Assembly: GCA_021324735.1 (NCBI GenBank) | Contig: JAJPIO010000006.1 | Location: forward strand, 15,667 to 79,666 | Source of the DNA: Bacteroidota bacterium | GTDB taxonomy: Bacteria > Bacteroidota > Ignavibacteria > Palsa-1295 | Length of the DNA: 64,000 nt | Direction of reading: 5' to 3' | Shown here: piece after piece, positions 1 through 64,000 of the stretch | How the letters are laid out: each line of letters begins with the position of its first letter | Numbering within the stretch: the first letter of the stretch is position 1 | Notes under the pieces: model-generated | What the model saw: only the letters and a program-made list of their open reading frames with translations | Told to the model about the DNA's origin: nothing | Databases searched by the model: none | Program-made: the position numbers and the translations under genes

Positions 1-546
1 ATCGTTGTGCGTAGCCCAAACCTCGCCCATCGTCGTTACGACGTAGGTATCATCTCCTGCCGGATATGCAATATCGCCTTGCCAATTTGGCGATCCAGTA
101 CCAAGGTCCTTATTGCTCGTAAGCGAGCAGTCTCGTTCGCCCGTTTTGGAATCGTAAGTGGCAGTAAAGCCCATAATATGCATGTGCTTATCGGACGTCA
201 ACACATAATATAGCTGGGGACCGAAGAATGTCATTTTTGCCCATACTCCCTGCACTTCAATTCCGGAGCCTGGAGTCCAGAGACTGCTGGCATAAGCCTG
301 CCCATTTCTAGGATGAACCGTTCGATAGATGCCATTTACAGTTACAATGCAATCACTGCCGCCGAAATAATCGGCTGGACTTGGAAATGGGCCCGAAGGG
401 GGAATAGGCACAGTAAAGGAATTGACCGAGGGCTGACCTTGCGGCCCATCAAAACCCCACTGCGCATTCGTCGTGCGTACCATGAGCACAAAAAGTGATG
501 CGACTACTATAACTCTAAATTGCCGGGGAAAAGACGATGAAGACAT
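1..546 (-). CDS. secreted hypothetical protein, N-terminal part (gene runs off the window start)
   Basis: Minus-strand frame is open from an ATG (complement of 544-546) to position 1. Hand translation gives MSSSSFPRQFRVIVVASLFVLMVRTTNAQWGFDGPQ..., a typical signal peptide. It is absent from the ORF track only because no stop lies inside the window. Confidence 0.5.
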   Translation of the reverse strand, partial: MSSSSFPRQFRVIVVASLFVLMVRTTNAQWGFDGPQGQPSVNSFTVPIPPSGPFPSPADYFGGSDCIVTVNGIYRTVHPRNGQAYASSLWTPGSGIEVQGVWAKMTFFGPQLYYVLTSDKHMHIMGFTATYDSKTGERDCSLTSNKDLGTGSPNWQGDIAYPAGDDTYVVTTMGEVWATHND

Positions 547-685
547 AGCTATAGGGAAATATGATGATTAGGACACAGCTGATAATTGTAAGGGACCAAA
601 AATAACACGCTTTTATGATAATGCTTTAAAATCAAATAGGCCAGCTTAGCCCAGTGATAACGGCAAAGCGACGGAGGCGTAAATT

Positions 686-712
686 GCTTAAAGCAGATAA
701 AAAGACTGGGGA
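686..712 (-). terminator. intrinsic terminator-like hairpin after the Met-rich lipoprotein gene
   Basis: Seen in sequence: AAAAAGA-CTGGG-gagat-CCCAG-CCTTTTTAAT. It is a 5-6 bp GC stem with A/T runs on both sides, immediately downstream of the minus-strand gene that ends at 744. Confidence 0.4.
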
Positions 713-743
713 GATCCCAGCCTTTTTAATATAAATTCAACTT

Positions 744-1481
744 CTACATATCAAATCCATCCAGCTCGATCGTTGTCGTCTTAGCCGAAGCATCATAAGT
801 GATCTTGTAGGTAGCTGGGAATAAAGGCATCGGCATCCCGCTCATTCCGGACATCATCGTTGGCCGCTTTACAGCACCAGAAATATTCTTTTGTCCATCC
901 AGAGAGGCTTTGTCGCACATGAGCTCCATGAAATCCATAGAACCCATGGTAAAGCCATAGACGAAGGTACTGGTAAACGGATGGCCCGGCTGATATTCCG
1001 GTCCGCTCATATCGATCCAATGCACCCCCATCATCATTTCTGACATGCTATCCGTAGCATAGCCTGGTGGCATCGTCATCATCATCGGCGGCATCGTATC
1101 CTTTCCATCCATGATACCCATGCGTTGCGCCATATTATATAAGAAAAAATGTGGATCGATATGCGGATGATTGTAAGGCCAGGCGTCGTGTGTTGCATAA
1201 TCGAGAGCAATGCTCTTGAATTGTGTCGATACCCCAGACGGCATAGCAAGCTCGTACATGGAGTCGCTATTGCCAAGGCTCGTGAGCGCTGAATTTGTAA
1301 GAGTTACACCGACCGAGCTAATATTTCCTGAGCCATTCATTGTTATCCAGGTTGTAGCCGTGCCAGCGCCAACTACAGTTGGCGCGCTGGTGTACGTCTG
1401 TGATTGCGGGCCCGTCGAGCTTTTACAACCAAAGCTTGCGATAACTAAAATCAAATAGACTAAATAAACAGGTTTTTTCAT
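744..1481 (-). CDS. methionine-rich lipoprotein (putative periplasmic Cu/metal-binding protein)
   Basis: ORF of 245 aa. The lipoprotein signal is MKKPVYLVYLILVIASFGC. The C-terminal half is about 12% Met, with MxxM / MMM clusters (MPPMMMTMPPGY, SMSEMMMGVHWIDMSG, RPTMMSGMSGMPMP) and a His cluster (PYNHPHIDPHFF). Met-rich motifs of this kind occur in CopC, PcoA, CusF and CueO-type Cu(I) sites. Confidence 0.7.
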   Translation of the reverse strand: MKKPVYLVYLILVIASFGCKSSTGPQSQTYTSAPTVVGAGTATTWITMNGSGNISSVGVTLTNSALTSLGNSDSMYELAMPSGVSTQFKSIALDYATHDAWPYNHPHIDPHFFLYNMAQRMGIMDGKDTMPPMMMTMPPGYATDSMSEMMMGVHWIDMSGPEYQPGHPFTSTFVYGFTMGSMDFMELMCDKASLDGQKNISGAVKRPTMMSGMSGMPMPLFPATYKITYDASAKTTTIELDGFDM

Positions 1482-1529
1482 GGCTCTTACCGATTTGTAT
1501 TCGAACTTACATCACTTCCGTAAGTAATT

Positions 1530-3359
1530 TTACTGTACAACAAGTTTTATCCACTCGTTAGAAGTAATCGTCTGAACGTGGACGACATACACTCCTTGCG
1601 ACAATCCATTGCGGCATAGCAAACTAAACGACACCGTATTTACCGCTGGCGTTAAGAATCTGGAAGATCTGCAGTTGCCCAAGAGATCAAAGATCTCGAC
1701 TTGTTGAATGATATTGGAGGAGCAAATACTTTCTTTATCTAAATCAGCTACAGAAACAGGATTCGGAAAGATCTGCACTCTCGGTTGATTCCCCTGCTCT
1801 TTTGTAACGGCGCCTGTTGCTTCCGGATAAAGTGTTATACAAATTTCCTGAGACGCTGACGTTGAATCCCCAACACGAGAGACAGAATAGCAAACGGATG
1901 CCGTGTCATTTTGAGATGGCTCGTATGGATCGATCAAAATAGAAACAGGAAGAACAGAGTGAGGAGCAATACTTAAATTTTTACCCGAACCAAAAAGTCT
2001 GGTCGAATCCCCCAGCTTCTCCATGCTAAGGAACTGACCGCTCCTATTCTTTGCATCAAATGTAACCGAAAATGTGAAGAAAACCGAGTCGCTATTAGGA
2101 TTCGTGATCGCGCCGGAGAGGCTGTCCATCTTCACCCAGGACCACGTAAGCGGGCCTGTAGTATCGAGTGTAAACAATAGTGGCTGCGGACCCGCAGAAG
2201 TATCGAAGGTCGTTGGCACTCCATTCGAATCTACAATGAGACACCATAGATTTGAGTTTGCACCCGAATCCACACTACCAACGAGAATAAAATCGCTTCC
2301 CCGCTGGATCACGTCATATGCGTTAGTATTTATACCCGCCTGATACTTCTTCTGCCAACGAACATTCCCTTTAGAATCCGTGCGGATAAGATACGCCTGG
2401 GCTGGATCGGTGGCATTTGCAGAGTAATATCCAACTACCGCAAATCCGCCATCACTACACTCGATACCATTCCATCCCCAGGATGAACCATCACCATATA
2501 GCTTATCTACTATCTTGTTACCGACAGAGTCGATCACAAGCAGTCGTACTGCGCTCGTTGCAGGTGTTTGTTCGCCGCCAAAGATTGCAAAACCGCCTTC
2601 ATGTGTGGTGATCGCCCCGTATGGAGAATCACCTGTAGAGCTACTATATGCGAGCAGCTTTTTCCACATCACACGTCCATTGGAATCCACTCGTACCGCC
2701 CAGGTATTTTCGTTGCCACCCACTTCTGTGTGTCCGGCCAACATACAGCCGCCATCCGAGGTTAAGCTGCCACAGTGAGCATGTTCGTATGCATTAGAAT
2801 CCAACTCGTAAGTATGCTCCCACAGCTTATTCATACCGGTGTCAAGTCGTTGCAGGATCATTTCTCCGGTTGGGTCGCCTTCCGACTCTGTATGTCCGCC
2901 CCAGAAGTATCCGCCCTGCGGACGCTCAGCACACCAATGTGCGTGATCGGATCGAGCATAATCAACGTCGTATTGCTTCACGATTCGACCAACCGAATCG
3001 ATCTTAACGATCCATGCGGATTCATTGCCGGAAAATTGAACGCCCGTATATCCGGCGAGCAGGGCTCCTCCCTCCTTTGTTGGCTGGATCGACCAGAGAA
3101 AACTTTTATCGAAGCGCGTGTAAAGAGAATCCCATTTTATTACGCCATGCTTTGAGACTTTAACCACCCAAAAGACCGTATTGCCAAGCGTGTCATCACC
3201 GTGTCCTCCTATGAGGAAGCCACCGTCAGCAGTTGGTATTGCGCGGTACCCCTCGCTCGATGCTCCTCGGCTATAAATGAAACTTGACTGGGCCTTTAAA
3301 TTGCCAGACGCAATGATGATAAGAATAACGATCGCAAGAAAACGGGACAGGTACTTCAT
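1530..3359 (-). CDS. T9SS C-terminal-domain secreted protein with beta-propeller-like repeats
   Basis: 609 aa with signal peptide MKYLSRFLAIVILIIIASGNLKAQS. It has repeated GG(H/Y)T / W-containing blade-like motifs. The C-terminus (RVQIFPNPVSVADLD...VYVVHVQTITSNEWIKLVVQ) is a T9SS sorting domain. Confidence 0.75.
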   Translation of the reverse strand: MKYLSRFLAIVILIIIASGNLKAQSSFIYSRGASSEGYRAIPTADGGFLIGGHGDDTLGNTVFWVVKVSKHGVIKWDSLYTRFDKSFLWSIQPTKEGGALLAGYTGVQFSGNESAWIVKIDSVGRIVKQYDVDYARSDHAHWCAERPQGGYFWGGHTESEGDPTGEMILQRLDTGMNKLWEHTYELDSNAYEHAHCGSLTSDGGCMLAGHTEVGGNENTWAVRVDSNGRVMWKKLLAYSSSTGDSPYGAITTHEGGFAIFGGEQTPATSAVRLLVIDSVGNKIVDKLYGDGSSWGWNGIECSDGGFAVVGYYSANATDPAQAYLIRTDSKGNVRWQKKYQAGINTNAYDVIQRGSDFILVGSVDSGANSNLWCLIVDSNGVPTTFDTSAGPQPLLFTLDTTGPLTWSWVKMDSLSGAITNPNSDSVFFTFSVTFDAKNRSGQFLSMEKLGDSTRLFGSGKNLSIAPHSVLPVSILIDPYEPSQNDTASVCYSVSRVGDSTSASQEICITLYPEATGAVTKEQGNQPRVQIFPNPVSVADLDKESICSSNIIQQVEIFDLLGNCRSSRFLTPAVNTVSFSLLCRNGLSQGVYVVHVQTITSNEWIKLVVQ

Positions 3360-3469
3360 TGGACAAGAAGTTAGTTTAACGACAGGTTTGAAACAGGCCG
3401 TTTCATGATGCCGTGCCCTCCCATTTTCTTCCGCACTTAGAAGGCAAATTCGTCGTTCTATGCGGCAAT

Positions 3470-4330
3470 ATGGCTTGGTTTACACGATCGAAGCAGAATA
3501 TCGAGGCGAAACCCGTCGCTGGAGCGGAGGCTTCTTCGCGCCTGCCGGATGGCGTTTGGGCTAAGTGCTCGGAATGCAAAGAGATGCTCTACAAAAAGGT
3601 CATTGAAGAGAATCTCTTTACGTGCCCTAATTGCAATAAGCATTTCCGAATCGGCAGCCGAGAATATTTTTCAATATTGCTTGACAACGGCCTCGAAGAA
3701 GAGATCGCATCGGAACTCCGTCCGGCCGATCCATTATCGTTTGTTGATTCGAAGCCGTACAAGGCGCGTATCGCAGAAGCGGAGCGGAAAACTCATTTGA
3801 AAGAAGCTCTTCGCGTAGGACTCGGTCATATCGAGAGCCGGCCAGTCGCAATGGGTGTCATGGATTTTGCCTATGTTGGTGGCTCCATGGGCGCAGTGAT
3901 CGGAGAAAAATTTTCCCGCGCGATCGATAGGGCGATCGCAGACCGTCGACCATATATTATGGTCTCGAGTTCTGGCGGAGCGCGTATGCAGGAGGCAGCA
4001 ATATCCCTTATGCAGATGGCAAAGACCAGCGCAAAGTTGGCGCAATTTGCCGAAGCGCGACTTCCCTATATCTCCGTTCTCACCGATCCTACGACCGGTG
4101 GTGTTACTGCCAGCTTTGCGATGCTCGGTGATGTGAATATCGCGGAGCCAAAAGCACTTATTGCTTTTGCCGGACCACGTGTTGTTGAGCAAACAATTCG
4201 CAAAAAACTTCCACCAGGATTCCAGCGCTCCGAGTTTTTGCTCGAGCATGGATTCGTCGATATTATCTCGCACCGTAAAGAATTGAAGCGCACCATTGCG
4301 AACGTCCTTTCGCATATGGCCACTGACTGA
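3470..4330 (+). CDS. accD: acetyl-CoA carboxylase carboxyltransferase subunit beta
   Basis: Zn-ribbon CxxC...CxxC (CSECKEMLY...CPNCNKH) plus the carboxyltransferase motif MDFAYVGGSMGAVIGEKF. The start is set at MAWFTRSKQN, which matches the AccD N-terminus MSWIERIK; the track ORF starts 57 nt upstream. Confidence 0.9.
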   Translation: MAWFTRSKQNIEAKPVAGAEASSRLPDGVWAKCSECKEMLYKKVIEENLFTCPNCNKHFRIGSREYFSILLDNGLEEEIASELRPADPLSFVDSKPYKARIAEAERKTHLKEALRVGLGHIESRPVAMGVMDFAYVGGSMGAVIGEKFSRAIDRAIADRRPYIMVSSSGGARMQEAAISLMQMAKTSAKLAQFAEARLPYISVLTDPTTGGVTASFAMLGDVNIAEPKALIAFAGPRVVEQTIRKKLPPGFQRSEFLLEHGFVDIISHRKELKRTIANVLSHMATD

Positions 4331-4339
4331 AGTACCTGT

Positions 4340-5425
4340 ATGCAGCAAAATGAAGCTCGTAGAATCCGAATTATCGGATTCCCTATGGACCTTGGCGTAG
4401 AACGGAAGATATCACCAGATACGGGCACAGACGTTAACCTTAAACGACGTGGTGTCGATATGGGCCCATCCGCACTTCGCATGGCCGGACTTTCGGAGCA
4501 GCTTCGGCATCTGGGGCACACCGTTATCGATATGGAGGTCGGTGCTGCAAATGGTGATAGCGGAAAAAGGCCTGCCCAGATTATTGATATTCCCATCGAG
4601 ACGGCCGAAACATTAGCAGCTCAAGGCAATATCGATCACCGAGATGCGATCGCCGATGCCTGCAACAAGCTATGCCGGACGGTAGAAGACTGTCTGTCTC
4701 ACGGCGAATTTCCTCTGGTGCTTGGCGGCGATCATGCGATGGCGATCGGCACGGTCGCCGGTATTGCGAATCATTGCCGACAAACGAATCAGAAACTCGG
4801 CGTATTATGGGTGGATGCCCACGCTGATATTAATACCCCGCAGTCATCAAAATCGCAGAATGTCCATGGTATGCCGGTAGCGGTGATCATAGGGCAAGGC
4901 GATTTGCGGCTGACCTCTGTCGGCGGCAATTTTCCGAAGCTCGATCCCGAATGTCTTGTCTATATAGGCTTGCGAGATGTGGAGCATGAATCCGAATGGC
5001 AAAAGAATCATCCGGGACAAAAGCCGAACACCGAAGAAATGAGCGAGGTAGACCGTCTGAAGGCCCTTGGTCTGCATGGTGATTCAGAGACCCGATCCTT
5101 TACCATGTCTAAAGTGGATGAGTTAGGCATCAGCGAAGTAATTAGCCGCTCACTCGAACACATGCAAAAGATCGGCGTGACATATTTGCACGTTAGCTTC
5201 GACCTCGATTCTGTCGACCCGATATATGCCCCGGGTGTTGGTACACCGGTACCGGGCGGGTTGACCAATCGTGAAGCGCATTCTATTATGGAGGCCATTG
5301 CTCTTTCCCCCATCTTCAAATCTCTTGAAATTGCGGAGGTCAATCCCATTCTCGATGAGCGAAATAAAAGTGCGGAATTAGCGGTCGATCTCATTGCCAG
5401 CAGTATGGGAAAGAAAATTCTTTAG
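4340..5425 (+). CDS. rocF: arginase-family hydrolase (arginase/agmatinase-like)
   Basis: All three ureohydrolase metal-binding motifs are present: GGDHAMAIG, DAHADINTP and SFDLDSVDP. 361 aa with an insertion relative to canonical arginase. Confidence 0.78.
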   Translation: MQQNEARRIRIIGFPMDLGVERKISPDTGTDVNLKRRGVDMGPSALRMAGLSEQLRHLGHTVIDMEVGAANGDSGKRPAQIIDIPIETAETLAAQGNIDHRDAIADACNKLCRTVEDCLSHGEFPLVLGGDHAMAIGTVAGIANHCRQTNQKLGVLWVDAHADINTPQSSKSQNVHGMPVAVIIGQGDLRLTSVGGNFPKLDPECLVYIGLRDVEHESEWQKNHPGQKPNTEEMSEVDRLKALGLHGDSETRSFTMSKVDELGISEVISRSLEHMQKIGVTYLHVSFDLDSVDPIYAPGVGTPVPGGLTNREAHSIMEAIALSPIFKSLEIAEVNPILDERNKSAELAVDLIASSMGKKIL

Positions 5426-5428
5426 GCG

Positions 5429-6286
5429 ATGCGCACCATCACTACTATCACTGAACTGCGTCGTGCACTTGCTCTTCAACGGGAGCAAGGTAAACGTATT
5501 GGTTTTGTACCGACAATGGGTGCGCTTCACGATGGACATCTCTCTCTCGTTCGCCAGTCGAAGCAGCAGCTGGATGTTACCGTCGTTAGCGTCTTCGTCA
5601 ATCCAACACAATTTGGTCCGAACGAAGACTTCTCTCGATACCCTCGCACCCTCGATGCAGACGCCGGACTTTTGGTCGATGAGGACGTTGAATTTCTATT
5701 TCTCCCCTCGGTCGAGGAAATGTATCCACCGGGTAATGCGACTCGAATCCATGTTGGGCAACTAGGGAGCATTTTTGAAGGGGCCATTCGGCCCGGCCAT
5801 TTTGATGGAGTGGCTACCGTAGTTACCCTTTTGTTCAATGCCGTCCAACCCGATACTGCGTACTTCGGCCAAAAGGATCTGCAGCAAGTTGCGGTCATTC
5901 GGCAACTGGTTCGTGATCTTGCCTTTCCTATCGAGATCAAAATTGGAGCAACCATCCGAGAGCCGGATGGCCTCGCCATGAGTTCGAGGAATCGATACCT
6001 AAGCGTGCGTGAGCGAGAGGAATCGCTTGCGCTTTCGAAAACGCTCTTCCTTGTGCGAGATCTCATCCATAAGGGTGCCTCGATCGATGAAGCGAAAATC
6101 ATTGGAAATCGTGAGTTTCAGCGCATTTCGCCCAGTGGAAGGCTCGATTATCTTGCAGTAGTGGATATCGAAACATTTCGAGAAGTGACCTCGTTTGAGC
6201 GCGAAGATAGGCCAGAATGGCCCAGTGCGATCATTATTGCAGCCCAAATTGGATCAACCCGGCTGATCGATAATGTCCTAATTTGA
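5429..6286 (+). CDS. panC: pantoate--beta-alanine ligase
   Basis: GFVPTMGALHDGHLSL (the HIGH-like motif of pantothenate synthetase) and overall PanC architecture, 285 aa. Confidence 0.9.
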   Translation: MRTITTITELRRALALQREQGKRIGFVPTMGALHDGHLSLVRQSKQQLDVTVVSVFVNPTQFGPNEDFSRYPRTLDADAGLLVDEDVEFLFLPSVEEMYPPGNATRIHVGQLGSIFEGAIRPGHFDGVATVVTLLFNAVQPDTAYFGQKDLQQVAVIRQLVRDLAFPIEIKIGATIREPDGLAMSSRNRYLSVREREESLALSKTLFLVRDLIHKGASIDEAKIIGNREFQRISPSGRLDYLAVVDIETFREVTSFEREDRPEWPSAIIIAAQIGSTRLIDNVLI

Positions 6287-6300
6287 AAGGAGCCCAATAC

Positions 6301-6690
6301 ATGAAGCGAATTTTGTTCAAATCGAAGGTCCACCGCGCCACTGTGACGCAGGCGGAGCTTTACTATGAAGGCTCGCTTACGTTGGACGCCGATCTCATGC
6401 GTGCAGCCGATATGCTGCCCTACGAAAAAGTAGCTATCGTCAACAATAACAATGGCGAGCGCTTCGAGACCTATCTGATCGAAGGACCCGCCGGCTCCGG
6501 TGTCGTATGCCTGAATGGTGCTGCCGCTCGTAAGGGAGCTGTAGGCGATGAGATCATCATCATTACCTATGGCGAGTACGAGGATGCTGAAGAACTTCGG
6601 TACCATCAGCCGACCATAGTTCAAGTCGATAAGTCTAATAAAGTTAAGAAGATAACGAACGCAACTCCAGCGTTTTCTCTGGCCAATTAA
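6301..6690 (+). CDS. panD: aspartate 1-decarboxylase
   Basis: MKRILFKSKVHRATVTQAELYYEGSLTLD matches the PanD N-terminus, including the Gly-Ser self-cleavage site context (YEGS). The start is taken at the internal MKRILF. Confidence 0.85.
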   Translation: MKRILFKSKVHRATVTQAELYYEGSLTLDADLMRAADMLPYEKVAIVNNNNGERFETYLIEGPAGSGVVCLNGAAARKGAVGDEIIIITYGEYEDAEELRYHQPTIVQVDKSNKVKKITNATPAFSLAN

Positions 6691-6714
6691 GCTACTAAGA
6701 CCTCTCTTCCAAGC

Positions 6715-7488
6715 TTGCCGACCGATACCACTACTCGCCCGCTCGCCGCAGTTATTATGGCTGCAGGACAAGGCAAGCGGATGCAAGATCCATCCAAAGC
6801 TAAGGTTCTTTATACCGTAGGCAGTGTGCCGATGGTAGGGCATGTTGTTCACCTCTGCAAGGAGATCGGCGCCGAGCCGGTCGTTTGCATTATTGGCTTC
6901 GGCCGCGAGCAGGTTTCCGCATATCTCTCCTCCACCTTCACGAATGTCAGGACCGCCGTTCAGGAGGAGCAGTTGGGTACCGCTCATGCCGTTCAACAGG
7001 CTCGTCGCGCGCTCGAGGGATTCGACGGTGATGTGCTCATTCTCTCCGGTGATGTTCCCCTTCTCACGAAAGCCACCACCGAGAAGCTCATTGGCGAACA
7101 CCGTGCGAAGCAAGCGATCGCTACCGTACTTGCCGTGAAGTTGGATAACCCAACCGGCTATGGCCGCATCATTCGCTCGGCAGGTGGAAGCCTGGAGAAG
7201 ATCGTGGAGGAGCGAGATGCAACCGATGAGGAGCGTAAAGTACAGGAGATTAATACCGGTATTTACATCTTCGATTCCGGCGTGCTCTTTTCCGTGCTCG
7301 ACCGCATCGGCAAGAAAAATGCACAGGGCGAATACTACCTGACCGACGCCTTCGAACTTCTCATTGCGCAGTTCGGAGTTGGCTCCATTGCCGTGGTTAC
7401 GACGCAAGACCCAATTGAAGCGAGCGGCGTAAATACGAAAGACCAACTCGCGGCCCTCGAAGCCGAATATCTTCGCCGGGCTCACTGA
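6715..7488 (+). CDS. sugar-1-phosphate nucleotidyltransferase (GlmU N-terminal uridylyltransferase-like domain only)
   Basis: AVIMAAGQGKRM (the G-x-G-x-R-M NTP-transferase signature), TAHAV, LSGDVPLL and EYYLTD mirror the GlmU pyrophosphorylase domain. There are no left-handed beta-helix hexapeptide repeats; the ORF stops at 257 aa. Confidence 0.7.
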   Translation: MPTDTTTRPLAAVIMAAGQGKRMQDPSKAKVLYTVGSVPMVGHVVHLCKEIGAEPVVCIIGFGREQVSAYLSSTFTNVRTAVQEEQLGTAHAVQQARRALEGFDGDVLILSGDVPLLTKATTEKLIGEHRAKQAIATVLAVKLDNPTGYGRIIRSAGGSLEKIVEERDATDEERKVQEINTGIYIFDSGVLFSVLDRIGKKNAQGEYYLTDAFELLIAQFGVGSIAVVTTQDPIEASGVNTKDQLAALEAEYLRRAH

Positions 7489-7614
7489 TCGCACAAACGG
7501 CGAATTTCTCTCTCGTCCCACGCTCGCGATTCCCTCACACCCAAAGGCACACTTCTTGGCCTTTACGACCGATCGTAAACTTTAGGCAACTGTAGGTTAA
7601 CTCTGAATCATTTT

Positions 7615-8142
7615 ATGAAGCATAATTTATCGCACTACTTTCGTACGCCTCTCTTCTTCAGCACTTCACTGTTACTGGTTCTTGCAATGGCCGGCTGTTC
7701 CGCCACCACATCCCCTACCGGGACGACGGAGACGGAAAGCAGTATGGTCGCAATGGTCAATGGGTTCGATTGGTCATCGACCGTGATCCCTCCTGATATT
7801 TCGGGTGGTGCATCGGCTACAATGGATGGCACGGGCGCTCTCACGGTAACCGGTACCTCGACCTCACATGGCTCGATCGCGCTCGTACTCCTTCACCCGC
7901 ACGTGGGTCTGGACACGCTGGGCATAGGAAGTTCAGGCTCGTATATTTCAGAGGACAACCACGCATACCTCACCGTGGGCCAGAACCAAGGCATCGTGAA
8001 TCTGACCACGTTCGATCCGGTCCATCACCTGGCGAGCGGGACATTCTACTTTACGGCTCAACGCACCGATTCGGCCGCCAATCCCGCCACCACACAAGTG
8101 ACGAACGGCTCCTTTTTCAATGTGGAGTGGAAGGCGCAGTAG
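7615..8142 (+). CDS. hypothetical lipoprotein
   Basis: Signal peptide with lipobox (LLLVLAMAGCS). Thr/Ser/Gly-rich, 175 aa. Confidence 0.6.
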   Translation: MKHNLSHYFRTPLFFSTSLLLVLAMAGCSATTSPTGTTETESSMVAMVNGFDWSSTVIPPDISGGASATMDGTGALTVTGTSTSHGSIALVLLHPHVGLDTLGIGSSGSYISEDNHAYLTVGQNQGIVNLTTFDPVHHLASGTFYFTAQRTDSAANPATTQVTNGSFFNVEWKAQ

Positions 8143-8190
8143 GTTTTATAACTTCGCTATATCCCTCGCAATCGGCGCAAAATTCAACCA

Positions 8191-8290
8191 GCCGTACCCT
8201 GAAGGGTACGGCTACGAAATTTGAGAGGCCGTACCCTAAAGGGTACGGCTACGAAATTTGAGAGGCCGTACCCTAAAGGGTACGGCTACA
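8191..8290. repeat. tandem 37-bp hairpin repeat (2.7 copies) between convergent genes
   Basis: The unit is gCCGTACCCt(g/a)aaGGGTACGGctacgaaatttgagag at 8191-8227 and 8228-8264, with a partial third copy at 8265-8290. Each unit holds a perfect 8-bp stem CCGTACCC/GGGTACGG. The units are contiguous with no spacers, so this is not a CRISPR array. Confidence 0.8.
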
Positions 8291-8295
8291 GATGT

Positions 8296-10032
8296 TCATT
8301 CCTTGTCTAGGCGCTCGAACCGAATATTCCGTACTCGCCCCATAGAGATGAGCATTGCTTGCACATTCCCTTTAGCGGCTCGTTCAAACACAATATCGTT
8401 CAAGAACGGTATGTTAGAATAGAACTTGTCCTTCGCGGACACGACCAACATTCCGGTATCGAACTTTGGATGACTGGCGTAGAGTGCACTGTCCTTAACG
8501 AATAGCGAGTAGGTAGACTGTAGTTCGGGGCTATAGTACTTACCAGTATATTCCTGCAATTGTTTAAGGGTCAATTGGGGCGCTGCTTGAACGCGGTGTG
8601 CTAAATGATCGCCGTGTTGGTGAAGTGTAATAGTGTTGACGTACCCATCCGAACCTCTATGAAATGTGACAGAGGCATTTACAACTTTGAGAAAAAACGT
8701 ACTATCGGATGACGGGAAAATTGGAATCGCTGCCTGCTCCGTTGCCTGACTCCAATATGTTTCTCCTTCGCGCCAGTACTTGAGCACGAAGGTTGGCTCT
8801 TCATCCATTGAATAACTACCTTCGAAAGGCGCAAAGGCCGCCGTGTCAAATTTGACCGGAGTAGTTGGTGGTGGTGCCGGTCCCTTGGGTAATTTATTTC
8901 CAAGCACCATTGAAGCGATCTTCGTAGCTACCGTTGGGATCGAACTCAGATTACTTAAGATAACGACCGCAAGATGTTCGGTAGGAAGCCACATGAATTC
9001 CGTTTGATAGCCAGCCCATGAACCGTCGTGCTCTACAACGGGAAGGGTGTGCCATGTCGGAAATTCGAGTCCGAGGCCATAATCGGTTTCGGTGCCGTTA
9101 TTGAGTTTGCCGGGAGTGCGCAGCAAGTGCATTAGCTGCTGAGCGGACGATGGATCGCTCGTACCGCCGAGGGTTGGATGTTCGAAGTTCGCGATCCATT
9201 TCTCGAAATCTTCCACGGAAGTAGACACGGCCCCATCGCCGGTCTGCTCCCAATAGGACATGTCTCGGTGGAGAAGGCCGTCCTCTGCCGGACTATAGCC
9301 GATCGCTCGGTTTGGAACGATCATCGTATGATCGTCCACGACCTGCGTGTGCGTCATCCCAAGCGGCTTAAAAATATGTTCTTGCTCAAAGGTACGGAGC
9401 GACACGCCGCTCACACGCTCCACGATCACGGATAATAGCATGTATCCGCTATTGCTATAAAGCATTTCTGAGCCGGGGACAAAGTTGAGAGCTTGTTGCC
9501 TGGCAATTGCGGCGAGCGCATCCTTGGTGGTGGTTACGTCATCAATATTGACACCGCTGGCACACATCAGTTGGAGATAATCCCGGATACCACTTGTGTG
9601 ATTGAGCAGATGCCGAATGGTAATAGTATGACCATAATTAGGAATTTCTGGAAGATACTTTCGAATGTCATCGTCTAACGAAAGTTTGTTTTGCTGTGCG
9701 AGCATGACGATACTCGTGGCTGTGAACTGTTTCGATGTTGATCCGATATCGAATACGGTCTGTGGCGTGATCGAAACGCCGTGTTCAAGATCGGCCATTC
9801 CATAGCTCTTTTTGAAAATGAGTTTTCCATCTTTATAAACGCCGACAGCACAGCCGGCAGAACTTGCGTTATCATAACCGGCAAGGAGTGAGTCGATACG
9901 GCTGCTCGTCCCGGGATCGAGTGATTGGGCGAAGCAGGGGCTTACGAAGGACGTAAGAATAATTAAAAGTATGATATAACGAGTTGGAACTGTGAACGAC
10001 ATAAGGCGAGTGATTGAGACGAATGAGTGCAA
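8296..10032 (-). CDS. beta-lactamase-family serine hydrolase (class C / PBP-like) with C-terminal extension
   Basis: S-x-x-K active-site motif in FDIGSTSKQFTA and a signal peptide, 578 aa. An alternative start at MSFTVPTRYIILL (10002) is possible. Confidence 0.8.
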   Translation of the reverse strand: MHSFVSITRLMSFTVPTRYIILLIILTSFVSPCFAQSLDPGTSSRIDSLLAGYDNASSAGCAVGVYKDGKLIFKKSYGMADLEHGVSITPQTVFDIGSTSKQFTATSIVMLAQQNKLSLDDDIRKYLPEIPNYGHTITIRHLLNHTSGIRDYLQLMCASGVNIDDVTTTKDALAAIARQQALNFVPGSEMLYSNSGYMLLSVIVERVSGVSLRTFEQEHIFKPLGMTHTQVVDDHTMIVPNRAIGYSPAEDGLLHRDMSYWEQTGDGAVSTSVEDFEKWIANFEHPTLGGTSDPSSAQQLMHLLRTPGKLNNGTETDYGLGLEFPTWHTLPVVEHDGSWAGYQTEFMWLPTEHLAVVILSNLSSIPTVATKIASMVLGNKLPKGPAPPPTTPVKFDTAAFAPFEGSYSMDEEPTFVLKYWREGETYWSQATEQAAIPIFPSSDSTFFLKVVNASVTFHRGSDGYVNTITLHQHGDHLAHRVQAAPQLTLKQLQEYTGKYYSPELQSTYSLFVKDSALYASHPKFDTGMLVVSAKDKFYSNIPFLNDIVFERAAKGNVQAMLISMGRVRNIRFERLDKE

Positions 10033-10294
10033 CAGTACAGCAGGGCTCTGACTGTAGTTTCACTCGGGTGTACTGGCGATCTCCAAGAACAATTCGCGGG
10101 TTCACGGACCCTTTCTCTTCACTATCTCACAAAACCCTCTCCGAAGAGGAGATTTTTATTACTTCTTTGCCCGATTCCAAACTCGACCATATTAATACCC
10201 CGTATTGATCGCCATAGTTATAGCATAATGCCCATTTTTGAAACTTCTGGCCCAATTTGCGGTTTAATCTTATAGGAAATTAGGTCCAGATTGT

Positions 10295-10837
10295 ATGAAA
10301 TACGTAATAGCTGCACTGGTCGTTCTTACTCTCACAAGTACGGCATCGTTCTCTCAATTTCGGAGCGATCTTTCGAAAAGTGAACCGTCGCTCAATACCG
10401 TCGGCGCAATGAAAGGCGACGGCGATTCATTCTGGTCGCGCCTGTTCGATCCGCAGCGCTTCAGTATGCACCAGACCTACTCCATGAGTTTCCTTTCGGG
10501 TGGCGGTGGCTCGACGAGCCTCGGAATGTTTACCAATACGTTCAGCTATCGCGCCTCGGATGATCTCTTTATTTCAGCCGATGTGTCGGCTGTGTACTCT
10601 CCGTATAGTTCGTTTGGCAGCGCCTTCTCGAATTCGCTGAATGGCATTTACCTTACCAACGCGCGCCTCGATTGGAAATTGGGAGACAACACCTTTATGC
10701 GTGTCGAATATGTTGGCGGCCCGGCTGCAGGAATGTATGGCGGCTATAGCCCCTATTACAATAATCCGTTTTATACCCCGACTCCACTAGCGTCGTCACC
10801 AACCGGAATACCGGCCGCTAAACTGCCGGGGCATTAA
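10295..10837 (+). CDS. secreted Gly/Ser/Tyr-rich hypothetical protein (possible outer-membrane beta-barrel)
   Basis: Signal peptide MKYVIAALVVLTLTSTASFSQ and alternating aromatic/small residues, 180 aa. Confidence 0.55.
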   Translation: MKYVIAALVVLTLTSTASFSQFRSDLSKSEPSLNTVGAMKGDGDSFWSRLFDPQRFSMHQTYSMSFLSGGGGSTSLGMFTNTFSYRASDDLFISADVSAVYSPYSSFGSAFSNSLNGIYLTNARLDWKLGDNTFMRVEYVGGPAAGMYGGYSPYYNNPFYTPTPLASSPTGIPAAKLPGH

Positions 10838-10951
10838 GCTGCGCACGCCGCGACACACTACTTCCGAATTGAACCAGACAGAAACCACAATACCGGCCGC
10901 GAGCAGACTACCGAAGTCTCTTACGGCCCGTTGCTCTTTCTATAGTTAAGA

Positions 10952-11464
10952 TTGGCCAAACGCGGGTTTCTCGAAACGATCATAGGCTCTGGTGAGCGCG
11001 AACGTAAACGCCGCAAGCACATGGCGCTGCAAGTAGTGTCCTGGGGATTTGTCGCCGTGGTGGTATTATTTGTCGCGATGCTCGCTGGTCAGTTTGTAAC
11101 CCGCACGGTGCTTACGCACCCGGTCAGCGGCGAGATCGATCGGCCGGACATGTTGGTGCGTAAAGGTGAGCGCATCCAGATCAACGTATTGAACGGCTCT
11201 GGCAAAGCGCGGCTTGGGCAGCGGTTTACCGATTATTTGCGTGCTCGCAAGTTCGACGTCGTTCATACCGATAATTACAAGGATACGAGTGTCGAACATT
11301 CGTTTATTATCGATCGCGTGGGCGATAGCGCTTCGTCCAAGAAGATAGCGTATGCATTGGGTATCAGTAATGCCTATATCCAACGCGACATCGACACCGA
11401 AGAATATGTAAAAGCCGATCTTATCATCGGCAAAGATTTTATGATGCTGAACCCCATGAAGTAA
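10952..11464 (+). CDS. LytR C-terminal domain (LytR_C) membrane-anchored protein
   Basis: Single TM (VVSWGFVAVVVLFVAMLAGQFV) followed by the LytR_C-like segment IQINVLNGSGKARLGQRFTDYLRARKFDVV. The track start is a TTG; the first ATG is at 11021. Confidence 0.6.
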   Translation: MAKRGFLETIIGSGERERKRRKHMALQVVSWGFVAVVVLFVAMLAGQFVTRTVLTHPVSGEIDRPDMLVRKGERIQINVLNGSGKARLGQRFTDYLRARKFDVVHTDNYKDTSVEHSFIIDRVGDSASSKKIAYALGISNAYIQRDIDTEEYVKADLIIGKDFMMLNPMK

Positions 11465-11482
11465 GGTATCAGCAATACGTGA

Positions 11483-12142
11483 ATGACAAAGACAACAAAA
11501 TCGAAGACGACCACACGAAAGAGTTCTGAACGCGAACCGGCAAAGCGCCGCACAGCAGTTAAAGCAAAAGCATCGCCGGCGAAAGCTAAGGTTTCGCCGG
11601 TGAAGATAAAATCTTCTGATGAAACATCGGAAGCAAAACGGCCGCGGCGTAAAGCTGCGCCTACTGACGATGCAGCGAAGGAGATCGCCTTAAAGGCGGC
11701 ACGCTACGCGCTCGAAAAGAAAGCGGATGACGTGCATGTGCTCGATCTGCGTGGTGTTACCAGTATGACCGATTTCTTTGTTATCGCGACGGGTTCGAGC
11801 GACAGACAAGTTAAGGCGATTGCAGAAAATGTGATCGCCGAAATGCGCGATAAAGAAGGCGTTACGGCATGGCGTAGCGAAGGCTGGGATGGCCTGCGCT
11901 GGGTCATTATCGATTTTGTCGATTTCGTTGTTCATGTGTTTCAGTCCGATGCTCGCCAATATTACAATGTGGAGCGCCTGTGGGCCGACGCACCGATGAT
12001 CGAGGTGAAGGATGAGCCTACAAAATCCCCTGCCACTCGGACCAGGAGATCTGCCAGATCAGACGAGACAGAGAAGGATCATAAAGCAGCATCGAAGATC
12101 AAGGTCGTAAGCGACTTTAAGCAAGTAGGATCAGCATCATAA
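11483..12142 (+). CDS. rsfS: ribosome silencing factor RsfS (Iojap) with Lys/Ala-rich N-terminal tail
   Basis: Core DDVHVLDLRGVTSMTDFFVIATGSSDRQVKAIAENV...WVIIDFVDFVVHVFQ matches the RsfS/Iojap fold. The ~55-aa KA-rich N-tail and C-tail are extensions. Confidence 0.8.
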   Translation: MTKTTKSKTTTRKSSEREPAKRRTAVKAKASPAKAKVSPVKIKSSDETSEAKRPRRKAAPTDDAAKEIALKAARYALEKKADDVHVLDLRGVTSMTDFFVIATGSSDRQVKAIAENVIAEMRDKEGVTAWRSEGWDGLRWVIIDFVDFVVHVFQSDARQYYNVERLWADAPMIEVKDEPTKSPATRTRRSARSDETEKDHKAASKIKVVSDFKQVGSAS

Positions 12143-13795
12143 ATGGAGAGAACGCTACAACGAGTTTTCGAATCGGCGCTGGAAAAGATCGGCGCCCCTG
12201 CGAGCACGTCCATTAAATTCGAAGTGCCGCAAAATGAAGGGCATGGTGATCTATCCACCAATGTCGCGATGACGTTGGCAAAAGAGTTAAAGCGCGCGCC
12301 CCGCGATCTTGCCAAAGATATTATCGGCCACATCAATCTCGATAACGGATTCTTGAAATCGGTCGAGATCGCTGGTCCTGGTTTTATCAATATTACGTTC
12401 AGCCGGCAGCACATCATCGGCGAGTTGCGCAATCTGTTGTTAGCCGGTGCCGAGTACGGGCACGTTCACTCGAATGCGGAGAAGTCGGTCAATCTTGAAT
12501 GGGTCAGTGCAAACCCAACCGGACGGCTTCACGCTGGGCATGGCCGGCAGGTCTGTTTAGGTCAGGCGATCGCTAATTTATTGGAATGGACCGGGGCGAA
12601 GATCACTCGCGAATACTATTTCAATAATGCCGGCAACCAGATGAACAATCTGGCTAAGTCGGTACGAGTGCGGTACTTGCAGGAGTTGGGCGATGATATC
12701 GAACTTGATGAGGATGGGTATCACGGCACCGAGATCATCGATATTGCTCGCACGATCGTTAAGGAGTTCGGCGAATCCAAGCGCAGCGCTCCCCTCTCCT
12801 TTTTCCAGTCCTATGGTGAGCAGGAGAATTTTAAGAACATCAAGTTAACGCTCGAACGGCTCGGCGTACATCACGATGTGTTCTTCAACGAGAACTCGCT
12901 ATATGATTCGGGTGCGATCGCGGCAACGATCGAAGAGTTCAAATCGAAGGGCTTAGCCTACGAAAAAGATGGCGCCCTGTGGCTCAAGCTTTCGGAGATG
13001 GGAGGAAAGGACGATCGATCGGCCTTAGAGGACCGGGTTATCGTTCGCTCGAATGGCGAGCCGACGTATCGCCTGCCAGATATTTGCTATCACCGCAACA
13101 AGCTTTCGCGTGGCTACGATGAGATTATCGATATTTTCGGTGCCGATCACATCGCTACCATTGCTGACGTACTTGCGGCCCTGCGCTCCTTAGGATATGA
13201 TACCGAAAAGGTCAAGGTCGTGATCCATCAGATGGTCTCCTTTGTTTCCGGTAAAGAACTCATCAAGTTCTCGAAGCGAAGCGGCGGAGCCTATACGCTG
13301 GAGGAGTTGCTCGATGACGTCGGTGTCGACGCCGCGAAGTTCTTTTTCAACATGCGGGCGGCGGGTACTCATCTTGAGTTCGATGTCGCCTTAGCGCGCG
13401 AGCAATCGGAGAAGAACCCCGTCTACTACGTGCAATATGCCCACGCGCGAATTGCCAGCATTTTACGCTTCGCCGTTCAGCAGGGCCTTACGCTTGCGGA
13501 CGCCGATGATGCATCACTCGATGCTTTGGAGCACGACGAAGAGCTTCGCTTAATAAAGTTACTGCTCCGTTTCCCGCAAGTCGTCGAAAAATCCGCAGCT
13601 GCACTGGCGCCGCATCACATTTGCGAATATCTTCGCGATGTCGCAGGGCAATTCCATAAGTTCTATCAGGAGTGCCGCATCGTGGGTAGTCCGAAGCCGT
13701 TGGAAGCCTCGCGTCTCTTACTTGCTCTTGCTACAAAGCGTGTTATCGCAAACGGCTGCACCATACTTGGTGTGAATGCGCCGGAAAGCATGTAA
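12143..13795 (+). CDS. argS: arginine--tRNA ligase
   Basis: HGDLSTNVAM, SANPTGRLHAGHGR (HIGH region) and overall ArgS length of 550 aa. Confidence 0.95.
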   Translation: MERTLQRVFESALEKIGAPASTSIKFEVPQNEGHGDLSTNVAMTLAKELKRAPRDLAKDIIGHINLDNGFLKSVEIAGPGFINITFSRQHIIGELRNLLLAGAEYGHVHSNAEKSVNLEWVSANPTGRLHAGHGRQVCLGQAIANLLEWTGAKITREYYFNNAGNQMNNLAKSVRVRYLQELGDDIELDEDGYHGTEIIDIARTIVKEFGESKRSAPLSFFQSYGEQENFKNIKLTLERLGVHHDVFFNENSLYDSGAIAATIEEFKSKGLAYEKDGALWLKLSEMGGKDDRSALEDRVIVRSNGEPTYRLPDICYHRNKLSRGYDEIIDIFGADHIATIADVLAALRSLGYDTEKVKVVIHQMVSFVSGKELIKFSKRSGGAYTLEELLDDVGVDAAKFFFNMRAAGTHLEFDVALAREQSEKNPVYYVQYAHARIASILRFAVQQGLTLADADDASLDALEHDEELRLIKLLLRFPQVVEKSAAALAPHHICEYLRDVAGQFHKFYQECRIVGSPKPLEASRLLLALATKRVIANGCTILGVNAPESM

Positions 13796-13902
13796 GGTAA
13801 CGTTGAACGATGAATTATGAATGGTGAGATATATTCTTCATTCGTTATGCAAGGCCAAATTAATTCCTTCATAATTCATCATTCCTAATTCATTCTTGCC
13901 CG

Positions 13903-15270
13903 ATGATCCCGCTTGGGGCTGAAATATTTCTCGTAATCGTCTTCCTGCTTCTGCATGCGTTCTTTTCGCTTGCAGAAACGAGCGTGCTGAACGTGCGCAA
14001 AAGCCGGCTGCGTGAAATGCTGGACGACGAAGAAACACCGGAATGGTCCGCGCGGCGTGCTCGGATCATTCTTTCCATGAAGCTTGCCCCCGAGAATTTT
14101 CTTGCCGCCGTTCAATTAGGCTCTGTCTTCTTTAGCTTCCTTGCCGCGACCTACACAACATTTATTGCATACGAGCACTTATGGCCCCTCGTTCGTACCA
14201 CTCTCGGACTTTCGAGCGAAATTAGCCTTGCCTTAGCCTTTATTGTCATGATCCTTATTGTGACGATATTGGATCTGACGTTCGGAGGCTTGGTGCCAAA
14301 GTCGATCGCCTTGCATCGCAGTGAACGCATTGCGTTCAGTATTGCCCCGCTCATCGATCTCCTGATGAAGGCCTTTAAGCCGATCACACACTTGCCCGTT
14401 ATGATGTCGAACCTCATTCTGGGTCCATTTCGTGACCAGACGAGCTTTACCGAGAGCCGTATTTCAGAAGAGGAATTTCGCGTCATGCTTGAGGAAGGCG
14501 CACGTAGCGGCACGATCGATAAGACCGAGAACGAGCTCATCGAGAACATTTTCGATTTCAACGAGCGCACTGCCCGCGAGGTCATGATCCCCCGCATCAA
14601 GATGGTCGCCATCGATGCCGATATGCCGAGAGAGCAACTGGTCGATCGGATCATTTCGGAAGGCTTTACCCGGCTGCCGGTCTTTCGCGAGACTCAGGAT
14701 AATATACTGGGTGTCATATACTCTAAGGATGTCCTCGCCCTCATCGAGCACCCGGAGCTTATTATATTGGAAGATATCATCCGCCCGGTACCCTTTGTAC
14801 CGGAAACCAAGCTTTTGGGAGAGCTTTTGCGTGAATTTCAGCGGGAGAAACTCCATATGGCCATTGTCGTAGATGAATTTGGCGGCACTGCCGGGCTTAT
14901 TACGCTCGAGGATATTCTGGAGGAGATCGTCGGCGAAATTCACGATGAATACGACGAAGAGCAGCGCAGCCTCGAGGTCGATACCGAGCATAAAGCGATA
15001 AGCCTCTCGGCCAATTATTCCATCGGCGACGCCAATCGCGAGCTTGAAAAAATATTCACTGATTTTCATATTCCGGACGATGAGGAATATGAGTCTGTTA
15101 GTGGTTATGTCAATAAGCTATTCGGGCATATTCCGGAGATCGGTGAAGAACGCGAAACACAGGGCGTCCGAGTAGTTGTTACCGATAAAGGGCCAATGAG
15201 CGTATCGGAGGTTCGCTTCGAGCACGCGGACCATCACGAGGAGCCAGTAACCGAAACCAAGACTGCATGA
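13903..15270 (+). CDS. HlyC/CorC family transporter (DUF21 + tandem CBS + CorC_HlyC)
   Basis: N-terminal 4-TM DUF21 region, a CBS pair (MIPRIKMVAID ... FGGTAGLITLEDILEEIVGEI) and a C-terminal CorC/HlyC transporter-associated domain, 455 aa. Confidence 0.85.
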   Translation: MIPLGAEIFLVIVFLLLHAFFSLAETSVLNVRKSRLREMLDDEETPEWSARRARIILSMKLAPENFLAAVQLGSVFFSFLAATYTTFIAYEHLWPLVRTTLGLSSEISLALAFIVMILIVTILDLTFGGLVPKSIALHRSERIAFSIAPLIDLLMKAFKPITHLPVMMSNLILGPFRDQTSFTESRISEEEFRVMLEEGARSGTIDKTENELIENIFDFNERTAREVMIPRIKMVAIDADMPREQLVDRIISEGFTRLPVFRETQDNILGVIYSKDVLALIEHPELIILEDIIRPVPFVPETKLLGELLREFQREKLHMAIVVDEFGGTAGLITLEDILEEIVGEIHDEYDEEQRSLEVDTEHKAISLSANYSIGDANRELEKIFTDFHIPDDEEYESVSGYVNKLFGHIPEIGEERETQGVRVVVTDKGPMSVSEVRFEHADHHEEPVTETKTA

Positions 15271-15322
15271 TCGATCGCTACTGATTTTAGAATTTCATCC
15301 AACAACCGGTCTGCGATTATTC

Positions 15323-17530
15323 ATGCGCTTATTCCTGTGCACGGCTTGTGCACTTTTACTCGTTTTAGCAACTCGCACTCTCTTTGCTCAGAATAGCGAA
15401 GCGCTCAAACACGCCCGTGCCGGATTCGACTACGAGCAGAAAAACGAATTCCGATACGCGATCTACGAATACGATACCGCCGCCAAGCTCGACCCGAAGT
15501 ATCCATACCCTATCGAGCGCATCGCGGGTATGTACCAGACGCTCAAAAATTATCCGCTCGCGATCACAAACTACGAGCGCGCCATTCGCCTCGACTCCAA
15601 CTTCGACGTTTATAACTACTATAATCTTGGTCTCTCCTTCCGTATTGTTGAAAAGCATGATAGTGCGGTCGTAGCGCTTCGAGAGTTCTTACGGCGAATG
15701 GATCCCGTAACGCATACCGATTCGATGGCTATGCGGGATGCTGATTGGTGGATCAAGTTTAATTTAGGCTGTATCGTCGAACGAGCGAAAGTGCCCAACA
15801 CCGAGGAGCCAAAGCCGCTCAACGAGATCAATAGCGCGTACGATGACTTCGGTCCCAGTATTACGGCGGATGGCAATACCCTTTACTTTACATCGACCCG
15901 GCCCGGCACGAATACCAAACAAGTGATCGAAACGGGTAATTATGGTGAAGACCTGTTCGTAACTCATCGCGATTCGCTTGGCCGATGGGGTAACCCAACA
16001 TCGTTACCAGCTCCGCTTAACTCCCTCGATGATGAAGGCTCTGCTTCTATCAGTGCCGATGGTCAAACAATGTATATCAGCCTGTGCCGGCGACCCGATG
16101 GTGCGGGCGATTGCGATATCTATGTCTCGCAACTTGTCGGCGACCAATGGACAAGGCCACAGAACATGGGGCGTCCGCTCAACTCGCCGGCCTGGGATGC
16201 TCAGCCAAGCGTTACCGCCGATGGATTGACAATGTACTTCTCGAGCCGCCGGTTTGGCTCCATGGGCGATAGCTCAGAAGATATTTACGTCTGTTATAAA
16301 AATACCGACGGCTCCTGGACGCCGCCGCACAACCTTGGTGAACCTGTGAATACGCGTTTTAACGAACGCTCTCCGTTTATCTCGGCGGATGGCAGAACGC
16401 TGTACTTCTCTTCCAACGGGCATCCTGGGATGGGTAACCACGATCTTTTTATGTCGCGCAAACTGGATGATGGTACCTGGAGCGTACCAGTCAATCTTGG
16501 CAAGCCCATCAATTCATTTGGCGACGATGCCTTCCTGACGATCCCTGCGAGCGGCGATAAGATCGTCTATGCTTCACAGCGGAAGAATCCTAAATCGCCA
16601 TTGCATTTGTATGAGGCAAAACTGCCGCTTGAATTTCGTCCGGGGCCGGTTACGCTGGTAGCAGGCACGGTATATGATCGCGAAACACATAAGCCGGTCG
16701 GTGCGCGCGTCGATGTCAACGACCTAAAGACGGATCAACTGGTTGCCGTTTACCACGCCAATAAGCTAACCGGTAAATACTATGTGACCCTTGGTACCGG
16801 TAAGATGTACGGCATCACTGCGACCGCGGAAGGATATGCACCGTATTCGGACCACTATACCGTTCCGGATACTATTCCCTATCGTGAGATCACTCATGAC
16901 CTGCCGCTGACCCCAATCCCGAATTTTGCAACAAGCGAAGGCAGAGATACGACCGGCGACTGGGCACGTAACCATCCGAGCGGAACAGACACCACGGGGC
17001 TTTGGGCTCGGACACATCCGCAAGGCAGAGATACTACGGGACTATGGGCTAAGACTCATCGGCATGGTAAAGATACCACTGGACTGTGGGCCAGGACCCA
17101 TCCGCATGGTAAGGACACAACGGGACAATGGGCTCTACGTCATCCTGTAAAAGACACTACGGGTCAGTGGGCGCTAAATCATCCTGACACCTCTGGTACC
17201 GAGATCCACAATATCTTCTTCGATTTTGATAAAGCCACGCTTCGGCCGGAATCGCACACGGAGCTTAAATATTGGATCGCACTCCTAAAGAAATATCCAA
17301 AGCTTAAGATCGAGATTGGCGGCCATACCGATTCGGTCGGTACCACGAATTATAATCACCGGCTCTCGCAACAGCGCGCGGATGCAGTACGGCAATATAT
17401 GATCGACAACGGGATCGCCGCTAGACGCTTAATTGCCATCGGCTACGGCGCAACAAAGCCCAAAGCCAGCAATGAAACGCCAGAAGGACGCCAGCAAAAC
17501 CGTCGAACGGAATTCCGGTTTATAAAATAA
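15323..17530 (+). CDS. OmpA-family outer membrane protein with TPR, PD40 (TolB-like) repeats, CarboxypepD_reg-like domain and 14-aa tandem repeats
   Basis: Signal peptide. Five PD40-like repeats (e.g. ISADGQTMYIS, VTADGLTMYFSS, ISADGRTLYFSS). The C-terminal OmpA domain is FDFDKATLRPESHTELKYW...GGHTDSVGTTNYNHRLSQQRADAV. An internal repeat DTTG(L/Q)WA(R/K)(T/N)HP occurs about 6 times at 16936-17195. Confidence 0.85.
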   Translation: MRLFLCTACALLLVLATRTLFAQNSEALKHARAGFDYEQKNEFRYAIYEYDTAAKLDPKYPYPIERIAGMYQTLKNYPLAITNYERAIRLDSNFDVYNYYNLGLSFRIVEKHDSAVVALREFLRRMDPVTHTDSMAMRDADWWIKFNLGCIVERAKVPNTEEPKPLNEINSAYDDFGPSITADGNTLYFTSTRPGTNTKQVIETGNYGEDLFVTHRDSLGRWGNPTSLPAPLNSLDDEGSASISADGQTMYISLCRRPDGAGDCDIYVSQLVGDQWTRPQNMGRPLNSPAWDAQPSVTADGLTMYFSSRRFGSMGDSSEDIYVCYKNTDGSWTPPHNLGEPVNTRFNERSPFISADGRTLYFSSNGHPGMGNHDLFMSRKLDDGTWSVPVNLGKPINSFGDDAFLTIPASGDKIVYASQRKNPKSPLHLYEAKLPLEFRPGPVTLVAGTVYDRETHKPVGARVDVNDLKTDQLVAVYHANKLTGKYYVTLGTGKMYGITATAEGYAPYSDHYTVPDTIPYREITHDLPLTPIPNFATSEGRDTTGDWARNHPSGTDTTGLWARTHPQGRDTTGLWAKTHRHGKDTTGLWARTHPHGKDTTGQWALRHPVKDTTGQWALNHPDTSGTEIHNIFFDFDKATLRPESHTELKYWIALLKKYPKLKIEIGGHTDSVGTTNYNHRLSQQRADAVRQYMIDNGIAARRLIAIGYGATKPKASNETPEGRQQNRRTEFRFIK

Positions 17531-17548
17531 AAGCGAGTTTGTAAATAG

Positions 17549-17585
17549 AGTGCTTGAGCTGTTAAAGTCCAAGCACTACTTTTTG
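17549..17585. terminator. bidirectional terminator-like hairpin between convergent genes
   Basis: AGTGCTTG-agctgttaaagtc-CAAGCACT followed by ACTTTTTG. The loop contains the stop codon of the minus-strand gene. Confidence 0.45.
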
Positions 17586-19382
17586 CGTTTGGGACTTGCC
17601 CTCCGAAGATATTCGTAAGAAATATACTCCCGATATTTCTTGCGGTAATAGTACTTCCGATCCGCCGCTACCTTGAATTGTTTGATCGAAGCAGGTGCTG
17701 CCAAGAAGATTGAGCAGTTCAATTCGTACCGGCCCAAGATCAGTTAACGTTACGCTCAGTCTTTTTCCGATCAGGGAGAATTGTATCTTACTCTGGACGG
17801 GGTTCTCGGTGACCTTTGAGAGTGGCGCTAATGAGATAGATACGTTGTGAGAGTTTGTTTTGTGGATCACTGCAATCCCACCTGTCGCAAGAGGCCGCCA
17901 CGACCACCCATCTGCTCCGAGAATGTCCGAACTTACTCCGGAAAATAGTGGCAGGGCGCCCGTATCGATTGTAATAACGGAAGGCTCATTCGGCAAGCGG
18001 ATAAGCTCCGTCGAGTTAGTGTCCCACGTAGTATATTTTAGCGTGCCGCTCGAAAGGTCAACGGTAGTAACGACCGAACTCGATCGCAGAATATGAGGAG
18101 CGTCTGCTGGAGCCAGCACCGGATCTGCTGCCATCGCATTCAAATAATGACGTACATAATCGCCGTAGCCATCCGTAAACCAAACGTAGTCAAACGGATA
18201 ACGGTTGGAGCCATCGGAATCGACAGAATAGGTTGCCCAATTAAGCTGGAGAATAGACTCAGCCACTCGGGAAGTGTCGCCGGTTGCTTCGGCATAGAGC
18301 AGCTCGGTGGCAGCATAATCTGCCGTATGGCTATTACCGACCACCATATATTGCGTCTGCTCCATGATGGGATAGACGTTATAGTCGGACCAATCAGAAT
18401 CAGCGAAGGTAGTATAGGTCCAGTCTAAAACGGCACGAGCATGTTGCTGCCATTGGGGATCGCGCTCGGGATGAGCGATTAAATATCGCACGAACGCAGT
18501 AGCGTTGATCTGGGTATTGCTATATCCAACGACATCCTCATAGAACGGTCCCCATTCCTCCGTTTGTACAGGCGCGGTTAGTAACCAGTTGAATAATAAC
18601 GAATCGGCGTGCAACAGTGTACCGGAAGTATCTAACCCCATTCCAGAAAGACGCTCGAACAACTGCATCGTGGGCGTCCAGTTGGTAGTGTAAGGATTAG
18701 AAGTTTCGAGATCGGGAAGTTCGCCGGTTAATGCGTAAACACGGAATGGCATGGGCGATGTAGCCGTGTCCCCTATTTGTGTGTGATATGCTAAGGTAGT
18801 CGCAATGCCGGAAGCAATTCGTAAATAGGTAGAATCGCCGGTCATCTCGAATAGCGTTATTAATTGATTGCCGAACGACCCCGCTTTATCCGGCTGCAGG
18901 TAGCCTTCTCCGGCGATAAGGTCACCATCATATATAGCGTTGGCGGTAGTATTGCAGGGATACGGAAGATTTGACCAGTCGGCGATTGCTTGGGAAAGCG
19001 GACTTTGAAGATACGTTTCGGCTATCATCCTCATATTATCAACGATGCGCCTATCACCTGTATAGGCATAGAGCCGTGACCAAGAGTCGAGGATCATCGC
19101 AAACTCGTCGCCTGCGATGCCAAGATGATCGGTAGTATCGTCCCAGGTTCGATAGACCATATAGATCGGAGCACCACCGGGACACGTATCGACCGTTCGC
19201 CAAAAATCCCATAAACGATGGAGGCAATAATCGTAAGAAATGGCAGGATCGTCCGTCACCCATGGCAAAATATTACCATTAAGATCGGTCCGGACGTCGT
19301 GATCGCCTAACGACTGGGAAAACCCGGACGAAAAAGCGGCGACTAACAAAAAAATGGCAAAAACAGCCTCTCTTAGCCCCAC
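17562..19382 (-). CDS. T9SS C-terminal-domain secreted protein (alpha-rich catalytic-like body, function unknown)
   Basis: 606 aa with a signal peptide. The C-terminus KVTENPVQSKIQFSL...GVYFLRISSEGKSQTQKVVLGL is a T9SS sorting domain. Confidence 0.7.
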   Translation of the reverse strand: MGLREAVFAIFLLVAAFSSGFSQSLGDHDVRTDLNGNILPWVTDDPAISYDYCLHRLWDFWRTVDTCPGGAPIYMVYRTWDDTTDHLGIAGDEFAMILDSWSRLYAYTGDRRIVDNMRMIAETYLQSPLSQAIADWSNLPYPCNTTANAIYDGDLIAGEGYLQPDKAGSFGNQLITLFEMTGDSTYLRIASGIATTLAYHTQIGDTATSPMPFRVYALTGELPDLETSNPYTTNWTPTMQLFERLSGMGLDTSGTLLHADSLLFNWLLTAPVQTEEWGPFYEDVVGYSNTQINATAFVRYLIAHPERDPQWQQHARAVLDWTYTTFADSDWSDYNVYPIMEQTQYMVVGNSHTADYAATELLYAEATGDTSRVAESILQLNWATYSVDSDGSNRYPFDYVWFTDGYGDYVRHYLNAMAADPVLAPADAPHILRSSSVVTTVDLSSGTLKYTTWDTNSTELIRLPNEPSVITIDTGALPLFSGVSSDILGADGWSWRPLATGGIAVIHKTNSHNVSISLAPLSKVTENPVQSKIQFSLIGKRLSVTLTDLGPVRIELLNLLGSTCFDQTIQGSGGSEVLLPQEISGVYFLRISSEGKSQTQKVVLGL

Positions 19383-19706
19383 GTGAAGATACCTTTTCCT
19401 ATAGAGTCTTAACGGTCCTAATAGTTGAACCCGCAGAAGACAATATTATCACACAAATCAGATTCTTAATTTGACGGATATATTACCATAACATGAAATC
19501 AAAGCCAATTAGTTAATTTTGCAAAACCTTATACGAGACACTGCGTTCTTCTATCGGTAAGTAATTTTACGCCTGAGAAGAAAAGACTGTTGCTGTCTTG
19601 CGTCGTACCTCGAGCTACTTCCACAAAAATCGCACAAATTTACACGAAGTCCCAATGGCACAGAAATGAACTGTGCCGGGACATGATATGACCTGATCCC
19701 TTTATT

Positions 19707-22163
19707 ATGCGGCGTTTCCCCTTCCTGTTCTCACTACTTCCCTTTTTCGTTATTTCGCTTTCCTTTTTCGTTTCGTCGTTGTCTTCGGTCTGTTATGGGC
19801 AAGCTTCGGCCAATCCGGCTCAGCACACCTTGCGGTTCGATTCGAACGGGTACATTCGCGCCAATATGGTAGCCCGTGGCGATACGGCTTATACGGTCGA
19901 GTGCTGGGTCAAACCGGACGCAAAAGACCAAAAAGCTCGCATTTTTTCGTTTGCCGCTTCGGATACGGTCATGTCCTATGGATTGTACATGCACAATGGT
20001 ACCGGCAGACCAGGGATGTGCGCCTCGATCTCCCTTCGCGATCCCGATAATAACTTATGGAATAACTGTGTAACGGGGACTACCGCGCGTCTTCGTTCCG
20101 ACCGATGGACTCATGTTGCTCTTACGCGTAGTGGCCTCATCTGGAAGCTCTATCGGAATGGCGAATATGTCGGTTATGCCTCACGCCCAGTCGGTACTCC
20201 GGCATTCAAGGTCTTGATCGGCAAGCACTTTTCGGGTAAGATCGCGGACCTGCGCGTCTGGACGGTTGCCCGCTCCCAGGATTCGATCCGCTCTCGAATG
20301 TATACACGGCTTTCCGCCAATGAACCGGGATTGCTCATCTACTATGACGGATCGGTCCGCGCGTATGGAAGTAAAATTTGCAATGCTTCGAAACTGGGTA
20401 ATCCGGATTCGCTCGATGGCGTATTAACCGGCAATGTGGTCGTTGATTCGATCTCAAACGATGCTCCTCCGCTGCGAATGTCGGTACCGAACATTACGAT
20501 ACTGAGCATGCCGCGTCCGCTCCAATTTTTCGCACGGGACGCAAACGATTCGGCACATATTACGATCGCTGGTACTGCTAGAAGTGGGGTGTACGATAGT
20601 GCCATTGTAGAGATCGAACGAAACGACACACTCGTTCGGACCTTACGATCGCATTTGGACGAGTCAATGTCGTTTCAATTAACGGCGTCCATTCATGCCG
20701 AGCTTTCGCAATATTCTCTTCGACTGTTGCTAAAACACGGTGATACGACGTGGGTGGTACGGGAAGCGAACGACCTCGTGTGTGGCGATGCCTTCCTTGT
20801 TACCGGCCAGTCGAACTCCCATCCCGCCGATACCGCCATCATTCAGCAATCCCCATATCTGCGGACGTTCGGTGTACAGACCACGAATTCCAATCTCGAT
20901 CCCTATGATCCAGCCGATACATTATGGGGAATCGCTAACGGTCATGGGTTTGGTCAGACGCTTTCGGGTCCGTATTTAACAGGTGTGTGGGGATATCATA
21001 TTCAGGAACGGTTGATGCAAAAGTATCACCTCCCTATCTTCATTCTTAATGGAGGCGCCGGCAACTCGACGATCGAAGCGAACCTCCCGCCAGGCGACCC
21101 CACAGATCTCAAAACGATCTACGGCCGTACCCGATATCGTGCCCTCAAGAGCGGCCTCGATAATTACTTCAAAGCGATCTTTTGGTACCAGGGCGAATCG
21201 AATACGATCTCGAACTACTATAAGAATTTCCAGACCTTATACAGCGGTTGGTTGGCACATTATCCCAATGCGAAGAAATTCTATGTGTTTCAGGTGCGGC
21301 CAAGCTGGTGCGGAGCCGGACTAACCGGCGCACTTCGCAACCTTCAACGTACCCTGGCCGATAGCCTGCCGAACATTCGTGTTATGTCCACTGCCAGCAC
21401 GCCGGGACATAATGGATGCCATTTTAGTGCTGATGGCTATATCGCTATTGGCGAATCGATCCTTCCCTGGGTCGAGCATGATTTTTACGGCGGTACCGAT
21501 ACAGTAAATGCCGATGCACCGATGATCAAATCGGCGGCGTTCACCACAGTAAAACGCAATTGTATTGCTCTTACATTTAAAGGCAATAATCTCGGGCTTC
21601 ACATCATTGGCGATACATTAGCCTCAGGAGAATCCCTAAAGAATTACATCTTTCTGGATAGTACGCAAGCTTCGATCCAGTCGGTCACGATCTCGCAGGA
21701 CACGGTCTATCTTAATCTGAGTGGCCCGAGCAGCGCAACTTCCGTTACGTACTTGCCCGAGCAATATTTCAACGGAACGATCAAGACCTATGAAGGCCCC
21801 ACCATCGTTAACTCACGAAATATTGGGATCTTCACTTTCTATAAAGTGCGGATCAGCATTCCTCCTACTCCGCAAAATAGCGATGTCGACCAGGTATTCC
21901 CGAGCGACTTTGAAGTGTATCCGAATCCATTCTCGAGTAAGTTACATATCCACTTCAGCCTGCACGATTTTTCTTTCATCGACTTAACCCTTATTGACGC
22001 CGTTGGGAGAAGCATCTCGAATATTTATCACGGTGAATTCGAGCCGGGCACCCATACCTTAGAGTGGAGCTTGCAAGACCATTTGCCAAATCAAGCACTG
22101 TTCCTGCGCTTTTCGGTGGGCGGTGTTTCGAAAACGATCCGCCTCCTTCAGCACGAAGATTAA
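19707..22163 (+). CDS. T9SS secreted protein: LamG/concanavalin-like domain + SGNH/DUF303 sialate-O-acetylesterase-like carbohydrate esterase domain
   Basis: LamG-like N-terminal region (YTVECWVKPD...LRVW). GQSN motif in LVTGQSNSHPAD, typical of the SASA/DUF303 esterase family. C-terminal FEVYPNPFSSKLHIHF...TIRLLQHED is a T9SS CTD. Confidence 0.72.
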   Translation: MRRFPFLFSLLPFFVISLSFFVSSLSSVCYGQASANPAQHTLRFDSNGYIRANMVARGDTAYTVECWVKPDAKDQKARIFSFAASDTVMSYGLYMHNGTGRPGMCASISLRDPDNNLWNNCVTGTTARLRSDRWTHVALTRSGLIWKLYRNGEYVGYASRPVGTPAFKVLIGKHFSGKIADLRVWTVARSQDSIRSRMYTRLSANEPGLLIYYDGSVRAYGSKICNASKLGNPDSLDGVLTGNVVVDSISNDAPPLRMSVPNITILSMPRPLQFFARDANDSAHITIAGTARSGVYDSAIVEIERNDTLVRTLRSHLDESMSFQLTASIHAELSQYSLRLLLKHGDTTWVVREANDLVCGDAFLVTGQSNSHPADTAIIQQSPYLRTFGVQTTNSNLDPYDPADTLWGIANGHGFGQTLSGPYLTGVWGYHIQERLMQKYHLPIFILNGGAGNSTIEANLPPGDPTDLKTIYGRTRYRALKSGLDNYFKAIFWYQGESNTISNYYKNFQTLYSGWLAHYPNAKKFYVFQVRPSWCGAGLTGALRNLQRTLADSLPNIRVMSTASTPGHNGCHFSADGYIAIGESILPWVEHDFYGGTDTVNADAPMIKSAAFTTVKRNCIALTFKGNNLGLHIIGDTLASGESLKNYIFLDSTQASIQSVTISQDTVYLNLSGPSSATSVTYLPEQYFNGTIKTYEGPTIVNSRNIGIFTFYKVRISIPPTPQNSDVDQVFPSDFEVYPNPFSSKLHIHFSLHDFSFIDLTLIDAVGRSISNIYHGEFEPGTHTLEWSLQDHLPNQALFLRFSVGGVSKTIRLLQHED

Positions 22164-22321
22164 CGCCTTCCTTTCACTCGTTTCTGTATCAATGCAGATA
22201 CGGGGCTATTCTATAGCCACACATCGAAGATCGCCTGCTTCGATTGCGTATTTTTGAATGATATATAACGTTAGCGTTAAGCACGCATTTGTGTTAGTTC
22301 GTCTCCAATCTGGTATTAGTA

Positions 22322-23596
22322 ATGGAAGTTCGCTCGCCCGAAAGTATTGCACGGCATTCGGTTATTAGTAATCTGCTAAGCGCAGCAGTTGTCGTCTCTG
22401 CGCTTGGATATTTCGTCGACATCTACGATCTGGTCCTGTTCTCGATCATTCGAGTACCCAGCCTTCAATCGCTCGGACTGAAAGGCTCGGCAATACTGGA
22501 CACGGGCATTTATCTTCTCAATGTACAGATGGCCGGCATGCTGCTCGGCGGAATTGCATGGGGAATTCTCGGTGATAAGAAAGGCCGGCTTTCCGTACTC
22601 TTCGGCTCTATCCTCCTTTACTCGCTTGCCAATATCGCCAATGGATTTGTACAGACCGTCGAACAATATGCGGTACTGCGTTTCATTGCCGGGCTGGGTC
22701 TTGCCGGCGAACTTGGTGCGGGTGTTACCCTCGTCTCGGAATTACTGCCTAAAGAATATCGTGGTTACGGCACTGCGCTCATCACTTCAGTGGGCGTTGC
22801 CGGCGCTACCTTAGCATGGTTCATCGCTCAGGAGTTTGGATGGCAAACCTGTTTTTGGATCGGTGGCGGATTGGGCTTAGTGCTTCTCATTTTAAGGATC
22901 GGCATTTTGGAGTCTGGCATGTTCGTCAAGGTAGCGGCAACGACGGTTCGTCGCGGCAGTTTCTTCTCGCTCTTCACCAGCCGCTCTCGATTCACAAAAT
23001 ATCTGCGGTGTATCTTGATCGGACTGCCTACCTGGTACCTCGTCGGTATCCTGATGACATTAGCTCCGGAGCTTTCCAAAGCTCTCGATGTGACTGGAAA
23101 TATTTCCGGTGGTGAATCGATCTTCTGGTTCTATATTGGGCTTACGATTGGCAATCTTGCGAGCGGCGTTATCAGCCAACTCTTAAAAAGCCGTCGAAAA
23201 GTGGTGCTGATCTTCCTCGTAAGTACTGCGACATTTGTTGGGGCTTACTTTTTACAGCATGGCACAACACCTGAAATATTCTACAGTATATGTCTCTTCA
23301 TGGGCATTTCGAGCGGATACTGGGCGCTCTTCGTAACGATCGCCGCCGAACAATTTGGCACGAACGTTCGCGCCACGGTCGCGACGACGGTACCCAATTT
23401 TGTACGTGGCGCGCTTGTACCAATAGCGCTCGTCTTTCAGTGGATGAAGGGCATTCTGGCCTCAAGTTACTCTTCCAGTCAAGCACTTATTTATTCGGGA
23501 GTGATCGTGGGAGTTGTTACGATCGGCATTGCACTCTTTGCACTATCCGGTTTGCACGAAACGTTCGGGAAGGACCTGGATTACGTCGAGACCTAA
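22322..23596 (+). CDS. MFS transporter (12-TM), paralog 1
   Basis: 424 aa, hydrophobic throughout, with MFS-like loop motifs (GILGDKKGRLSV). Nearly identical N-terminal half to the next gene. Confidence 0.85.
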   Translation: MEVRSPESIARHSVISNLLSAAVVVSALGYFVDIYDLVLFSIIRVPSLQSLGLKGSAILDTGIYLLNVQMAGMLLGGIAWGILGDKKGRLSVLFGSILLYSLANIANGFVQTVEQYAVLRFIAGLGLAGELGAGVTLVSELLPKEYRGYGTALITSVGVAGATLAWFIAQEFGWQTCFWIGGGLGLVLLILRIGILESGMFVKVAATTVRRGSFFSLFTSRSRFTKYLRCILIGLPTWYLVGILMTLAPELSKALDVTGNISGGESIFWFYIGLTIGNLASGVISQLLKSRRKVVLIFLVSTATFVGAYFLQHGTTPEIFYSICLFMGISSGYWALFVTIAAEQFGTNVRATVATTVPNFVRGALVPIALVFQWMKGILASSYSSSQALIYSGVIVGVVTIGIALFALSGLHETFGKDLDYVET

Positions 23597-23691
23597 ATTC
23601 GCCCATCCTATTCACCATTCATCACTCACCGTTCACCATTCATCAATAATCATTCTCTCCTGGTTCGTTTGTATTTTTGTAGTGTCTTCCT

Positions 23692-24954
23692 ATGGATATT
23701 CTCGCTCCCGAACGACCTAATATTCGCGCTCTCTTTAGCGCCGCGGTTATCGTCTCTTCCCTCGGATATTTCGTCGATATTTACGATCTCGTTCTCTTTT
23801 CGATCATTAGGGTGCCGAGCCTCAAGTCGATCGGCCTTTCGGGAAGCGCGCTTTTAGATACCGGTATCTATCTCCTCAATGTACAAATGGCTGGCATGCT
23901 GCTTGGCGGGATCGCATGGGGCATCCTCGGGGATAAGAAGGGGCGTCTCTCCGTCCTCTTCGGTTCGATCGTACTGTATTCCCTTGCCAACATTGCCAAC
24001 GGCTTTGTGCAATCGGTCGGGCAATATGCCGTGCTTCGATTCATTGCTGGTATCGGACTGGCTGGTGAATTAGGCGCCGGAGTAACGCTCGTTAGCGAAC
24101 TTCTGCCAAAAGAAGTCCGTGGTTATGGTACCGCGATGATAACGGCGGTGGGTATGGCAGGTGCGCTGCTCGCCTGGACGATCGCCAATAACTTTGGATG
24201 GCAAACGTGCTTCTTTATTGGCGGTGCGCTTGGACTATTATTGCTGACACTTCGCTTTGGCGTCCTCGAATCCAGCATGTTTGAAAAGATGGCGTCGATC
24301 GATGTGACTCGTGGTCGGATCATTAGTCTCTTCACCGATCGTCGGCGCTTCGGAAAGTACATCCGCTGTATTCTCATCGGTTTGCCGACTTGGTATCTCA
24401 TCGGTATACTCATGACCTTTGCGCCTGAATTTGGCAAAGCACTCGGAGTAACAGGCGCTGTAACGGGTGGCGAAGCGATCTTCTGGTATTACCTCGGGCA
24501 GGTCTTTGGCGATATAACGAGCGGCACGTTAAGCCAGGTGATGAGGAGTCGTAAAAAAGTACTTCTCATGTTCCTGGTCGCTGTCGGTGTATTCGCGACG
24601 GTGTACTTTATGCAGGGTGCAACAACACCGCAAATGTTCTACGCTATCTGCGCGATACTCGGCGTCTCCAATGGATATTGGGCCCTCTTCGTAACCATAG
24701 CGGCGGAGCAGTTCGGCACGAACCTAAGGAATACCGTCGCAACCACGGTGCCGAACTTTGTCCGTGGCGCGCTCGTCCCGATCAATCTTCTCTTTCTGTG
24801 GCTTCGTGAGACAGTGTTTGCGAATCTGCCGGGTAATCAGGCATTGATCTATGCCGGTGTCATCGTTGGTAGCTTGACGCTAATCATCGCAATCCTTTCG
24901 CTTTCGGGCCTGGATGAGACCTTCGGCAAAGAGCTGGATTATATGGAATTGTAG
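23692..24954 (+). CDS. MFS transporter (12-TM), paralog 2 (tandem duplicate)
   Basis: 420 aa, roughly 75-80% identical to 22322-23596 (e.g. GYFVDIYDLVLFSIIRVPSL...GILGDKKGRLSVLFGSI). Confidence 0.85.
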   Translation: MDILAPERPNIRALFSAAVIVSSLGYFVDIYDLVLFSIIRVPSLKSIGLSGSALLDTGIYLLNVQMAGMLLGGIAWGILGDKKGRLSVLFGSIVLYSLANIANGFVQSVGQYAVLRFIAGIGLAGELGAGVTLVSELLPKEVRGYGTAMITAVGMAGALLAWTIANNFGWQTCFFIGGALGLLLLTLRFGVLESSMFEKMASIDVTRGRIISLFTDRRRFGKYIRCILIGLPTWYLIGILMTFAPEFGKALGVTGAVTGGEAIFWYYLGQVFGDITSGTLSQVMRSRKKVLLMFLVAVGVFATVYFMQGATTPQMFYAICAILGVSNGYWALFVTIAAEQFGTNLRNTVATTVPNFVRGALVPINLLFLWLRETVFANLPGNQALIYAGVIVGSLTLIIAILSLSGLDETFGKELDYMEL

Positions 24955-25032
24955 CTGTCGAACGAGTGCAACTTTAATTAGGCGGCACTTGTCCGATAGG
25001 TAAGGGCATATCTCTCAAACGCCCGTTGTGTC

Positions 25033-26631
25033 ATGTTACAAAGGATCACTCTCGGCCTGGTAAGGCATTTGGTCGTCCTTACCACCGTTTCCGTCTTCTT
25101 CTGTGCTAATAGCGTTGCACAAACCGCTACCTGGACAAAGGTTTGTCAGCTAAATACTTCCGGGTACGTTACTTCGGCGTACTTTTTTAATTCCACCTCT
25201 GGGCTTATCGGTTATTATGGGACCGGTTATTCATCCCCCATTCTTCGCACCACCGACGGTGGACTTACATGGCTGCCAACCGTTTCACCGACTGCATCGG
25301 GTACCCCCTGGATTACTGACATTTGGTTTATGAACGATCGTGTTGGTTGGGCAACGATGATCTACGCCGCTACGACACCATCCTACCTTTGGAAGACCAC
25401 CGATGGTGGACTGACCTGGTCCCCAACCGGTTTTCCCACCAAGAATCCTTCCGGCGTTCGAGCGACGAACCGTGCTCTTTGTGTCACTCAGTATCAAGGG
25501 GCTGGTATTTCCGTTTCGACAGACCAGGGAGCAACATTCAGCGCATTCTTTGGTAATAATAAAGATCATCTTGGTTTCGTCGATAGCCTGCATGGTGCAG
25601 CAACCGGCTTCCGTGACGAATTTTACTATACCAGCGATGGTGGATTAACCTGGCAGCAATCACCCACCAGTATTAAGAATGAGTGTTGGGGTATTTATGG
25701 AATGCCTGGAAGCACGGTGTTTGTCGCTGCACATGAAGCTCCGGGAGGTGGAATGGCGAGCATCTTCCGTTCTTTGGACTATGGAATGGATTGGGTACAG
25801 ATAGTAAATGCACCCAATGCACTTACCGGTGGAATAGGCGGGAATGGTAAATTCCTATACATTCAAACGCTATCAAAAGGCTTCTACATTTCTGTAGATA
25901 GTGGAATGACCTGGACACCTATCAACGGTCCGTCCAATCAGCTTGACTCCCGCTTTGCGGTGATCGATTGCGCGATCTATGCATTCGATCACGTTGGTGG
26001 GGTATATGTCGCGACCAATGTAACTGGCATCCATTCTATCTGCGGAATAAAGCAGGTCGATCTTGTGGCTTCCCCTTGTAGCGTGGCAAGAAACATCGAG
26101 TATTTGGACAATACGATGGTCGATAGCATCGATATTATCGATCTCAGCCTCATCGATTCCTCCGTGCCACCCGCTATTGCAGGTTCTCTTTCGATCGATA
26201 GTTTGCCTAAATTAGTAAACACTATTCCTCCCGGACGTTCGATGGGTTACATCCTGCGTTGGGCGCCGAGCTCGTTACGTGATACCGGACTTTATGGAGC
26301 TAATCTTCGCCTGATCTATCGAGATCATAACACCCAAACGCTCGATACCACCACCATCACCGTTAGCCTCACGGGACAAGCAGCTAAAGTACAGATCAGT
26401 ACTCCAAAGCGCTTTGCAACTCCCAGGCTCCCTTCCTGTAAAGGAATCGATACCACCCTTCTATTTCAAAATCGGAGTTGCGATACGCTGACGATCAAAA
26501 GCGCGTGGCTTACAAAAGATAAAGAGTGGCTGATAAGTGATACTTCCGGTCGCAGCTTGACATTTCCGATCTTGTTGCCCCCCCGATTCCGTCCTACAAA
26601 TACCTCTTCGATATTTACCATCCACGGCTAA
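25033..26631 (+). CDS. BNR/Asp-box repeat beta-propeller protein, N-terminal part of a frameshifted large T9SS cargo gene
   Basis: Signal peptide. Four S/T-x-D-x-G-x-T-W Asp-box repeats (TTDGGLTWLPT, TTDGGLTWSPT, TSDGGLTWQQS, SVDSGMTWTPI). It ends 1 nt before the next ORF in the +1 frame, immediately after a C7 run at 26578-26584. Confidence 0.7.
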   Translation: MLQRITLGLVRHLVVLTTVSVFFCANSVAQTATWTKVCQLNTSGYVTSAYFFNSTSGLIGYYGTGYSSPILRTTDGGLTWLPTVSPTASGTPWITDIWFMNDRVGWATMIYAATTPSYLWKTTDGGLTWSPTGFPTKNPSGVRATNRALCVTQYQGAGISVSTDQGATFSAFFGNNKDHLGFVDSLHGAATGFRDEFYYTSDGGLTWQQSPTSIKNECWGIYGMPGSTVFVAAHEAPGGGMASIFRSLDYGMDWVQIVNAPNALTGGIGGNGKFLYIQTLSKGFYISVDSGMTWTPINGPSNQLDSRFAVIDCAIYAFDHVGGVYVATNVTGIHSICGIKQVDLVASPCSVARNIEYLDNTMVDSIDIIDLSLIDSSVPPAIAGSLSIDSLPKLVNTIPPGRSMGYILRWAPSSLRDTGLYGANLRLIYRDHNTQTLDTTTITVSLTGQAAKVQISTPKRFATPRLPSCKGIDTTLLFQNRSCDTLTIKSAWLTKDKEWLISDTSGRSLTFPILLPPRFRPTNTSSIFTIHG

Positions 26632-26632
26632 C

Positions 26633-28792
26633 ATGTCTGTGGATACACTGCACGTGAGCGCCTCCTTCATTGGCGTTGATACTATTCACCGTATTCCGCT
26701 CATCGGTTCTTCCCAAGTCACAATGCCGTTTACGCCGCCAATCCCAATGCAGTTCGACTCCGTAGCGACATGCTCTCATGAGGACACCATACTGCAGATC
26801 AGGAATCTGGGCTGCAGTATCATGGCGATAACCAATCTATACTCACTTTCGAAAGACTGGATCATCACCGATACTTCCGGCAATCCACTGCAACTTCCGA
26901 TCAGTATACCGATAGATTCTGCCGTAAGTATTCGTATCCGTTTCAAGCCACAATCCTTCGGATACGAGAACAGTCGAATCACGATTCAATATCACTATTA
27001 TGGTGTGGATTCGCTCGCGACCTTTGCCATCTACGGTACTGGAACAACGCCTGGCGAACTTACTTATTCCAGAAGACTCGATTTCGGTCCAGTCTCCCTT
27101 TGCAGTAGCCTTGATACTGTTCTCACATTCCATAATGGAAGTTGCCAACCAGACCGAATCGATACTATAATGGTGAACAGCCCGTTCTACATTCTCGACT
27201 CGACCAGTTTCCCGATAGTTGTAGACGAAGGCAAGACAGTACGTATCAGAGTGCGGTATTCACCTTCACACAAAGGAGGCGATTCATACGCCGCAACGCT
27301 GAAAATGATGATGAATGGATTACTCTTATTTGATTCACTCAATCTATCGGGCGTGGCAACTGCAGGGCTCTCTTCCTTTTCCACTACCTTATCACACGAT
27401 TCCATATCATTCAAGCCGCGCTCCGAGTGTGATGCACCGGATTCCGTAATATTCTTTATTAACAATCCCGGCTGCGACTCTCTTACCATCAACAGCCTAA
27501 CTCTCGAAGGCAACACGACTCCTGCTCTCGTATTAGAGCAAGGAATATCGCTTCCAACTAAGATCCAAGGTAGTGACTCCATTCGAGTTGCGATCTCTAT
27601 CGAAAGATTGGTACCAGGCGGTTACAAGGGGACATTGCACGCCTCTTTTACGCTGGCCGACGGCACCTCAAAAGATACCCTCATTCCTGTCAGTGCCGTC
27701 ATTACAGCAGGCACACGCACGATCTCGATCGATACCACGGGTGTGAACCTCGGCTCCGGCTCGATCTGTGCTGTGCACGACACGGTACTGCATTACACGA
27801 ATACCGGCTGCTTACCGGTTACTATCCTCGGGTGGCGAATGACGCATTGGAATGGATTTAATGTCGCCGGCAGCGGAAAGTATCCGCCTCTTACGCTTCA
27901 GCCAAACGAGAGCGATTCCATCTATATCACTTATTCAGGCACGATGCCGGGCTCATACTACGATACGGTCTTCTTCTCGTGCGGTACCGATAAAGATTCT
28001 GGCCGTTCAATACCGGTCAGTGTTATCATACGACCGGTTGACTCGCTTCACTTCGAATTAATAGCACCACCCGCAATAAAAGCCGGTCAGAGCTTTACGA
28101 CGGAAATTCGACCGGCGAAAAATATTGCAACGGAAGATCTTCGCCAGATCGCAGGTGTGCTTTCCTATCCCGATAACAATTTTGTTTTCGAATCTCTGAC
28201 CGCGACATCACCGCTTCAACTTCAATATCAGGGACCCTTTGTAAGCGCTCACACCGCTCACATCCCGTTTACGCTTACGAGCACTTCTCCGATCACGTTC
28301 GACACGCTTTTGCCAGTCCTTACCTTAACCAGAGAAGCGATGATCACGGATACCATCGATTACTCTGTCTTGCTCGATTCCATACTGTTTAACGGAGATC
28401 CGAACTACCAACGCTGTACACTGGCAACAGGCGAGGTCACAACTGTTTTGTCGCTCAACGCAGCATGCCCAGACCCGCTCATTATTAATAGCTTATCCGG
28501 CCATCCGCTGCTATTGGCGGGCCTCGTGAAGCCTAACCCAGTTACATCGGACGCTCAGTATCGCACCGAATTATCGCTGCAAGCTCTCGAGAATGGCATG
28601 GTAACGATCGTGCTTTCGGATGCGGTGGGGCGAATTGTTTATACGACGAATAGATATTTGCAAAAAAATACCGTTGACACCGAGCTCTTCGATCTTATGC
28701 AAGAGCCTGCAGGATGCTACTTCTATTCCGTCCGATTTAATTCTCTCCTTGGCAGTGCGGCGAATAGCGGAACACTGATCTTGAAACGGTAA
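26633..28792 (+). CDS. repeated Ig-like/beta-sandwich domain protein with T9SS C-terminal domain, C-terminal part of the same frameshifted gene
   Basis: About 100-aa repeats with conserved Cys and (I/L)TDTSG...L..PI motifs. The C-terminal VKPNPVTSDAQYRT...SGTLILKR is a T9SS CTD. The frame is open upstream back to 26561, overlapping the 3' end of the preceding ORF. Confidence 0.7.
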   Translation: MSVDTLHVSASFIGVDTIHRIPLIGSSQVTMPFTPPIPMQFDSVATCSHEDTILQIRNLGCSIMAITNLYSLSKDWIITDTSGNPLQLPISIPIDSAVSIRIRFKPQSFGYENSRITIQYHYYGVDSLATFAIYGTGTTPGELTYSRRLDFGPVSLCSSLDTVLTFHNGSCQPDRIDTIMVNSPFYILDSTSFPIVVDEGKTVRIRVRYSPSHKGGDSYAATLKMMMNGLLLFDSLNLSGVATAGLSSFSTTLSHDSISFKPRSECDAPDSVIFFINNPGCDSLTINSLTLEGNTTPALVLEQGISLPTKIQGSDSIRVAISIERLVPGGYKGTLHASFTLADGTSKDTLIPVSAVITAGTRTISIDTTGVNLGSGSICAVHDTVLHYTNTGCLPVTILGWRMTHWNGFNVAGSGKYPPLTLQPNESDSIYITYSGTMPGSYYDTVFFSCGTDKDSGRSIPVSVIIRPVDSLHFELIAPPAIKAGQSFTTEIRPAKNIATEDLRQIAGVLSYPDNNFVFESLTATSPLQLQYQGPFVSAHTAHIPFTLTSTSPITFDTLLPVLTLTREAMITDTIDYSVLLDSILFNGDPNYQRCTLATGEVTTVLSLNAACPDPLIINSLSGHPLLLAGLVKPNPVTSDAQYRTELSLQALENGMVTIVLSDAVGRIVYTTNRYLQKNTVDTELFDLMQEPAGCYFYSVRFNSLLGSAANSGTLILKR

Positions 28793-28839
28793 ATGCAATA
28801 GAGGCCCCCTCTCTCAGTGCCTCTATCGCCTTTTGTTCT

Positions 28840-30084
28840 TTATCGAACGACGCTAAAGCGAAGTGTTGAAACTCGGTTGCTAAAGTGAAGGTCAACATAG
28901 TAAACACCTGCCGAGTATTTTGAGACGTCGAACTGGATATGATTCGCTATCCTGGCATCATCGTGCCATACCGTCGCTCCAAGATCATTCCGAAGTGTGA
29001 TCGAGCTGGGGTTCTCAGGAACATCGATGGTTACGATTCCCGTCGCAGGATTCGGATAAATGAGAGATCGGGAGGCGGATTCTGAACCCGACACTCCTGC
29101 CGCCATAATTTTGTACGGTGGCGCATTCGTGTAGTCGAACGACAGCGAAGAACATCCGAGCGCCTGCGAATATTGAAGGCCGCTCATCCCTGCTCCGGGA
29201 CTGTGAATGATGACGCCAGATCCGCCGGTAACCGTCGCACCGTCTTTCAAGTATATGACATTGTTGCTCGGATTGATAATAGTCGAACCTGCTTCCGCAT
29301 AAATAGTCCTGCCTCCGTATGCACCAGCGTAGAGCTTACCTCCCGGCACGACCCAGATATCATGCTGATTTGGGAAATTAGTCGCATGATAATCCGCTGA
29401 TGCATCGATAGAATCAATGTATACGTCACTGGGAATGGCAGGGAAACAATCATACACATTAATATAGGCATTAGAATCGGCGTTGCTGCCGGCACATCCC
29501 ACCGGGCTTGCTGCGGTTATGCTGATCTTCTTTTGGCCCGTAGAATTATACACAACACTTACGGCAGAATCCGTTGATGTTGCGGGACTTGCTCCGTCGC
29601 CCAAATTCCATGCATAAGTACAGCCTTGTACCCCATTATATACTTCTGGAACAAACCGTACTGTATCCCCAACCAGATAAGCACTCCGGTAAACGTAGCT
29701 ACCGAGATCGCAACGAACTTGTGGGATATCACCGATCGTGATATCGCTGCCGTTGTTATTACCGACAACATAGGGATTAGAGGAGGTCACCCGTAATCGG
29801 TAGTGATTTCCCGGTGCCGCATTTATCGTAGCGGTTATACTACCTGTGGTTGTAGATTTGACCTGGCCGACATTTGTGAACGTGGGCGAAAAACTGCCGT
29901 CCGGCCCTGAAAGCTGAACGGTAAAGACGTTCTTTGTGCCGAACGATCCGCTGGCAGTGTAGTCAATGGTAATAGAGCTTCCATTACAGATCGACGTTGA
30001 ACTCACGGCACCCGTGCTAACCGTTTGCGCGGATAATGCACATGGAGTAAGAAAAAGACCGAAGAACACAGCTATTCTCTTCAT
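28840..30084 (-). CDS. T9SS C-terminal-domain secreted hypothetical protein
   Basis: Start taken at MKRIAVFFGLFLTPCALSAQ (signal peptide); the track ORF starts 39 nt upstream. The C-terminus LIYPNPATGIVTIDV...STLRFSVVR is a T9SS CTD. Confidence 0.7.
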   Translation of the reverse strand: MKRIAVFFGLFLTPCALSAQTVSTGAVSSTSICNGSSITIDYTASGSFGTKNVFTVQLSGPDGSFSPTFTNVGQVKSTTTGSITATINAAPGNHYRLRVTSSNPYVVGNNNGSDITIGDIPQVRCDLGSYVYRSAYLVGDTVRFVPEVYNGVQGCTYAWNLGDGASPATSTDSAVSVVYNSTGQKKISITAASPVGCAGSNADSNAYINVYDCFPAIPSDVYIDSIDASADYHATNFPNQHDIWVVPGGKLYAGAYGGRTIYAEAGSTIINPSNNVIYLKDGATVTGGSGVIIHSPGAGMSGLQYSQALGCSSLSFDYTNAPPYKIMAAGVSGSESASRSLIYPNPATGIVTIDVPENPSSITLRNDLGATVWHDDARIANHIQFDVSKYSAGVYYVDLHFSNRVSTLRFSVVR

Positions 30085-30156
30085 GGACGTAAATTGGTTT
30101 ATGACGCTCTTAAAACACGGCACATAACCCGAAGTTACAACTGCGGATATTCGGTT

Positions 30157-30735
30157 TTAGAATCGGTCCATTAATTCCACAATCTCATTTTTCGTTAACT
30201 CCCGCCATTCTCCTGGTTCTAACGAGCCGAGTGTGATCTTCCCGATCGATATGCGGACGAGTCGTAACGTCGGATAACCGACCGCCGCCGTCATTCGCCG
30301 GACCTGCCGATTCTTACCCTCCCTAAGCGTGAGTTCGATCCATCCCGTAGGAATATTCTTGCGTACACGAATCGGCGGAGTGCGTGGTGGAAGCATGGGG
30401 TCACTGTTCAGCATTCGCGCTTTCGCAGGCAGAGTCCGATAGCCCTGGATCACAACACCGCGCTCGAGTTCTTGAAGCGCCTCGCTTGTTGGGGTGCCTT
30501 CCACTTGTGCAAGGTAGGTCCGTGTGTGTCCTTTGCCAGGCTCGAGCAATTTCTTTATTAGCGGACCATCGTTCGTAAGCAATAACAGCCCTTCGGAATC
30601 GCTATCTAATCGGCCAGCGGCATATAGATCTTTGGGCAGGCCGAATTCTGCGAGCGTACGCTGCCCTTCCACTTCGGCAGTGAATTGGCTCAGTACGCCA
30701 TACGGTTTGTAAAAAACAATATACTTATTGCCCAA
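30157..30735 (-). CDS. rluE: rRNA pseudouridine synthase, RsuA/RluE family (no S4 domain)
   Basis: Catalytic motif GRLDSDSEGLLLLTNDG and 192 aa length are typical of RluE-like enzymes. Confidence 0.8.
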   Translation of the reverse strand: MGNKYIVFYKPYGVLSQFTAEVEGQRTLAEFGLPKDLYAAGRLDSDSEGLLLLTNDGPLIKKLLEPGKGHTRTYLAQVEGTPTSEALQELERGVVIQGYRTLPAKARMLNSDPMLPPRTPPIRVRKNIPTGWIELTLREGKNRQVRRMTAAVGYPTLRLVRISIGKITLGSLEPGEWRELTKNEIVELMDRF

Positions 30736-30958
30736 TTCTTACAAAGGAATTATGAATAATCCGGCAAATATCATTAACAACGCGCGCTCATTATTTTCGG
30801 CACCGTTCTTTAGGCGATAACGGTTTTATCATTAAGAGTATTAACTCTGTTTACCCTGCGCGATGTGGTTAGACATCGCGAGGTTCGTCAAAAATCATTG
30901 CTACTTCTGCATACAATGCTTCCCAAGGCAGGTATGCTATTCTTGTCGCTTGTTAAAA

Positions 30959-31591
30959 ATGAGAAAGCCTTTCTTGATCTCGCTTGCGAGCTGTGTGCTA
31001 ATTTTTATTCTTTTCTTACGGCCGATCTCCGCTTTTAGTCAAACCTATACTCAGGATGATGCAACGGAAGTAATATTGGCGGGTGGCGGGACGGATCCCT
31101 CACATACGTTAAGCATTAAGGCGCCCTCTCTTGCATCGAGTACGACCCTCACGATGCCGAGCAGTAATGCAAGCGGCTACCTTACCAACGATGGCTCGGG
31201 GAATCTCTCCTGGAGCGCGCTCTCTTCTGGTGTTACTGAAGTACACAACGTTAACGATTCCACCACGACCAGCACCAGCGAGACAGCCGTCGGCTTGCGG
31301 GATTTTGATATTGTACCTGGTGCAGGCGATTACCTGGTCCTATTCAATTCCTATATCGAGAACAGCGGCGCGAATAATCGGAGCCAAATTTCTATTTATG
31401 CTAACGGGACACAGGTTGCGCAGTCGGTTCGCGCCGCGGACATTTCGTCGTCCAGCAGATATTACCCTATTTCAACAATGGCCTATATTTCGGGCCTCAG
31501 CGCCGGTCAGCACATCTCTATGGAGTGGCACACTAGCGCCAGCACTTTAAAAATCCACGAACGGACGATGATTGTGATGAAGTTGAAGTAG
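30959..31591 (+). CDS. secreted hypothetical protein
   Basis: The internal ATG gives signal peptide MRKPFLISLASCVLIFILFLRPISAFSQ. The body is Ser/Thr-rich, 210 aa. Confidence 0.5.
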   Translation: MRKPFLISLASCVLIFILFLRPISAFSQTYTQDDATEVILAGGGTDPSHTLSIKAPSLASSTTLTMPSSNASGYLTNDGSGNLSWSALSSGVTEVHNVNDSTTTSTSETAVGLRDFDIVPGAGDYLVLFNSYIENSGANNRSQISIYANGTQVAQSVRAADISSSSRYYPISTMAYISGLSAGQHISMEWHTSASTLKIHERTMIVMKLK

Positions 31592-31662
31592 TTTGTTTCA
31601 GATTCACTCGCTTCTCCAAATCGATCGGGACTGCGCTTACAATCGCAAATTCAATCCTATAT

Positions 31663-32595
31663 TCAAATGGAATGATAGCGAATGCCCCTATAATCGTAGA
31701 GGTTAAAATCCGTCAGGCCCGAAAAATACTGGAGAGATATATAGGATACGTCCCCTGCCCACCCTATCGCAGCACCTGCTTCGTTAAATGTGTTGAGCCG
31801 TGGCAAATTGGATGATACATTTCCAAAGTAATAATAATCGTAATAGTATGGATAGTAGCCGCCATCCACGGTTGCCTGGCCAAACATACCTTGCACGAAA
31901 TAATGCGGCGTAACGAAATAGCGCAACCCAAAATCCGATGCGGTTACTGTTGATCTGCTAGTACTCATTCCTGCTGATACCGGATAATTTGCCTCCGAAC
32001 GTGTTTGGTAAAAGAACTCGAACTCATGCATAAAGTCGAGGCCAAAACCACCCTGAAATGAGAGTTCCGGATCGGGGAAACTACTGCCGGAAGCCGGAAA
32101 TACCTTATTACCATTCATCATAAAGGTCAATCCAGGGCCGCCGAAGAGGAGCAATTGCAGCGCACGATCGTGGTGCGTTTCGCCGACCATATTCGGTATT
32201 GTCGCCGCAATTCCCTCGAGACCATGCACTCGAGAAGAATCGACAGACACGAGCACCGGTGCATAATTGAACCACGTACCGGTCATATCATCGATCAAAT
32301 TTCCAACTCCGAGAAATAGGAGATTTGGGATTTCACCACTCCACAACCATTTTACAAGACCAACAGTGGTCGTTTTATCTCGATAAACGAGCCGTACTGA
32401 ATCCATATGACGATCGAGATAAACACCATGCTCATCGTTCTCAAGCTCATACGTCGGCAACCGGCGGCCCTGCATATCCTGCACTTCGGCATCCCGCGGG
32501 CCAAGCACTTGAAGCCGTGGGTTTGTGTGAAACAACGTCCCGCATCCTGCAAACGCAAGCGCTGAAACCACTAAGAACATTTTTGCAGAGGACAT
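31663..32595 (-). CDS. hypothetical lipoprotein (possible outer membrane protein, aromatic-rich C-terminus)
   Basis: Start taken at MSSAKMFLVVSALAFAGCG (lipobox); the longer track ORF would overlap the upstream gene. 310 aa. Confidence 0.55.
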   Translation of the reverse strand: MSSAKMFLVVSALAFAGCGTLFHTNPRLQVLGPRDAEVQDMQGRRLPTYELENDEHGVYLDRHMDSVRLVYRDKTTTVGLVKWLWSGEIPNLLFLGVGNLIDDMTGTWFNYAPVLVSVDSSRVHGLEGIAATIPNMVGETHHDRALQLLLFGGPGLTFMMNGNKVFPASGSSFPDPELSFQGGFGLDFMHEFEFFYQTRSEANYPVSAGMSTSRSTVTASDFGLRYFVTPHYFVQGMFGQATVDGGYYPYYYDYYYFGNVSSNLPRLNTFNEAGAAIGWAGDVSYISLQYFSGLTDFNLYDYRGIRYHSI

Positions 32596-32597
32596 AA

Positions 32598-33299
32598 CTA
32601 TTTGAGAGGATAAGCAACAATGCGGTCGATCGTTACATGGCCACGATTGTGAGGCGCAGTACCATAACCAAAAAAGTTTTCGTCGAGCTGGATGTTTGCC
32701 CATAGCGTCGCCCCTCGAAAAGCAGACATTTGGTCTGATGGAATTTCGAAGCTGTCAAAGCCCAGGTTAATAAACTGCTTGAGGAGTAAATTTGAATCGG
32801 TTACCAAGATCTGTGCTTGTATATTACTCTGTGCTTCCGCGTCCTGAGTATGACAAGTGAATGAAGTTGCAGTATCACGCAGGAGTGTGTCGCCGGGTCT
32901 CGGTGATGTTATGACAGCCGTGAAGCCTGTTTCAAAAGATGTATCGATCTGAAGGTGATATGGGAAAACAAGTGTAACAATGTTCTGCTTGCCATCCAAA
33001 TGGTAAGGCGCAGCTGAATTATAAATAGCGGGCACAGTGCTGCCTAAATTACGATACACCGTATCACCATTGACAATTATATACTGGAGCGAATCCAGAG
33101 TGACGTAGGGATCTAAGTCATAGAGATCCGGCGAGACGATAGTCGACGCATGTTCGGAGCCATCGGGCCACCGTTGCGAAACATAATGGACATCGTATAG
33201 CATGACGCCGTTCGGCGGAAACTCCTGTGGATTCGGCGGCCACACACAACCGCCATAAACCACTATAACTGCAAGTAAGAGTAGGGACTGGAGACGCAT
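32598..33299 (-). CDS. secreted hypothetical protein
   Basis: Signal peptide MRLQSLLLLAVIVVYGG, 233 aa. It ends 2 nt before the start of the next gene on the same strand. Confidence 0.55.
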   Translation of the reverse strand: MRLQSLLLLAVIVVYGGCVWPPNPQEFPPNGVMLYDVHYVSQRWPDGSEHASTIVSPDLYDLDPYVTLDSLQYIIVNGDTVYRNLGSTVPAIYNSAAPYHLDGKQNIVTLVFPYHLQIDTSFETGFTAVITSPRPGDTLLRDTATSFTCHTQDAEAQSNIQAQILVTDSNLLLKQFINLGFDSFEIPSDQMSAFRGATLWANIQLDENFFGYGTAPHNRGHVTIDRIVAYPLK

Positions 33300-33414
33300 T
33301 TATTCACATAAAGTACAACTACATATACAATAACGCGAAACTGGCGCTTCGGTTACAGTATTTCTTGATTTACAGATAAAAGCCGGCTTCGACCATTAAC
33401 GCGCAATCAAAGGA

Positions 33415-33756
33415 CTAACTTTGCGCGTGACCATCTTGCCACACTTCGGTTGCGTTGAGCGCAAAATCCTCTTGGGAATCGGTAATAAAGCGCACAACAT
33501 AAAAGCATAGTATAGCTGCAACGATCTCTATCGAGGCAACGGTAATTCTTAAATACAGCCTGGCGAGTAACTCCACTGCCGGATTTTGAAAGCGCATAGC
33601 TAACGCGAGCAAGTTAGTAACCACATTCGTTGCGATCCAAAAGCCCCACCACCAACCGAGTAGCCGTCTTTTTTCTCGGTAAGAGCACCTGCTCTCTCGG
33701 CTATCCAACGTATCATCTGAAGAGGCCGCCACAAGTTGATAATAGGTACAAACCAA
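33415..33756 (-). CDS. C-terminal continuation of the DUF4328-like protein in the -1 frame (pseudogene fragment or assembly error)
   Basis: After the A6 run (plus-strand T6 at 33669-33674) this frame reads RRLLGWWWGFWIATNVVTNLLALAMRF...IVAAILCFYVVRFI, which is TM-helix-like. Its first ~25 codons upstream of the run are junk-like. Confidence 0.35.
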   Translation of the reverse strand: MVCTYYQLVAASSDDTLDSRESRCSYREKRRLLGWWWGFWIATNVVTNLLALAMRFQNPAVELLARLYLRITVASIEIVAAILCFYVVRFITDSQEDFALNATEVWQDGHAQS

Positions 33757-34166
33757 GCGCCCAGTGCCCAGCCTTGTTCGTAAGGTGGTGGCTCCGTATC
33801 AAATGCGATAGTATTATTATACGCATACCAGAACCAGGCGAGAAATGTCACGATGCTCGCAAGAAATGCGACCACACGTAACAATCCGAATACCGCGGCA
33901 TATTGATCCACCAAACTCGGATGCAAAAAATCTTGCAATAATTGCATCATATCGCCTACCTTTGAGATACTTAAGAACGTTGTGATGATAATGCCGATAT
34001 CGCCAATGATAAGTGCGAAAAGGAATATCTGCCCCCAGGATTGCAGCGTACGCAACGAATGAAAGAAACGTGGTGACCAATCATTCGCGATGATAGTCAT
34101 TGGTGGCGTTTCATTTGTGTCTTGTTCAATTTCCATTGCGGACATTATCCTAAACCAATAATGCAA
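33600..34166 (-). CDS. DUF4328-like membrane protein, N-terminal portion (frameshifted at a homopolymer)
   Basis: Contains WFWYAYNN...GWALGAWFVPIINLWRPLQMIRWI, the W..P..NL.RP.Q motif I associate with DUF4328 proteins. The last ~25 aa look out of frame (low complexity GGGAFGSQRMWLLTCSR). Confidence 0.55.
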   Translation of the reverse strand: MHYWFRIMSAMEIEQDTNETPPMTIIANDWSPRFFHSLRTLQSWGQIFLFALIIGDIGIIITTFLSISKVGDMMQLLQDFLHPSLVDQYAAVFGLLRVVAFLASIVTFLAWFWYAYNNTIAFDTEPPPYEQGWALGAWFVPIINLWRPLQMIRWIAERAGALTEKKDGYSVGGGAFGSQRMWLLTCSR

Positions 34167-34290
34167 ATATAAATGCCGCCAGGCTCATGTGCGGAAGATT
34201 CTGACGCGTTGAAGTAAACTCGGAGATCGGTTGAATCCACTGATCGTGTGGAATGCGGGAGGTACGCTTTTCCATAAATGCAAAACTACT

Positions 34291-34310
34291 ACATTCTATT
34301 AGTAGAATGT
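34291..34310. promoter_or_regulatory. perfect 20-bp palindrome (8+4+8) in a divergent intergenic region, candidate operator
   Basis: ACATTCTA-TTAG-TAGAATGT. It lies between the divergently transcribed 33600-34166 (-) and 34453-34971 (+) genes. Further GC palindromes follow: TGTCCGGC..GCCGGACA and GTCGCC..GGCGAC. Confidence 0.3.
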
Positions 34311-34452
34311 GAAAGTGACCGCGTGGTGTCCGGCCCCTGCGCCGGACAGAGCTGACGCGACAGAGAGCTGTAACGTTGCATTGGTCGCCGCAGTGGGCGA
34401 CCACCACGCTCACGAGCCCGAATTCATCCCTCCGTACTCATGTTTACCTCGC

Positions 34453-34971
34453 ATGGGACCACGACTCCCTCTCATCATACTATTGCTCTTTTTCCCTCTC
34501 GCTGCTCACGCGCAGCTAAGAGTAAACAATGTTGCGCCGGCCTGTAACTGGCTTGCGGTAGGGCTTGGCGCCGTCTCGCCGGGATTCGGCGGCCTCGCGG
34601 AGTATACGCACGCCGAAAATAAGTGGGCGATCGGACTAAAGGCTCAGGGTGGCGGTAGCTTTGGGATCTTCGGCGCTCAGGAAGGCATCGAGTGGTACAC
34701 GCTCCATGGCGGATATCAGTTCTGGTCACTGAAACGGAGCCTGCGAATTGTTGCCGGCCCGGCGTACTACGTGCACCACATGGATACCACGTATCTCTTC
34801 AGCAGCGCACAACGTCACGCCGATGATGGCATTGGCGTCGACGTCGAAGTTGAAAGCATTCTCGTGCACTGGAAATATTTTGGCATGGGTGCGGCAGCCA
34901 CTGCGCTCGTCTCCCGAAAGTATTTCTTCGGCGGCGTTATATTGAACTTGTATGTTGGCTTACTCGAGTAA
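34453..34971 (+). CDS. secreted small beta-barrel-like hypothetical protein
   Basis: The internal ATG gives signal peptide MGPRLPLIILLLFFPLAAHAQ. Gly/aromatic alternation, 172 aa. Confidence 0.55.
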   Translation: MGPRLPLIILLLFFPLAAHAQLRVNNVAPACNWLAVGLGAVSPGFGGLAEYTHAENKWAIGLKAQGGGSFGIFGAQEGIEWYTLHGGYQFWSLKRSLRIVAGPAYYVHHMDTTYLFSSAQRHADDGIGVDVEVESILVHWKYFGMGAAATALVSRKYFFGGVILNLYVGLLE

Positions 34972-35110
34972 CGCATCCCCAATCCTCTGCTCTGATTTTT
35001 CTTCAGTTTTTGAAGCATCGCTCGTACTATATCATCTACTGCTCTTATCTACCGCTGGCTTAGAATTGGATTAATGACGGCACGTTTTTGGGTCTCATAC
35101 GGACCGGAAT

Positions 35111-36253
35111 ATGACTCCCGAAAATCGGAAACGCCTTGCAGACATTATCGAAGCCCAGAAAGATGAGATTCTGGAGGAGTGGCGCACGCGCGTACGGCCA
35201 CTGCTATCAAAGTACGATATCTCCACGCCCATTCTCAACAATGAAATGCCCGATTTCCTTGATGAACTGACGCGCCGCATTCGAGATATAGACGTGCCGT
35301 ACTCATGGGATGCCACCAAAGAAGATGATCGTGAAATTGAGACCACTGCTGTTAATCATGGCCGGCAGCGATTCGAAGCAGGTTATGATATTGTTGAGGT
35401 CATTAAGGAGTATGGGCTGCTACGCGAAGTGGTTATCGATCGTGCGGAATCCGAAGGCGTCGTGATCGGCGGCAAAGGCGGTCATGTGTTCAACTATGTC
35501 TTCAATCACGCCGCAGCAACGGCAGTGGAAACCTTCGAATCGGAAAAGCGAAACGAGACGCTCCGCCGCAGGAAAGAATATCTTGCGGTTGTGATGCATG
35601 ACCTCAAGACGCCGCTTAACGCCATCATGATTGCTGCTCACGTTATCGAGGAAGCGGTCGATAAGCCCGACGTAGTGACCGAAATGGCACAGATCATTGT
35701 CCGCAGCGGTGAGCGGCTCGACGAATTTCTTCAGGATACGATCCGAAAAGAAAAAAGCGGTCTCAATGAAGGCATTGAAGATCTTATTATTCGGCCCTTC
35801 GAATTATGGCCGCTCGTTCAATCCGTAATGGATGAGCACAGGGTGCTTGCCGAGGAATCGCACACGAGCCTGCTTAACCTGGTACCGGCAAACTTCACGA
35901 TGTCAGCCGACGCGGTCGCGCTCAAGACCGTCTTTCGAAATCTGATCTCGAATGCGATCAAATATACCGCGGGTGGCAAGATCACTACGGGTGTATCGAC
36001 ATCCCGAAAAGGTATGGTCGAGTGTTGGGTACGCGATACCGGTTCGGGTATTCCGACCGAGCGGATCGGGACGCTCTTTGAAGGTAAGACGGATCCTTCG
36101 CATAAAGGCAGCACCGGACTCGGACTCATCACCGTCAAGAAATTGGTCGAAGCACATGGCGGATGCATGACCGTCGAAAGCATGCCCGGCGAAGGAACGA
36201 CCGTCCGGATATTTTTGCCCTGCAAACCTCGGCCAGAAAATGGTGGTGTCTGA
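35111..36253 (+). CDS. cytoplasmic sensor histidine kinase (HisKA + HATPase_c), orphan
   Basis: H-box VVMHDLKTPLNAI, N-box ISNAIKYT, and G-boxes VRDTGSGIP / GTGLGLITVKKLVEAHGG. No TM segments and no response regulator nearby. The stop codon lies inside a GTCTGAAC repeat motif. Confidence 0.85.
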   Translation: MTPENRKRLADIIEAQKDEILEEWRTRVRPLLSKYDISTPILNNEMPDFLDELTRRIRDIDVPYSWDATKEDDREIETTAVNHGRQRFEAGYDIVEVIKEYGLLREVVIDRAESEGVVIGGKGGHVFNYVFNHAAATAVETFESEKRNETLRRRKEYLAVVMHDLKTPLNAIMIAAHVIEEAVDKPDVVTEMAQIIVRSGERLDEFLQDTIRKEKSGLNEGIEDLIIRPFELWPLVQSVMDEHRVLAEESHTSLLNLVPANFTMSADAVALKTVFRNLISNAIKYTAGGKITTGVSTSRKGMVECWVRDTGSGIPTERIGTLFEGKTDPSHKGSTGLGLITVKKLVEAHGGCMTVESMPGEGTTVRIFLPCKPRPENGGV

Positions 36254-36560
36254 ACGGGGATTTATGAGATGGGGAGGATGTCTGGGATAGACGAGCATCA
36301 TCCCAAACATTCCATGCAACCCATCCCAGTGGTCGGAGCCGTCTGAATGGGAAATTATGGGAATGTCTGAACTAAGATTTTGGGGATGGAGGGGATGTCT
36401 GGGATAAGAAAGCATCATCCCAAACATTCCATGCATCCCACCCATCCCAGTTCAGACACCTTCCCAGTCGTAGAGGTCTGAACGGGATTTATGCGAAAGG
36501 ATGGATGTTTGACGGGTAGGAAATCCCATCTACCCTCATTATCCTCCTTCTTCCGTTCAG
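36248..36560. repeat. cluster of MITE-like elements with TIR GTCTGAAC(T/C)GGGAT (upstream of the GxxExxY gene)
   Basis: Two ~62-bp direct repeats, GATG(G)GGAGGATGTCTGGGATA..AGCATCATCCCAAACATTCCATGCA..CCCATCCCAG at 36268-36329 and 36384-36449. GTCTGAAC(G/T)GGG occurs at 36248, 36341 and 36476, and CCCAGTTCAGAC at 36444-36457. One unit at 36341-36457 (~117 bp) has both inverted ends. Confidence 0.6.
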
Positions 36561-36573
36561 CTTTCTAAGCAAT

Positions 36574-36954
36574 ATGGATAAACACTTCGACGACAAAAAG
36601 CTGACCTATGATATTATTGGTTGCGCTATGCGTGTCCACACCGAACTTGGTTGCGGATTTCAGGAAGTGATCTATCAACGTGCATTGGAAATCGAACTGC
36701 AAGAAGCTGGAATGGAATACCGTCGCGAATTTGAAATGCCAATTCGCTACAAAGGACAATTCATTGGCGGGCGACGAGTTGACTTTCTTATTAGCGGCAT
36801 ATCTGTCGAACTCAAAGCGCTCACTCAATTGGAGGACGTCCACTTAGCTCAAGCAATGAACTACCTTGAAGCGTACGAACTCAAGACCGGCTTACTCATT
36901 AACTTCGGTGCAAAGAAGCTGCAGTTCCATCGATTGACAAACACGCATATCTGA
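36574..36954 (+). CDS. GxxExxY protein (PD-(D/E)XK nuclease-fold, PDDEXK_3 family)
   Basis: 126 aa. KLTYDIIGCAMRVHTELGCGFQEVIYQRALEIELQEAGMEYRREFEMPIRYKG...VDFLISGISVELKAL matches the GxxExxY family layout, including the ExK-like core. Flanked on both sides by the GTCTGAAC repeats. Confidence 0.8.
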   Translation: MDKHFDDKKLTYDIIGCAMRVHTELGCGFQEVIYQRALEIELQEAGMEYRREFEMPIRYKGQFIGGRRVDFLISGISVELKALTQLEDVHLAQAMNYLEAYELKTGLLINFGAKKLQFHRLTNTHI

Positions 36955-37120
36955 ACTGGAAAACATCTGAACTGGGATGGGTGGGATAATGGGGGTTATT
37001 GGGATTCTCCCAGCCATTCCCCGCTTTTCGCTGACACAATTCAGACGACATTCCACCCATTCAAGAATAGAGTTCATCCCATCCATCCCCGCATCCCATC
37101 AATCCCAGTTCAGACATCAC
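36951..37120. repeat. MITE-like element copies downstream of the GxxExxY gene
   Basis: TCTGAACTGG at 36951 and ATCTGAACTGGGATGGG at 36964 form the left TIR. AATCCCAGTTCAGACATC at 37101-37118 forms the right TIR, giving a ~155 bp unit. Confidence 0.55.
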
Positions 37121-37135
37121 AATGAAGCACCCTGC

Positions 37136-38203
37136 CTAATTTTCCACGCTGGCGCTACTTGTAAATCCCTTCTCTTTCGCCCATGATAGCATCGTAGTGT
37201 AGTACTCGGGAGGTGACACAGCATTGGTGAGATCTTCCCGTATGCCCCCGGTCTTACACTGTAGCATCCCATGATCGCAATTCGGAAGGACCTTCGTAGT
37301 TAAGCTTGCAGCCGAGTTTTTTCCGATAGTCCGCTTATATAACGCCCGCGTTTTTTTCCAATCGATATTACAATCTTTGTCGCCAAAAATGGCAAGGACG
37401 GGACAATTGATCTTGCTAAGCACTTTGTCAAAGTCCGGCACGTAGATCTGTAGCCCTGTTTTATCGTCGAAGGTAATCTCTCCCGTTTCAATTTTCTTTT
37501 GCCATGCCAGATATCCTTCTCGCGTCGGTTTGCTGCCGCCCGTTAAATAAATGTCGAACGAATCGCGCCGAAGGTCTTCCGTCGCTTTTAAGTTTTCCTC
37601 GAATGTTCCGCCGTGCCGCGCGATCGCGATCCCTTTTCGCCATTCGTTTACCAGCTTTCTTGTTTGCGATTTACTTCGTCCCTCGATCGCAAAATTCTTT
37701 TCAAGCAAATACTGAAAGTTTTCTTCACCGTCCGGGCCGCTGACGGAAATCCAAAAAGCGATCGGATACTGGGTTATCACTAATGGACAGATCCATCCCG
37801 CTCTGCTAATGCCCCATAATCCGATCTTCTCCGCACCCGTTATGTGCCTGGACTTCACTTCCGTAATGGCAGCGATAACTTCGCTTGCGCTGTTTTGGAC
37901 CGTCTGGTTGTAATCGAAAACACCTTCGCTCTTGCCACAGCCGGCTTTATCCCACAGTAGGCAGGCAATGCCCTGCTCCGCGAAGCGTGTTCTAAGCTTG
38001 TAGTATCCGTTGCTTTCAACAAAATTCGTTCGTCCGCTACCGGGCACAAGGATGACCAAAGCGCTGGCTTTTGTTTGAGTCGGCGAATCGAGTAGACCAC
38101 TATAGCGCTTACCCTCAAAAGAGAATGTAAAGGTATCCGTTTTTATTTGCGCCTGTATTCGTTCGCAAGAAAGAAGAAGGACAACCAACAGGACTTTATG
38201 CAT
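37136..38203 (-). CDS. secreted alpha/beta hydrolase
   Basis: Signal peptide MHKVLLVVLLLSCERIQAQ and GxSxG nucleophile elbow in LWGISRAGW. 355 aa with dienelactone-hydrolase/S9-like spacing. Confidence 0.75.
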   Translation of the reverse strand: MHKVLLVVLLLSCERIQAQIKTDTFTFSFEGKRYSGLLDSPTQTKASALVILVPGSGRTNFVESNGYYKLRTRFAEQGIACLLWDKAGCGKSEGVFDYNQTVQNSASEVIAAITEVKSRHITGAEKIGLWGISRAGWICPLVITQYPIAFWISVSGPDGEENFQYLLEKNFAIEGRSKSQTRKLVNEWRKGIAIARHGGTFEENLKATEDLRRDSFDIYLTGGSKPTREGYLAWQKKIETGEITFDDKTGLQIYVPDFDKVLSKINCPVLAIFGDKDCNIDWKKTRALYKRTIGKNSAASLTTKVLPNCDHGMLQCKTGGIREDLTNAVSPPEYYTTMLSWAKEKGFTSSASVEN

Positions 38204-38450
38204 GGCGAGATTACTCTTTTGCGGTGATGTGGCTCGTTTCGAACGACGCTTGTGTCATCTACGCCCGTGCTTCTCGATTGTTACCCAGTTAGGGATTGCT
38301 TCGTCGGAGTCATCTCCCTTGCGGTCGATGCCTCCTTCTCGCAATGACGGCGCTTTTGGGGTGTTGGCCCGGAGCCCGGACTTCGGTCCCCGAACCCCGA
38401 GCCCAAAGGAAACTTCCTGAAACCAAGTTCATGTTTGCGCGTAGCACTCG

Positions 38451-38477
38451 CCACGCGAGAGTGCTAACAGCCGAGTA
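38451..38477 (+). promoter_or_regulatory. CIRCE (HrcA operator) inverted repeat upstream of groES
   Basis: gTAGCACTC-gccacgcga-GAGTGCTAA matches the consensus TTAGCACTC-N9-GAGTGCTAA at 17 of 18 positions. It lies about 170 bp upstream of the groES ATG. Confidence 0.7.
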
Positions 38478-38493
38478 AGAATCGGCGATTATG

Positions 38494-38600
38494 GCCGATT
38501 TTAGTGGATAGTTGATAGTGGAGAACGGATAGAGTGAATGCGAAATCTGTCGCCTATGCGCCAACTTCTATCCTCTTTCCACTATCCGTTATCCACTCGT
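38494..38600 (+). promoter_or_regulatory. long imperfect inverted repeat (~30-bp arms) in the groESL leader
   Basis: Left arm AGTGGATAGTTGATAGTGGAGAACGGATAGAG, right arm CTATCCTCTTTCCACTATCCGTTATCCACT. About 24 of 30 positions are complementary, with a ~35-nt loop. Located between CIRCE and the groES RBS. Confidence 0.4.
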
Positions 38601-38644
38601 GACCAGATTTTTCAATTCGTAACCAATTCTTAAAAAAGAGAACT

Positions 38645-38953
38645 ATGAACCTAAAACCATTGCACGATCGCCTGATCGTCCGTCCGGCAAAGCCAGAGGA
38701 AGTGACGAAGGGCGGAATCATCCTTCCGGATACGGCGAAAGAGAAGCCAGTCCAGGGCGAAGTGCTCGCTTGCGGACCGGGCAAGTACGACGAAAGCGGC
38801 AAACTCACCCCGATCGGCGTGAAAGTCGGCGATAAAGTCCTCTATGGTAAGTACTCCGGCACCGAGATCTCTCTCGATGGCGAGGACGTGCTCATCATGC
38901 GCGAAAGCGATGTCTTCGCGATCGTAGAGACGAACGGCAAAGCCAAGAAGTAA
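38645..38953 (+). CDS. groES: co-chaperonin GroES
   Basis: [46 protein letters not shown], 102 aa. Confidence 0.95.
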
Positions 38954-39067
38954 TTAATAATTAAGAAAGAAGAATTAATAGGAAGAAGGATCGGAAGCGA
39001 AGCAGCTCAAACCTATTCTTTATTAATTGTTAATTCTTAATTTGTCTCACTAACGGAAAAATTTTAG

Positions 39068-40723
<1,656 letters not shown>

Positions 40724-40731
40724 TATCTACA

Positions 40732-40763
40732 AGGCCCGCCGCACGGCGGGCCTTTATATTTTT
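40732..40763 (+). terminator. groESL intrinsic terminator
   Basis: GGCCCGCC-gcac-GGCGGGCC is a perfect 8-bp GC stem followed by TTTATATTTTT. Confidence 0.8.
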
Positions 40764-40776
40764 GTGGAGGTTTGGT

Positions 40777-41676
40777 ATGGCATCAATGGTTCTGGCATTA
40801 CAACAGGCCGCACGAGATCCATCGTATCCAGTCTCAAGGCTTCTTCGAGATGCCGCTACACTCGCATTCAAGGTGCGTATCTCGGGCATGGATGACTTTT
40901 TTGATGGGGAAAGGAATGGCTATGAGGGTAAAGAATTGCCTGATTACAGATGGCTCTCAGGTACTCCTGTCGCGCAAACAACCTTCGGGCGGTGGGTACC
41001 TCTGACCCTGGTTGGTTTCGATCAGGAGGGCTTCTACAAAAGGCCTCTCGTCCATTCCGTATCGGAAATAGAAGAAATGATTGCGCGTGCAGGAGGCACT
41101 ACGCTTGTAATGCCATACCCGAACAAAATTGTTGAAATGTTCCGACCACAAGATCCGGATCTTGGTAGTGCAGGGATTCAAGTCGGAATTCATCAATTCA
41201 AAGGCGTGCTTGAACACGTTAGGGATATGATTCTCAACTTCGCGCTTTCCCTTGAAAAGAAAGGACGCGATGTAAATGAGGAGACGATTGAAATCATAAA
41301 ACGAGATGATCTCAATATTTCAAAAAGCGAGGTCAAAGAAGCAACGACTGTAATAAATATTGAAAATCTTCAAGGGATTGCAGGCACTGTGGCTTCTTCA
41401 TCGGTACGGTTCGGCGATTTTTCTTCAATTTTAAACGTACTGAAAAATGCAAACGTCCCGCAGTCCGAGCGCAATGAACTTGAAAATATTGTGGATGAAG
41501 CTACGACGTTGCCCTCAGACGAACGGAAAGGACTTGCATCGCGCGCAACAGCCTGGCTTGATAGAAACAAATCCTTCCTTTTGACCGCCGGCACTGAGGT
41601 TACGAAGCTACTGCAACGAGCTTCACGTTCTCTAAGCCACACTGATGGACACTGTAGCCGTTCGTATGCTCGATAA
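40777..41676 (+). CDS. AbiTii-like abortive-infection domain protein
   Basis: The start ATG has GGAGG 6 nt upstream. The N-terminus MASMVLALQQAARDPSYPVSRLLRDAATLAFKV...DGERNGYEGKELPDYRWLSG follows the AbiTii N-domain pattern (LILELQ...ELNGY..PeYR.L.G). Region GC is lower than in flanking groEL. Confidence 0.55.
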   Translation: MASMVLALQQAARDPSYPVSRLLRDAATLAFKVRISGMDDFFDGERNGYEGKELPDYRWLSGTPVAQTTFGRWVPLTLVGFDQEGFYKRPLVHSVSEIEEMIARAGGTTLVMPYPNKIVEMFRPQDPDLGSAGIQVGIHQFKGVLEHVRDMILNFALSLEKKGRDVNEETIEIIKRDDLNISKSEVKEATTVINIENLQGIAGTVASSSVRFGDFSSILNVLKNANVPQSERNELENIVDEATTLPSDERKGLASRATAWLDRNKSFLLTAGTEVTKLLQRASRSLSHTDGHCSRSYAR

Positions 41677-42127
41677 TGCAAACGGCCCATATTCATGGGT
41701 TCCTTTGGCATCGTTAGTCGTTGCAGCTCTTGCATCGATCGCGGCCATAATCAGCCCGATTATGTCAAGGAGAACTACGAGACAGCAGATTATCTCTACA
41801 AGCCGCCAAGATTGGCTTAACAAAGTGCGGCTCAAAGTTGCGAAGCACCTCCAACTTACAACGATACTTCACGGGAAGACCTCCCTGTCAAGGCCGTACC
41901 GAGTGCGACAACTAGAAGCACTGGTACTTCTAGAATATCAATTAGAATTACTTTTAAATACGAGCGAGGCGAATCAAGCGAGCATACTCCTTCATCTCCG
42001 CGAATTACGCGATATATGCATTGACAAGCAGCGACTCGCTCAATATGTGCTGTATCGTGATCGTTTTACGAAGGAGTTCGCCTCCTTCCGTGATGGTCTG
42101 TGGAAAGAGATTAAGAAAGGGAGATAG
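41645..42127 (+). CDS. small single-pass membrane protein (candidate partner of the AbiTii-like gene)
   Basis: 160 aa with one TM helix (WVPLASLVVAALASIAAIISPIM), then a charged coiled-coil-like region. The ATG overlaps the upstream gene by 32 nt. Confidence 0.45.
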   Translation: MDTVAVRMLDNANGPYSWVPLASLVVAALASIAAIISPIMSRRTTRQQIISTSRQDWLNKVRLKVAKHLQLTTILHGKTSLSRPYRVRQLEALVLLEYQLELLLNTSEANQASILLHLRELRDICIDKQRLAQYVLYRDRFTKEFASFRDGLWKEIKKGR

Positions 42128-42235
42128 CTTCGATCACAAGCGCAGAGCGGTGAAGTACTCGCAGCCCAGCATGAAGCGAAACGGAATGCTGGGTGGCAAA
42201 GCAAAATAGTGTCGAAGCCCTGAAAGGGCGTTGTA

Positions 42236-42345
42236 CTCCGCCCCTTCAGGGCTAATATTTTTCACGCGTTGCTAACCCAGGGCTATCGTCCCTCGATCAG
42301 GTCGAGGGCAGGCTCCGGGCTGCGAGCACTGCGTCACTTCGTGAC
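42236..42345. repeat. GC-rich palindromic repeat element (copy L) 5' of the hypothetical ORF
   Basis: CCCCTTCAGGGCTAATATTTTTCACGCGTTGCTAACCCAGGGCTA...GGGCTGCGAGCACTGCGTCACTTCGTGACT, with an internal hairpin CCCTCGA-tcagg-TCGAGGG. A partial inverted copy lies at 42150-42178. Confidence 0.6.
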
Positions 42346-42433
42346 TTGCAGCGGGATTTTTGAGGTAGGCCGGCTGTTCTGGTTTACGCATACCTTCAGA
42401 AAATAGAAACAGGCTTTGAGCCGCACAGACCCC

Positions 42434-42919
42434 ATGTCCTCTCGCATCGAAATAACACCGCAGGGACTTGCACTCTCGATCTACTCGGAGATGATCGACG
42501 TCGATTCGTATATCGAGGAGATTGAGACCGAGCTTAATAACGACGAGCGCGAAAGGTTTCTCCGTGTGCTCCGAACTTACTACCTTGCCAGCATTTCTAT
42601 AGCTATCGAAATTGTTGCGAAAACAGAATCCGGCATGAGCGCGGTGCTGACGGAGATAATTGGCCTCGAGCAAGAACGCGGTATAGGTCTGACACTTCTG
42701 GAGATCCGAACAGTATTCTCCGATATGGTCGAGCTTCTCACTGACCAGGCACAGCCACTGGAGTGGGGACTTGCCTGGGGAAGCCGTCATAATTTCTCCA
42801 CCTTGAATATCGAGCAGCTTCTGGTAATTTCCGTTTGGGCTGAGACGACCTTCCAGGCTTCACTCGAATTTCTATCTCGGTTCAAAATTCTCGCTGGCTT
42901 CCCCGCATCTCGAAATTGA
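42434..42919 (+). CDS. acidic hypothetical protein bracketed by palindromic direct repeats
   Basis: ORF of 161 aa from the first ATG (the track ORF begins at a TTG at 42416). No recognisable domain. The antisense ORF 42272-42790 has a Cys/His/Arg-rich junk-like composition. Confidence 0.45.
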   Translation: MSSRIEITPQGLALSIYSEMIDVDSYIEEIETELNNDERERFLRVLRTYYLASISIAIEIVAKTESGMSAVLTEIIGLEQERGIGLTLLEIRTVFSDMVELLTDQAQPLEWGLAWGSRHNFSTLNIEQLLVISVWAETTFQASLEFLSRFKILAGFPASRN

Positions 42920-42941
42920 TCTTCAATGGCGGCGTACCCCG

Positions 42942-43028
42942 CACATCGCCCCCAGGGCTAATCTTTTTCAAACATTGCTAACCCAGGGCTAACGCCCTGG
43001 GCTGCGAGTACTTCGTCACTCCGTGACT
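42942..43028. repeat. GC-rich palindromic repeat element (copy R) 3' of the hypothetical ORF
   Basis: CCCCCAGGGCTAATCTTTTTCAAACATTGCTAACCCAGGGCTAACGCCCTGGGCTGCGAGTACTTCGTCACTCCGTGACT is about 90% identical to copy L, minus a 31-bp internal segment. It contains the perfect hairpin CCCAGGGC-taac-GCCCTGGG. Confidence 0.6.
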
Positions 43029-43172
43029 AAACTGACACTGTTATCTCCCTAATCCAATAATCTCCCCAAATCCACGTTCAGACGACTTGCTAATTCAGGC
43101 AATCATCTCTCCGAGGATCCACCGCAGCTAATCGGTTCGCGACACAAAACACCTCCCGGTTGTTTATAGTAT

Positions 43173-43853
43173 ATGCCACGCTCATTGCGCACTCGCGCTT
43201 TCGCAGGTCTCACTCAATTTGTTATTGCACTTGCGGTACTCATCTTCGGTGCCGCGTGGACCTTCGATTATTGGCAGGGCTGGATTTTCCTCTTCGCCTT
43301 CTTTACCATCGTCACTTACATCACGTTTCACTTTCTTAAATCCGATCCGGGACTCATCGAACGGCGACTTAAAGCAGGCTCGGCGGCTGAAAAGGAGAAG
43401 AGCCAGAAGATCATACAGGCTTTTGCTAATCTCTTCTTTCTTGCTATCATAGTATTTCCGGTGCTCGACCATCGATTCGGTTGGTCCGACGTCACGGCGA
43501 TCGAGTCGCTCATCGGCGATCTATTGGTTGTCGTTGGTCTCTTGATCGTGTTTCTCGTCTTTCGGGAGAATAGCTATACGTCGGCAATTATTGAAGTCGG
43601 GAGCGAGCAAAAGGTTATTACGACAGGACCATATCGGCTCGTCCGTCATCCGATGTATTCGGGGGCTTTGCTGATGCTGCTTGGCGTCCCGCTTGCGCAC
43701 GGTTCGCTGTGGGGATTACTCTTTTGGCTACCGATGCTCGTGGTGATCGTACTGCGCTTAAAAGATGAGGAGAGATTTTTAAAAGCGAACTTACAAGGAT
43801 ATCCTGATTACACTACTCAAACTCGCTTTCGGCTTATCCCAGGAATTTACTGA
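43173..43853 (+). CDS. isoprenylcysteine carboxyl methyltransferase (ICMT)/PEMT-family membrane methyltransferase
   Basis: Multi-TM protein, 226 aa. The C-terminal motif LVRHPMYSGALLMLLGVPLAHGS...LKDEERFL is the ICMT-family signature (RHPxY...EE). Confidence 0.75.
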   Translation: MPRSLRTRAFAGLTQFVIALAVLIFGAAWTFDYWQGWIFLFAFFTIVTYITFHFLKSDPGLIERRLKAGSAAEKEKSQKIIQAFANLFFLAIIVFPVLDHRFGWSDVTAIESLIGDLLVVVGLLIVFLVFRENSYTSAIIEVGSEQKVITTGPYRLVRHPMYSGALLMLLGVPLAHGSLWGLLFWLPMLVVIVLRLKDEERFLKANLQGYPDYTTQTRFRLIPGIY

Positions 43854-43880
43854 TCGGGATGATCTTGCTTAGGCGCGACC

Positions 43881-44087
43881 TCACTCCGTAAACTCAAAGA
43901 GTATTTTTGATTTCCCAAACCTATCGATTCGAATAATATTCGATGGCCGCTCTGACTCAGCAATAGGACGAACGATTCGAAGCGCCTCCTCTTCCGTAGG
44001 GACGCCGGCTGCCACTTGAGTGACCATGGTATCGTGACGACTTACATTCCAGTGGTTCTCAAATTCCGAGAGTACGAATCGTACCAT
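43881..44087 (-). CDS. small hypothetical protein (possibly DUF2188-like)
   Basis: 68 aa. The HWNVSRHDT...EEEALRIVRPIAE pattern loosely resembles DUF2188 (W-x-V-x-R...eA). Weak call. Confidence 0.3.
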   Translation of the reverse strand: MVRFVLSEFENHWNVSRHDTMVTQVAAGVPTEEEALRIVRPIAESERPSNIIRIDRFGKSKILFEFTE

Positions 44088-44184
44088 TCGAAGGATGCTC
44101 TACAATTCACGTGCCGCATGAGCCGAAAAACTGCGTCATAGTAAGGGTTTATATTGCGCTATTATCGCATAGTAGCACATTGAT

Positions 44185-45462
44185 ATGCTGGTGGTAAGCC
44201 ATTTGCACTACGGCATTGCCATGAGTGACCAGCCTTCCATACCAGCCCCATCCTATCATGGTGCTCAGAAATTCTTGTTTTCGACTGGTATCGAATGCAG
44301 TTACCCTACTATTACAGTCAATGGCAAGCGGGTGCGGGTCGATGAGATGGAAAAGTGCTGCCACTATACTCATTGGCGGGAGGACTTTAAGCTGGTTAAA
44401 GAGTTAGGCGTGGATGCTTTGCGATATGGCCCTCCGCTCTATCGCACCCATGTCGGGCCCGGTAAATATGACTGGTCTTTTGCGGACGAGACCTTCGCCG
44501 AGCTAAAGAAGATGAACGTGATCCCAATAGTGGATCTGTGTCATTTTGGCGTGCCGGACTGGATCGGGGATTTCCAGAATGCCGACTGGCCATATTACTT
44601 CGCGGAATATGCTCGAGCGTTCGCGACACGATTTCCGTGGGTGCAATTCTATACTCCGGTGAATGAAGTATACGTTGCTGCGACGGCCTCCGCTCAACGT
44701 GGATTATGGAACGAGCAGCTTCAAAGCGATGAAGCATTCGTTCGAGCACTAAAGCATCTTTGTATGGCGAATCTGCTGGCGATGAACGCAATCTACGATC
44801 TTCGCCATGACGCTGTGTTCGTGCAGAGCGAATCGTCGGAATATTATCATCCGAGCGAACCGAAGTCGATCGACAAAGCCAATTTCCTGAATGAGAAGCG
44901 ATTCCTTCCACTCGATCTTATTTATGGCTATCCGATCAATGCCATGATGTATGAATACCTCCTCGATCGAGGGATGACGAGAGAGGAATACCACTGGTTC
45001 GCTCAGCATCAGTCGCACTCGACTTGCATTATGGGCAACGATTATTATGTAACGAACGAGCACCTCGTTCACCCGAACGGCTCGACCACGGATGCCGGCG
45101 AAATATTTGGGTACTATGTTATCACCCACCAATACTACGAGCGATATCATTTACCCGTGATGCATACCGAGACAAACTTTCGGGAGCCAGGATCGGTAGG
45201 CTGGCTGTGGAAAGAATGGGCAAACGTCCACCGGCTACGTCAGGATGGTGTTCCCATCGTTGGCTTTACATGGTATAGTCTTACGGATCAAATGGACTGG
45301 GACACGATGCTAACAAGAATGGACGGTCATGTCGATGTTCTCGGTCTCTACGATCTCGATCGAAAAATTCATCCCGTTGGCGAAGCCTTCAAAAAGTTAA
45401 TAAGTCAGTGGAAAGAAATTCTGCCGCTCGAAGCACTGCATCCGAGAAATAGGAACCAGTGA
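44185..45462 (+). CDS. family 1 glycosylhydrolase-like TIM-barrel protein
   Basis: N-terminal FLFSTGIECSYPTI..GKRVRVDEM...HWREDFKLVKELGVDALRYGPP and PVNEVYV / MHTETNF (candidate acid/base and nucleophile Glu). These resemble the ~415-aa family 1 glycosylhydrolase group of proteins. Confidence 0.5.
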   Translation: MLVVSHLHYGIAMSDQPSIPAPSYHGAQKFLFSTGIECSYPTITVNGKRVRVDEMEKCCHYTHWREDFKLVKELGVDALRYGPPLYRTHVGPGKYDWSFADETFAELKKMNVIPIVDLCHFGVPDWIGDFQNADWPYYFAEYARAFATRFPWVQFYTPVNEVYVAATASAQRGLWNEQLQSDEAFVRALKHLCMANLLAMNAIYDLRHDAVFVQSESSEYYHPSEPKSIDKANFLNEKRFLPLDLIYGYPINAMMYEYLLDRGMTREEYHWFAQHQSHSTCIMGNDYYVTNEHLVHPNGSTTDAGEIFGYYVITHQYYERYHLPVMHTETNFREPGSVGWLWKEWANVHRLRQDGVPIVGFTWYSLTDQMDWDTMLTRMDGHVDVLGLYDLDRKIHPVGEAFKKLISQWKEILPLEALHPRNRNQ

Positions 45463-45533
45463 GTTTTGCCTTGTACCGTTGTTCTTTGAATGAATCGTTT
45501 TTCTGACTGGCCGTTGAATCGGGTGACAATGTT

Positions 45534-45968
45534 ATGTGTTTCAGTAGAGACATGCTCAGCCTGCACGTATCGTTAGCGCTCTTGCTCTCGACGCTCCTCA
45601 CAGCTCCCCAACCAGCCAAAGGAAGCCTCGCGCAAGAAGTGCATAAGCTCACGGAAGCGATCAACCGTCGCGACCTGAATGCCCTTAAAGCTGAGGTGAG
45701 TCCGAGCCGAATTTATGTCGAGATCGCAGATAAGCCGGGTGCTTATCTTACGAGCAGTCAGACGGTCGTTGTTATGGAGAGCTTCATGCAAAACCGGACA
45801 TCGCTTAACTCATCCTTCGAGTTTGTTACGGACGACGGCGAGCGAGGAAGCGCCTCCGGGCAATTAGCAGCCCGCTATGATGGGAGGCCCGTCACCTATC
45901 GGCTGAATTTTGGCTTTCTGAAAAATGACCAGGGAAAATGGCAGCTCACTAAAATATCGATGAAATGA
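45534..45968 (+). CDS. secreted hypothetical protein (NTF2/SnoaL-like size)
   Basis: Signal peptide MCFSRDMLSLHVSLALLLSTLLTAPQPAKG, 144 aa. Confidence 0.5.
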   Translation: MCFSRDMLSLHVSLALLLSTLLTAPQPAKGSLAQEVHKLTEAINRRDLNALKAEVSPSRIYVEIADKPGAYLTSSQTVVVMESFMQNRTSLNSSFEFVTDDGERGSASGQLAARYDGRPVTYRLNFGFLKNDQGKWQLTKISMK

Positions 45969-46265
45969 AGCATGGGTGTTAAATTCACGTAATATGGTCA
46001 AAAATCGTGACCTTGTGGTAACAATCTTCACTCCTAAGCGTTATTAGTAGCGTATCTGGTTTAGTTTTTTGCAGGCATATTTTCAGTTGGCCTGCTAATT
46101 GCTTAACAGCTACCCAAACGTCTCCTATTGTACACACAAACTTAGCGATTCTCAGAGAAATAAAAAGAAAAAATCCTGAAATTTCTAACGAATAGCGTAA
46201 CAATCAGAGAGACACTCCGTACAAGTTTAAGAAAGCAGTAGAGAAACTCATAGCTTAATAGGTTT

Positions 46266-46297
46266 AGCCGGGGTCTAGGGACAACCTCCGGCTTTTT
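46266..46297 (+). terminator. intrinsic terminator 1 in the intergenic leader upstream of cbs
   Basis: AGCCGG-ggtctagggacaacct-CCGGCT followed by TTTTT. Confidence 0.5.
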
Positions 46298-46321
46298 GAA
46301 GACACAACACAACTCAATCAG

Positions 46322-46355
46322 ACCTCGGGTAACTCTCACCACCCGGGGTTTTTTA
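46322..46355 (+). terminator. intrinsic terminator 2 in the intergenic leader upstream of cbs
   Basis: CCTCGGG-taactctcacca-CCCGGGG is a 7-bp stem with one G-U pair, followed by TTTTTTATT. Confidence 0.5.
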
Positions 46356-46485
46356 TTCCACTCGCTCCCTATCGCCCTTGACAGTCTCTCAGCGAAGTTA
46401 TCGTACCGGAAGAATCAAATATTGAATAATCATGACGAGAATAGTGTTTTGATATTCGTATTACCTGTTACTCCAAACTCACCGC

Positions 46486-47847
46486 ATGAAGTACGCGAAT
46501 TCGATCCTCGATTTTATTGGAAATACCCCGCTTCTAAAACTTAATAAAGTCATTCCGAAAGGTCTTAAAAGCACGGTCCTCGTAAAGCTTGAAGAATTTA
46601 ATCCTGGTGGCTCCGTAAAAGACCGTATCGGTATTCGAATGATCGAGGATGCCGAACGCTCCGGTCGCCTCAAGCCCGGCGGTACTATCGTTGAGCCGAC
46701 GAGTGGCAACACCGGTATTGGACTCATGCTGGCCGCCACACAGAAGGGTTACAAGTGTGTATTTGTAATGACCGATAAAGCCTCTATCGAGCGTGTACGT
46801 TACTTAAAGGCAATGGGCGCTGAGATCGTTGTAGTATCGAGCGCAGCGAAATCCACTTCGCCGGAATACTATTACAACACCGCCGTTCGCCTTTCGCAGG
46901 AAATTCCAGGCGCTATCATGCTCAACCAGTATGATAATCCGATAAACCCCGAAACACATTATACGACGACGGGCCCGGAGATCTGGCGCGATACCGAAGG
47001 AAAGCTTACACATTTTATCGCCGGTATGGGCACGGGTGGTACGATCAGCGGTAATGCACGCTACTTAAAAGAAAAGAATAAAAATATTAAAGTTATCGGT
47101 GCGGACCCTGCCGGCTCTTCTATTAAAACCTTCTTCGAGACAGGCCGGCTCGTAGAAGCGCTTCCTTATATGGTCGAAGGTGTCGGACAAGAGCGTATTC
47201 CGGTCAACCTTCATCTTAAGTATGTCGATGAGGTGATAAACGTTGCTGATAAGGATTCCTTCCTCATGGCGCGCCGCTTGGCGCGCGAAGAAGGTATTCT
47301 TTGCGGCGGCTCCTCCGGTATGAATGTATGGGCAGCGATCAAGGTGGCTGAGAAAGCACCCGAAGGCAGCATCATTGTAACGATCATTTGCGACACCGGA
47401 GAGCGCTATCTTACCAAGCACCATTCGGATGAATGGCTGAAAGAGAAGCGACTGCTCGAAACAGAGAGATTGTCCATCGGCGTAATGGCCGGACTTAAGA
47501 AAAGCCGAATCCAAAAGCTTCTCAGCATTGCACCGCATGACACCGTTCGTGAAGCGATCCGTATCATGGATGAGTCGGGTATTTCGCAATTACCAGTCCT
47601 CGACTCGGAAGGTAAGTCTGTGGGCTCGGTACGGGAATCGAAACTGATGTCTAAGGCGCTGGAGGATCGTGACATTCTTGAACGGCCGATCATCGACGTT
47701 ATGGACCCCTCATTCCCAGTCATTGATGAAAGCAAGGACACGAAGACCGCCGTTTCGCTTCTCCGGGATTCTCCTGCGATCCTTGTCGAAGAATTCGGCA
47801 AAGTCACGGCAATCGTAACGCGGCATGATGTGCTGGAATATATCTGA
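46486..47847 (+). CDS. cbs: cystathionine beta-synthase (PLP CysK-fold + tandem CBS domains)
   Basis: The N-terminus has GNTPL and the PLP lysine context ([11 protein letters not shown]); GTGGT is also present. The C-terminal ~120 aa form a CBS pair ([11 protein letters not shown]...LPVLD ... [14 protein letters not shown]). Confidence 0.85.
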
Positions 47848-47940
47848 CCTTGATCTTCGGGTTAGTATGCAGTCAACACTATTAAAGTTTTCTTAGCTTC
47901 TGATCTCGTCGATCCGATTTAATTACATTCACCACGTTAA

Positions 47941-49083
47941 ATGCCAGGCTTTAACACCACAGCAATTCACGCCGGACAAGAACCCGAAAAATTAACCGGC
48001 GCCGTTACCGTACCGATCTATCAATCCACTACCTACGCACAGCAGGAGTTGGGCGAGCATGTGAAGTACGATTACGGCCGTACGATCAACCCGACGCGTG
48101 AGGCCTGGGAAACGAGCCTTGCCGCTCTGGAAAATGGTATTGCCGGATTCGCCTTCTCTTCCGGTATGTCGGCGATCGCGGCGGCAATGTCCATTATTGG
48201 CCCCGGCGATCATGTGATCGCCGGCAATGATATGTATGGTGGCACTTATCGTTATTTCTCGAAAATACTCGAGCCGCTGGGCGTAAAGTTCAGTTATGTG
48301 GACATGCGCAATCCCGCCAACGTACAGAACGCTATCAAGGACAATACTCGCCTCATTTATTGCGAAACACCGACCAACCCGATGATGAATCTTACGGATC
48401 TTGGCGCAATTGCTAAGATAGCACGAGAAGAAGGATTGATCACGGTCGTCGATAATACGTTCATGTCACCGTACCTGCAGAACCCGCTCGATTTCGGTAT
48501 CGAGATCGTAGTGCATTCTGCAACTAAATATCTCGGTGGACATTCCGATGTTATCGGTGGTGCCTTGGTTACTTCGAAGCAGGAACATGCTGAGAAGATC
48601 AAATTTTATCAAAATTCCTATGGCGCTGTCCCTTCCCCGTTCGATTGCTGGCTGCTTCTACGAAGCGTAAAGACGCTCGGTCTTCGCATGCGTGCACACT
48701 CCGATAATGCACAAGTGATCGCAGAACGATTACATAGCGATCCGAGAGTAGCAAAAGTGTTCTATCCTGGACTCGCATCGCATCCGCAGCATGAACTTGC
48801 CAAGTCGCAAATGAAAGCATTCGGTGGCATGATCTCGCTGGAAACGGGCAGTATCGATAACGCGAAGAAGTTCACAAAAACACTTCGGTATTTTACCCTG
48901 GGAGAAAGCTTAGGAGGAGTGGAATCCCTCGTGTGTCATCCGGTAACCATGACACATGGCTCTGTACCAGAAGAACGGCGCAAAGAACTCGGCATCACTC
49001 CAGGGTTGGTCCGATTAAGTGTTGGTGTAGAAGATGTCGAAGACTTGCTCGAAGATATCGAGCGGGGCTTAGAGGCCTTATGA
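47941..49083 (+). CDS. cystathionine gamma-lyase / methionine gamma-lyase family PLP enzyme
   Basis: Cys/Met-metabolism PLP signature HSATKYLGGHSDVIGG with the PLP Lys, 380 aa. Adjacent to cbs, so it forms a reverse-transsulfuration pair. Confidence 0.85.
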   Translation: MPGFNTTAIHAGQEPEKLTGAVTVPIYQSTTYAQQELGEHVKYDYGRTINPTREAWETSLAALENGIAGFAFSSGMSAIAAAMSIIGPGDHVIAGNDMYGGTYRYFSKILEPLGVKFSYVDMRNPANVQNAIKDNTRLIYCETPTNPMMNLTDLGAIAKIAREEGLITVVDNTFMSPYLQNPLDFGIEIVVHSATKYLGGHSDVIGGALVTSKQEHAEKIKFYQNSYGAVPSPFDCWLLLRSVKTLGLRMRAHSDNAQVIAERLHSDPRVAKVFYPGLASHPQHELAKSQMKAFGGMISLETGSIDNAKKFTKTLRYFTLGESLGGVESLVCHPVTMTHGSVPEERRKELGITPGLVRLSVGVEDVEDLLEDIERGLEAL

Positions 49084-49397
49084 GCAAGACAGCATTATTC
49101 TTACTTCTTGCAGTTGCTACGATCGGTTGCAAGAATAATTCTGCAATGCAATCGGAAGATGCAAAGTATGTGAACACTGCGGTCGATCTTATTCGCACGC
49201 GTGCGACTATTTCTGCGTCAAAGGATACATTGCGAATGGATTCTACACATGTTCTTTCGGCGCTCGATTCTGTTTATAAACGCCATGCGACAACCCGGCA
49301 GCAGTTTATCGATTGGACACTTCGGTTGTCCGAAGACCCAAAGAAGGCAAATGCCTTTTTCGATGCTGTAAACGATTCAATTAAGAAGACACCTTAA
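49080..49397 (+). CDS. small lipoprotein, translationally coupled to the upstream gene (ATGA overlap)
   Basis: The internal ATG at 49080 overlaps the TGA stop of the upstream gene. MSKTALFLLLAVATIGCKNN carries a lipobox. 105 aa. Confidence 0.6.
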   Translation: MSKTALFLLLAVATIGCKNNSAMQSEDAKYVNTAVDLIRTRATISASKDTLRMDSTHVLSALDSVYKRHATTRQQFIDWTLRLSEDPKKANAFFDAVNDSIKKTP

Positions 49398-51190
49398 GCA
49401 GATACTTCCCGCGCCGAGCAAACATCGCAAATACCACAGCGAGCGGTCAGTGGGTGCTCTCCGAAATAGCGAAGGATCATATTACGCCGACATTCCCAGG
49501 CGGTTGCATAACTTACCATTGCGTCCAGCCGGGCCATGTTGGCCTCATATCGTGCCTGTAACGCCGCCCCGCCAACGTCGAGATATTTTATCGGCATCCG
49601 CTCGGCGACCAAAGAAAGCTGAAACACCTCAGTACCTGCTCGTGCCCGTAAGGCCGGCGAAAAACGGACGAGTCCAAGCCCTTCAATTGTGCGGATCGCG
49701 ATCTTGAATTCTTCGGCATCCAAATTATGCCGTTCGATCAAGGCCTCTTCATCGACAAAGACATCCCGCTCGAAGGCTTCCGAGTCTACCGTCCTAAGTA
49801 GCGCAGAGATCGTTTGCTTTACGCTTCGACTGGCCGATTTATATGAGACTTCGTCCAATCGTGCACGAGTAGCTATAAATCGAATTCGAGAACGACCATC
49901 ATTCGAAAGCCCGCGATGCCGTTTGACATGGCCGGCACTTACGAGCGCTTCTATGATCTGTTCGAGCCCCGCGCGTGGTCGTACGATCCGAGTAAGCACT
50001 TGATCGCTTGGCACAGTAAGAACACCTTGAAAGACCGAACCTACCGCTGTTCCCGCGATCTCATGCAGCGCCGTGTAGACCGATTTCACTTCTTCTTCGG
50101 TCGGCGAATTAGACCGGATTAGTGACTCCTGAAGCGTTCGGTCTCCTTCATTGTATATGAGTACGGCATTTGCCCGCTCACCATCACGCCCGGCGCGGCC
50201 TGCCTCCTGATAATAAGCTTCGAGCGAACCGGGAATATCATAGTGAATAACGGCCCTGACATCGGGCTTATCCACACCCATACCGAAAGCGCTGGTAGCG
50301 ATCATCACTTTCGTGCGACCCGATTGAAATCGCTCCTGGACCTGACGCCGTAACGGCAGCGGTGCACCGGCATGATAAGCTTCAGCTAAACAGCCGTCCT
50401 TCTTTAACCATGACGCTATGCGATCGACCGATTTGCGAGTAGCGGCATAAACGATCACAGAGCTATCGGGCAGTGAGCGAATAATATCCTTTACCCGTGC
50501 ATCCTTATCCGATTCGCGAATAACACCATAACCAAGATTAGGTCGTTCAAAACCGGTAATAACTTCCGCGTGATTTTGGAGTCCTAAAAGCTGGACGATA
50601 TCTTCCCGAACATCGGGAGTAGCTGTTGCAGTGAGCGCAACTATAGGTGGACGCTTACCATTAGCGAAGTGACTATAGACTTCCGGGATCCGACGATACG
50701 AAGTACGGAAGTCGTGCCCCCATTGGCTTATGCAATGTGCCTCGTCGATCGCTAACAGTGAGATCGGCAAATACGCAAGCTCCTCTTTGAATGGATGGGA
50801 TTCCAACCGTTCTGGTGCAGCAAAAAGTACCTTAATGCGACCATCCTGAGCGCTTCTTACCAGCGCGCGATTTTCTGCATAACTCAAAGTGCTATTGAGC
50901 GCGACAGCGGATATTCCTAATTTTCGCAGCCGATCAACCTGATCTTTCATAAGCGCGATCAGCGGCGAAATAACGAGAGTAATACCGGGCAACAGTGTGG
51001 CGGGCAACTGATAACAGAGCGATTTTCCGCCTCCGGTCGGCATAATAACCAAGGTATCACGACCTACTAAGACACTTTCAATAGCTTCACGTTGATGTGG
51101 ACGAAAACCAGGCAGATGGAAGCATTCTTTAAGGGTGCGATCTAATGGATCGCCGTTGCTAAAAAGATCACTTTCGGACAACATGTCCAA
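49394..51190 (-). CDS. recQ: ATP-dependent DNA helicase RecQ
   Basis: Motif I, PTGGGKSLCYQLP. Motif II, DEAHCISQWGHDFR. A zinc-binding CGICDVC lies in the RQC region. 598 aa. Confidence 0.9.
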   Translation of the reverse strand: MDMLSESDLFSNGDPLDRTLKECFHLPGFRPHQREAIESVLVGRDTLVIMPTGGGKSLCYQLPATLLPGITLVISPLIALMKDQVDRLRKLGISAVALNSTLSYAENRALVRSAQDGRIKVLFAAPERLESHPFKEELAYLPISLLAIDEAHCISQWGHDFRTSYRRIPEVYSHFANGKRPPIVALTATATPDVREDIVQLLGLQNHAEVITGFERPNLGYGVIRESDKDARVKDIIRSLPDSSVIVYAATRKSVDRIASWLKKDGCLAEAYHAGAPLPLRRQVQERFQSGRTKVMIATSAFGMGVDKPDVRAVIHYDIPGSLEAYYQEAGRAGRDGERANAVLIYNEGDRTLQESLIRSNSPTEEEVKSVYTALHEIAGTAVGSVFQGVLTVPSDQVLTRIVRPRAGLEQIIEALVSAGHVKRHRGLSNDGRSRIRFIATRARLDEVSYKSASRSVKQTISALLRTVDSEAFERDVFVDEEALIERHNLDAEEFKIAIRTIEGLGLVRFSPALRARAGTEVFQLSLVAERMPIKYLDVGGAALQARYEANMARLDAMVSYATAWECRRNMILRYFGEHPLTARCGICDVCSAREVSA

Positions 51191-52217
51191 TCCTTACCGG
51201 TTTTTCTCCGATATTCTTTAATGCATCCTCGACAGCCTCGGAAGTGGAAGAAGGCACTAATAAAATCAGTCCGATACCAAGGTTGAACGTACGGCGCATA
51301 TCTTCTTCCGGTACCATACCAGCTTCTTGTATCAAGCTGAAAATTGCCGGGCGTTTCCAGGCATTCCAATTAATATCCAGTTCAAGTTCGTCGGAAAGTA
51401 CGCGTGAGGTATTCCCCACAATCCCGCCGCCGGTAATATGACTAAGCGCGTGAATATCTTTTCCAGGTTCGAAACGCTCCAGGAGCTTTGAAATAGGATC
51501 TAAGTAAGAACGATGCACTTTGAGCAACGCATCGGCAACCGTTCCGCCGTTCAGTACGGCCGGTTTCGAGTCGAGAGGATAACGCTCCAGCAATGCTCGG
51601 CGTGCAAGGCTATATCCGTTTGTATGAAGACCCGTGCTTGGAAGACCAATTAGGACATCTCCTGCCACCACGTTCTCCCGACGGAACATACGGTCACGAT
51701 CGACGACACCGACGATGGTGCCAGCCAGATCGTAATCATCTTCCGCATACATGCCCGGCATTTCCGCCGTCTCGCCACCGATAAGTGCACAACCATTTTC
51801 CTGGCTTGCTTTGACAAAGCCTGAGATGACTGACTCTCCTACTTCCACATGCAGTTTACCGCACGCAAAGTAATCTAAAAAGAACAGAGGCCGCGCACCG
51901 CAAACAAGAATGTCATTCACGCAGTGGTTAACGAGGTCCTGCCCTACCGTGTCATGTTTGTTGGCTTCGATCGCCACTTTGATCTTCGTACCGACGCCAT
52001 CCGTGCTTGAAACAAGTACCGGAAATTTCATGTCCGGAAAACGGGCATCGAACAGTCCGCCAAAACCACCAATATCAGTTAGAACTCGCTCGCTAAAAGT
52101 TTTGCGAACGAGTGGCTTTATCCGTCGGACCAGTTCTTCTCCAGCGTCGATACTGACACCGGCAGCTTCATATGTTAATCCGTACGCTTCCTGGGGGCGA
52201 ACTTCTTCTACTTTCAT
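51168..52217 (-). CDS. purM: phosphoribosylformylglycinamidine cyclo-ligase (AIR synthetase)
   Basis: DGVGTKIKVA and GLPSTGLHTNGYSLAR motifs, 349 aa. Overlaps recQ by 23 nt. Confidence 0.9.
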   Translation of the reverse strand: MKVEEVRPQEAYGLTYEAAGVSIDAGEELVRRIKPLVRKTFSERVLTDIGGFGGLFDARFPDMKFPVLVSSTDGVGTKIKVAIEANKHDTVGQDLVNHCVNDILVCGARPLFFLDYFACGKLHVEVGESVISGFVKASQENGCALIGGETAEMPGMYAEDDYDLAGTIVGVVDRDRMFRRENVVAGDVLIGLPSTGLHTNGYSLARRALLERYPLDSKPAVLNGGTVADALLKVHRSYLDPISKLLERFEPGKDIHALSHITGGGIVGNTSRVLSDELELDINWNAWKRPAIFSLIQEAGMVPEEDMRRTFNLGIGLILLVPSSTSEAVEDALKNIGEKPVRIGHVVRK

Positions 52218-52224
52218 TCAGGGA

Positions 52225-52731
52225 TTATTGTGCGAGCGCCGTATAAATAACGGTCATACCGCAGGTCAATGTGGTTGGATTCTTAGGAGCGCTCAAAAAA
52301 TTACATTGCAAACTGGCAGTAAACGAAGTATCTTTCATAAACTGCGTCACATCCTTCTTAGTAAGGATAAAATTGAGATCGGTCGAACCTTGCGGCAACG
52401 TATCGATCGCTACCGTATCAGTACCGATGAGTAACCGAGCGTATGCGAGATTATCAAGGGTATACGATGGATCGTTCGACTGAAGATAGACGCGCCACAC
52501 CTCTGATGTCCGCAGCAAATAGGCCGATGTTTGGTTTTTCGTATAATCGTTTATCGTATCGATCTTTCCCGTGGTTACAAGCATCGTATCCTTGTTCAGA
52601 CTAACGGAGTTCGAAAGACCAAAGGTAACCGTTCGCATGACGTTAAAGCTCAGGTATGAGTCGATCGGCGGATAATTGGAGCATCCGGCGAAAGCTGCGA
52701 GTATTAGAAGTATCGGCGCGTAACGGATCAT
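52225..52731 (-). CDS. hypothetical lipoprotein
   Basis: MIRYAPILLILAAFAGCS lipobox, 168 aa. Its start codon overlaps the track start of the divergent ORF (CATG). Confidence 0.6.
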   Translation of the reverse strand: MIRYAPILLILAAFAGCSNYPPIDSYLSFNVMRTVTFGLSNSVSLNKDTMLVTTGKIDTINDYTKNQTSAYLLRTSEVWRVYLQSNDPSYTLDNLAYARLLIGTDTVAIDTLPQGSTDLNFILTKKDVTQFMKDTSFTASLQCNFLSAPKNPTTLTCGMTVIYTALAQ

Positions 52732-52831
52732 GCGGTTTTGTTCTGGCCTGAACGGTGAGCTAACAAATGGCGGTTCCGTGCTGTTGCCAAAGAATTCGGT
52801 AATTATCCCGGCCTTAGCAACTTCAATAACT

Positions 52832-54013
52832 GTGACATCTTACCCTCACCTTCGAATCCGTAATAAGGAAGAGCGCCGCCTTATGGGTGGACACCTTTGG
52901 GCCTTTAGCAATGAACTGGTTGATATTCCCAAGGATCTGCCCGCTGGAACAATAGTGACGCTGGTCCGTGAGCGGGACGATTCCCCTATCGGACATGGCT
53001 TCTTCCACCCTCACTCACTGATTGCCTTCCGATCACTAACTCAAAATATAAACGAGGTGGTCGATGAAGCTTTTTTTGAGAGAAGAATCCGTGCCTCAGC
53101 CTCCCGCCGAGAGTTGTTGCTTAAACGGCGAAATGCAGTTCGTCTGATCCATGGTGAAAGCGATCTCTTGCCAGGTCTGATCGTAGACAAATTTGGAGAT
53201 ATTATTTCCTACCAGATCGTCTCGGCAGGCTTTGAGGTCCGAAAAGATATTATGATCGATATCCTGAAGCGGACGTTCGAGCCAACGGCGATCGTTGAAA
53301 AGAACAACTCACATTTACGCAAACGCGAAGAGCTGCCATTAGGCGAATCCATAATATACGGTTCTGATACAAGAACCGAGATCCACGATGCAGCAGGGAC
53401 TCGGTATAGTGTGGATGTTCTCAGTGGCCAGAAGACCGGCTTTTTCCTGGACCAAATGGATAACCGCACTCGGTTACGGGATTTTGTCCCATTTGGCGCG
53501 CGCGTTCTCGATCTATTCGCCAACGATGGCGGGTTTGGATTGAATGCCGCCCTTGCTGGCGCTACCTCCGTTATTGCGGTTGACGAGTCACGATCGGCCC
53601 TCGAACGGATTCACAAAAACGCCGAACTCAATGGCATTGCAGATCAAATCTCGACGGTAGAAGCGGATTGTTTTCAGTACCTTCGAGAAGCGAAGGATGA
53701 AATGGATGTCATCATTGTCGATCCGCCGGCATTAGCGAAATCTAAAAAAGATATTCCCCAAGCGCGAAAAGGCTATTTGACACTCAATACCAATGCGATG
53801 AGACTCGTTAAGTCCGGCGGCATTCTCATAACTTGTTCGTGTTCACATCACTTGAGCTATGAAAACCTGCTGGAAGTTGTGCAGGAAGCGGCACGACGAT
53901 CGCAACGGACAGTTACGCTGCTTGAGCGCCGTGGCGCGGGAATTGATCATCCTATTCTTACGGCAATGCCAGAAACTGAGTACTTAAAAGTGCTTATTCT
54001 GGGCGTCTTATAA
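52832..54013 (+). CDS. rlmI: 23S rRNA (cytosine1962-C5)-methyltransferase RlmI (PUA + class I SAM MTase)
   Basis: NKEERRLMGGHLWAFSNEL aligns with the RlmI N-terminus GREKSLLRRHPWVFS. AVRLIHGESDLLPGLIVDKFGD and the MTase motif VLDLFANDGGFG are present. I chose the GTG at 52832. The ATG at 52883 would truncate the conserved N-terminus. The track ATG at 52730 overlaps the divergent gene start. Confidence 0.75.
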   Translation: MTSYPHLRIRNKEERRLMGGHLWAFSNELVDIPKDLPAGTIVTLVRERDDSPIGHGFFHPHSLIAFRSLTQNINEVVDEAFFERRIRASASRRELLLKRRNAVRLIHGESDLLPGLIVDKFGDIISYQIVSAGFEVRKDIMIDILKRTFEPTAIVEKNNSHLRKREELPLGESIIYGSDTRTEIHDAAGTRYSVDVLSGQKTGFFLDQMDNRTRLRDFVPFGARVLDLFANDGGFGLNAALAGATSVIAVDESRSALERIHKNAELNGIADQISTVEADCFQYLREAKDEMDVIIVDPPALAKSKKDIPQARKGYLTLNTNAMRLVKSGGILITCSCSHHLSYENLLEVVQEAARRSQRTVTLLERRGAGIDHPILTAMPETEYLKVLILGVL

Positions 54014-54203
54014 GGGCTTTAGGCGAGCGTCTGTAAGCGCATCGCAGCTCACGTTGACAGCTTAAAATAACTTAATGGGTACCTACGTGTGCTCTACGAA
54101 CTGTTGTCCATAGGTCACGGTTGCCTTTAAGGGAGCTGTTACGTTTGCCACGATAGAGTGTTTAGATAATAAAGGGTTCAGGATAGGTTTAGTTGGAGGA
54201 TTT

Positions 54204-54920
54204 ATGCGGTCGCCAGGTCATGCGAGAGCGTTTAACATGATAAAAATTGCCATCTTCACGCTGGTCTTTGGAGGGTTTGCGATATCATCGCAAGCTCAGT
54301 CGCCGATCGGCTCGACGAAACCGAGCACTAGTTCGGATACCGCGATGGTATTTCAGCCTGCGCAGCCGCTTATTAAGAGCCCACAAGAACTCGCGCGGGA
54401 ATTCCCGAATACCTGGGGGTTTGATGCCTCCTTTAGCGACTATGGATTCGGCGGCGGCGTATTCATCGGACATAATTTTTCGTCCGATGTCAGTGGAATG
54501 ATCTCCGCTGATATCGGTACTGCGAAAGGCTCGCGCGAATTCGACCTGATCGATGTCAATAAGATCAATCGAATCTTCGTGATACCGATCATGGCAAGCG
54601 TACAATACCGTCTTTTCCGGGAAGGTCTCAGCGATAATTTACGTCCGTATGTTACTGCAGGCGCAGGTCCGGTGGTAGCAATGACGACTCCCTACAACGA
54701 AGACTTTTTCGCAGCCTTTGCCGATGCTAAATCGAAGATCGTCCCTGGTGGATTTGTCGGCCTGGGTGCGAAATTCGGTCTCGATCCGAAGAGCAGTTTT
54801 GGTGCAAGCCTTCGGTACTTCATCATTCCCTATCCTGGCAGCCTCCAGAGTACCACGACAGAATCGCTCACGAACTTGAGTGGCCTCTTCCTGACCGTCA
54901 GTTACGGTTTTAATTTCTAA
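54204..54920 (+). CDS. outer-membrane beta-barrel protein (OmpW/porin-like)
   Basis: GGAGGA RBS 3-4 nt upstream of the ATG at 54204. Signal peptide ...MIKIAIFTLVFGGFAISSQAQ. Alternating amphipathic strands and a C-terminal SYGFNF with terminal Phe. Confidence 0.7.
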   Translation: MRSPGHARAFNMIKIAIFTLVFGGFAISSQAQSPIGSTKPSTSSDTAMVFQPAQPLIKSPQELAREFPNTWGFDASFSDYGFGGGVFIGHNFSSDVSGMISADIGTAKGSREFDLIDVNKINRIFVIPIMASVQYRLFREGLSDNLRPYVTAGAGPVVAMTTPYNEDFFAAFADAKSKIVPGGFVGLGAKFGLDPKSSFGASLRYFIIPYPGSLQSTTTESLTNLSGLFLTVSYGFNF

Positions 54921-54940
54921 GCAGAATTTACAAGCGCGAG

Positions 54941-55093
54941 TTAATGGTGGTACTTAAAGTACTGTATCTCGCGCTCATGTTTTTCGGCCGCTTCTTTCGT
55001 TTTGAACGTCCCTAAGTTTCGCCGCTTTCCTGTTTTAGGGTCCTTCTTGCGTGAATAAATCCGATATTCGCCGGAGCGTAATTTCCTGATCAT
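54941..55093 (-). CDS. conserved-looking small basic protein (50 aa) missed by the >=60-aa ORF track
   Basis: Hand translation of the minus strand gives MIRKLRSGEYRIYSRKKDPKTGKRRNLGTFKTKEAAEKHEREIQYFKYHH. It resembles a small protein family I recall (GEYRLYSRK...GKRRNLGTF...AEKHER..QYFK). The coding region contains a palindrome, GCGCGAG...CTCGCGC. Confidence 0.45.
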   Translation of the reverse strand: MIRKLRSGEYRIYSRKKDPKTGKRRNLGTFKTKEAAEKHEREIQYFKYHH

Positions 55094-55214
55094 GGTGAGA
55101 ATTGTTTGAATGTTGTGTTTTTACAACTAAAATGCCAGATCTTTTCATTTGCCTTCTCTGGAATTTTGGCCTTGTTATTTGGTTTTAGTCACAATCTAAC
55201 GAGTTGTTTTCCTG

Positions 55215-57515
55215 ATGATCCTCCGCTTGCTTTCTGTTCTCTTATTGCTAAGCTTTTCCGGTCTTGGCTACTCTCAAAGTTTAACCTTCGACTGGGTACA
55301 ACGACAAACCGGTAAAGCTGCGGTCACGACGACTTCGATCGTTTGCGATTCTGCTGGTAATATCTATATCGGTGGGGCCTTCAGTGGCATGGTCAACCTG
55401 GGCGGAATAACACTCACCAGTATTGGACAATCCGATGCTTACGTTGCTCGATTCTCATCGAATGGGTCGCTTATCTGGGCAAAACAGATCGGAGCACTTC
55501 ATACGGGGCAAACCACTTCGATAGCGCTCAGCCCAACAGGCGATCTTTACGCTATCGGTTACGTCTATGACACATCGCTCTTTCAGCTTCCCCCCTTGGT
55601 AAACAGAGCTTTCATTGCTCGTTTTACTGCAACGGGTAAACTTAAATGGCTTTTACGAAGCCAGAATGCCGGCTCGGCCACTCCCAATGGAATAGCGGTA
55701 AATCACACCGGCTCTTCTGTTTACATTGCTGGTACAGAGGCCGATTCCATGTCTCTTGGGACTGTTGGGGTCGGAGGTTGGCCCGCGTTTTCCACACCTG
55801 TAAATTCCATTTTTATCTCGAGGATCGATTCTTCTGGGAGGGTAAGATGGATTCGCAGTACCCACTCCGGCTCTCGCTCGGGTAATTATAACGCGGGGCT
55901 TTGTGCTACCGTTGATGATTCAGAAAATGTCTTTGTAGGTGGGTCATTTGCAGACTCCTTGAACCTCGGCGGTTTGCATCTCACAGGGCTTTATACACCT
56001 ACTGCTGTTCTGCTGAGCCTCGATAGTAGCGGCCAGGCTCGATGGGTCAAAAACTTTGCGGTTCTCGGCACATCGGTACAAGCACTGTGCGCTTCATTTG
56101 GATCATTGTATGCAGCAGGACAATCGGCGTTGGCGATGCGCTTCCGATCTTCCAGTGCAGTCGATAAGATCGTTACAAATGTTGGTACACCACTTGGTGC
56201 CCAAGCCATCACTTCCGATGGCGCCGGAGGAATTTTCCTTGCCGGCAATTTCTCCGGCTCGCTCGCACTCGATTCCGTTAAGATCGGAAATCTCTCCGCA
56301 AAGTTATTTATCCTGAAATTAGATACGGGATTGCACGCCCGATGGGCAGCATATACAATGGTAAATCATGTTACGTACCCTGCCATTGCCGCGAATGCCG
56401 CTGGCCAACGGTTTGTGTCTGCTACGTATACCGATAGCATTCGAATTGGTCCCTATCTAATCGGTACGACTTATGGCTACACCAGTGGGTTCGTGACATT
56501 GCTTTCTGAGTTGGATATTGCCTGCCCTTTCAAACCGGCCACAGCATATTGCCCGGGCGATTCGATCGTTGTACCGGTCGATGTCATTGGACACTTCGGC
56601 AGCGATAATGTTTTCTATGCAGAGCTTTCGGACTCTCTCAGTCAATTTCGAGGACCGAAGCAAATAGGAATGTTGGCCGGCACGTCCAATGGATTTATCC
56701 GGGCGGTGATCCCCAAATCTACCTTACCCGGTTCTCATTACCGTGTGCGGGTTACTTCTACCGTACCTCCTTATGCAGGCGATGATAATGGAGTGAACGT
56801 TATGATAAGCGCCGCTCCCAAAGCGATCATGACGCCTAATGGCGCGATCGACCTTTGCGAAGATGACTCTCTCACTCTTACTGCTTCTGGAGGCGCTCAC
56901 TATCAATGGTCGACCGGTGATACAACGCCCGCTATTCGAGTCGGTGCAAGTGGAGACTATTCGGTCTTTGTCGCGGGTAGCAGCGGTTGTGGGGTTTCAC
57001 TACCACCTGCAACGGTCGTCATGAGGTTAAAACCACCCATTCCTCCCGTGACACGGTCCGGTAACACCATATACGCTAACGTAACCGGCGTTCAATATCA
57101 ATGGTATTACAATCACAAGCCGTTATCGGGCGCTGTAAACTCCAGCCTTGATATCACCTATAATGGGACGTACAACGTAACGGTTACGAATCCATATCAT
57201 TGTACTTCTACTTCCGAGGATTATAGTGTTACTGACCTGCTTCCATCCGCTGTGTCTCAAAATTCGATCTTGCCAATTGTTATTACTGCCGTTAACGGCG
57301 ACAATATTAAGATATTGAATGCAGCCGACGAAAGTACTTTTATCGAGATCGACGATGTTTCAGGGCGGCCGCTCCTTAGCCACGCGGATCGAATAGCCGA
57401 TAACGAAGCTACGATCTCGTTACCCCAATTTGAAGCACTCCCGTCAGGAATATATTATGTTCGTGTCGAAATTGCTGGTCAAGTAAAGACGCTTAAGCTA
57501 ATTCATTCTCACTAA
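55215..57515 (+). CDS. T9SS-type secreted protein with beta-propeller-like repeats
   Basis: 766 aa. Signal peptide MILRLLSVLLLLSFSGLGYSQ, repeated G(G/T)xxS/YxAG blades, and a C-terminal sorting-domain-like ~80 aa (…GIYYVRVEIAGQVKTLKLIHSH). Confidence 0.72.
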   Translation: MILRLLSVLLLLSFSGLGYSQSLTFDWVQRQTGKAAVTTTSIVCDSAGNIYIGGAFSGMVNLGGITLTSIGQSDAYVARFSSNGSLIWAKQIGALHTGQTTSIALSPTGDLYAIGYVYDTSLFQLPPLVNRAFIARFTATGKLKWLLRSQNAGSATPNGIAVNHTGSSVYIAGTEADSMSLGTVGVGGWPAFSTPVNSIFISRIDSSGRVRWIRSTHSGSRSGNYNAGLCATVDDSENVFVGGSFADSLNLGGLHLTGLYTPTAVLLSLDSSGQARWVKNFAVLGTSVQALCASFGSLYAAGQSALAMRFRSSSAVDKIVTNVGTPLGAQAITSDGAGGIFLAGNFSGSLALDSVKIGNLSAKLFILKLDTGLHARWAAYTMVNHVTYPAIAANAAGQRFVSATYTDSIRIGPYLIGTTYGYTSGFVTLLSELDIACPFKPATAYCPGDSIVVPVDVIGHFGSDNVFYAELSDSLSQFRGPKQIGMLAGTSNGFIRAVIPKSTLPGSHYRVRVTSTVPPYAGDDNGVNVMISAAPKAIMTPNGAIDLCEDDSLTLTASGGAHYQWSTGDTTPAIRVGASGDYSVFVAGSSGCGVSLPPATVVMRLKPPIPPVTRSGNTIYANVTGVQYQWYYNHKPLSGAVNSSLDITYNGTYNVTVTNPYHCTSTSEDYSVTDLLPSAVSQNSILPIVITAVNGDNIKILNAADESTFIEIDDVSGRPLLSHADRIADNEATISLPQFEALPSGIYYVRVEIAGQVKTLKLIHSH

Positions 57516-57520
57516 GGGCT

Positions 57521-60289
57521 ATGAAAAAGGTCATCCCACTCATCCTGTTTACAAGTTCTCTCCTCATTCTGCTTGGTCTCACTGTTCGATTCGATCGCCA
57601 ACGTGGCCGAGTGCCAGAGCAATTATTGGATGAGAACATAGGTGCGTTGCAATATCGCAATTACCTCATGCTTCGCGATCCGGCTACCGGCGAAATCCCT
57701 CGCGGTATTCATGTGCGCGAATTGGCATACGCCCGCTCGCTTCAGCATTCGTATCAGTCCCAGTCGGGTATGGCGACGATCCGAACGGATAATTGGACCT
57801 CGGCCGGGCCGATCAATCTCGGCGGAAGAACGCGGGCGATCGGGCTCGATATAACCAATGAGGCAACGATCCTCATTGCGACCGCCCAAGGTGGCGTTTG
57901 GCGTTCGACCGACAGCGGTAAAAGCTGGTCTCGGTCCACCGCGCCGGGACAGTTAAAAGATATGACCTGCATCACTCAGGATCATCGCAGTGGAAAGACG
58001 AACACATGGTATGCAGGTACCGGTGAACTGCTCAGCACAACGTGGCGGCGATCGTCGGTGGTGGATCAACCGTACTATCGAACGACTGATGTTGGCAATG
58101 GGATTTACAAATCGACCGACAATGGGGTAAGTTGGTTCGTGCTTCAATCCACAGTAGATCCTACACAAACGGTGCTGGATAGTGCCTTCGATGGCGTGTG
58201 GAATATTGTGGTCGATAATATTCATACGAATCAGGACATCGTGTTTGCGGCAGGCTACGGCGCGATCATGCGGTCGACGAACGGTGGTGTGTCGTGGTCA
58301 CGCATACTTGGCGATCCGACTCATCCATCGCTTGCTACCGATATTGCAATGACTTCGACCGGCGTCCTGTACGCTTACTTTAGCCAGCAAACACTGGGTA
58401 CTGGTGTTCCCACGACGGCAGGAGTCTGGCGCTCTCCGGACGGAGTTACCTGGAATAGAATTTCTCCCAGCGGTTGGGCGACCGGACTTGGCAGAATGCG
58501 TATCGCTATAGCGCCGTCAGATGAAAATACCGTCTACTTCGGAGGCTACTCTTCAACTCTTTCCACCAGTGCAGAACTTTCAAAATATACGTATGTATCA
58601 GGCGATGGTTCGGGTGCTGGAGGAACGTGGGAGGACCGATCGGGAAATTTACCGGATATTACCTATCCGATCGATCCGGAAGGATTAAATGTCTTCGATG
58701 GCTACACCATTGCGCTGAAGGTACACCCCACCAATCCGAATTTATTGTTTTTCGGCGGCACAAATTTATACCGAGATACCTCTGCCTTTGGTAACCAATT
58801 CGATTGGGTCTGGATCGGCGGCTATTATTCGCCGTGGGTCATCGCTTCGAAAATGAGCATCCCGACCGATAGCAGTCAAAGCTATCCGAACCACCACCCT
58901 GACAATCACGATATGGTCTTCAGTCCGCTAAATCCACGCACCTTGTACTCGGCAACGGATGCCGGTATTTTCGTCACTCGTAATTGCCTTGCTACCTTCA
59001 ATGGAATTCGGCCAATAGAATGGACCAACCTAAATCACGGTGATGTGGCCAGCATGACGTATGTCGTCGGGCTCGACCATGCAACGAATGGCGATGGTAC
59101 GCTCGTAGCGGGCTTCCAGGATCAAGGTTCGTGGCTCGGTAAAGCAGGCTCTCCGTGGACTCAATGGGATGGCGGTGATGGCTGCTACTGTGCTATTGCC
59201 GATCATGGCACCGCATATTACATGTCGAGTCAGGTTGGTTACGTAGCACGATTTGTACCCCCGAGCCAGCAAGGTACGGAGATTCGTCCTCCGCTCGAGG
59301 CTGGCACCAACCCGCAGTTTGTCACACCATGGATGCTTAATCCAGCGAATAACGAGCAGATGTTCTTTGCAGAGAATGACTCGTTGTGGCGGAATAATTC
59401 GCTCTCTCAGGCTAACGTTAGTTGGCAGCGATTAACACATTGTGTCGTCCCGGATGGAATTTACATTTCTGCTCTCGGAATGTCGGTATCCCCTGCCAAC
59501 CGGCTTTATTATGGCACAAGCTATGGACAGTTATATCGCGTCGATAATGCTAACACCGGGGATCCGACCCCACGAGAAGTGACCAGCTCGATCTTCCCCA
59601 AAGGCGCGTTTATCTCTTGCGTTGCAGTCGACCCGCAGAATGCCGACAATGTGATCGCCTGCTTTTCGAATTATCATGTCGTAAGTCTATTTGCTTCGAA
59701 CGATGGCGGCTCTACCTGGCGCAATATTAGCGGAAACCTCGAGCAGAATCCCGACGGCTCCGGTGATGGCCCGTCCACCCGTTGGGTAACCATCGTTCAC
59801 CAAAGCGGACAGACCCTCTATCTGGTCGGCACCAGCGTGGGATTGTTCTCTGCTACCGATATTTCTTCGTCCAATGTTACGTGGACGCAGGAAGGCGTGA
59901 ATAACATCGGTTATATTACAGTCGAAAATATCGATGCCAGACAATCCGATGGTTTTGTTGCGATCGCAACGCAGGGTGCTGGTATCTATACCGCGCATGT
60001 AACCGCTTCTGCCGGAGTGAGATCGGCGGCTGACGACATCACTCATTTATCCATCTACCCCAATCCGGCTTCCAACGTAACGACGATATCGTTTAAAACC
60101 ACTTCCGAGAGCCGCCCCGAACTCTCTATACTTGATATTACTGGTAAGCGCGTGTTTTCGACTACCGGCGCTGATCTTGGAACCGGTAGCTATTCATTCG
60201 ATTGTTCACGGCTCCCAATTGGGTCATATTTTGTTCAGCTACAAGTCGGAGAGGCTGTCGAAACACGGCGGTTCATAATACAGCGATAA
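57521..60289 (+). CDS. BNR/Asp-box repeat beta-propeller protein with T9SS C-terminal domain
   Basis: 922 aa. Asp-boxes STDSGKSW, STDNGVSW, STNGGVSW, SPDGVTW and SNDGGSTW. The C-terminal HLSIYPNPASNVTTISF...ETRRFIIQR is a T9SS CTD. No FRIP motif, so it is not callable as a sialidase. Confidence 0.8.
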   Translation: MKKVIPLILFTSSLLILLGLTVRFDRQRGRVPEQLLDENIGALQYRNYLMLRDPATGEIPRGIHVRELAYARSLQHSYQSQSGMATIRTDNWTSAGPINLGGRTRAIGLDITNEATILIATAQGGVWRSTDSGKSWSRSTAPGQLKDMTCITQDHRSGKTNTWYAGTGELLSTTWRRSSVVDQPYYRTTDVGNGIYKSTDNGVSWFVLQSTVDPTQTVLDSAFDGVWNIVVDNIHTNQDIVFAAGYGAIMRSTNGGVSWSRILGDPTHPSLATDIAMTSTGVLYAYFSQQTLGTGVPTTAGVWRSPDGVTWNRISPSGWATGLGRMRIAIAPSDENTVYFGGYSSTLSTSAELSKYTYVSGDGSGAGGTWEDRSGNLPDITYPIDPEGLNVFDGYTIALKVHPTNPNLLFFGGTNLYRDTSAFGNQFDWVWIGGYYSPWVIASKMSIPTDSSQSYPNHHPDNHDMVFSPLNPRTLYSATDAGIFVTRNCLATFNGIRPIEWTNLNHGDVASMTYVVGLDHATNGDGTLVAGFQDQGSWLGKAGSPWTQWDGGDGCYCAIADHGTAYYMSSQVGYVARFVPPSQQGTEIRPPLEAGTNPQFVTPWMLNPANNEQMFFAENDSLWRNNSLSQANVSWQRLTHCVVPDGIYISALGMSVSPANRLYYGTSYGQLYRVDNANTGDPTPREVTSSIFPKGAFISCVAVDPQNADNVIACFSNYHVVSLFASNDGGSTWRNISGNLEQNPDGSGDGPSTRWVTIVHQSGQTLYLVGTSVGLFSATDISSSNVTWTQEGVNNIGYITVENIDARQSDGFVAIATQGAGIYTAHVTASAGVRSAADDITHLSIYPNPASNVTTISFKTTSESRPELSILDITGKRVFSTTGADLGTGSYSFDCSRLPIGSYFVQLQVGEAVETRRFIIQR

Positions 60290-60302
60290 TACGCATACGA
60301 TC

Positions 60303-60596
60303 ATGGGTGATAAGGAAGTTTTTTCGATCCCGCAGGACGATAGTGATGAGCAGGAACGCGAACGACGTATCCAGGAAGCATTTACATCGCTGCGGAATAA
60401 AACCGGCAAACCTTTAAGCGAAGAAGAAGAGCGCCGTATTCGCAACATCCATGAAGCCGTTGCTTCCGGTGACAAAAAAGCGGCCGAAGAACATCTCTCC
60501 ACCGTTCGGCAGGAATCGAGCTGGCTCTATGAAGAGCTAATGAAGCATCCCGAGATCTCTGCGATCTTGCGAGAGCTATCCATTATGGGGTTCTAA
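60303..60596 (+). CDS. hypothetical charged small protein
   Basis: 97 aa and highly charged (EE/RR-rich). Followed by a pair of hairpins (GCAAGC-cgaa-GCTTGC and GCGCATGC..GCTTGCGC) before the convergent yjbQ. Confidence 0.5.
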   Translation: MGDKEVFSIPQDDSDEQERERRIQEAFTSLRNKTGKPLSEEEERRIRNIHEAVASGDKKAAEEHLSTVRQESSWLYEELMKHPEISAILRELSIMGF

Positions 60597-60727
60597 ATGT
60601 AGTGCAAGCCGAAGCTTGCGCCTAAGTGTAGCGCATGCTTCAGCTTGCGCAGCCAGTATTAAACTATCCTTCTTTTCAGGATCAATTCTTCCGGCATCGA
60701 CTCCCGATCGTGCCGTTTTCAAGCGCG

Positions 60728-61147
60728 TTATTCCCCGATAATTTTGATCAGCACTCGCTTTCTTCTTCGGCCATCATATTCACCGTAGAATATCTGCTCC
60801 CACGGACCAAAATCGAGCTTACCATTCGTGATAGCGACGGTCACTTCCCGCCCCATAAGCTGTCGCTTTAAGTGGGCGTCCGCGTTATCTTCACCGGTCT
60901 TATTGTGATCGTATTGCGAGATCGGTGCATGTGGTGCAAGTTTTTCGAGCCAACGCTCGAAATCCTTGTGCAGGCCGTGTTCATCATCATTGATAAAACA
61001 GGACGCGGTAATATGCATCGGATTCACAAGCACAAGCCCTTCCTTCACACCGCTTTCGTCAATAGCCTGTTGTACCTCATCCGATATATTGACATAACCC
61101 CACTCCGTTGGCAGGTGCATCCACAGTTCTTTACGGTATGTCTTCAT
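60728..61147 (-). CDS. yjbQ: YjbQ/UPF0047 family secondary thiamine-phosphate synthase-like protein
   Basis: 139 aa. [11 protein letters not shown]...[36 protein letters not shown]...[35 protein letters not shown] is the YjbQ signature. Confidence 0.85.
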
Positions 61148-61177
61148 GGTGAGTGGTGATGAATTATGAAAGTTGAG

Positions 61178-62038
61178 CTATGAATGTTCTATTGCGGCAA
61201 GCACCGCAAGTGCTTCCCTGGTTGGCTTAACATCGTGAGTACGAATAATTTTCGCGCCATGCTGCACGCCATAGCAGGCCGCGGCGATACTTCCAATTAC
61301 CCGCTCTTTGGGCGGTGGATTACTCCCCATCGCTCGCCCGATCGATGATTTACGAGAGACTCCCAGTACCAGCGGTACTCGTAACGATTCAAATTCAGCG
61401 TGATGTTTTAACAGTTTGAGGTTGTCCTGATAAACTTTACCGAATCCAATTCCGACATCCGCCAGGATGGTCACTACCCCAGCCCTGCGCGCCGCTTGAA
61501 TTCGCTCTTCCAAATATCGCTTTACCTCAAAAACGACGTCATCATACTCATAGTCTTCGATACGCGGCTTCTGAAAGTGAGGACCATGCCCATGCATGAG
61601 AATTATTGGAGCTTGCCGATTCGCAGCAGTTCGAAAAATTGCGGGATCGGTCGTTCCTGCGCTCACATCATTGATGATGTCGGCGCCTTCTTCTATTGCA
61701 AGCTCCGCAACCTCGGATTTCTGGGTATCCACTGAAATAAGGACATCCTGATTCTTTTCTCTAATCGCCTTTATTACTGGAATTACTCGCTCCAATTCTT
61801 CTGTCACGGATAAGGTCTGGGCTCCCACTCCATACGCCGCTCCGGGTGGACGAGTCGACTCACCGCCAACATCAATGATCTCTGCACCATCGGCTGCCAT
61901 TTTAAGGGCATGGGTTACTGCCACATCGATAGAGAGGTAATCTCCCCCGTCACTGAAGGAATCAGGAGTGACGTTCAGTATCCCCATAATTATAGGGCCG
62001 GGACGGTGGAGAATGTCGTGTAGCGAGCGGTGAGTCAT
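61178..62038 (-). CDS. folP: dihydropteroate synthase
   Basis: ILNVTPDSFSDGG, EIIDVGGESTRPG and pterin-binding fold motifs, 286 aa. Confidence 0.9.
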   Translation of the reverse strand: MTHRSLHDILHRPGPIIMGILNVTPDSFSDGGDYLSIDVAVTHALKMAADGAEIIDVGGESTRPPGAAYGVGAQTLSVTEELERVIPVIKAIREKNQDVLISVDTQKSEVAELAIEEGADIINDVSAGTTDPAIFRTAANRQAPIILMHGHGPHFQKPRIEDYEYDDVVFEVKRYLEERIQAARRAGVVTILADVGIGFGKVYQDNLKLLKHHAEFESLRVPLVLGVSRKSSIGRAMGSNPPPKERVIGSIAAACYGVQHGAKIIRTHDVKPTREALAVLAAIEHS

Positions 62039-62060
62039 AAGAAATAGCTACAAACAGCAA

Positions 62061-62084
62061 CGGGCGGCCCTATAGGCCGCCCGC
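62061..62084 (-). terminator. perfect GC hairpin between the small basic ORF and folP (terminator/attenuator-like)
   Basis: CGGGCGGCC-ctatag-GGCCGCCCG is a perfect 9-bp stem. On the minus strand it is followed by TTGCTGTTTGTAGCTATTTC, only moderately U-rich. Confidence 0.4.
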
Positions 62085-62106
62085 AGTTAAATATTTGCTA
62101 CACAAA

Positions 62107-62271
62107 TTATTCGGCAGCCGCTTCAGGGGCCGCCGCTGGAGCAGCCTTCTTCGGACGCGTCGCGGTGCGGCGTGTCGATTTTGCCGAGGCCTTGGCCTCA
62201 CGTGTTCTGCGCTTTACACGCTCTACTGCCTTTTTATGCTTCTTGCGGACTTTTTTGGTCTTCTTGTTCAT
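62107..62271 (-). CDS. small Lys/Arg-rich basic protein (54 aa)
   Basis: Hand translation gives MNKKTKKVRKKHKKAVERVKRRTREAKASAKSTRRTATRPKKAAPAAAPEAAAE. About 45% K+R, below the ORF-track size cutoff, and antisense to a junk-like 102-aa track ORF. Confidence 0.35.
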   Translation of the reverse strand: MNKKTKKVRKKHKKAVERVKRRTREAKASAKSTRRTATRPKKAAPAAAPEAAAE

Positions 62272-62283
62272 GCAATGATTGAA

Positions 62284-62973
62284 TTAACTCTTATTGGCGC
62301 CGTCTGTATCGCCAGAACCGCTCTTTTTGTTCCAGGTGACAATATATCCGTCATTTCGGATAAGGTTCTGGACGGTCTCGAACTCCTTGACCTTGGGCAG
62401 TAATTGCGATAGAAATTTGTTCAGCATTGCAAGCCGCTCATTCTCACTGGTGACGCTTAACAGCGCTTGGCGCTGCGGTGCCTCCAAGCCAGACTTCTGA
62501 GCTATCTTAAACGATGGAAAGCGGTCCTCCGCATTCCAGATCGATTCATCCAGCGGGTCGATCGAGCCCTTATAGGCTAATTCCGTCAGCTCGTTAAAGA
62601 GATTGATCGTATCCCCTGCTAATTTGGTATCTCGTTCCTCTGGTTCGTCATCTAACCAGCGGACCGTTGCGAACGAGATCTGGTCCGGACCATTCTGCTC
62701 GAACTCGAGCACTTCATAGCGGCGCTCGCCTTCGGTTACGATATCCAATTCACCGTCTGGATAGCGCTCTGTTACCTCCACGACCCGGGCGGAACAACCA
62801 ACGGCATGCAGTCGGTCTTCTTCCACATAGTTAATGCCGAAGGTCGAGTGATCTTTGACAACCTCGTCGATCAGTTTCTTATATCGATCCTCAAATATGT
62901 GGAGGGGAATGCGACTCTCAGGAAAGAGAACCACCCCTAATGGAAAAACCGGAATACGTGTACTATTTGCCAT
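62284..62973 (-). CDS. Lon N-terminal (substrate-binding) domain protein
   Basis: IPVFPLGVVLFPESRIPLHIFEDRYKKLI matches the LON N-domain start (PLFPL...LHIFEPRY). 229 aa with no ATPase or protease domain. Confidence 0.8.
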   Translation of the reverse strand: MANSTRIPVFPLGVVLFPESRIPLHIFEDRYKKLIDEVVKDHSTFGINYVEEDRLHAVGCSARVVEVTERYPDGELDIVTEGERRYEVLEFEQNGPDQISFATVRWLDDEPEERDTKLAGDTINLFNELTELAYKGSIDPLDESIWNAEDRFPSFKIAQKSGLEAPQRQALLSVTSENERLAMLNKFLSQLLPKVKEFETVQNLIRNDGYIVTWNKKSGSGDTDGANKS

Positions 62974-63054
62974 GACTGCTATACAAATCTACGAAAGGAT
63001 GAGCCAAATCATCGAAAAGCAACGAGGAGTACTTTTCGAAGACGCTGGGAGCGA

Positions 63055-63261
63055 CTATCCGTTATGTTCTTTCCATAATTCATACCACATCATTTGCACA
63101 GCTTCCAGCTTTTTCTCATTGGAACTGTGAAGGTCATCCTGAAAGGATGGTAATTCACCGATCCATTTTAGCAGGTCCGTAAATCGGACCGTAAGAGGAT
63201 CGACATCTGGATGAGCAGCTAAAAGCTCTTCAGCAATATCTTCAAGGTCAGTCCATCTCAT
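63055..63261 (-). CDS. iscX: Fe-S cluster assembly protein IscX-like
   Basis: 68 aa. MRWTDLEDIAEELLAAHPDVDPLTVRFTDLLKWIGELPSFQDDLHSSNEKKLEAVQMMW parallels IscX/YfhJ ([52 protein letters not shown]). Confidence 0.75.
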   Translation of the reverse strand: MRWTDLEDIAEELLAAHPDVDPLTVRFTDLLKWIGELPSFQDDLHSSNEKKLEAVQMMWYELWKEHNG

Positions 63262-63272
63262 AGTTCTTAGCT

Positions 63273-63608
63273 CTAATGTGCACCTTCGTGGAATAACTTA
63301 GCAATGGCCGGATTAAGCTGCGGTATCTCGACGATATAATCGGCGTCCTCCTGGATCTTGCACTGGCAGCCCAGTCGCGATTCCAATGCTAATCCTTCGG
63401 CCTCATCCAACTGATCCGCTTCATCGTCTTCCATCTCGGGAAGTAATTCCATTCCTTGCTTGACCTTTACATGACAGGTGGAGCAGGCGCAAACGCCGCC
63501 ACAATTATGCTGCAGATCAATATTATGTGCAAGGGCAACATCGAGGAAACTCTCGCCAACGAGAGCTTCACAGGTAATGCCCATCGGAAGAAACGTTACA
63601 GTCGGCAA
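63273..63608 (-). CDS. fdx: 2Fe-2S ferredoxin (ISC-type Fdx)
   Basis: Cys ligands in CGGVCACSTCHV and ...GCQC. 111 aa with adrenodoxin-like spacing. Confidence 0.85.
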   Translation of the reverse strand: MPTVTFLPMGITCEALVGESFLDVALAHNIDLQHNCGGVCACSTCHVKVKQGMELLPEMEDDEADQLDEAEGLALESRLGCQCKIQEDADYIVEIPQLNPAIAKLFHEGAH

Positions 63609-63677
63609 GTGCGGGAGGGTTAGAGTTTAGGATTCGGGTTTAGTGTACCTATGCACCTAAACCCGAATCCATAAAAG

Positions 63678-64000
63678 TTATCGCGCTATATACTTTAAGA
63701 ATCGCTCGTTAATGCGTCCCCAGTGCAAGCCATTGATGAAGTTATCAATATAGGCCGCACGTTTTGGGCCGTCCTTATGGTAATAGGCATGTTCGAATAC
63801 ATCGCATGCGATGAGCGGAACCGCGCCCCATACAGCACCATAATGATGCTCGTCGACGAGCACGTTTTTAAGCTGGCCAGAACCGAGCGTATCGAATACC
63901 AACAAGCCCCAACCGGAAAGCTTCGCTGCAAGCGACGTTGCTTTGAAATCGGTTTTCCATTCTTCGAACGAGCCGAAATCGCGAGTGATCTGCTCGTGAA
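63678..64000 (-). CDS. sod: Fe/Mn superoxide dismutase, C-terminal part (gene continues past the window end)
   Basis: The frame is open to the window end. ...AAKLSGWGLLVFDTLGSGQLKNVLVDEHHYG...DVFEHAYYHKDGPKRAAYIDNFINGLHWGRINERF matches the SOD C-terminal domain, including the D-x-W/F-E-H-A-Y-Y metal-ligand motif. The track's 'M' at 63905 is an internal TTG. Confidence 0.85.
   Translation of the reverse strand, partial: HEQITRDFGSFEEWKTDFKATSLAAKLSGWGLLVFDTLGSGQLKNVLVDEHHYGAVWGAVPLIACDVFEHAYYHKDGPKRAAYIDNFINGLHWGRINERFLKYIAR

Follow-up and report, generated by a model that had tools for sequence, protein, structure and literature searches.

Positions 25033–28792 make up a single ancestral gene encoding an exported protein of 1252 aa, now divided into two open reading frames (ORFs) by a run of seven cytosines (C7). 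The window, i.e., the whole 64,000-nt stretch of DNA that was analysed, comes from an uncultured bacterium of the FCB group that resembles Kapabacteria, and its GroEL is 93% identical to that of Candidatus Kapabacteria MAGs. The gene has probably become a pseudogene through a recent frameshift or, put differently, represents the OFF allele of a tract that is only incidentally slippery; a single-C frameshift is an ordinary kind of event. The analysis shows the ancestry as one gene, the location of the indel, the domain content and the recurrence of C7 in several public assemblies.

One ancestral gene interrupted by a seven-cytosine run

The upstream ORF (25033–26631) encodes 532 aa and ends at a TAA stop at 26629–26631, and the downstream ORF (26633–28792, 719 aa) begins one base past its end in the +1 frame. 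The initial annotation had attributed this split to the C7 run at 26578–26584, and its coordinates were reproduced exactly; the run lies on the + strand in the local context ...GATCTTGTTG CCCCCCC GATTCC.... As it had also claimed, the downstream frame is already open from 26561, ahead of the upstream stop, and dropping one C fuses the two ORFs. The resulting ORF of 1252 aa has no internal stop and no second frameshift in 1252 codons. A change in tract length thus toggles the reading frame, with C6 in frame and C7 out of frame. Homology bounds the frame switch by FPI (26563–26571) and DSV (26585 onward), an interval of 13 nt made up of TTGTTG and the C7 run, and with C6 there is no gap at the tract site in the homologue alignment. 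The junction peptides quoted in the initial annotation match our translations. The called start of the second "gene", the ATG at 26633, is an internal Met of the fused protein (STANM/SVD). The features of the locus are collected in the table.

Features of the frameshifted locus; positions are those of the window, and residue numbers refer to the fused protein.
Feature	Position	Strand	Remarks
N-terminal 517 codons of the ancestral 1252-codon gene	25033..26583	+	Upstream frame; includes Pro516-Pro517 CCC CCC; collinear with P0001 and relatives through FPILLPP
Sec-type signal peptide, residues 1–29, MLQRITLGLVRHLVVLTTVSVFFCANSVA/Q	25033..25119	+	By inspection: basic n-region, hydrophobic core, SVA-Q cleavage motif
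7-bladed Ycf48-like BNR/Asp-box beta-propeller, residues ~31–332	25123..26028	+	Sequence and AF2
Ig-like repeat 1, choice-of-anchor-D/ASH-type, residues ~455–565	26395..26728	+	Domain bisected by the frameshift
C7 homopolymer, one-base insertion site	26578..26584	+	Inferred intact state C6 (CCC CCC, Pro-Pro)
Nucleotide sequence around the CCC_CCC_C site			TTGTTGCCCCCCCGATTCC
Fused-frame peptide across the junction			FPILLPPDSVLQ
Out-of-frame tail RFRPTNTSSIFTIHG and TAA stop of the truncated product	26585..26631	+	No homologue counterpart
C-terminal 735 codons and stop of the ancestral gene	26585..28792	+	+1 frame
Ig-like repeats 2–5, choice-of-anchor D / HYDIN-ASH type, residues ~566–1010	26729..28063	+	
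Type A T9SS C-terminal sorting domain, residues ~1160–1252	28511..28789	+	Motifs KPNPV, PAGCYFY, terminal LILKR

Homologues carry the gene as a single unit. The 1252-aa protein P0001, a single ORF, aligns end to end with the fused protein (E 1e-241, 98% coverage), the 1319-aa protein P0002, also a single ORF, does so with 100% coverage, and more than 20 representatives of ~1250–1300 aa retrieved by exhaustive HMMER search span the junction uninterrupted. The junction FPILLPP/DSVLQ aligns with FPIGILPDSVLR in the closest relative, and PDSVL is kept across the junction among relatives. The initial annotation had proposed a comparison of orthologues as a check; the close relatives found here are single ORFs, and none of comparable architecture is split at this point.

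The exhaustive HMMER search was used for the intact-allele question because a word-index protein search with a 279-aa junction fragment gave zero matches and missed even the window's own ORFs, which leaves it no basis for claims of allele absence. In public protein data no intact allele exceeds 37% identity, and this particular orthologue has not been seen in its ON state, a point against the favoured reading. A collection of 15 billion proteins lacks the exact fused protein; the upstream and downstream ORFs each represent their own 50% cluster, with no near-identical intact allele. A locus search of genome contigs with the fused protein returned a single irrelevant match, a Chloroflexi BNR protein at 29%, and a locus search of metagenome contigs with the BNR motif as the only pattern used returned 80 distant propellers, none covering the junction. 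The neighbours differ at the homologue loci L002, L088, L089 and L090, which indicates no positional orthology.

A reading as two neighbouring, functionally distinct genes is effectively refuted. The ENA and JGI gene callers do annotate products of 532 and 719 aa separately, but the break interrupts an Ig-like domain, the second ORF has no signal peptide and yet carries an export-dependent C-terminal domain (CTD), no promoter-like site is found near 26633, and no relative of comparable architecture is split here, the close relatives all being single ORFs of ~1250–1300 aa. A promoter and terminator scan of 24800–29000 gave nothing over the shuffle expectation. The two-gene calls of ENA and JGI are better combined into one entry that is marked as frameshifted.

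Domain architecture and the sorting domain

The frameshift bisects a propeller/Ig-repeat protein. Its N-terminal residues 2–25 form one helix outside the propeller in the AF2 model. The propeller exceeds the cut-offs of PF02012 (30 bits vs 27) and PF14870 (27.1 bits vs 27), is modelled with a mean pLDDT of 89 and a pTM of 0.84, and has its best PDB matches in Ycf48 (5ojr, 2xbg; E ~1e-11, TM ~0.57–0.65), followed by DAIP 5fzp and GH74 half-domains. An unassigned linker region separates the propeller from the Ig-like domains. Five Ig-like repeats of ~110 aa each follow, with the break midway in the first, and choice-of-anchor D is matched above cut-off by NF012200 (54.5 bits vs 45, in 3 stretches) and PF22544 (30.8 bits vs 25.5). 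The motif C..D[TS]..N.xC stands at residue 469 in repeat 1, and the Cys-pair motif of repeats 2–5 is at residues 580, 690, 799 and 912. In the AF2 model of fused residues 440–690, the junction separates strands 4 and 5 of the first beta-sandwich, and the Foldseek matches of the tandem beta-sandwich model are tandem ASH/PapD-like Ig proteins. The local alignment of repeat 1 with repeat 2 scores 137, compared with a mean of 27 (sd 5, maximum 58) in 500 shuffles, which bears out the earlier claim, drawn from the internal repeats, that the domain structure is continuous over the break.

The C-terminal sorting domain is recognized at the level of the family. In the protein alone it stays under the curated cut-offs (TIGR04183, 17.8 bits vs 23; PF18962, 12.9 vs 27), and PF18962 is matched by three of six collinear family members with E values down to 1.5e-11. 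We further compared profile A5, built from the four C-termini without a match of their own (this protein and three relatives), with profile A6, built from 21 C-termini of PF18962-listed proteins, i.e., bona fide CTDs, and hhalign gave a probability of 97.2% (E 3.7e-11). These family matches and the profile comparison uphold the T9SS part of the initial description as a BNR-propeller/Ig-repeat T9SS cargo. The protein has the PNP and GxY motifs, the basic C-terminus and the profile-level CTD homology of type A cargo, and a Sec signal by inspection. Elsewhere in the window, PF18962 is above cut-off in two genes (28840–30123 and 57521–60289) and weak in two others (17562–19382 and 55215–57515). 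These genes, together with the GroEL similarity to Kapabacteria, lend indirect support to a T9SS in the host; genes for PorK/L/M/N, Sov/SprA and PorU/V were not found among the window ORFs scanned. The analysis documents a subfamily of ~1250–1300 aa, as yet without a studied member, that combines a Ycf48-like propeller with five choice-of-anchor-D Ig domains and a T9SS sorting domain.

Origin and meaning of the C7 run

An identical C7 is present in three public assemblies, from NCBI, ENA and JGI. The window equals an NCBI contig of 359,742 bp, with GroEL P0123 as an exact match. In the ENA contig k141_203295 (ERZ27279670) and the JGI contig Ga0209062_1005269 (3300027965), this C7 recurs and the ORFs are split alike. 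Over ~36 kb the window and the ENA contig differ by 2 SNPs, which the adjacent JGI contig Ga0209062_1007360 shares with the ENA contig; the three assemblies therefore represent at least two distinct consensus sequences. Given the common SNP alleles, the ENA and JGI assemblies probably come from the same sample. All three may share read sets, with independence proven at the assembler and consensus level only. The k141_ contig name is presumably of MEGAHIT style, i.e., from short reads. Consensus errors at a 7-mer are rare on short-read platforms. About 30 other window ORFs were compared with Pfam, and their strong family matches cover the profiles end to end, with none apparently split between neighbours. 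At ~32.6 kb (31663–33299, minus strand), a suspected second frameshift proved to be a tandem pair of lipoprotein genes with a lipobox in each.

The occurrence of C7 in three assemblies with at least two consensus sequences, together with no other broken gene among those checked, makes a random sequencing or assembly error unlikely. An artefact, with C6 and an unbroken gene in the actual genome, is in our estimate quite improbable. Homopolymers are classic sites of indel errors, the tract is both the only G/C run of at least 7 and the site of the only broken gene found in the window, and consensus-only data would be compatible with C6 in a minority of the population or with a systematic error at the homopolymer. 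Against this, differently made assemblies, at least one of which resembles MEGAHIT short-read output, give the same C7, and no further frameshift occurs among the ORFs checked in 64 kb. The insertion is most likely real and the majority genotype in the sampled population, and we infer its reality at the read level. Sequencing error is thus now the least likely of the three options in the initial annotation; the recent pseudogene is favoured, and phase variation has gained no positive evidence.

In the favoured reading of a young frameshift, a slipped-strand insertion of one C would have turned an ordinary C6 (CCC CCC, Pro516-Pro517) into C7. Translation from the native start would stop 15 out-of-frame codons past the tract, and the resulting protein of 532 aa would reach the periplasm with half an Ig domain and no sorting domain. 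The 3' part would be left with neither a signal peptide nor evident start signals of its own. With a truncated 5' product and a signal-less 3' part, secretion and surface display would be lost. The event appears recent, as no second lesion is found in 3.7 kb, and reversion by slippage may be possible at an elevated rate.

Phase variation, with the C tract as a contingency switch (C6, ON, full-length and T9SS-displayed; C7, OFF) and the sampled populations mostly OFF, is an unlikely but still credible alternative. Contingency loci typically lie in surface- or secreted-protein genes, the homopolymer here is in the coding sequence of such a gene, the sole defect is one fully reversible lesion, and a 7C tract is long enough for reversible switching in M. 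tuberculosis glpK. The window's two G/C runs of at least 6 both occur in genes for putative T9SS cargo, a weak sign at n = 2. However, all three assemblies have C7 with no length variant, the tract is conserved in no homologue, and the ON tract is just C6, which chance codon choice accounts for: CCCCCC makes up 1 of 26 Pro-Pro dicodons, about the codon-usage expectation, and an in-frame C6 Pro-Pro also occurs in another, intact window gene. The DNA of four homologues has no homopolymer run at the site. G/C runs are strongly depleted in the window rather than enriched, with 2 observed vs ~14.6 expected for runs of at least 6 and 1 vs 3.3 for runs of at least 7 in the 64 kb surveyed. Of the marks of a contingency locus based on simple sequence repeats, the frame-toggling tract is present, and neither length polymorphism nor an excess or conservation of tracts was seen. 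An exact-pattern search of metagenome contigs for C5–C9 tract variants with flanks of 15 and 13 nt gave 0 matches and missed the identical JGI contig too, so it has no bearing on length variants. A literature search on homopolymer phase variation and Bacteroidetes found no paper on such a switch, and phase variation of T9SS cargo via repeats is essentially undescribed in the FCB superphylum. We infer that adaptive switching is absent. That the poly-C is a working ON/OFF switch for T9SS display of a propeller/Ig surface protein in an uncultured Kapabacteria population is distinctly doubtful; such a switch might be driven, for example, by phage or grazer pressure, and tRNA-Pro +1 slippage on CCC_CCC_C might leak the OFF state. 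If reads were mixed in tract length, the locus would be an early example, from an environmental FCB lineage, of a T9SS substrate under repeat-mediated phase variation.

Recoding could also act on the tract: a +1 ribosomal frameshift at CCC_CCC_C through re-pairing of the P-site tRNA-Pro, or transcriptional slippage, would restore some full-length protein, so that one locus would yield a truncated product in the periplasm and a complete one that is secreted. The +1 re-pairing on C7 is perfect, and tRNA-Pro is inherently prone to +1 slippage at CCC_C quadruplets (PMC7577736, PMC4519876). We nevertheless consider recoding very improbable here, because CGA, in the A site, is a frequent codon (22% of Arg codons, 11.5 per thousand), no SD-like element lies just upstream of the tract, the downstream RNA structure is not significant (z = -0.83), and the relatives are all single-frame. 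Single-frame relatives with no slippery run at the site indicate that it is not a conserved recoding signal.

Comparison with known systems

The CCC_CCC_C site and the +1 product frame resemble programmed +1 frameshifting of the prfB type and the CCC-C slippage of tRNA-Pro (PMC7577736, PMC4519876). The slippery P-site codon of a programmed +1 site is present; unlike in prfB-type frameshifting, there is no slow A-site codon, stimulatory element or conservation in homologues. Homopolymer-tract frameshift alleles are also comparable, such as that of M. tuberculosis glpK, in which a coding 7C tract switches reversibly (bioRxiv 10.1101/717272; PMC10334774). Both genes have a run of seven cytosines in the coding sequence, gain or loss of one C by slippage inactivates the gene, and reversion at the same site is possible in principle. 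In glpK, however, the gene is in frame and ON with 7C, and variants were seen directly in isolates and mice, whereas in the present gene C7 corresponds to OFF and all copies seen are C7; M. tuberculosis, moreover, has no mismatch repair.

In architecture, the protein belongs with Ycf48-related BNR-propeller T9SS proteins, which likewise have an N-terminal signal, a 7-bladed Ycf48-like propeller and a C-terminal Por_Secre_tail. These relatives come from Ignavibacteria, Kapabacteria and Bacteroidota MAGs and are named "YCF48-related protein" or "T9SS type A sorting domain-containing protein". Most of those listed are ~700 aa and consist of the propeller(s) and the CTD, whereas the ~1250–1300-aa subfamily described here carries five choice-of-anchor-D/ASH Ig-like domains between the propeller and the CTD.

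One gene interrupted at a cytosine run

We consider a real, recent +1C frameshift, inactivating a gene for a T9SS-type propeller/Ig protein, to be probable and the most likely explanation of the two adjoining ORFs (see table). The local DNA reads GATCTTGTTG-CCCCCCC-GATTCC. The coordinates and peptides cited in the initial annotation all proved right when rechecked against the window sequence, as did its statement that the downstream frame is already open at 26561, ahead of the downstream ORF start. It had also proposed that one C fewer fuses the ORFs, and removal of one C (C7 to C6) indeed gives 1252 uninterrupted codons with zero internal stops.

Relatives encoded by a single ORF align with the fused protein from one end to the other, which supports the earlier reading of a C7 frameshift splitting one gene. 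The 1252-aa relative P0001 shares 37% identity over 98% coverage (E 1e-241), P0002 (1319 aa) has 100% coverage, and P0004 (1254 aa), P0009 (1246 aa) and P0012 (1229 aa) are collinear. An exhaustive HMMER search with fused residues 250-949 against 1.84 billion cluster representatives recovered over 20 proteins of some 1250-1300 aa that span the junction in one stretch. Two genuine genes are thus barely credible. At the junction, FPILLPP followed by DSVLQIPL aligns without gaps to FPIGILPDSVLRLPL of P0001, and CCC GAT TC is common to the window and the P0001 DNA. Homology places the frame switch within 26572-26584 (TTGTTG and the C run), and C6 (Pro-Pro) is the most parsimonious intact state because the alignment then needs zero gaps. 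No further lesions were found in the 3.7 kb, which indicates that the event is recent.

Domain architecture, consequence and gene neighbourhood

The best PDB matches of the propeller model are Ycf48, DAIP and GH74 half-domains. The repeats reach 54.5 bits with choice-of-anchor D NF012200, above its cut-off of 45, and also match HYDIN/ASH-type Ig domains. An AF2 model of two repeats contains two beta-sandwiches resembling tandem ASH/PapD-like Ig proteins; this model is supportive only, because its overall mean pLDDT is 59.7 (domains about 70-85). The T9SS label of the initial annotation is supported: the sorting domain of the fused protein alone scores under curated cut-offs, but profile-profile comparison (hhalign) gives 97.2% probability (E 3.7e-11) and three of six collinear relatives match PF18962. 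Its claim of a domain continuous across the break is borne out, as the repeat alignment and AF2 model place the frameshift inside the first Ig repeat, at the boundary of strands 4 and 5, and neither product would keep the whole domain. The 532-aa product would reach the periplasm without the sorting domain, while the 3' ORF lacks a signal peptide and, when scanned, showed no promoter-like site close to where it begins, so that T9SS-dependent secretion or display would be lost.

Features of the split gene (window positions or fused-protein residues) and its surroundings
Feature	Position	Strand	Remarks
Weak CTD match	17562-19382	-	606 aa
Laminin_G_3 + SASA esterase-like protein	19707-22163		
Two MFS sugar-type transporters	22322-24954		
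Upstream ORF	25033-26631	+	532 aa; TAA stop 26629-26631
C7 run	26578-26584		
Downstream ORF	26633-28792	+	719 aa; +1 frame; starts one base past upstream ORF end
Predicted Sec signal peptide	residues 1-29		By look of sequence
7-bladed BNR/Asp-box propeller	residues about 31-332		Sequence matches; AF2 model, pLDDT 89
Segment between propeller and Ig repeats	residues about 333-454		
Five repeats	residues about 455-1010		Each roughly 110 aa; conserved Cys pair
Break	after residue 517		
Type A T9SS sorting domain	last roughly 90 residues		Profile-level support
PKD + CTD protein	28840-30123	-	
Tandem lipoprotein genes	31663-33299	-	No Pfam match; signals …VVYGGC and …LAFAGC, one each
groES/groEL	39080-40723		
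AbiTii-domain protein	40762-41676	+	Abortive-infection family, 95 bits; directly 3' of groES/groEL
Acido-Lenti-1 sRNA match	42982-43028	+	38.1 bits (gathering score 37), E 4.6e-05; intergenic
Putative T9SS cargo	55215-57515	+	SBBP beta-propeller repeat; weak Por_Secre_tail match
Sortilin/BNR + CTD protein	57521-60289		Further off

T9SS CTD matches occur in four other window genes (two above cut-off, two weak). Secreted-protein genes surround the split gene at 17562-30123 and 55215-60289, and may form a glycan-foraging neighbourhood. The contig is Kapabacteria-like (its GroEL shares 93% identity with proteins that carry the name Candidatus Kapabacteria), which places the Acido-Lenti-1 match outside the phyla that give the family its name. 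A second suspected split at 31663-33299, where the overlapping long ORF 31663-32703 (-) resembles a frameshift, was rejected; separate lipoprotein signals identify two tandem genes.

Artefact, recoding and phase variation

The window is identical to an NCBI contig of 359,742 bp, with an exact GroEL match. Across the gene, ENA ERZ27279670 contig k141_203295 (141 kb) and JGI 3300027965 contig Ga0209062_1005269 (12.7 kb) match the window at 100% identity and have the same C7 and split ORFs. Over about 36 kb, the only differences between window and ENA contig are 40123 T>G (GroEL D348E) and 43699 A>T, which points to nearly clonal populations behind the datasets sampled. Both SNPs recur in the neighbouring JGI contig Ga0209062_1007360; a single sample is therefore the probable source of ENA and JGI, with the NCBI contig as a separate consensus. 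The three assemblies may have read sets in common. C7 recurs through different pipelines and in two or more distinct consensus sequences, the ENA contig name is of a type typical of MEGAHIT, a short-read assembler, and among about 30 other ORFs scanned against Pfam all strong-family members are profile-complete (e.g., arginase, PanC, ArgRS, Cys/Met PLP enzyme, PALP and AIR synthase-related proteins), making a sequencing or assembly artefact quite improbable. Programmed +1 frameshifting to the full-length protein is less likely still and is not supported as a site: CCC_CCC_C lets tRNA-Pro re-pair perfectly in +1, a known error-prone context at CCC_C (PMC7577736, PMC4519876), but the following codon, CGA, is common, the site has no structure or SD-like element, and the relatives are all encoded in a single frame. 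Spontaneous low-level read-through is conceivable.

Phase variation, in which tract length switches the gene on (C6) and off (C7), is unlikely, although the homopolymer lies in the coding part of a secreted or surface protein gene and the sole defect is a single reversible lesion. None of the three assemblies holds a tract-length variant, the exact fused protein was not found in a 15-billion-protein collection, and in the HMMER search each split ORF represents its own 50%-identity cluster. A word-index protein search found the window's GroEL but missed both split ORFs, which the HMMER search did recover, so its negatives at this locus are unreliable. The ON tract would be no longer than a C6 of ordinary codon use (CCCCCC is one of 26 Pro-Pro dicodons; CCC accounts for 21% of Pro codons), and the run is missing at this position in all four homologous genes compared. 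Additionally, the window is strongly depleted in G/C runs (≥6, 2 observed against about 14.6 expected; ≥7, 1 against 3.3), and its only other run of at least six is an intact in-frame C6 (Pro-Pro; 55590-55595) in the putative T9SS cargo gene. Both runs lie in CTD-type genes, about 19% of the window, which may reflect chance or relaxed constraint (n=2). Chance slippage at an incidental tract is a better fit than an evolved contingency locus, even with the precedent of the 7C tract in M. tuberculosis glpK (bioRxiv 10.1101/717272, PMC10334774). The frameshift is an ordinary class of event, here in a protein subfamily without a studied member.

What the first reader, a model, noticed from the sequence alone, without database searches (positions are those of the whole stretch)
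36248..37120. MITE-like elements with TIR GTCTGAAC(T)GGGAT clustered around a GxxExxY (PDDEXK_3) nuclease-fold gene
There are at least five occurrences of GTCTGAAC(G/T)GGG and its reverse complement CCCAGTTCAGAC. These bound ~117-bp (36341-36457) and ~155-bp (36964-37118) units. Two ~62-bp internal direct repeats lie at 36268-36329 and 36384-36449.

The 126-aa GxxExxY gene sits exactly between the upstream and downstream copies. The stop codon of the neighbouring histidine kinase is embedded in a GTCTGAAC motif. A 180-aa minus-strand ORF (35903-36445) with repeated MHGMFGMML…YPRHP blocks is an artefact of translating the repeats.

GxxExxY genes are known to sit in variable contexts. An explicit MITE nest around one suggests a mobilisable or hot-spot unit.
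Basis: seen in the sequence. Interest (0 to 1): 0.55.

Follow-up and report, generated by a model that had tools for sequence, protein, structure and literature searches.

The report
Tiny nuclease-only mobile cassette with derivatives
The repeats are the inverted ends, and gene-less remnants, of a roughly 0.5 kb selfish DNA cassette whose only gene is a small restriction-enzyme-like nuclease (GxxExxY). This cassette type occurs in several bacterial phyla, and I found no description of it in the papers I could search.

Summary
The end motif GTCTGAAC(K)GGGAT occurs 9 times in the window against 0.69 expected, six of them at 36248-37115. The ORF at 36574-36954 is a clear PF13366/TIGR04256 protein.

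Each end is about 42 nt: GTCTGAAC followed by 3-4 GGGAT blocks spaced 9 nt apart. The nuclease gene lies inside such a pair of ends.

- Seven cassettes with 66-100% identical proteins sit in seven unrelated gene contexts. Similarity drops from 75% to 29% exactly at the ends.
- The same end pattern was found in 87 loci from Bacteroidota, Ignavibacteriota/Kapaibacterium, Dehalococcoidia, Gemmatimonadales and Candidatus Uhrbacteria.
- Of 67 other GxxExxY genes with enough flank, 46 have TCTGAAC within 200 nt upstream (background 0.022).
- Gene-less units are the two ends joined together.
- Two orthologous empty sites exist (Mucilaginibacter leuC-ABM; Parabacteroides radA-FAD).

No known transposase, constant target duplication or Rfam family is associated.

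Best reading: a TIR-bounded selfish cassette whose PD-(D/E)XK nuclease acts on its own ends, plus MITE-like derivatives. The architecture and the evidence that it has moved are shown. The mechanism is inferred.

The parts
36247..36330 (.). Unit A. A gene-less unit with left arm 36247-36289 (GTCTGAAC plus phased GGGAT) and a decayed right arm 36297-36330. Its first bases hold the stop codon of the histidine kinase (TGA, 36251-36253).
   Evidence: nhmmer end profile gives E = 9e-8 and 1.3e-3. Direct repeat with unit B, 80% over 87 nt. Sequence read.
36340..36357 (.). Fragment of a left end (CGTCTGAATGGGAAATTATGGGAATG).
   Evidence: Read. It is below the significance threshold of the end profile.
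36364..36458 (.). Unit B. A complete gene-less unit with left arm 36364-36407, an 11-nt loop and right arm 36414-36458. ATCCC blocks are spaced 9 nt apart.
   Evidence: Inverted repeat I2. DNA fold -24.3 kcal/mol, z = -5.4. End profile E = 8e-12 and 1.6e-5. The right arm is 42/42 identical to the right end of the gene-bearing cassette in L005.
36476..36563 (.). Unit C. A left end (36476-36511) homologous to the left end that directly precedes the gene in relatives. It is followed here by about 52 extra nt ending in a decayed right-end-like CCGTTCAGC.
   Evidence: Alignment A1. Fold z = -3.3. End profile E = 7.5e-3.
36574..36954 (+). GxxExxY protein gene (126 aa), a PD-(D/E)XK nuclease with the catalytic set E31, D70, E79, K81. 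It is the only gene of the cassette.
36949..36959 (.). Left-end-like ATCTGAACTGG that contains the stop codon of the nuclease gene.
   Evidence: The same arrangement (stop codon inside GTCTGAAC) is seen in L014 and L004.
36965..37116 (.). Unit D. Left arm 36965-37007, a decayed right arm 37007-37048 that aligns with the right end of the relatives' cassettes, and an intact right arm 37072-37116. The last arm is the outer right boundary of the cluster.
   Evidence: Inverted repeat I6. Alignment A1. Fold z = -4.5. End profile E = 1.2e-6 and 4.2e-7.
43040..43085 (.). Possible decayed solo right end (TAATCCAATAATCTCCCCAAATCCACGTTCAGAC). This is weak.
   Evidence: One-mismatch hit to the 14-mer and sequence. 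Not significant with the end profile.
35903..36445 (-). 180-aa ORF made by reading the repeats and the antisense of the kinase gene. Most likely not a gene.
   Evidence: No Pfam match. It overlaps the kinase gene 35111-36253. Similar 'MHGMFG...HP' pseudo-ORFs arise from repeat arrays in other genomes.

Best explanation
The cluster at 36247-37116 is one gene-bearing copy and three to four gene-less copies of a small selfish cassette. In the canonical form found in relatives, the cassette is 0.45-0.7 kb long. It consists of a left end, a single gene for a 125-140 aa PD-(D/E)XK nuclease of the GxxExxY family, and a right end that is the inverted copy of the left.

Each end is the 8-mer GTCTGAAC at the very tip, followed by 3-4 short blocks (GGGAT here) spaced 9 nt apart.

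**Shown**
- The gene and its ends travel as one unit.
- The unit sits in unrelated places in different genomes.
- It is present or absent at orthologous sites.
- It is wedged between genes, often so tightly that the upstream gene stops in the end motif and the next gene starts a few bases after it.
- It leaves behind gene-less units made of the two ends joined, tandem arrays of such units, and solo ends.

**Inferred**
- The nuclease, probably as a dimer or higher oligomer, binds the phased blocks at both ends and cuts at or next to the conserved tip.
- The element is copied when the break is repaired from another copy, or by host repair synthesis. This would be a homing-like route rather than a transposase-catalysed one.
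- Unequal recombination between ends would produce the arrays and nested arrangements, such as the one in this window.
For: **Boundaries**
- Similarity among window, L004 and L005 starts at (G/A)TCTGAAC and stops at CCCAGTTCAGAC.
- In seven cassettes (proteins 66-100% identical; 494-640 bp) mean identity is 0.75 for the 30 nt inside the ends and 0.29 for the 30 nt outside them.

**Different contexts**
- The neighbours differ in every case: kinase/hydrolase here, YceG/BNR, methyltransferase, HicA/Y1_Tnp, HicA/HNH, RF/DUF4760, and the Ignavibacteriae locus L068.

**Spread of the end motif**
- ATCCCAAANATNCN{12,16}ATCCCAGTTC matches 87 loci (121 matches) in five phyla-level groups.
- A GxxExxY gene is present in 9 of these loci, and in all 9 it lies within 160 nt of a motif. 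Chance expectation is about 0.095 per locus.

**Reverse test on 67 other GxxExxY genes (61-71% identity)**
- TCTGAAC lies within 200 nt upstream in 46.
- GTTCAGA lies within 200 nt downstream in 33.
- Both are present in 26.
- Background is 0.022 per 200 nt, giving P = 1e-59.

**The two ends of one cassette carry the same block variant**
- Left-versus-right match is 0.88-0.97 at positions 10-13 although those positions vary among cassettes.
- Spacers match only 0.24-0.45.
- Protein clusters track the block type: GGGAT/GGAAT, TGATT, GAATT, AGATT.

**Cargo and derivatives**
- Among 172 end pairs, the only convincing cargo gene within a single cassette is GxxExxY. In three loci a host hsdS gene lies between the ends of neighbouring units.
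- Gene-less units equal the first 41 nt plus the last 42-58 nt of the gene-bearing unit.

**Empty sites**
- Mucilaginibacter polytrichastri has leuC-85 nt-ABM. L150 and L171 have leuC-[cassette]-ABM. L200 has leuC-[cassette]-leuD.
- Parabacteroides distasonis has radA-13 nt-FAD gene. Bacteroides finegoldii has radA-[cassette with 30-nt TIR]-FAD gene.

**Nuclease**
- The catalytic residues are invariant.
- The model is confident and has a PD-(D/E)XK fold.
- Tandem-fused two-domain family members exist, which hints at a dimer.

**Absence of other machinery**
- No transposase or integrase lies within 10 kb of the window's cassette.
Against: - No biochemical or direct in-vivo evidence of movement exists.
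- No constant target-site duplication was found. Only 4 of 27 cassettes have flanking direct repeats, of 19 to about 70 nt.
- PD-(D/E)XK enzymes hydrolyse DNA and are not known to join strands, so insertion must rely on host functions that I could not identify.
- In this window the arrangement is not canonical. A decayed right end lies between the left end and the ATG, and an extra left arm follows the stop codon.
- About a fifth of genes have the ends facing the gene instead: right-end-type motif upstream in 13 of 67 and left-end-type motif downstream in 6 of 67. L054 is an example.
- Dehalococcoidia copies are solo and some sit directly upstream of promoter-like boxes, so some copies may have a host role.
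- Two distant family members are flanked by direct rather than inverted repeats.
- All significant copies in the 64-kb window are in one cluster.
Confidence: 0.7

Rival explanations
1. The system is domesticated and REP/RAYT-like. The hairpin units would be host-tolerated or host-useful repeats (REPIN-like), and GxxExxY would be their maintenance nuclease, inherited mostly vertically rather than being a selfish mobile gene.
For: - The gene is flanked by inverted repeats, as RAYTs are.
- Gene-less doublets and BIME-like tandem arrays of about 10 units occur in a Saprospiraceae MAG.
- A terminal tag is conserved across phyla.
- Solo copies lie next to promoters in Dehalococcoidia.
Against: - Near-identical cassettes sit in seven different contexts.
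- Empty orthologous sites exist.
- The family comprises 13,427 clusters at 50% identity, and more than one gene copy occurs in a single MAG contig (L093 and L095).
- The enzyme is PD-(D/E)XK, not an HUH Y1 transposase.
- The ends are 42-nt phased-block arrays, not short GC-rich palindromes with GTAG/CGTC tags.
Confidence: 0.12
2. The ends are recombination or transposition sites used by an enzyme encoded elsewhere (a transposase or an integron-like integrase). GxxExxY would be only a frequent passenger or an addiction gene.
For: - The ends finish in ...AAC / GTT..., reminiscent of attC core sites.
- Many gene-less copies exist without a nuclease gene nearby: 78 of 87 loci.
- One locus has a Y1_Tnp gene 470 nt away.
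Against: - No gene other than GxxExxY was found as cargo of a single cassette.
- The block variant of the ends tracks the protein clade.
- The start codon and the C-terminal codons overlap the ends.
- No integrase or transposase lies within 10 kb here.
- The Y1_Tnp locus carries its own, different GCTCCGTAGGAGC hairpins.
- The gene lies inside the palindrome, not beside it.
Confidence: 0.12
3. The element is an RNA-level or defence module. The paired ends would form a long stem in the operon transcript (a processing or regulatory site, as in rRNA intervening sequences). Alternatively, the nuclease would be a toxin or defence effector controlled by the repeats.
For: - Cassettes lie inside operons on the same strand as their neighbours. 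In 23 of 30 cases the upstream ORF ends at the left end.
- Several lie in type I R-M operons.
- An AbiTii gene lies about 4 kb away in the window.
Against: - There is no PADLOC match and no Rfam family.
- Spacers between blocks are not complementary (0.24-0.45 match), so a continuous stem is not conserved in gene-bearing copies.
- Solo ends and arrays occur away from any gene.
- Presence/absence at DNA level is shown.
- This reading could be true in addition to, rather than instead of, mobility.
Confidence: 0.05
4. The repeats are chance matches or a purely local tandem duplication.
For: All significant copies in this window are in one 870-bp cluster. Units A and B are 80% identical direct repeats 117 nt apart.
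Against: - 0 of 100 shuffles reach the observed count.
- The same ends occur in 87 loci of other genomes.
- The same ends flank homologous genes elsewhere.
Confidence: 0.01

Closest known systems
Insertion sequences and their MITE derivatives
   Same: Terminal inverted repeats with several sub-terminal protein-site-like blocks. One internal gene. Gene-less derivatives made of the two ends. Dispersed and nested copies. Presence/absence at orthologous sites.
   Different: The only gene is a 126-aa PD-(D/E)XK hydrolase, not a DDE, HUH, serine or tyrosine transposase. There is no constant target-site duplication. The size (0.45-0.7 kb) is below that of known autonomous IS, to my knowledge.
REP/REPIN elements with RAYT (REP-associated tyrosine transposase)
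   Same: A nuclease-type gene flanked by inverted copies of a repeat that is also scattered gene-less, as doublets and arrays. A short terminal tag is conserved across distant taxa.
   Different: The enzyme class differs (PD-(D/E)XK against HUH Y1). The repeats are 42-nt arrays of phased 5-nt blocks rather than 20-40-nt GC-rich palindromes. The genes are multi-copy and horizontally spread rather than single-copy and vertical.
Free-standing homing endonuclease genes, including the PD-(D/E)XK homing enzyme I-Ssp6803I
   Same: A small selfish nuclease gene inserted between conserved genes without disrupting them. Spread is presumably by break repair.
   Different: Homing endonuclease genes have no terminal inverted repeats and no gene-less derivatives. 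Their target is the empty allele, which could not be identified here.
Integron gene cassettes with attC sites
   Same: Compact promoter-less-looking units packed in the same orientation as their neighbours. Imperfect palindromes end in AAC...GTT.
   Different: The gene lies inside the palindrome. There is only one kind of cargo. No integrase is nearby. The core sites do not fit RYYYAAC/GTTRRRY.
Tn7 TnsA
   Same: A restriction-endonuclease-fold protein that cuts transposon ends carrying several repeated binding sites.
   Different: TnsA works together with the DDE transposase TnsB and further proteins. Here no partner is encoded.

Membership tests
GxxExxY protein (Pfam PF13366 PDDEXK_3 / NCBIfam TIGR04256) | Score above the curated cut-off of both family models | tested here: met
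   PF13366: 125 bits against a cut-off of 22. TIGR04256: 128.1 bits against a cut-off of 35.
GxxExxY protein (Pfam PF13366 PDDEXK_3 / NCBIfam TIGR04256) | GxxExxY motif and the PD-(D/E)XK catalytic residues (E, D, ExK) within the alpha-beta-beta-beta-alpha-beta core | tested here: met
IS/MITE-type TIR transposable element | Terminal inverted repeats that bound the unit | tested here: met
IS/MITE-type TIR transposable element | Several dispersed copies within one genome | tested here: inconclusive
Relatives: 3 loci over about 300 kb in chromosome OY969726.1, 12 contigs of MAG CBDCTQ01, and 8-14 contigs in each of three Dehalococcoidia MAGs.
IS/MITE-type TIR transposable element | Target-site duplication of constant length | tested here: not met
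   23 of 27 cassettes have no flanking direct repeat above shuffled controls. Four have repeats of 19, 22, about 60 and about 70 nt.
IS/MITE-type TIR transposable element | A transposase of a known catalytic class encoded inside the unit or supplied in trans | tested here: not met
   The only ORF is the PD-(D/E)XK protein. No transposase lies within 10 kb.
IS/MITE-type TIR transposable element | Presence/absence at orthologous sites | tested here: met
   Mucilaginibacter leuC-ABM site. Bacteroidales radA-FAD site. Not obtained for the window's own locus.
REP/RAYT (REPIN) system | HUH Y1 transposase flanked by its REPs | tested here: not met
   The flanked gene is PF13366. Y1_Tnp was seen once in roughly 100 loci, with different hairpins.
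REP/RAYT (REPIN) system | Short GC-rich palindromes carrying a GTAG or CGTC tag | tested here: not met
   The ends are 42-nt arrays of phased blocks with a GTCTGAAC tip.
Integron cassette / attC | attC palindrome 3' of the ORF with RYYYAAC...GTTRRRY cores, diverse cargo, and a nearby integrase | tested here: not met
   The gene lies inside the palindrome in most cases. Cargo within a single cassette is GxxExxY only. No integrase is present. TCTGAAC/GTTCAGA fit the cores only at AAC/GTT.
Free-standing homing endonuclease gene | The nuclease cleaves the allele that lacks the gene | not testable with these tools
   This needs enzyme assays on empty-site DNA such as the L198 leuC-ABM spacer.
Known structured RNA families (Rfam 15) | Match at or above the gathering score over the repeats | tested here: not met
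   Only sub-threshold miRNA-hairpin noise in the window. Nothing over the ends in 20 related loci.

The most novel reading that the evidence does not exclude
GxxExxY cassettes are a new class of autonomous prokaryotic mobile element. Its only protein, a roughly 125-aa restriction-endonuclease-fold nuclease, recognises phased 9-nt-spaced blocks in its own inverted ends, cuts at the conserved GTCTGAAC tip, and spreads by host break repair. The element slips between genes while supplying a stop codon to the upstream gene and leaving the next start codon intact. This would explain why this family of 13,427 clusters has no assigned function and sits in variable contexts.
Probability: 0.4. Interest if true: 0.9.

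Novelty: new variant of a known kind. Interest (0 to 1): 0.78.

Why it matters
- GxxExxY (PF13366/TIGR04256) is a large family: 13,427 clusters at 50% identity in this search. In the only survey I found that lists it, its function is given as unknown (PMC3424549).
- If its members are the engines of tiny TIR-bounded cassettes, thousands of 'hypothetical nuclease' annotations get an explanation. A widespread source of intergenic repeats, hairpin arrays and pseudo-ORFs in Bacteroidota, Ignavibacteriota and Chloroflexota would be identified.
- A mobile element with neither a transposase nor a recombinase of a known class would become available for study.
- The cassettes are small, end-defined and apparently non-disruptive when inserted in operons. 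The enzyme-end pairs come in natural specificity variants (GGGAT, TGATT, GAATT, CAGAGGA and others). Both features make the hypothesis directly testable and potentially useful.

Tried and rejected
**Searches that gave no usable answer**
- Empty site for the window's own locus. Orthologues of the histidine kinase are 60-65% identical (named Candidatus Kapabacteria by their sources) and do not keep the downstream neighbour. The kinase C-terminal tail is too variable to tell whether the insertion truncated it.
- Rfam. Only sub-threshold miRNA-hairpin hits over unit B. Nothing over the ends in 20 loci.
- PDB by sequence: no hit. PADLOC: no hit. PHROGs: one weak family of unknown function.
- Literature. 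Nine searches found no paper linking GxxExxY/PF13366 to inverted repeats, MITEs or mobility. PMC3424549 lists the family with function 'Unknown'. This library is incomplete, so novelty is not proven.
- Promoter and terminator scan of 36100-37300: no terminator-like site, and promoter-like hits within noise.
- Viral contigs: only 2 relatives, so phages are not an evident vector.

**Hypotheses tested and not supported**
- Short constant target-site duplication: not found.
- Alternative cargo between the ends: none found. Three cases where hsdS lies between a left and a right end are better read as ends of two neighbouring units.
- The hit at 43070-43083 as a second locus in the window: it looks like a decayed end but is not significant with the profile.
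- Continuous hairpin as the selected feature: rejected for gene-bearing copies, because spacers do not match between the ends.
Full report
**1. What is in the window**

The region lies between two convergent genes. One is a histidine kinase (35111-36253, +; HisKA/HATPase_c). The other is an alpha/beta hydrolase (37136-38203, -).

- The 14-mer GTCTGAACKGGGAT with up to 2 mismatches occurs 9 times in the window against 0.69 expected. Six of these are at 36248-37115.
- The repeat finder shows an 87-nt direct repeat (36240-36326 and 36357-36443, 80% identical) and a set of 22-44-nt inverted repeats.
- I read four units:
  - A, 36247-36330, with a decayed right arm.
  - B, 36364-36458, a complete 42 + 11 + 42 nt palindrome.
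  - C, 36476-36563.
  - D, 36965-37116.
- There are also a left-end fragment at 36340-36357 and a left-end-like ATCTGAACTGG that contains the stop codon of the central ORF.
- As single-stranded DNA, B, D and C fold far better than shuffles (z = -5.4, -4.5, -3.3). A does not.
- GGGAT/ATCCC occur 19 times in the 500 non-coding bases against 0.9 expected, spaced 9 nt apart.
- The central ORF (36574-36954, 126 aa) is an unambiguous PF13366/TIGR04256 GxxExxY protein.
- The kinase's TGA stop codon is inside the first GTCTGAAC.
- The 180-aa minus-strand ORF has no family match and overlaps the kinase gene.

The only corrections are to unit boundaries and to the length of the 'TIR'.

**2. Source**

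- The same sequence is on ENA contig ERZ27279670:k141_203295 (141 kb), on a JGI contig and on a Logan contig. All three are identical across the region.
- The nearest named homologues of the kinase are from Candidatus Kapabacteria/Kapaibacterium at 60-65% identity.

**3. The gene is inside the element**

- Proteins 89-90% identical to the window's protein occur on a 3.58-Mb chromosome (L004 = OY969726.1) and in another MAG (L005), in different gene neighbourhoods.
- In both, GTCTGAACTGGGATTTATGAGATAGGAGGAATGTTTGGGAT ends 8 nt before the ATG. ATCCCAAACATTCC..ATCCCA...ATCCCAGTTCAGAC lies 20-60 nt after the stop.
- In a three-way alignment, similarity begins at (G/A)TCTGAAC and ends at CCCAGTTCAGAC.
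- Adding four more relatives (66-87% identical; L192, L193, L196, L068) gives seven cassettes of 494-640 bp. Mean identity is 0.75 for the 30 nt inside the ends and 0.29 for the 30 nt outside. All seven have different neighbours.
- Gene-less units next to them equal the first 41 nt plus the last 42-58 nt of the gene-bearing unit. The right arm of window unit B is 42/42 identical to the right end of the L005 cassette.

**4. Distribution of the end**

- The pattern ATCCCAAANATNCN{12,16}ATCCCAGTTC matches either end on one strand or the other. In one representative genome per species it found 87 loci with 121 matches.
- The taxa are:
  - Chitinophagaceae, Saprospiraceae, Cytophagales, Flavisolibacter and Niastella (Bacteroidota);
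  - Ignavibacteriota and Kapaibacterium;
  - four Dehalococcoidia MAGs;
  - one Gemmatimonadales MAG;
  - one Candidatus Uhrbacteria MAG.
- The consensus is 3-4 ATCCC blocks with a 9-10-nt period, followed by AGTTCAGAC(A).
- Nine of the loci contain a GxxExxY gene (50-90% identical to the window's). In all nine it lies within 160 nt of a motif.
- A Saprospiraceae MAG has tandem arrays of about ten left/right units (for example L094 3254-4614).
- Dehalococcoidia copies are solo, intergenic, and in several cases directly upstream of TTGACA...TAATAT-like boxes, once about 1 kb upstream of a 16S gene.

**5. The reverse test**

- A metagenome scan with an alignment of 47 homologues returned 80 other GxxExxY genes (61-71% identical).
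- Of the 67 with at least 150 nt on both sides:
  - 46 have TCTGAAC within 200 nt upstream;
  - 33 have GTTCAGA within 200 nt downstream;
  - 26 have both;
  - 55 have at least one.
- Background is 0.022 per 200 nt per orientation, giving P = 1e-59.
- The tip is conserved, but the phased block differs among cassettes: TGATT is commonest, followed by GGAAT, GAATT, CGGAT, AGATT and CAGAT. The other end mirrors it.
- In 33 cassettes the left end matches the reverse complement of the right end at these rates:

| Positions | Left/right match |
|---|---|
| 1-7 | 0.97-1.0 |
| 10-13 | 0.88-0.97 |
| 19-23 | 0.70-0.79 |
| Blocks near 28-32 and 37-41 | about 0.5-0.67 |
| Spacers | 0.24-0.45 |

- The two ends therefore share phased sites, not a continuous stem. 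This points to protein-binding sites.
- Clustering the proteins groups the cassettes by block type. That fits co-evolution, although shared descent of gene and ends would give the same picture.

**6. More distant family members (30-60% identity, plasmid collection)**

The theme holds with other sequences:

| Organism | Neighbours | Flanking repeats |
|---|---|---|
| B. finegoldii | radA and an FAD-protein gene | 30-nt TIR with phased CAGAGGA |
| Bernardetia | ade and a mannose-1-phosphate guanylyltransferase gene | 28-nt TIR with phased ACAGAGA |
| Treponema | hypothetical protein and Fic gene | 16-nt TIR |
| Sphingomonas | fabD and fabG | phased CGCGAAG blocks upstream |
| Gemmatirosa | record not annotated | hairpin of phased CGCGGAT downstream |
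| Prevotella, a Fusobacteria isolate | hypothetical proteins (Prevotella); ATP-binding protein and metal-dependent hydrolase (Fusobacteria) | direct repeats instead of inverted ones |

**7. Insertion behaviour**

- In 23 of 30 cases a long same-strand ORF stops between 8 nt before and 45 nt after the start of the left end. In nine, as for the window's kinase, it uses the TGA inside TCTGAAC.
- In 13 of 31 cases an ATG within 12 nt of the right end opens a long ORF, often as GTTCAGACAATG.
- The cassette's own start codon can lie in the fourth block, and its last codons lie in the right end.
- Two empty sites were found.
  - In Mucilaginibacter, L198 has leuC ...GAATTAGTAGGATAA, 85 nt, then the ABM gene. 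L150 has leuC ...GAATTAG|TCTGAAC...GTTCAGA|caaaatataataATG of the ABM gene. L171 is like L150. L200 has a cassette with the same GAATT-type right end between leuC and leuD.
  - In Bacteroidales, P. distasonis has radA TAA-13 nt-ATG where B. finegoldii carries a cassette.
- There is no constant target duplication. Four of 27 cassettes have long flanking direct repeats. One is a duplicate of about 70 nt covering the upstream gene's 3' end (L141). One is a tandem arrangement of about 60 nt (L109).

**8. The protein**

- E31, D70, E79 and K81 are invariant.
- The AlphaFold model (pLDDT 92) has the alpha-alpha-beta-beta-beta-alpha-beta-beta order.
- The family has 13,427 clusters at E of 1e-3 or better. 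Some members are tandem two-domain fusions, which suggests a dimer.
- There is no PDB sequence relative, no PADLOC match and only a weak PHROG match.

**9. Interpretation**

Shown:
- A TIR-bounded unit of gene plus ends has moved between contexts and lineages.
- It leaves gene-less end-to-end derivatives, arrays and solo ends.
- It inserts between genes with little disruption.

Inferred:
- The nuclease binds the phased blocks and cuts at the tip.
- Copying happens through host repair.
- Arrays and the nested layout in this window arise by recombination between ends.

The window's copy is rearranged. It has a decayed right-end-like stretch between the left end and the ATG, an extra left arm after the stop codon, and two right arms.

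Rivals are scored in the report sections: a REP/RAYT-like domesticated system, a trans-acting recombinase with GxxExxY as passenger, an RNA or defence module, and chance. The main weaknesses are the absence of any experiment, the absence of a constant target duplication, and the lack of a known way for a hydrolase alone to insert DNA.

**10. Novelty**

- I found no paper in the searchable library that links this family to inverted repeats or mobility.
- The 2012 survey of the superfamily lists PF13366 as 'Unknown'.
- The architecture resembles an IS with its MITEs, but the enzyme class and the missing target duplication set it apart. I therefore rate it a new variant of a known kind, with a 0.4 chance that it is a new class of autonomous element.

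Noticed in passing
window 42130-42345 and 42947-43027: A second, unrelated repeat family (…GTACTCGCAGCCCAGCATGAAGCG…CAGGGCTAATATTTTT…ACCCAGGGCT…GGGCTGCGAG.ACT.CGTCACT.CGTGAC). Two partial copies flank an ORF without family match (42416-42919). Copies also occur in L026, L005 and L068, in two cases right next to GxxExxY-type ends.
   Followed up: partly
window 8180-8290: Three tandem 37-nt units, each with a perfect hairpin (CCGTACCC-TGAA-GGGTACGG). They start at the 3' end of an ORF (7797-8261).
   Followed up: no
window 16938-17147: Five 42-nt tandem repeats (64-70% identical) inside a 759-codon ORF (15251-17530). This is probably a repeated 14-residue protein motif.
   Followed up: no
window about 40777-41676 (L001 14204-15103): An AbiTii-domain gene about 4 kb from the cassette, followed by two ORFs without family match.
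   Followed up: no
L004 9850-9953; L005 10813-10880; L193 2420-2453 and 3003-3040; L192 about 3290-3340: A conserved coding-like tail '(A/G)TFK.A.VEDM..EQ' lies just outside the ends. It is upstream in L004, downstream in L005 and L192, and on both sides in L193. In L005 it may be the split 3' end of a DNA-methyltransferase-associated gene. It is unexplained. It could be co-transferred flank or a preferred target.
   Followed up: partly
L141 2480-2605 and 3066-3140; L109 2740-2810 and 3511-3575; L068 6670-6695 and 7199-7222: Long direct repeats flank some cassettes. Examples are a duplicate of about 70 nt covering the upstream gene's last 22 codons in L141 and a 19-nt repeat in L068. The length varies, unlike transposase-made target duplications.
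   Followed up: partly
L192 3363-3830 and L004 9640-9870: A Y1_Tnp (IS200/RAYT-like) gene is preceded by GCTCCGTAGGAGC-type hairpins. The same hairpins are scattered upstream of the L004 cassette. This is probably a separate GTAG-tagged REP-like family sharing the same intergenic 'junkyards'.
   Followed up: no
L013, L022, L027, L048, L064, L088 (Dehalococcoidia MAGs): Solo GGGAT-type ends sit immediately upstream of TTGACA...TAATAT-like promoter boxes of repeated leader regions. In L022 this is about 1 kb upstream of a 16S rRNA gene. The ends may have been co-opted as upstream promoter elements.
   Followed up: no
L199 3423-4136; L186 1234-1911: The same intergenic slots that hold GxxExxY cassettes (leuC-leuD, radA-FAD gene) hold unrelated small ORFs of unknown function in other genomes (237 aa and 225 aa). 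These slots may be general hot spots for inserted genes.
   Followed up: no
P0268, P0270, P0271, P0275 and others: Family members of 250-295 aa with two GxxExxY domains in tandem, and one 1605-aa protein with 29 matched stretches (P0285).
   Followed up: no
L057, L062, L094, L142 and window 35903-36445: Repeat arrays generate recurrent pseudo-ORFs (for example MHGIFGIFG...HPIHPS..NPSSDKG). Gene callers are likely to annotate these as hypothetical proteins.
   Followed up: no
L068 5774-5820: An Acido-Lenti-1 RNA match just above the gathering score (37.9 against 37 bits), about 900 nt upstream of the cassette in an Ignavibacteriae MAG.
   Followed up: no

Follow-up and report, generated by a model that had tools for sequence, protein, structure and literature searches.

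What is encoded directly behind the groESL operon of this Bacteroidota bacterium, and how might it have come to lie there? In the window (the whole 64-kb stretch of DNA analysed), groEL is followed by three open reading frames, here ORF1, ORF2 and ORF3, which a sequence-only reading had grouped as a low-GC defence islet composed of an AbiTii-like gene, a gene for a small membrane protein and a repeat-bracketed gene. In the account put forward here, which is given about an even chance of being right, ORF1 and ORF2 would be a translationally coupled gene pair that arrived by horizontal transfer, forming an abortive-infection-type module lodged directly behind the groESL terminator, in a site that would serve this lineage as a landing pad for small cassettes of toxin-antitoxin and defence genes. 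ORF3 is probably a separate native orphan gene that lies outside this module. The features concerned are the following:

40731..40764, + strand: groESL intrinsic terminator (stem-loop at 40731-40754, then a T-run)
40767..40771, + strand: GGAGG ribosome-binding site of ORF1 (direct sequence reading)
40777..41676, + strand: ORF1, AbiTii-domain protein of 299 aa (Pfam PF18864 and PADLOC profile matches)
41645..42127, + strand: ORF2, predicted membrane-anchored four-helix-bundle protein of 160 aa (homologue alignment, AF2)
42145..42169, - strand: partial inverted copy of the repeat 3' arm (88% complementary to 42997-43021, with 3 mismatches)
42216..42346, + strand: repeat copy A (repeat search, folding)
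42434..42919, + strand: ORF3, acidic orphan protein of 161 aa (codon log-odds; acidity by sequence inspection)
42930..43028, + strand: repeat copy B (with Acido-Lenti-1, RF01687, at 42982-43028)

The terminator that closes the groESL operon is as strong as had been claimed, its stem of 10 bp, eight of them GC, being closed by a loop of 4 and followed by the T-rich tail TATATTTTTG. ORF1 does have a GGAGG ribosome-binding site of its own, placed 5 nt ahead of the ATG at 40777, and because only 13 nt separate the T-run of the terminator from the start of ORF1, there is no room for a standard promoter before this gene. Further upstream, a CIRCE operator is found at 38441-38467, 5' of groES. The base composition originally ascribed to the segment (40-47% GC) was contradicted by the GC profile, in which positions 40764-43172 have a GC of 0.492 vs 0.499 for the 64-kb window and rank at the 28th percentile among 2.4-kb windows. 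The low-GC contrast is apparent to the eye because groES and groEL are unusually GC-rich (GC 0.56-0.57, GC3 0.71), meaning that the operon is the outlier, and the low-GC island was rejected. Within the segment, ORF1 and ORF2 alone are mildly atypical in composition and codon usage, with GC3 values of 0.417 and 0.478, respectively, where 26 long genes average 0.525 (sd 0.046), and codon log-odds of 0.116 and 0.016 against 0.11-0.29 in the same set. ORF3 is host-like, its in-frame codon log-odds of 0.195 falling in the range of host genes, compared with 0.04 for the antisense ORF.

The assignment of the N-terminus of ORF1 to AbiTii was upheld by profile searches, which gave significant matches to both the Pfam model (PF18864; E 7.9e-27, 95.1 bits, cut-off 27.6) and the PADLOC model (E 7.9e-31, 105.8 bits). 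ORF1 belongs to this domain family, its residues 4-169 aligning with positions 2-174 of the 189 in the Pfam profile. This alpha+beta domain (nt 40786-41283) is followed by a low-confidence linker (aa 170-212), by a conserved helical C-terminal domain of about 75 aa (aa 215-287, nt 41419-41637) that carries the motif PQSERNELENI, and by a lineage-specific tail of 17 aa, which overlaps ORF2, is not conserved in the family and has low confidence in the AF2 model. The overall pLDDT of this model is 82.8, rising above 90 in residues 1-169, where helices and strands are mixed. Fold searches with ORF1 returned no significant PDB or viral match, and the C-terminal domain presents no HEPN domain, no Rx4-6H motif, no Pfam match and no other recognisable effector domain. 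Among the 112 homologues found, E45, Y49 and P55 are invariant across 78 sequences, and E45 is probably the “highly conserved glutamate” with which the AbiTii domain was described (Anantharaman et al. 2013, PMC3710099). ORF1 thus resembles the AbiTii proteins of that study (PF18864) in its alpha+beta domain of about 170 aa, its invariant glutamate and its defence-type company. In the same work, however, AbiTii appears as an N-terminal module fused to a HEPN domain of either the c2405 or the Ymh family at the C-terminus (PMC3710099), from which the helical C-terminus of ORF1 differs.

The family of ORF1 is scattered over phyla, with members on 49 plasmids and 9 viral contigs and with decayed copies in three loci (L011, L013 and L014). 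In the neighbourhoods inspected, which for this family and that of ORF2 came from 12 contigs, the AbiTii gene is usually a solo gene, and its surroundings are of the defence type. They include TIR, Mrr/NA-iREase, resolvase, integrase, PIN-like, AAA_15/21, HEPN_LA2681, MNT/HepT-like and (by eye) DUF262-like genes, GNAT/DUF1778 toxin-antitoxin genes and another Abi gene. The 3' neighbour varies from locus to locus: it is Bflower in L003, MNT/HepT in L013 and, judged by eye, DUF262-like in L012, whereas L009 and L010 have none. In L003, whose GroEL is about 90% identical to that of the window, an AbiTii gene coding for a protein 45% identical to ORF1 lies directly after groEL. The AbiTii name itself comes from an Abi system and, to our knowledge, the mechanism of the domain has never been shown in the more than a decade that it has been known. 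The ORF1 subfamily, which has a non-HEPN C-terminus and is coupled here to a membrane protein, lends itself to probing AbiTii sensing and signalling with a construct of just two genes.

The second gene had been described as coding for a 160-aa single-TM protein and as overlapping the 3' end of the AbiTii gene by 32 nt, and both the coordinates and the TM prediction agree with this. The single TM helix is N-terminal (about aa 18-40, nt 41696-41764), and the AF2 model (pLDDT 91) consists of this membrane helix and a four-helix bundle, which is read as possibly cytoplasmic because positive charges directly follow the TM helix. The N-terminal TM is common to the 39 cluster representatives detected at E<1e-3, which are typically about 155 aa long and have the motifs S.NRQxWINxLR, LNPxExDH and ILKREWxRVKxG. 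The N-terminus MDTVxV is kept in the nearest homologues, supporting the ORF2 start at 41645. Neither ORF2 nor 37 of its relatives matched any Pfam, PADLOC, NCBIfam or PHROG model, no significant fold was found by Foldseek in the PDB (best E 0.5), and a plasmid search gave no match. To judge from these comparisons, ORF2 defines an unannotated protein family, and its candidacy as a known defence effector or as AbiTi was dismissed on the same profile and fold results.

Members of the ORF2 family were seen in five independent contexts (the window, L006, L048, L050 and L052), and in all five the gene lies 10-60 nt 3' of, or overlaps, a co-directional variable gene. In L006, the ORF2 homologue is 58% identical and the end of the overlapping upstream frame stops at the matching position. 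In L048, the homologue sits inside a groEL-downstream array; its 320-aa partner was considered as a hidden AbiTii protein and rejected, BLASTP and hhalign (probability 0.6%) being both negative. For the upstream partners of L050, L052 and L021, neither Pfam nor PADLOC gave a match. Shared effector and adaptor modules of defence systems typically show this pattern of variable partners, which makes the ORF2 family, riding behind different genes, a candidate new module. Seen from the AbiTii side, an ORF2-like neighbour is missing from all of the roughly 13 further contexts inspected. The putative partnership of the AbiTii and TM proteins proposed in the sequence-only reading thus recurs as a gene pair in L006, but is lineage-specific and not general to the AbiTii family of ORF1.

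Two kinds of known system invite comparison with this pair. Some defence systems encode a cytoplasmic sensing protein beside a small transmembrane effector. ORF1 and ORF2 are alike in that a predicted cytoplasmic protein adjoins a small membrane protein; ORF2 differs in having no sequence or fold relation to PADLOC models or solved structures, and the effector role that we infer for it is purely conjectural. The other comparison is with lactococcal AbiT, in which the gene order is reportedly abiTi followed by abiTii. In the passages that PMC13064643 devotes to it, AbiT (AbiTi plus AbiTii; Bouchard et al. 2002 via PMC13064643) is a two-component abortive infection system, with AbiTi predicted to resemble an endoribonuclease. 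ORF1-ORF2 is equally a two-gene unit with one AbiTii-domain partner and a small second one, but here groEL lies upstream, and the small partner follows the AbiTii gene and has a predicted membrane anchor. No AbiTi partner was recognised at the locus, the upstream gene being groEL and ORF2 matching no PADLOC, Pfam or NCBIfam model, where AbiTi was compared by description.

The slot behind groEL is hypervariable. In relatives with GroEL proteins of 92-94% identity it carries BrnT/BrnA, HicA/HicB, ParE, Gp49-like or unknown genes, and in the window as well as in 8/8 relatives the first post-groEL gene runs in the direction of groEL, its start lying 4-35 nt past the terminator. Several relatives harbour tandem cassettes of 0.7-1.6 kb with one to four small genes, and have the last 66 nt of groEL duplicated at the end of each cassette. 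Tail copies of 66-69 nt were found in L031, L032, L037 and L048, and the tail repeat also in L022; the copies are 94-98.5% identical, whereas the cassettes themselves are just 65% identical in DNA. Integration at the groEL 3' end is known from staphylococcal phage-inducible chromosomal islands, for example SeCISE48 (PMC8125051). The four relatives resemble these islands in the duplicated or reconstituted groEL end but differ in the small size and tandem arrangement of the cassettes, in belonging to an unrelated environmental lineage, and in that no integrase was seen in the 1.4-5.7 kb beyond the arrays (by eye and by Pfam scans of selected ORFs). The window departs further from the islands, with no second groEL-tail copy in its 64 kb (blastn-short and tblastn) and with neither an integrase nor a transposase recognised in the ORFs on either side of the ORF1-ORF3 segment. 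Insertion in the window is deduced from the relatives. The earlier claim of an islet inserted after groEL holds as regards the differing slot contents, but the search yielded no close relative in which the site is empty, and the flanking synteny is lost: relatives with 92-94% GroEL share with the window neither the hydrolase on the upstream side nor the methyltransferase or GH1 genes on the downstream side. The groEL-3' arrays suggest an insertion hotspot, possibly undescribed, in uncultured environmental bacteria, maybe even a small system of mobile cassettes of a new kind, with an expression plausibly coupled to the heat-shock regulon. If true, the region behind groEL would be a useful site to mine for new defence and toxin-antitoxin genes.

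In the module proposed for ORF1-ORF2, ORF1 would be the cytoplasmic sensing or regulating component and ORF2 the candidate effector, or an anchor, with which ORF1 interacts upon infection, and this interaction would result in membrane damage or growth arrest. Read-through expression is proposed because there is no promoter space after the groESL terminator; it would probably proceed from the HrcA/CIRCE-controlled groESL operon, being weak in the basal state and stronger under stress. An abortive-infection-type module with a putative anti-phage role is supported by the strong AbiTii match, the invariance of E45 and the modelled alpha+beta N-terminal domain, together with the defence-type company, plasmids, viral contigs and decayed copies of the ORF1 family. 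Also in its favour are the 32-nt overlap and its counterpart in L006, a codon usage that is atypical in both genes but not in ORF3, the coupling of the ORF2 family in five contexts, the variable slot, the cassettes bounded by groEL tails, the AbiTii gene of L003 and the CIRCE operator. Against it count that most AbiTii-family members have no ORF2-like neighbour, so that ORF1 may act alone and ORF2 may have no connection with it, that ORF2 has no significant fold match and the partners of its family no PADLOC or Pfam match, and that the window has no tail copy, integrase or transposase and no empty-site relative.

A bolder account, which we regard as unlikely, would turn the last ~66 nt of groEL into the attachment site of integrase-less, promoterless tandem mini-cassettes expressed by heat-shock read-through, and ORF1-ORF2 into a previously undescribed abortive-infection pair. 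The mini-cassettes would carry toxin-antitoxin, Abi and unknown genes, and the array would amount to an integron-like store wired to the GroESL stress response, which phage infection might plausibly also raise. The pair would then combine an AbiTii sensor with a membrane-anchored four-helix-bundle effector, the latter from a family that would pair with many different upstream sensors.

Other explanations make less of the pairing or of its function. ORF1 could be a self-sufficient defence or selfish gene of the AbiTii type, with ORF2 an unrelated neighbour and the overlap incidental. The AbiTii gene does stand alone in about 13 other contexts of its family, each time with a differing gene downstream, and the 17-aa tail that creates the overlap is unconserved and of low confidence in the model; yet pair and overlap recur in L006 at 58% identity, the ORF2-family genes are always closely coupled to an upstream co-directional gene in the contexts seen, and the atypical codon usage is common to both genes, leaving this explanation with a minor though appreciable probability. 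That the two genes form a toxin-antitoxin or addiction module without a direct anti-phage role, with ORF2 as a membrane toxin that ORF1 counteracts or with the roles exchanged, seems doubtful. Type II toxin-antitoxin pairs (BrnTA, HicAB and ParE cassettes) dominate the slot in relatives, and gene overlap of the kind seen here is typical of toxin-antitoxin operons, but two proteins of 299 and 160 aa with these domains fit no known family of this class, neither having matched a toxin or antitoxin model in Pfam, NCBIfam or PADLOC, and AbiTii takes its name from an Abi system and has relatives that adjoin defence genes. An Abi function does not preclude a toxin-antitoxin function. Finally, an AbiTii-type gene immediately 3' of groEL both in the window and in a second lineage, L003, the missing promoter space and the CIRCE operator 5' of groES are what would be expected if ORF1 and ORF2 were accessory genes of the groESL stress response, co-regulated with heat shock and neither mobile nor defensive. 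This is highly improbable given that the AbiTii proteins are only 45% identical where the GroEL proteins reach about 90%, that AbiTii genes of this kind are absent from the other relatives with 92-94% GroEL, that the family is dispersed over phyla, plasmids and viral contigs and includes decayed copies, and that codon usage is atypical.

ORF3 raises a distinct alternative, namely that its repeat-bracketed unit is a mobile cassette, integron-like or MITE-borne, of the defence islet. The description on which this is based was accurate: the 161-aa product of 42434-42919 is acidic on inspection, and the ORF is flanked by palindromic direct repeats (42247-42346 and 42953-43028) that are 86-87% identical and contain internal hairpins. 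A parallel exists in L048, where a different REP-like repeat surrounds a 91-aa ORF located 3' of the ORF2 homologue. Membership of ORF3 in a defence islet nevertheless found no support, since its codon usage is host-like and the repeats are in our interpretation REP-like intergenic elements, the downstream copy being Acido-Lenti-1, whose alignment describes a dispersed intergenic element that is often locally clustered (Weinberg et al. 2010, PMC2864571). An integron attC reading of the repeats was likewise rejected on the identity of the downstream copy (42982-43028) and on the cores, no RYYYAAC/GTTRRRY pair fitting on inspection of 42130-42420 and 42920-43060, with spacers of 250-300 nt. There is no integron integrase near ORF3, and a mobile cassette is accordingly given a very low probability. 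ORF3 itself is a cluster of one, with no family match in profile searches (including Pfam and PADLOC) and no plasmid match.

No further copies of the flanking repeats occur within the 64 kb, where about 0 chance matches are expected. Positions 42982-43028 of copy B are the sole Rfam match in the window, scoring 38.1 bits against RF01687 (gathering score 37; E 4.6e-5 for the whole window) and conforming to the two-hairpin consensus, and copy B has a fold z-score of -3.4. Acido-Lenti-1 was not found at gathering score in the loci of the relatives, so it is not a general marker of the hotspot. Copy A (fold z-score -3.9) has a hairpin resembling a terminator at 42216-42253, after which comes AATATTTTT. 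Its positions 42276-42346 form a diverged two-hairpin unit like that of Acido-Lenti-1, from which it differs by an extra hairpin inserted in loop 1, and copy A stays below the Rfam threshold (14.5 bits, 42218-42253). The local clustering of copies A and B is similar to that seen for Acido-Lenti-1 in Lentisphaera (PMC2864571).

The genes that follow the groESL operon in the window, together with the end of the operon itself, are arranged as follows.

38645-38953: groES, upstream of groEL
39080-40723: groEL, followed by the terminator
40731-40754: strong intrinsic terminator (10-bp stem, 8 GC pairs, tail TATATTTTTG)
40777-41676: ORF1, 299 aa, AbiTii-domain protein
41645-42127: ORF2, 160 aa, small membrane protein, overlapping ORF1 by 32 nt
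42145-42169: partial inverted copy of the repeat that flanks ORF3
42247-42346 and 42953-43028: direct repeats flanking ORF3, 86-87% identical
42434-42919: ORF3, 161 aa, located after ORF2

ORF1 starts 13 bases past the T-run of the terminator and 5 nt past a GGAGG motif. The sequence-only reading had described this segment as a low-GC candidate defence islet. The features on which it relied (terminator, GGAGG, AbiTii match, 32-nt overlap, ORF3 between repeats) were all correct; the low GC content was not, as the segment 40764-43172 has a GC fraction of 0.492 versus 0.499 for the window, in the 28th percentile of 2.4-kb windows. The contrast seen by eye arises from the unusually high GC content of groES and groEL (0.56-0.57, GC3 0.71). 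ORF1 and ORF2 are nevertheless mildly atypical, with GC3 values of 0.417 and 0.478 against 0.525 ± 0.046, and codon log-odds of 0.116 and 0.016 against 0.11-0.29, in 26 long genes. Elsewhere in the window, about 500 nt without a long ORF (45970-46485, 0.37-0.42 GC, no Rfam match at gathering score) precede a PALP+CBS (cystathionine beta-synthase-like) gene (46486-47847), and two small ORFs downstream of the islet (43881-44087, minus strand, 68 aa; 45534-45968, plus strand, 144 aa) have no Pfam or NCBIfam match.

The profile matches of ORF1 place it in the AbiTii domain family, as had been proposed: residues 4-169 match PF18864 (E 7.9e-27, 95 bits versus a cut-off of 27.6) and PADLOC returns its AbiTii model at 7.9e-31. 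This identification is itself ordinary and within reach of any Pfam-based annotation. A first search retrieved three relatives and a profile search 112, nearly all of 255-300 aa and with AbiTii as sole Pfam domain. Across 78 sequences E45, Y49 and P55 of the N-terminal domain never vary, and E45 is probably the glutamate whose conservation was pointed out by Anantharaman et al. 2013 (PMC3710099). A second conserved part, a C-terminal block with the motif PQSERNELENI, is found in the closest relatives. Unlike the AbiTii-HEPN fusions, ORF1 has no HEPN domain, and it lacks the AbiTi partner of lactococcal AbiT. The latter, reportedly described by Bouchard et al. in 2002, is also said to have a gene order different from that of the window. 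On these grounds ORF1 falls outside both groups.

The distribution of the ORF1 family is, judging from its genomic neighbourhoods, that of a mobile defence-type gene. In GTDB genomes it occurs, solo, in Verrucomicrobiota, Planctomycetota, Nitrospira and one Nanoarchaeota MAG, with PIN-like, integrase and DUF262-like genes and an MNT/HepT pair as neighbours (several recognised only by eye), and three of these loci hold a truncated or frameshifted copy. On metagenome contigs it adjoins TIR, Mrr/NA-iREase, resolvase, AAA_15/21 and HEPN_LA2681 genes. Moreover, the family is present on 9 viral contigs and 49 plasmids; an Acinetobacter plasmid copy, for instance, neighbours a GNAT/DUF1778 toxin-antitoxin pair, an "abortive infection family protein" and an R-M subunit. 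AbiTii-family copies of which only the C-terminal half is left, or which a frameshift interrupts (contigs L011, 2607-3062; L013, 58-959; L014, 5896-6222), resemble a dispensable mobile gene in decay.

A word-indexed search with ORF2 gave one relative, P0006 (58% identity), encoded on the 979-bp contig L006. The 38 nt upstream of P0006 carry an overlapping frame (...HGHSLRSHSR*) that stops where ORF1 does, which indicates that both the pair and its overlap recur. Searched exhaustively with HMMER, 1.84 billion representatives yielded 39 family members at E<1e-3, of 135-185 aa, all with one N-terminal TM helix and with the motifs S.NRQxWINxLR, LNPxExDH and ILKREWxRVKxG; the family has no match in Pfam, PADLOC, NCBIfam or PHROG. 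In the AlphaFold model of ORF2 (pLDDT 91) the TM helix runs on into a long helix (19-80) that forms a four-helix bundle with three more, and Foldseek found nothing significant in the PDB. As modelled, ORF2 is thus a new family of membrane-anchored four-helix-bundle proteins. In every context retrieved the gene is preceded, at 10-60 nt, by a co-directional gene that differs from case to case, the partner being a protein of 320 aa in L048, 773 aa in L050 and 106 aa in L052, none with a Pfam or PADLOC match. The 320-aa partner was considered as a hidden AbiTii protein and rejected. This constant position behind variable partners suggests a shared effector or adaptor role.

Metagenome contigs were scanned for DNA encoding the GroEL tail (10 residues), and nine encode a GroEL 90-94% identical to that of the window. 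ORF1, ORF2 and ORF3 are absent from these contigs, as are the downstream methyltransferase and GH1 genes and the upstream hydrolase gene. What follows groEL differs among contigs, including BrnT/BrnA, HicA/HicB, ParE, a Gp49-like toxin, a TM2-domain protein, multi-TM proteins and a 278-282-aa unknown protein. The last, another uncharacterised gene of the hotspot without Pfam or PADLOC match, occupies the first slot in L027 (2881-3717) and L045 (487-1335; groEL-oriented coordinates), L027 having the GroEL tail most like the window's.

Some relatives carry tandem cassettes with BrnT/BrnA, HicA/HicB or a TM protein (L031, 8196-10560; L022, 11-2380; L032, 2492-3950; L037, 232-1030; L048, 3247-3915), each with a copy of the last 66-69 nt of groEL at its end, encoding (R) plus the 21-residue GroEL end, and then a terminator. 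The tail copies are 94-98.5% identical, whereas the cassettes between them share only ~65% (DNA) and their BrnT proteins only 41-52%; in addition, L031 and L032 have a common distal cassette (97% identity) behind differing proximal ones. This pattern is better explained by site-specific insertions, one after another, at the 3' end of groEL than by recent tandem duplication. Staphylococcal PICIs offer a precedent, as their attB overlaps the last 18 bp of groEL (PMC8125051). No integrase is visible near the relatives' arrays. The window is tied to this hotspot because L003 has an AbiTii gene, 45% identical to ORF1, directly behind a related groEL, because the cassette behind the second tail copy of L048 consists of the ORF2 homologue and its 320-aa partner, and because groEL is followed, in the window and in 8/8 relatives, by a gene in the same direction that starts 4-35 nt past the terminator T-run. 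In the 64-kb window the tail occurs only once, and neither an integrase nor a transposase lies near the islet.

Taken together, the best-supported prediction, to which we give about half our confidence, is of an abortive-infection-type module made up of ORF1 and ORF2, translationally coupled and acquired horizontally, in a lineage-specific groEL-3' insertion hotspot. The main rival, in which ORF1 acts by itself with ORF2 as a bystander, is rather unlikely in our judgement. In its favour, no ORF2-like neighbour occurs in the GTDB, metagenome, plasmid and viral contexts of the ORF1 family; against it, the overlapping pair is met again on L006. A pure toxin-antitoxin role, in a slot that holds such pairs in relatives, is less likely still, and a stress-accessory role is very improbable. 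The predicted module would be transcribed by read-through from the CIRCE-controlled groESL operon, a view whose sole basis is the absence of promoter space. A CIRCE/HrcA operator with 1 mismatch (GTAGCACTC-N9-GAGTGCTAA) is located at 38441-38467 upstream of groES, which makes HrcA control of the operon probable. Three points exceed routine annotation: the non-HEPN C-terminal domain of ORF1, the repeated linkage to a membrane-protein family that has no annotation, and the relatives' cassette arrays duplicating the groEL tail.

ORF3 has host-like codon usage (log-odds 0.195); a 172-aa antisense ORF overlapping it (42272-42790, minus strand) scores 0.04 and, by this comparison, is probably not a gene. 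The flanking repeats have no further copy in the 64-kb window. The 3' part of the downstream copy (42982-43028) matches Acido-Lenti-1 (RF01687; 38.1 bits versus 37), the only Rfam gathering-score match in the 64 kb, and the upstream copy, below threshold, shares the two-hairpin layout but for a further hairpin inserted in the first loop. Acido-Lenti-1 is a dispersed, often locally clustered element, Lentisphaera araneosa having dozens of copies and 'Koribacter' (NC_008009) about a dozen (Weinberg et al. 2010 and its supplementary alignment, PMC2864571), a distribution that in our reading resembles that of a REP-type repeat. Integron attC sites were a poor fit and were rejected. The hairpin-plus-T-run units that start both repeats could be terminators of ORF2 and ORF3. 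Most simply, ORF3 is a native orphan gene between REP-like elements. Downstream of the ORF2 homologues there is a different palindromic REP-like repeat (GTGTAGAACAGGC...GCCTGTTCTACAC; L048, 5620-5760 and 6120-6220; L006, 640-770), which in L048 encloses an acidic ORF of 91 aa in the same layout as ORF3 between its repeats.
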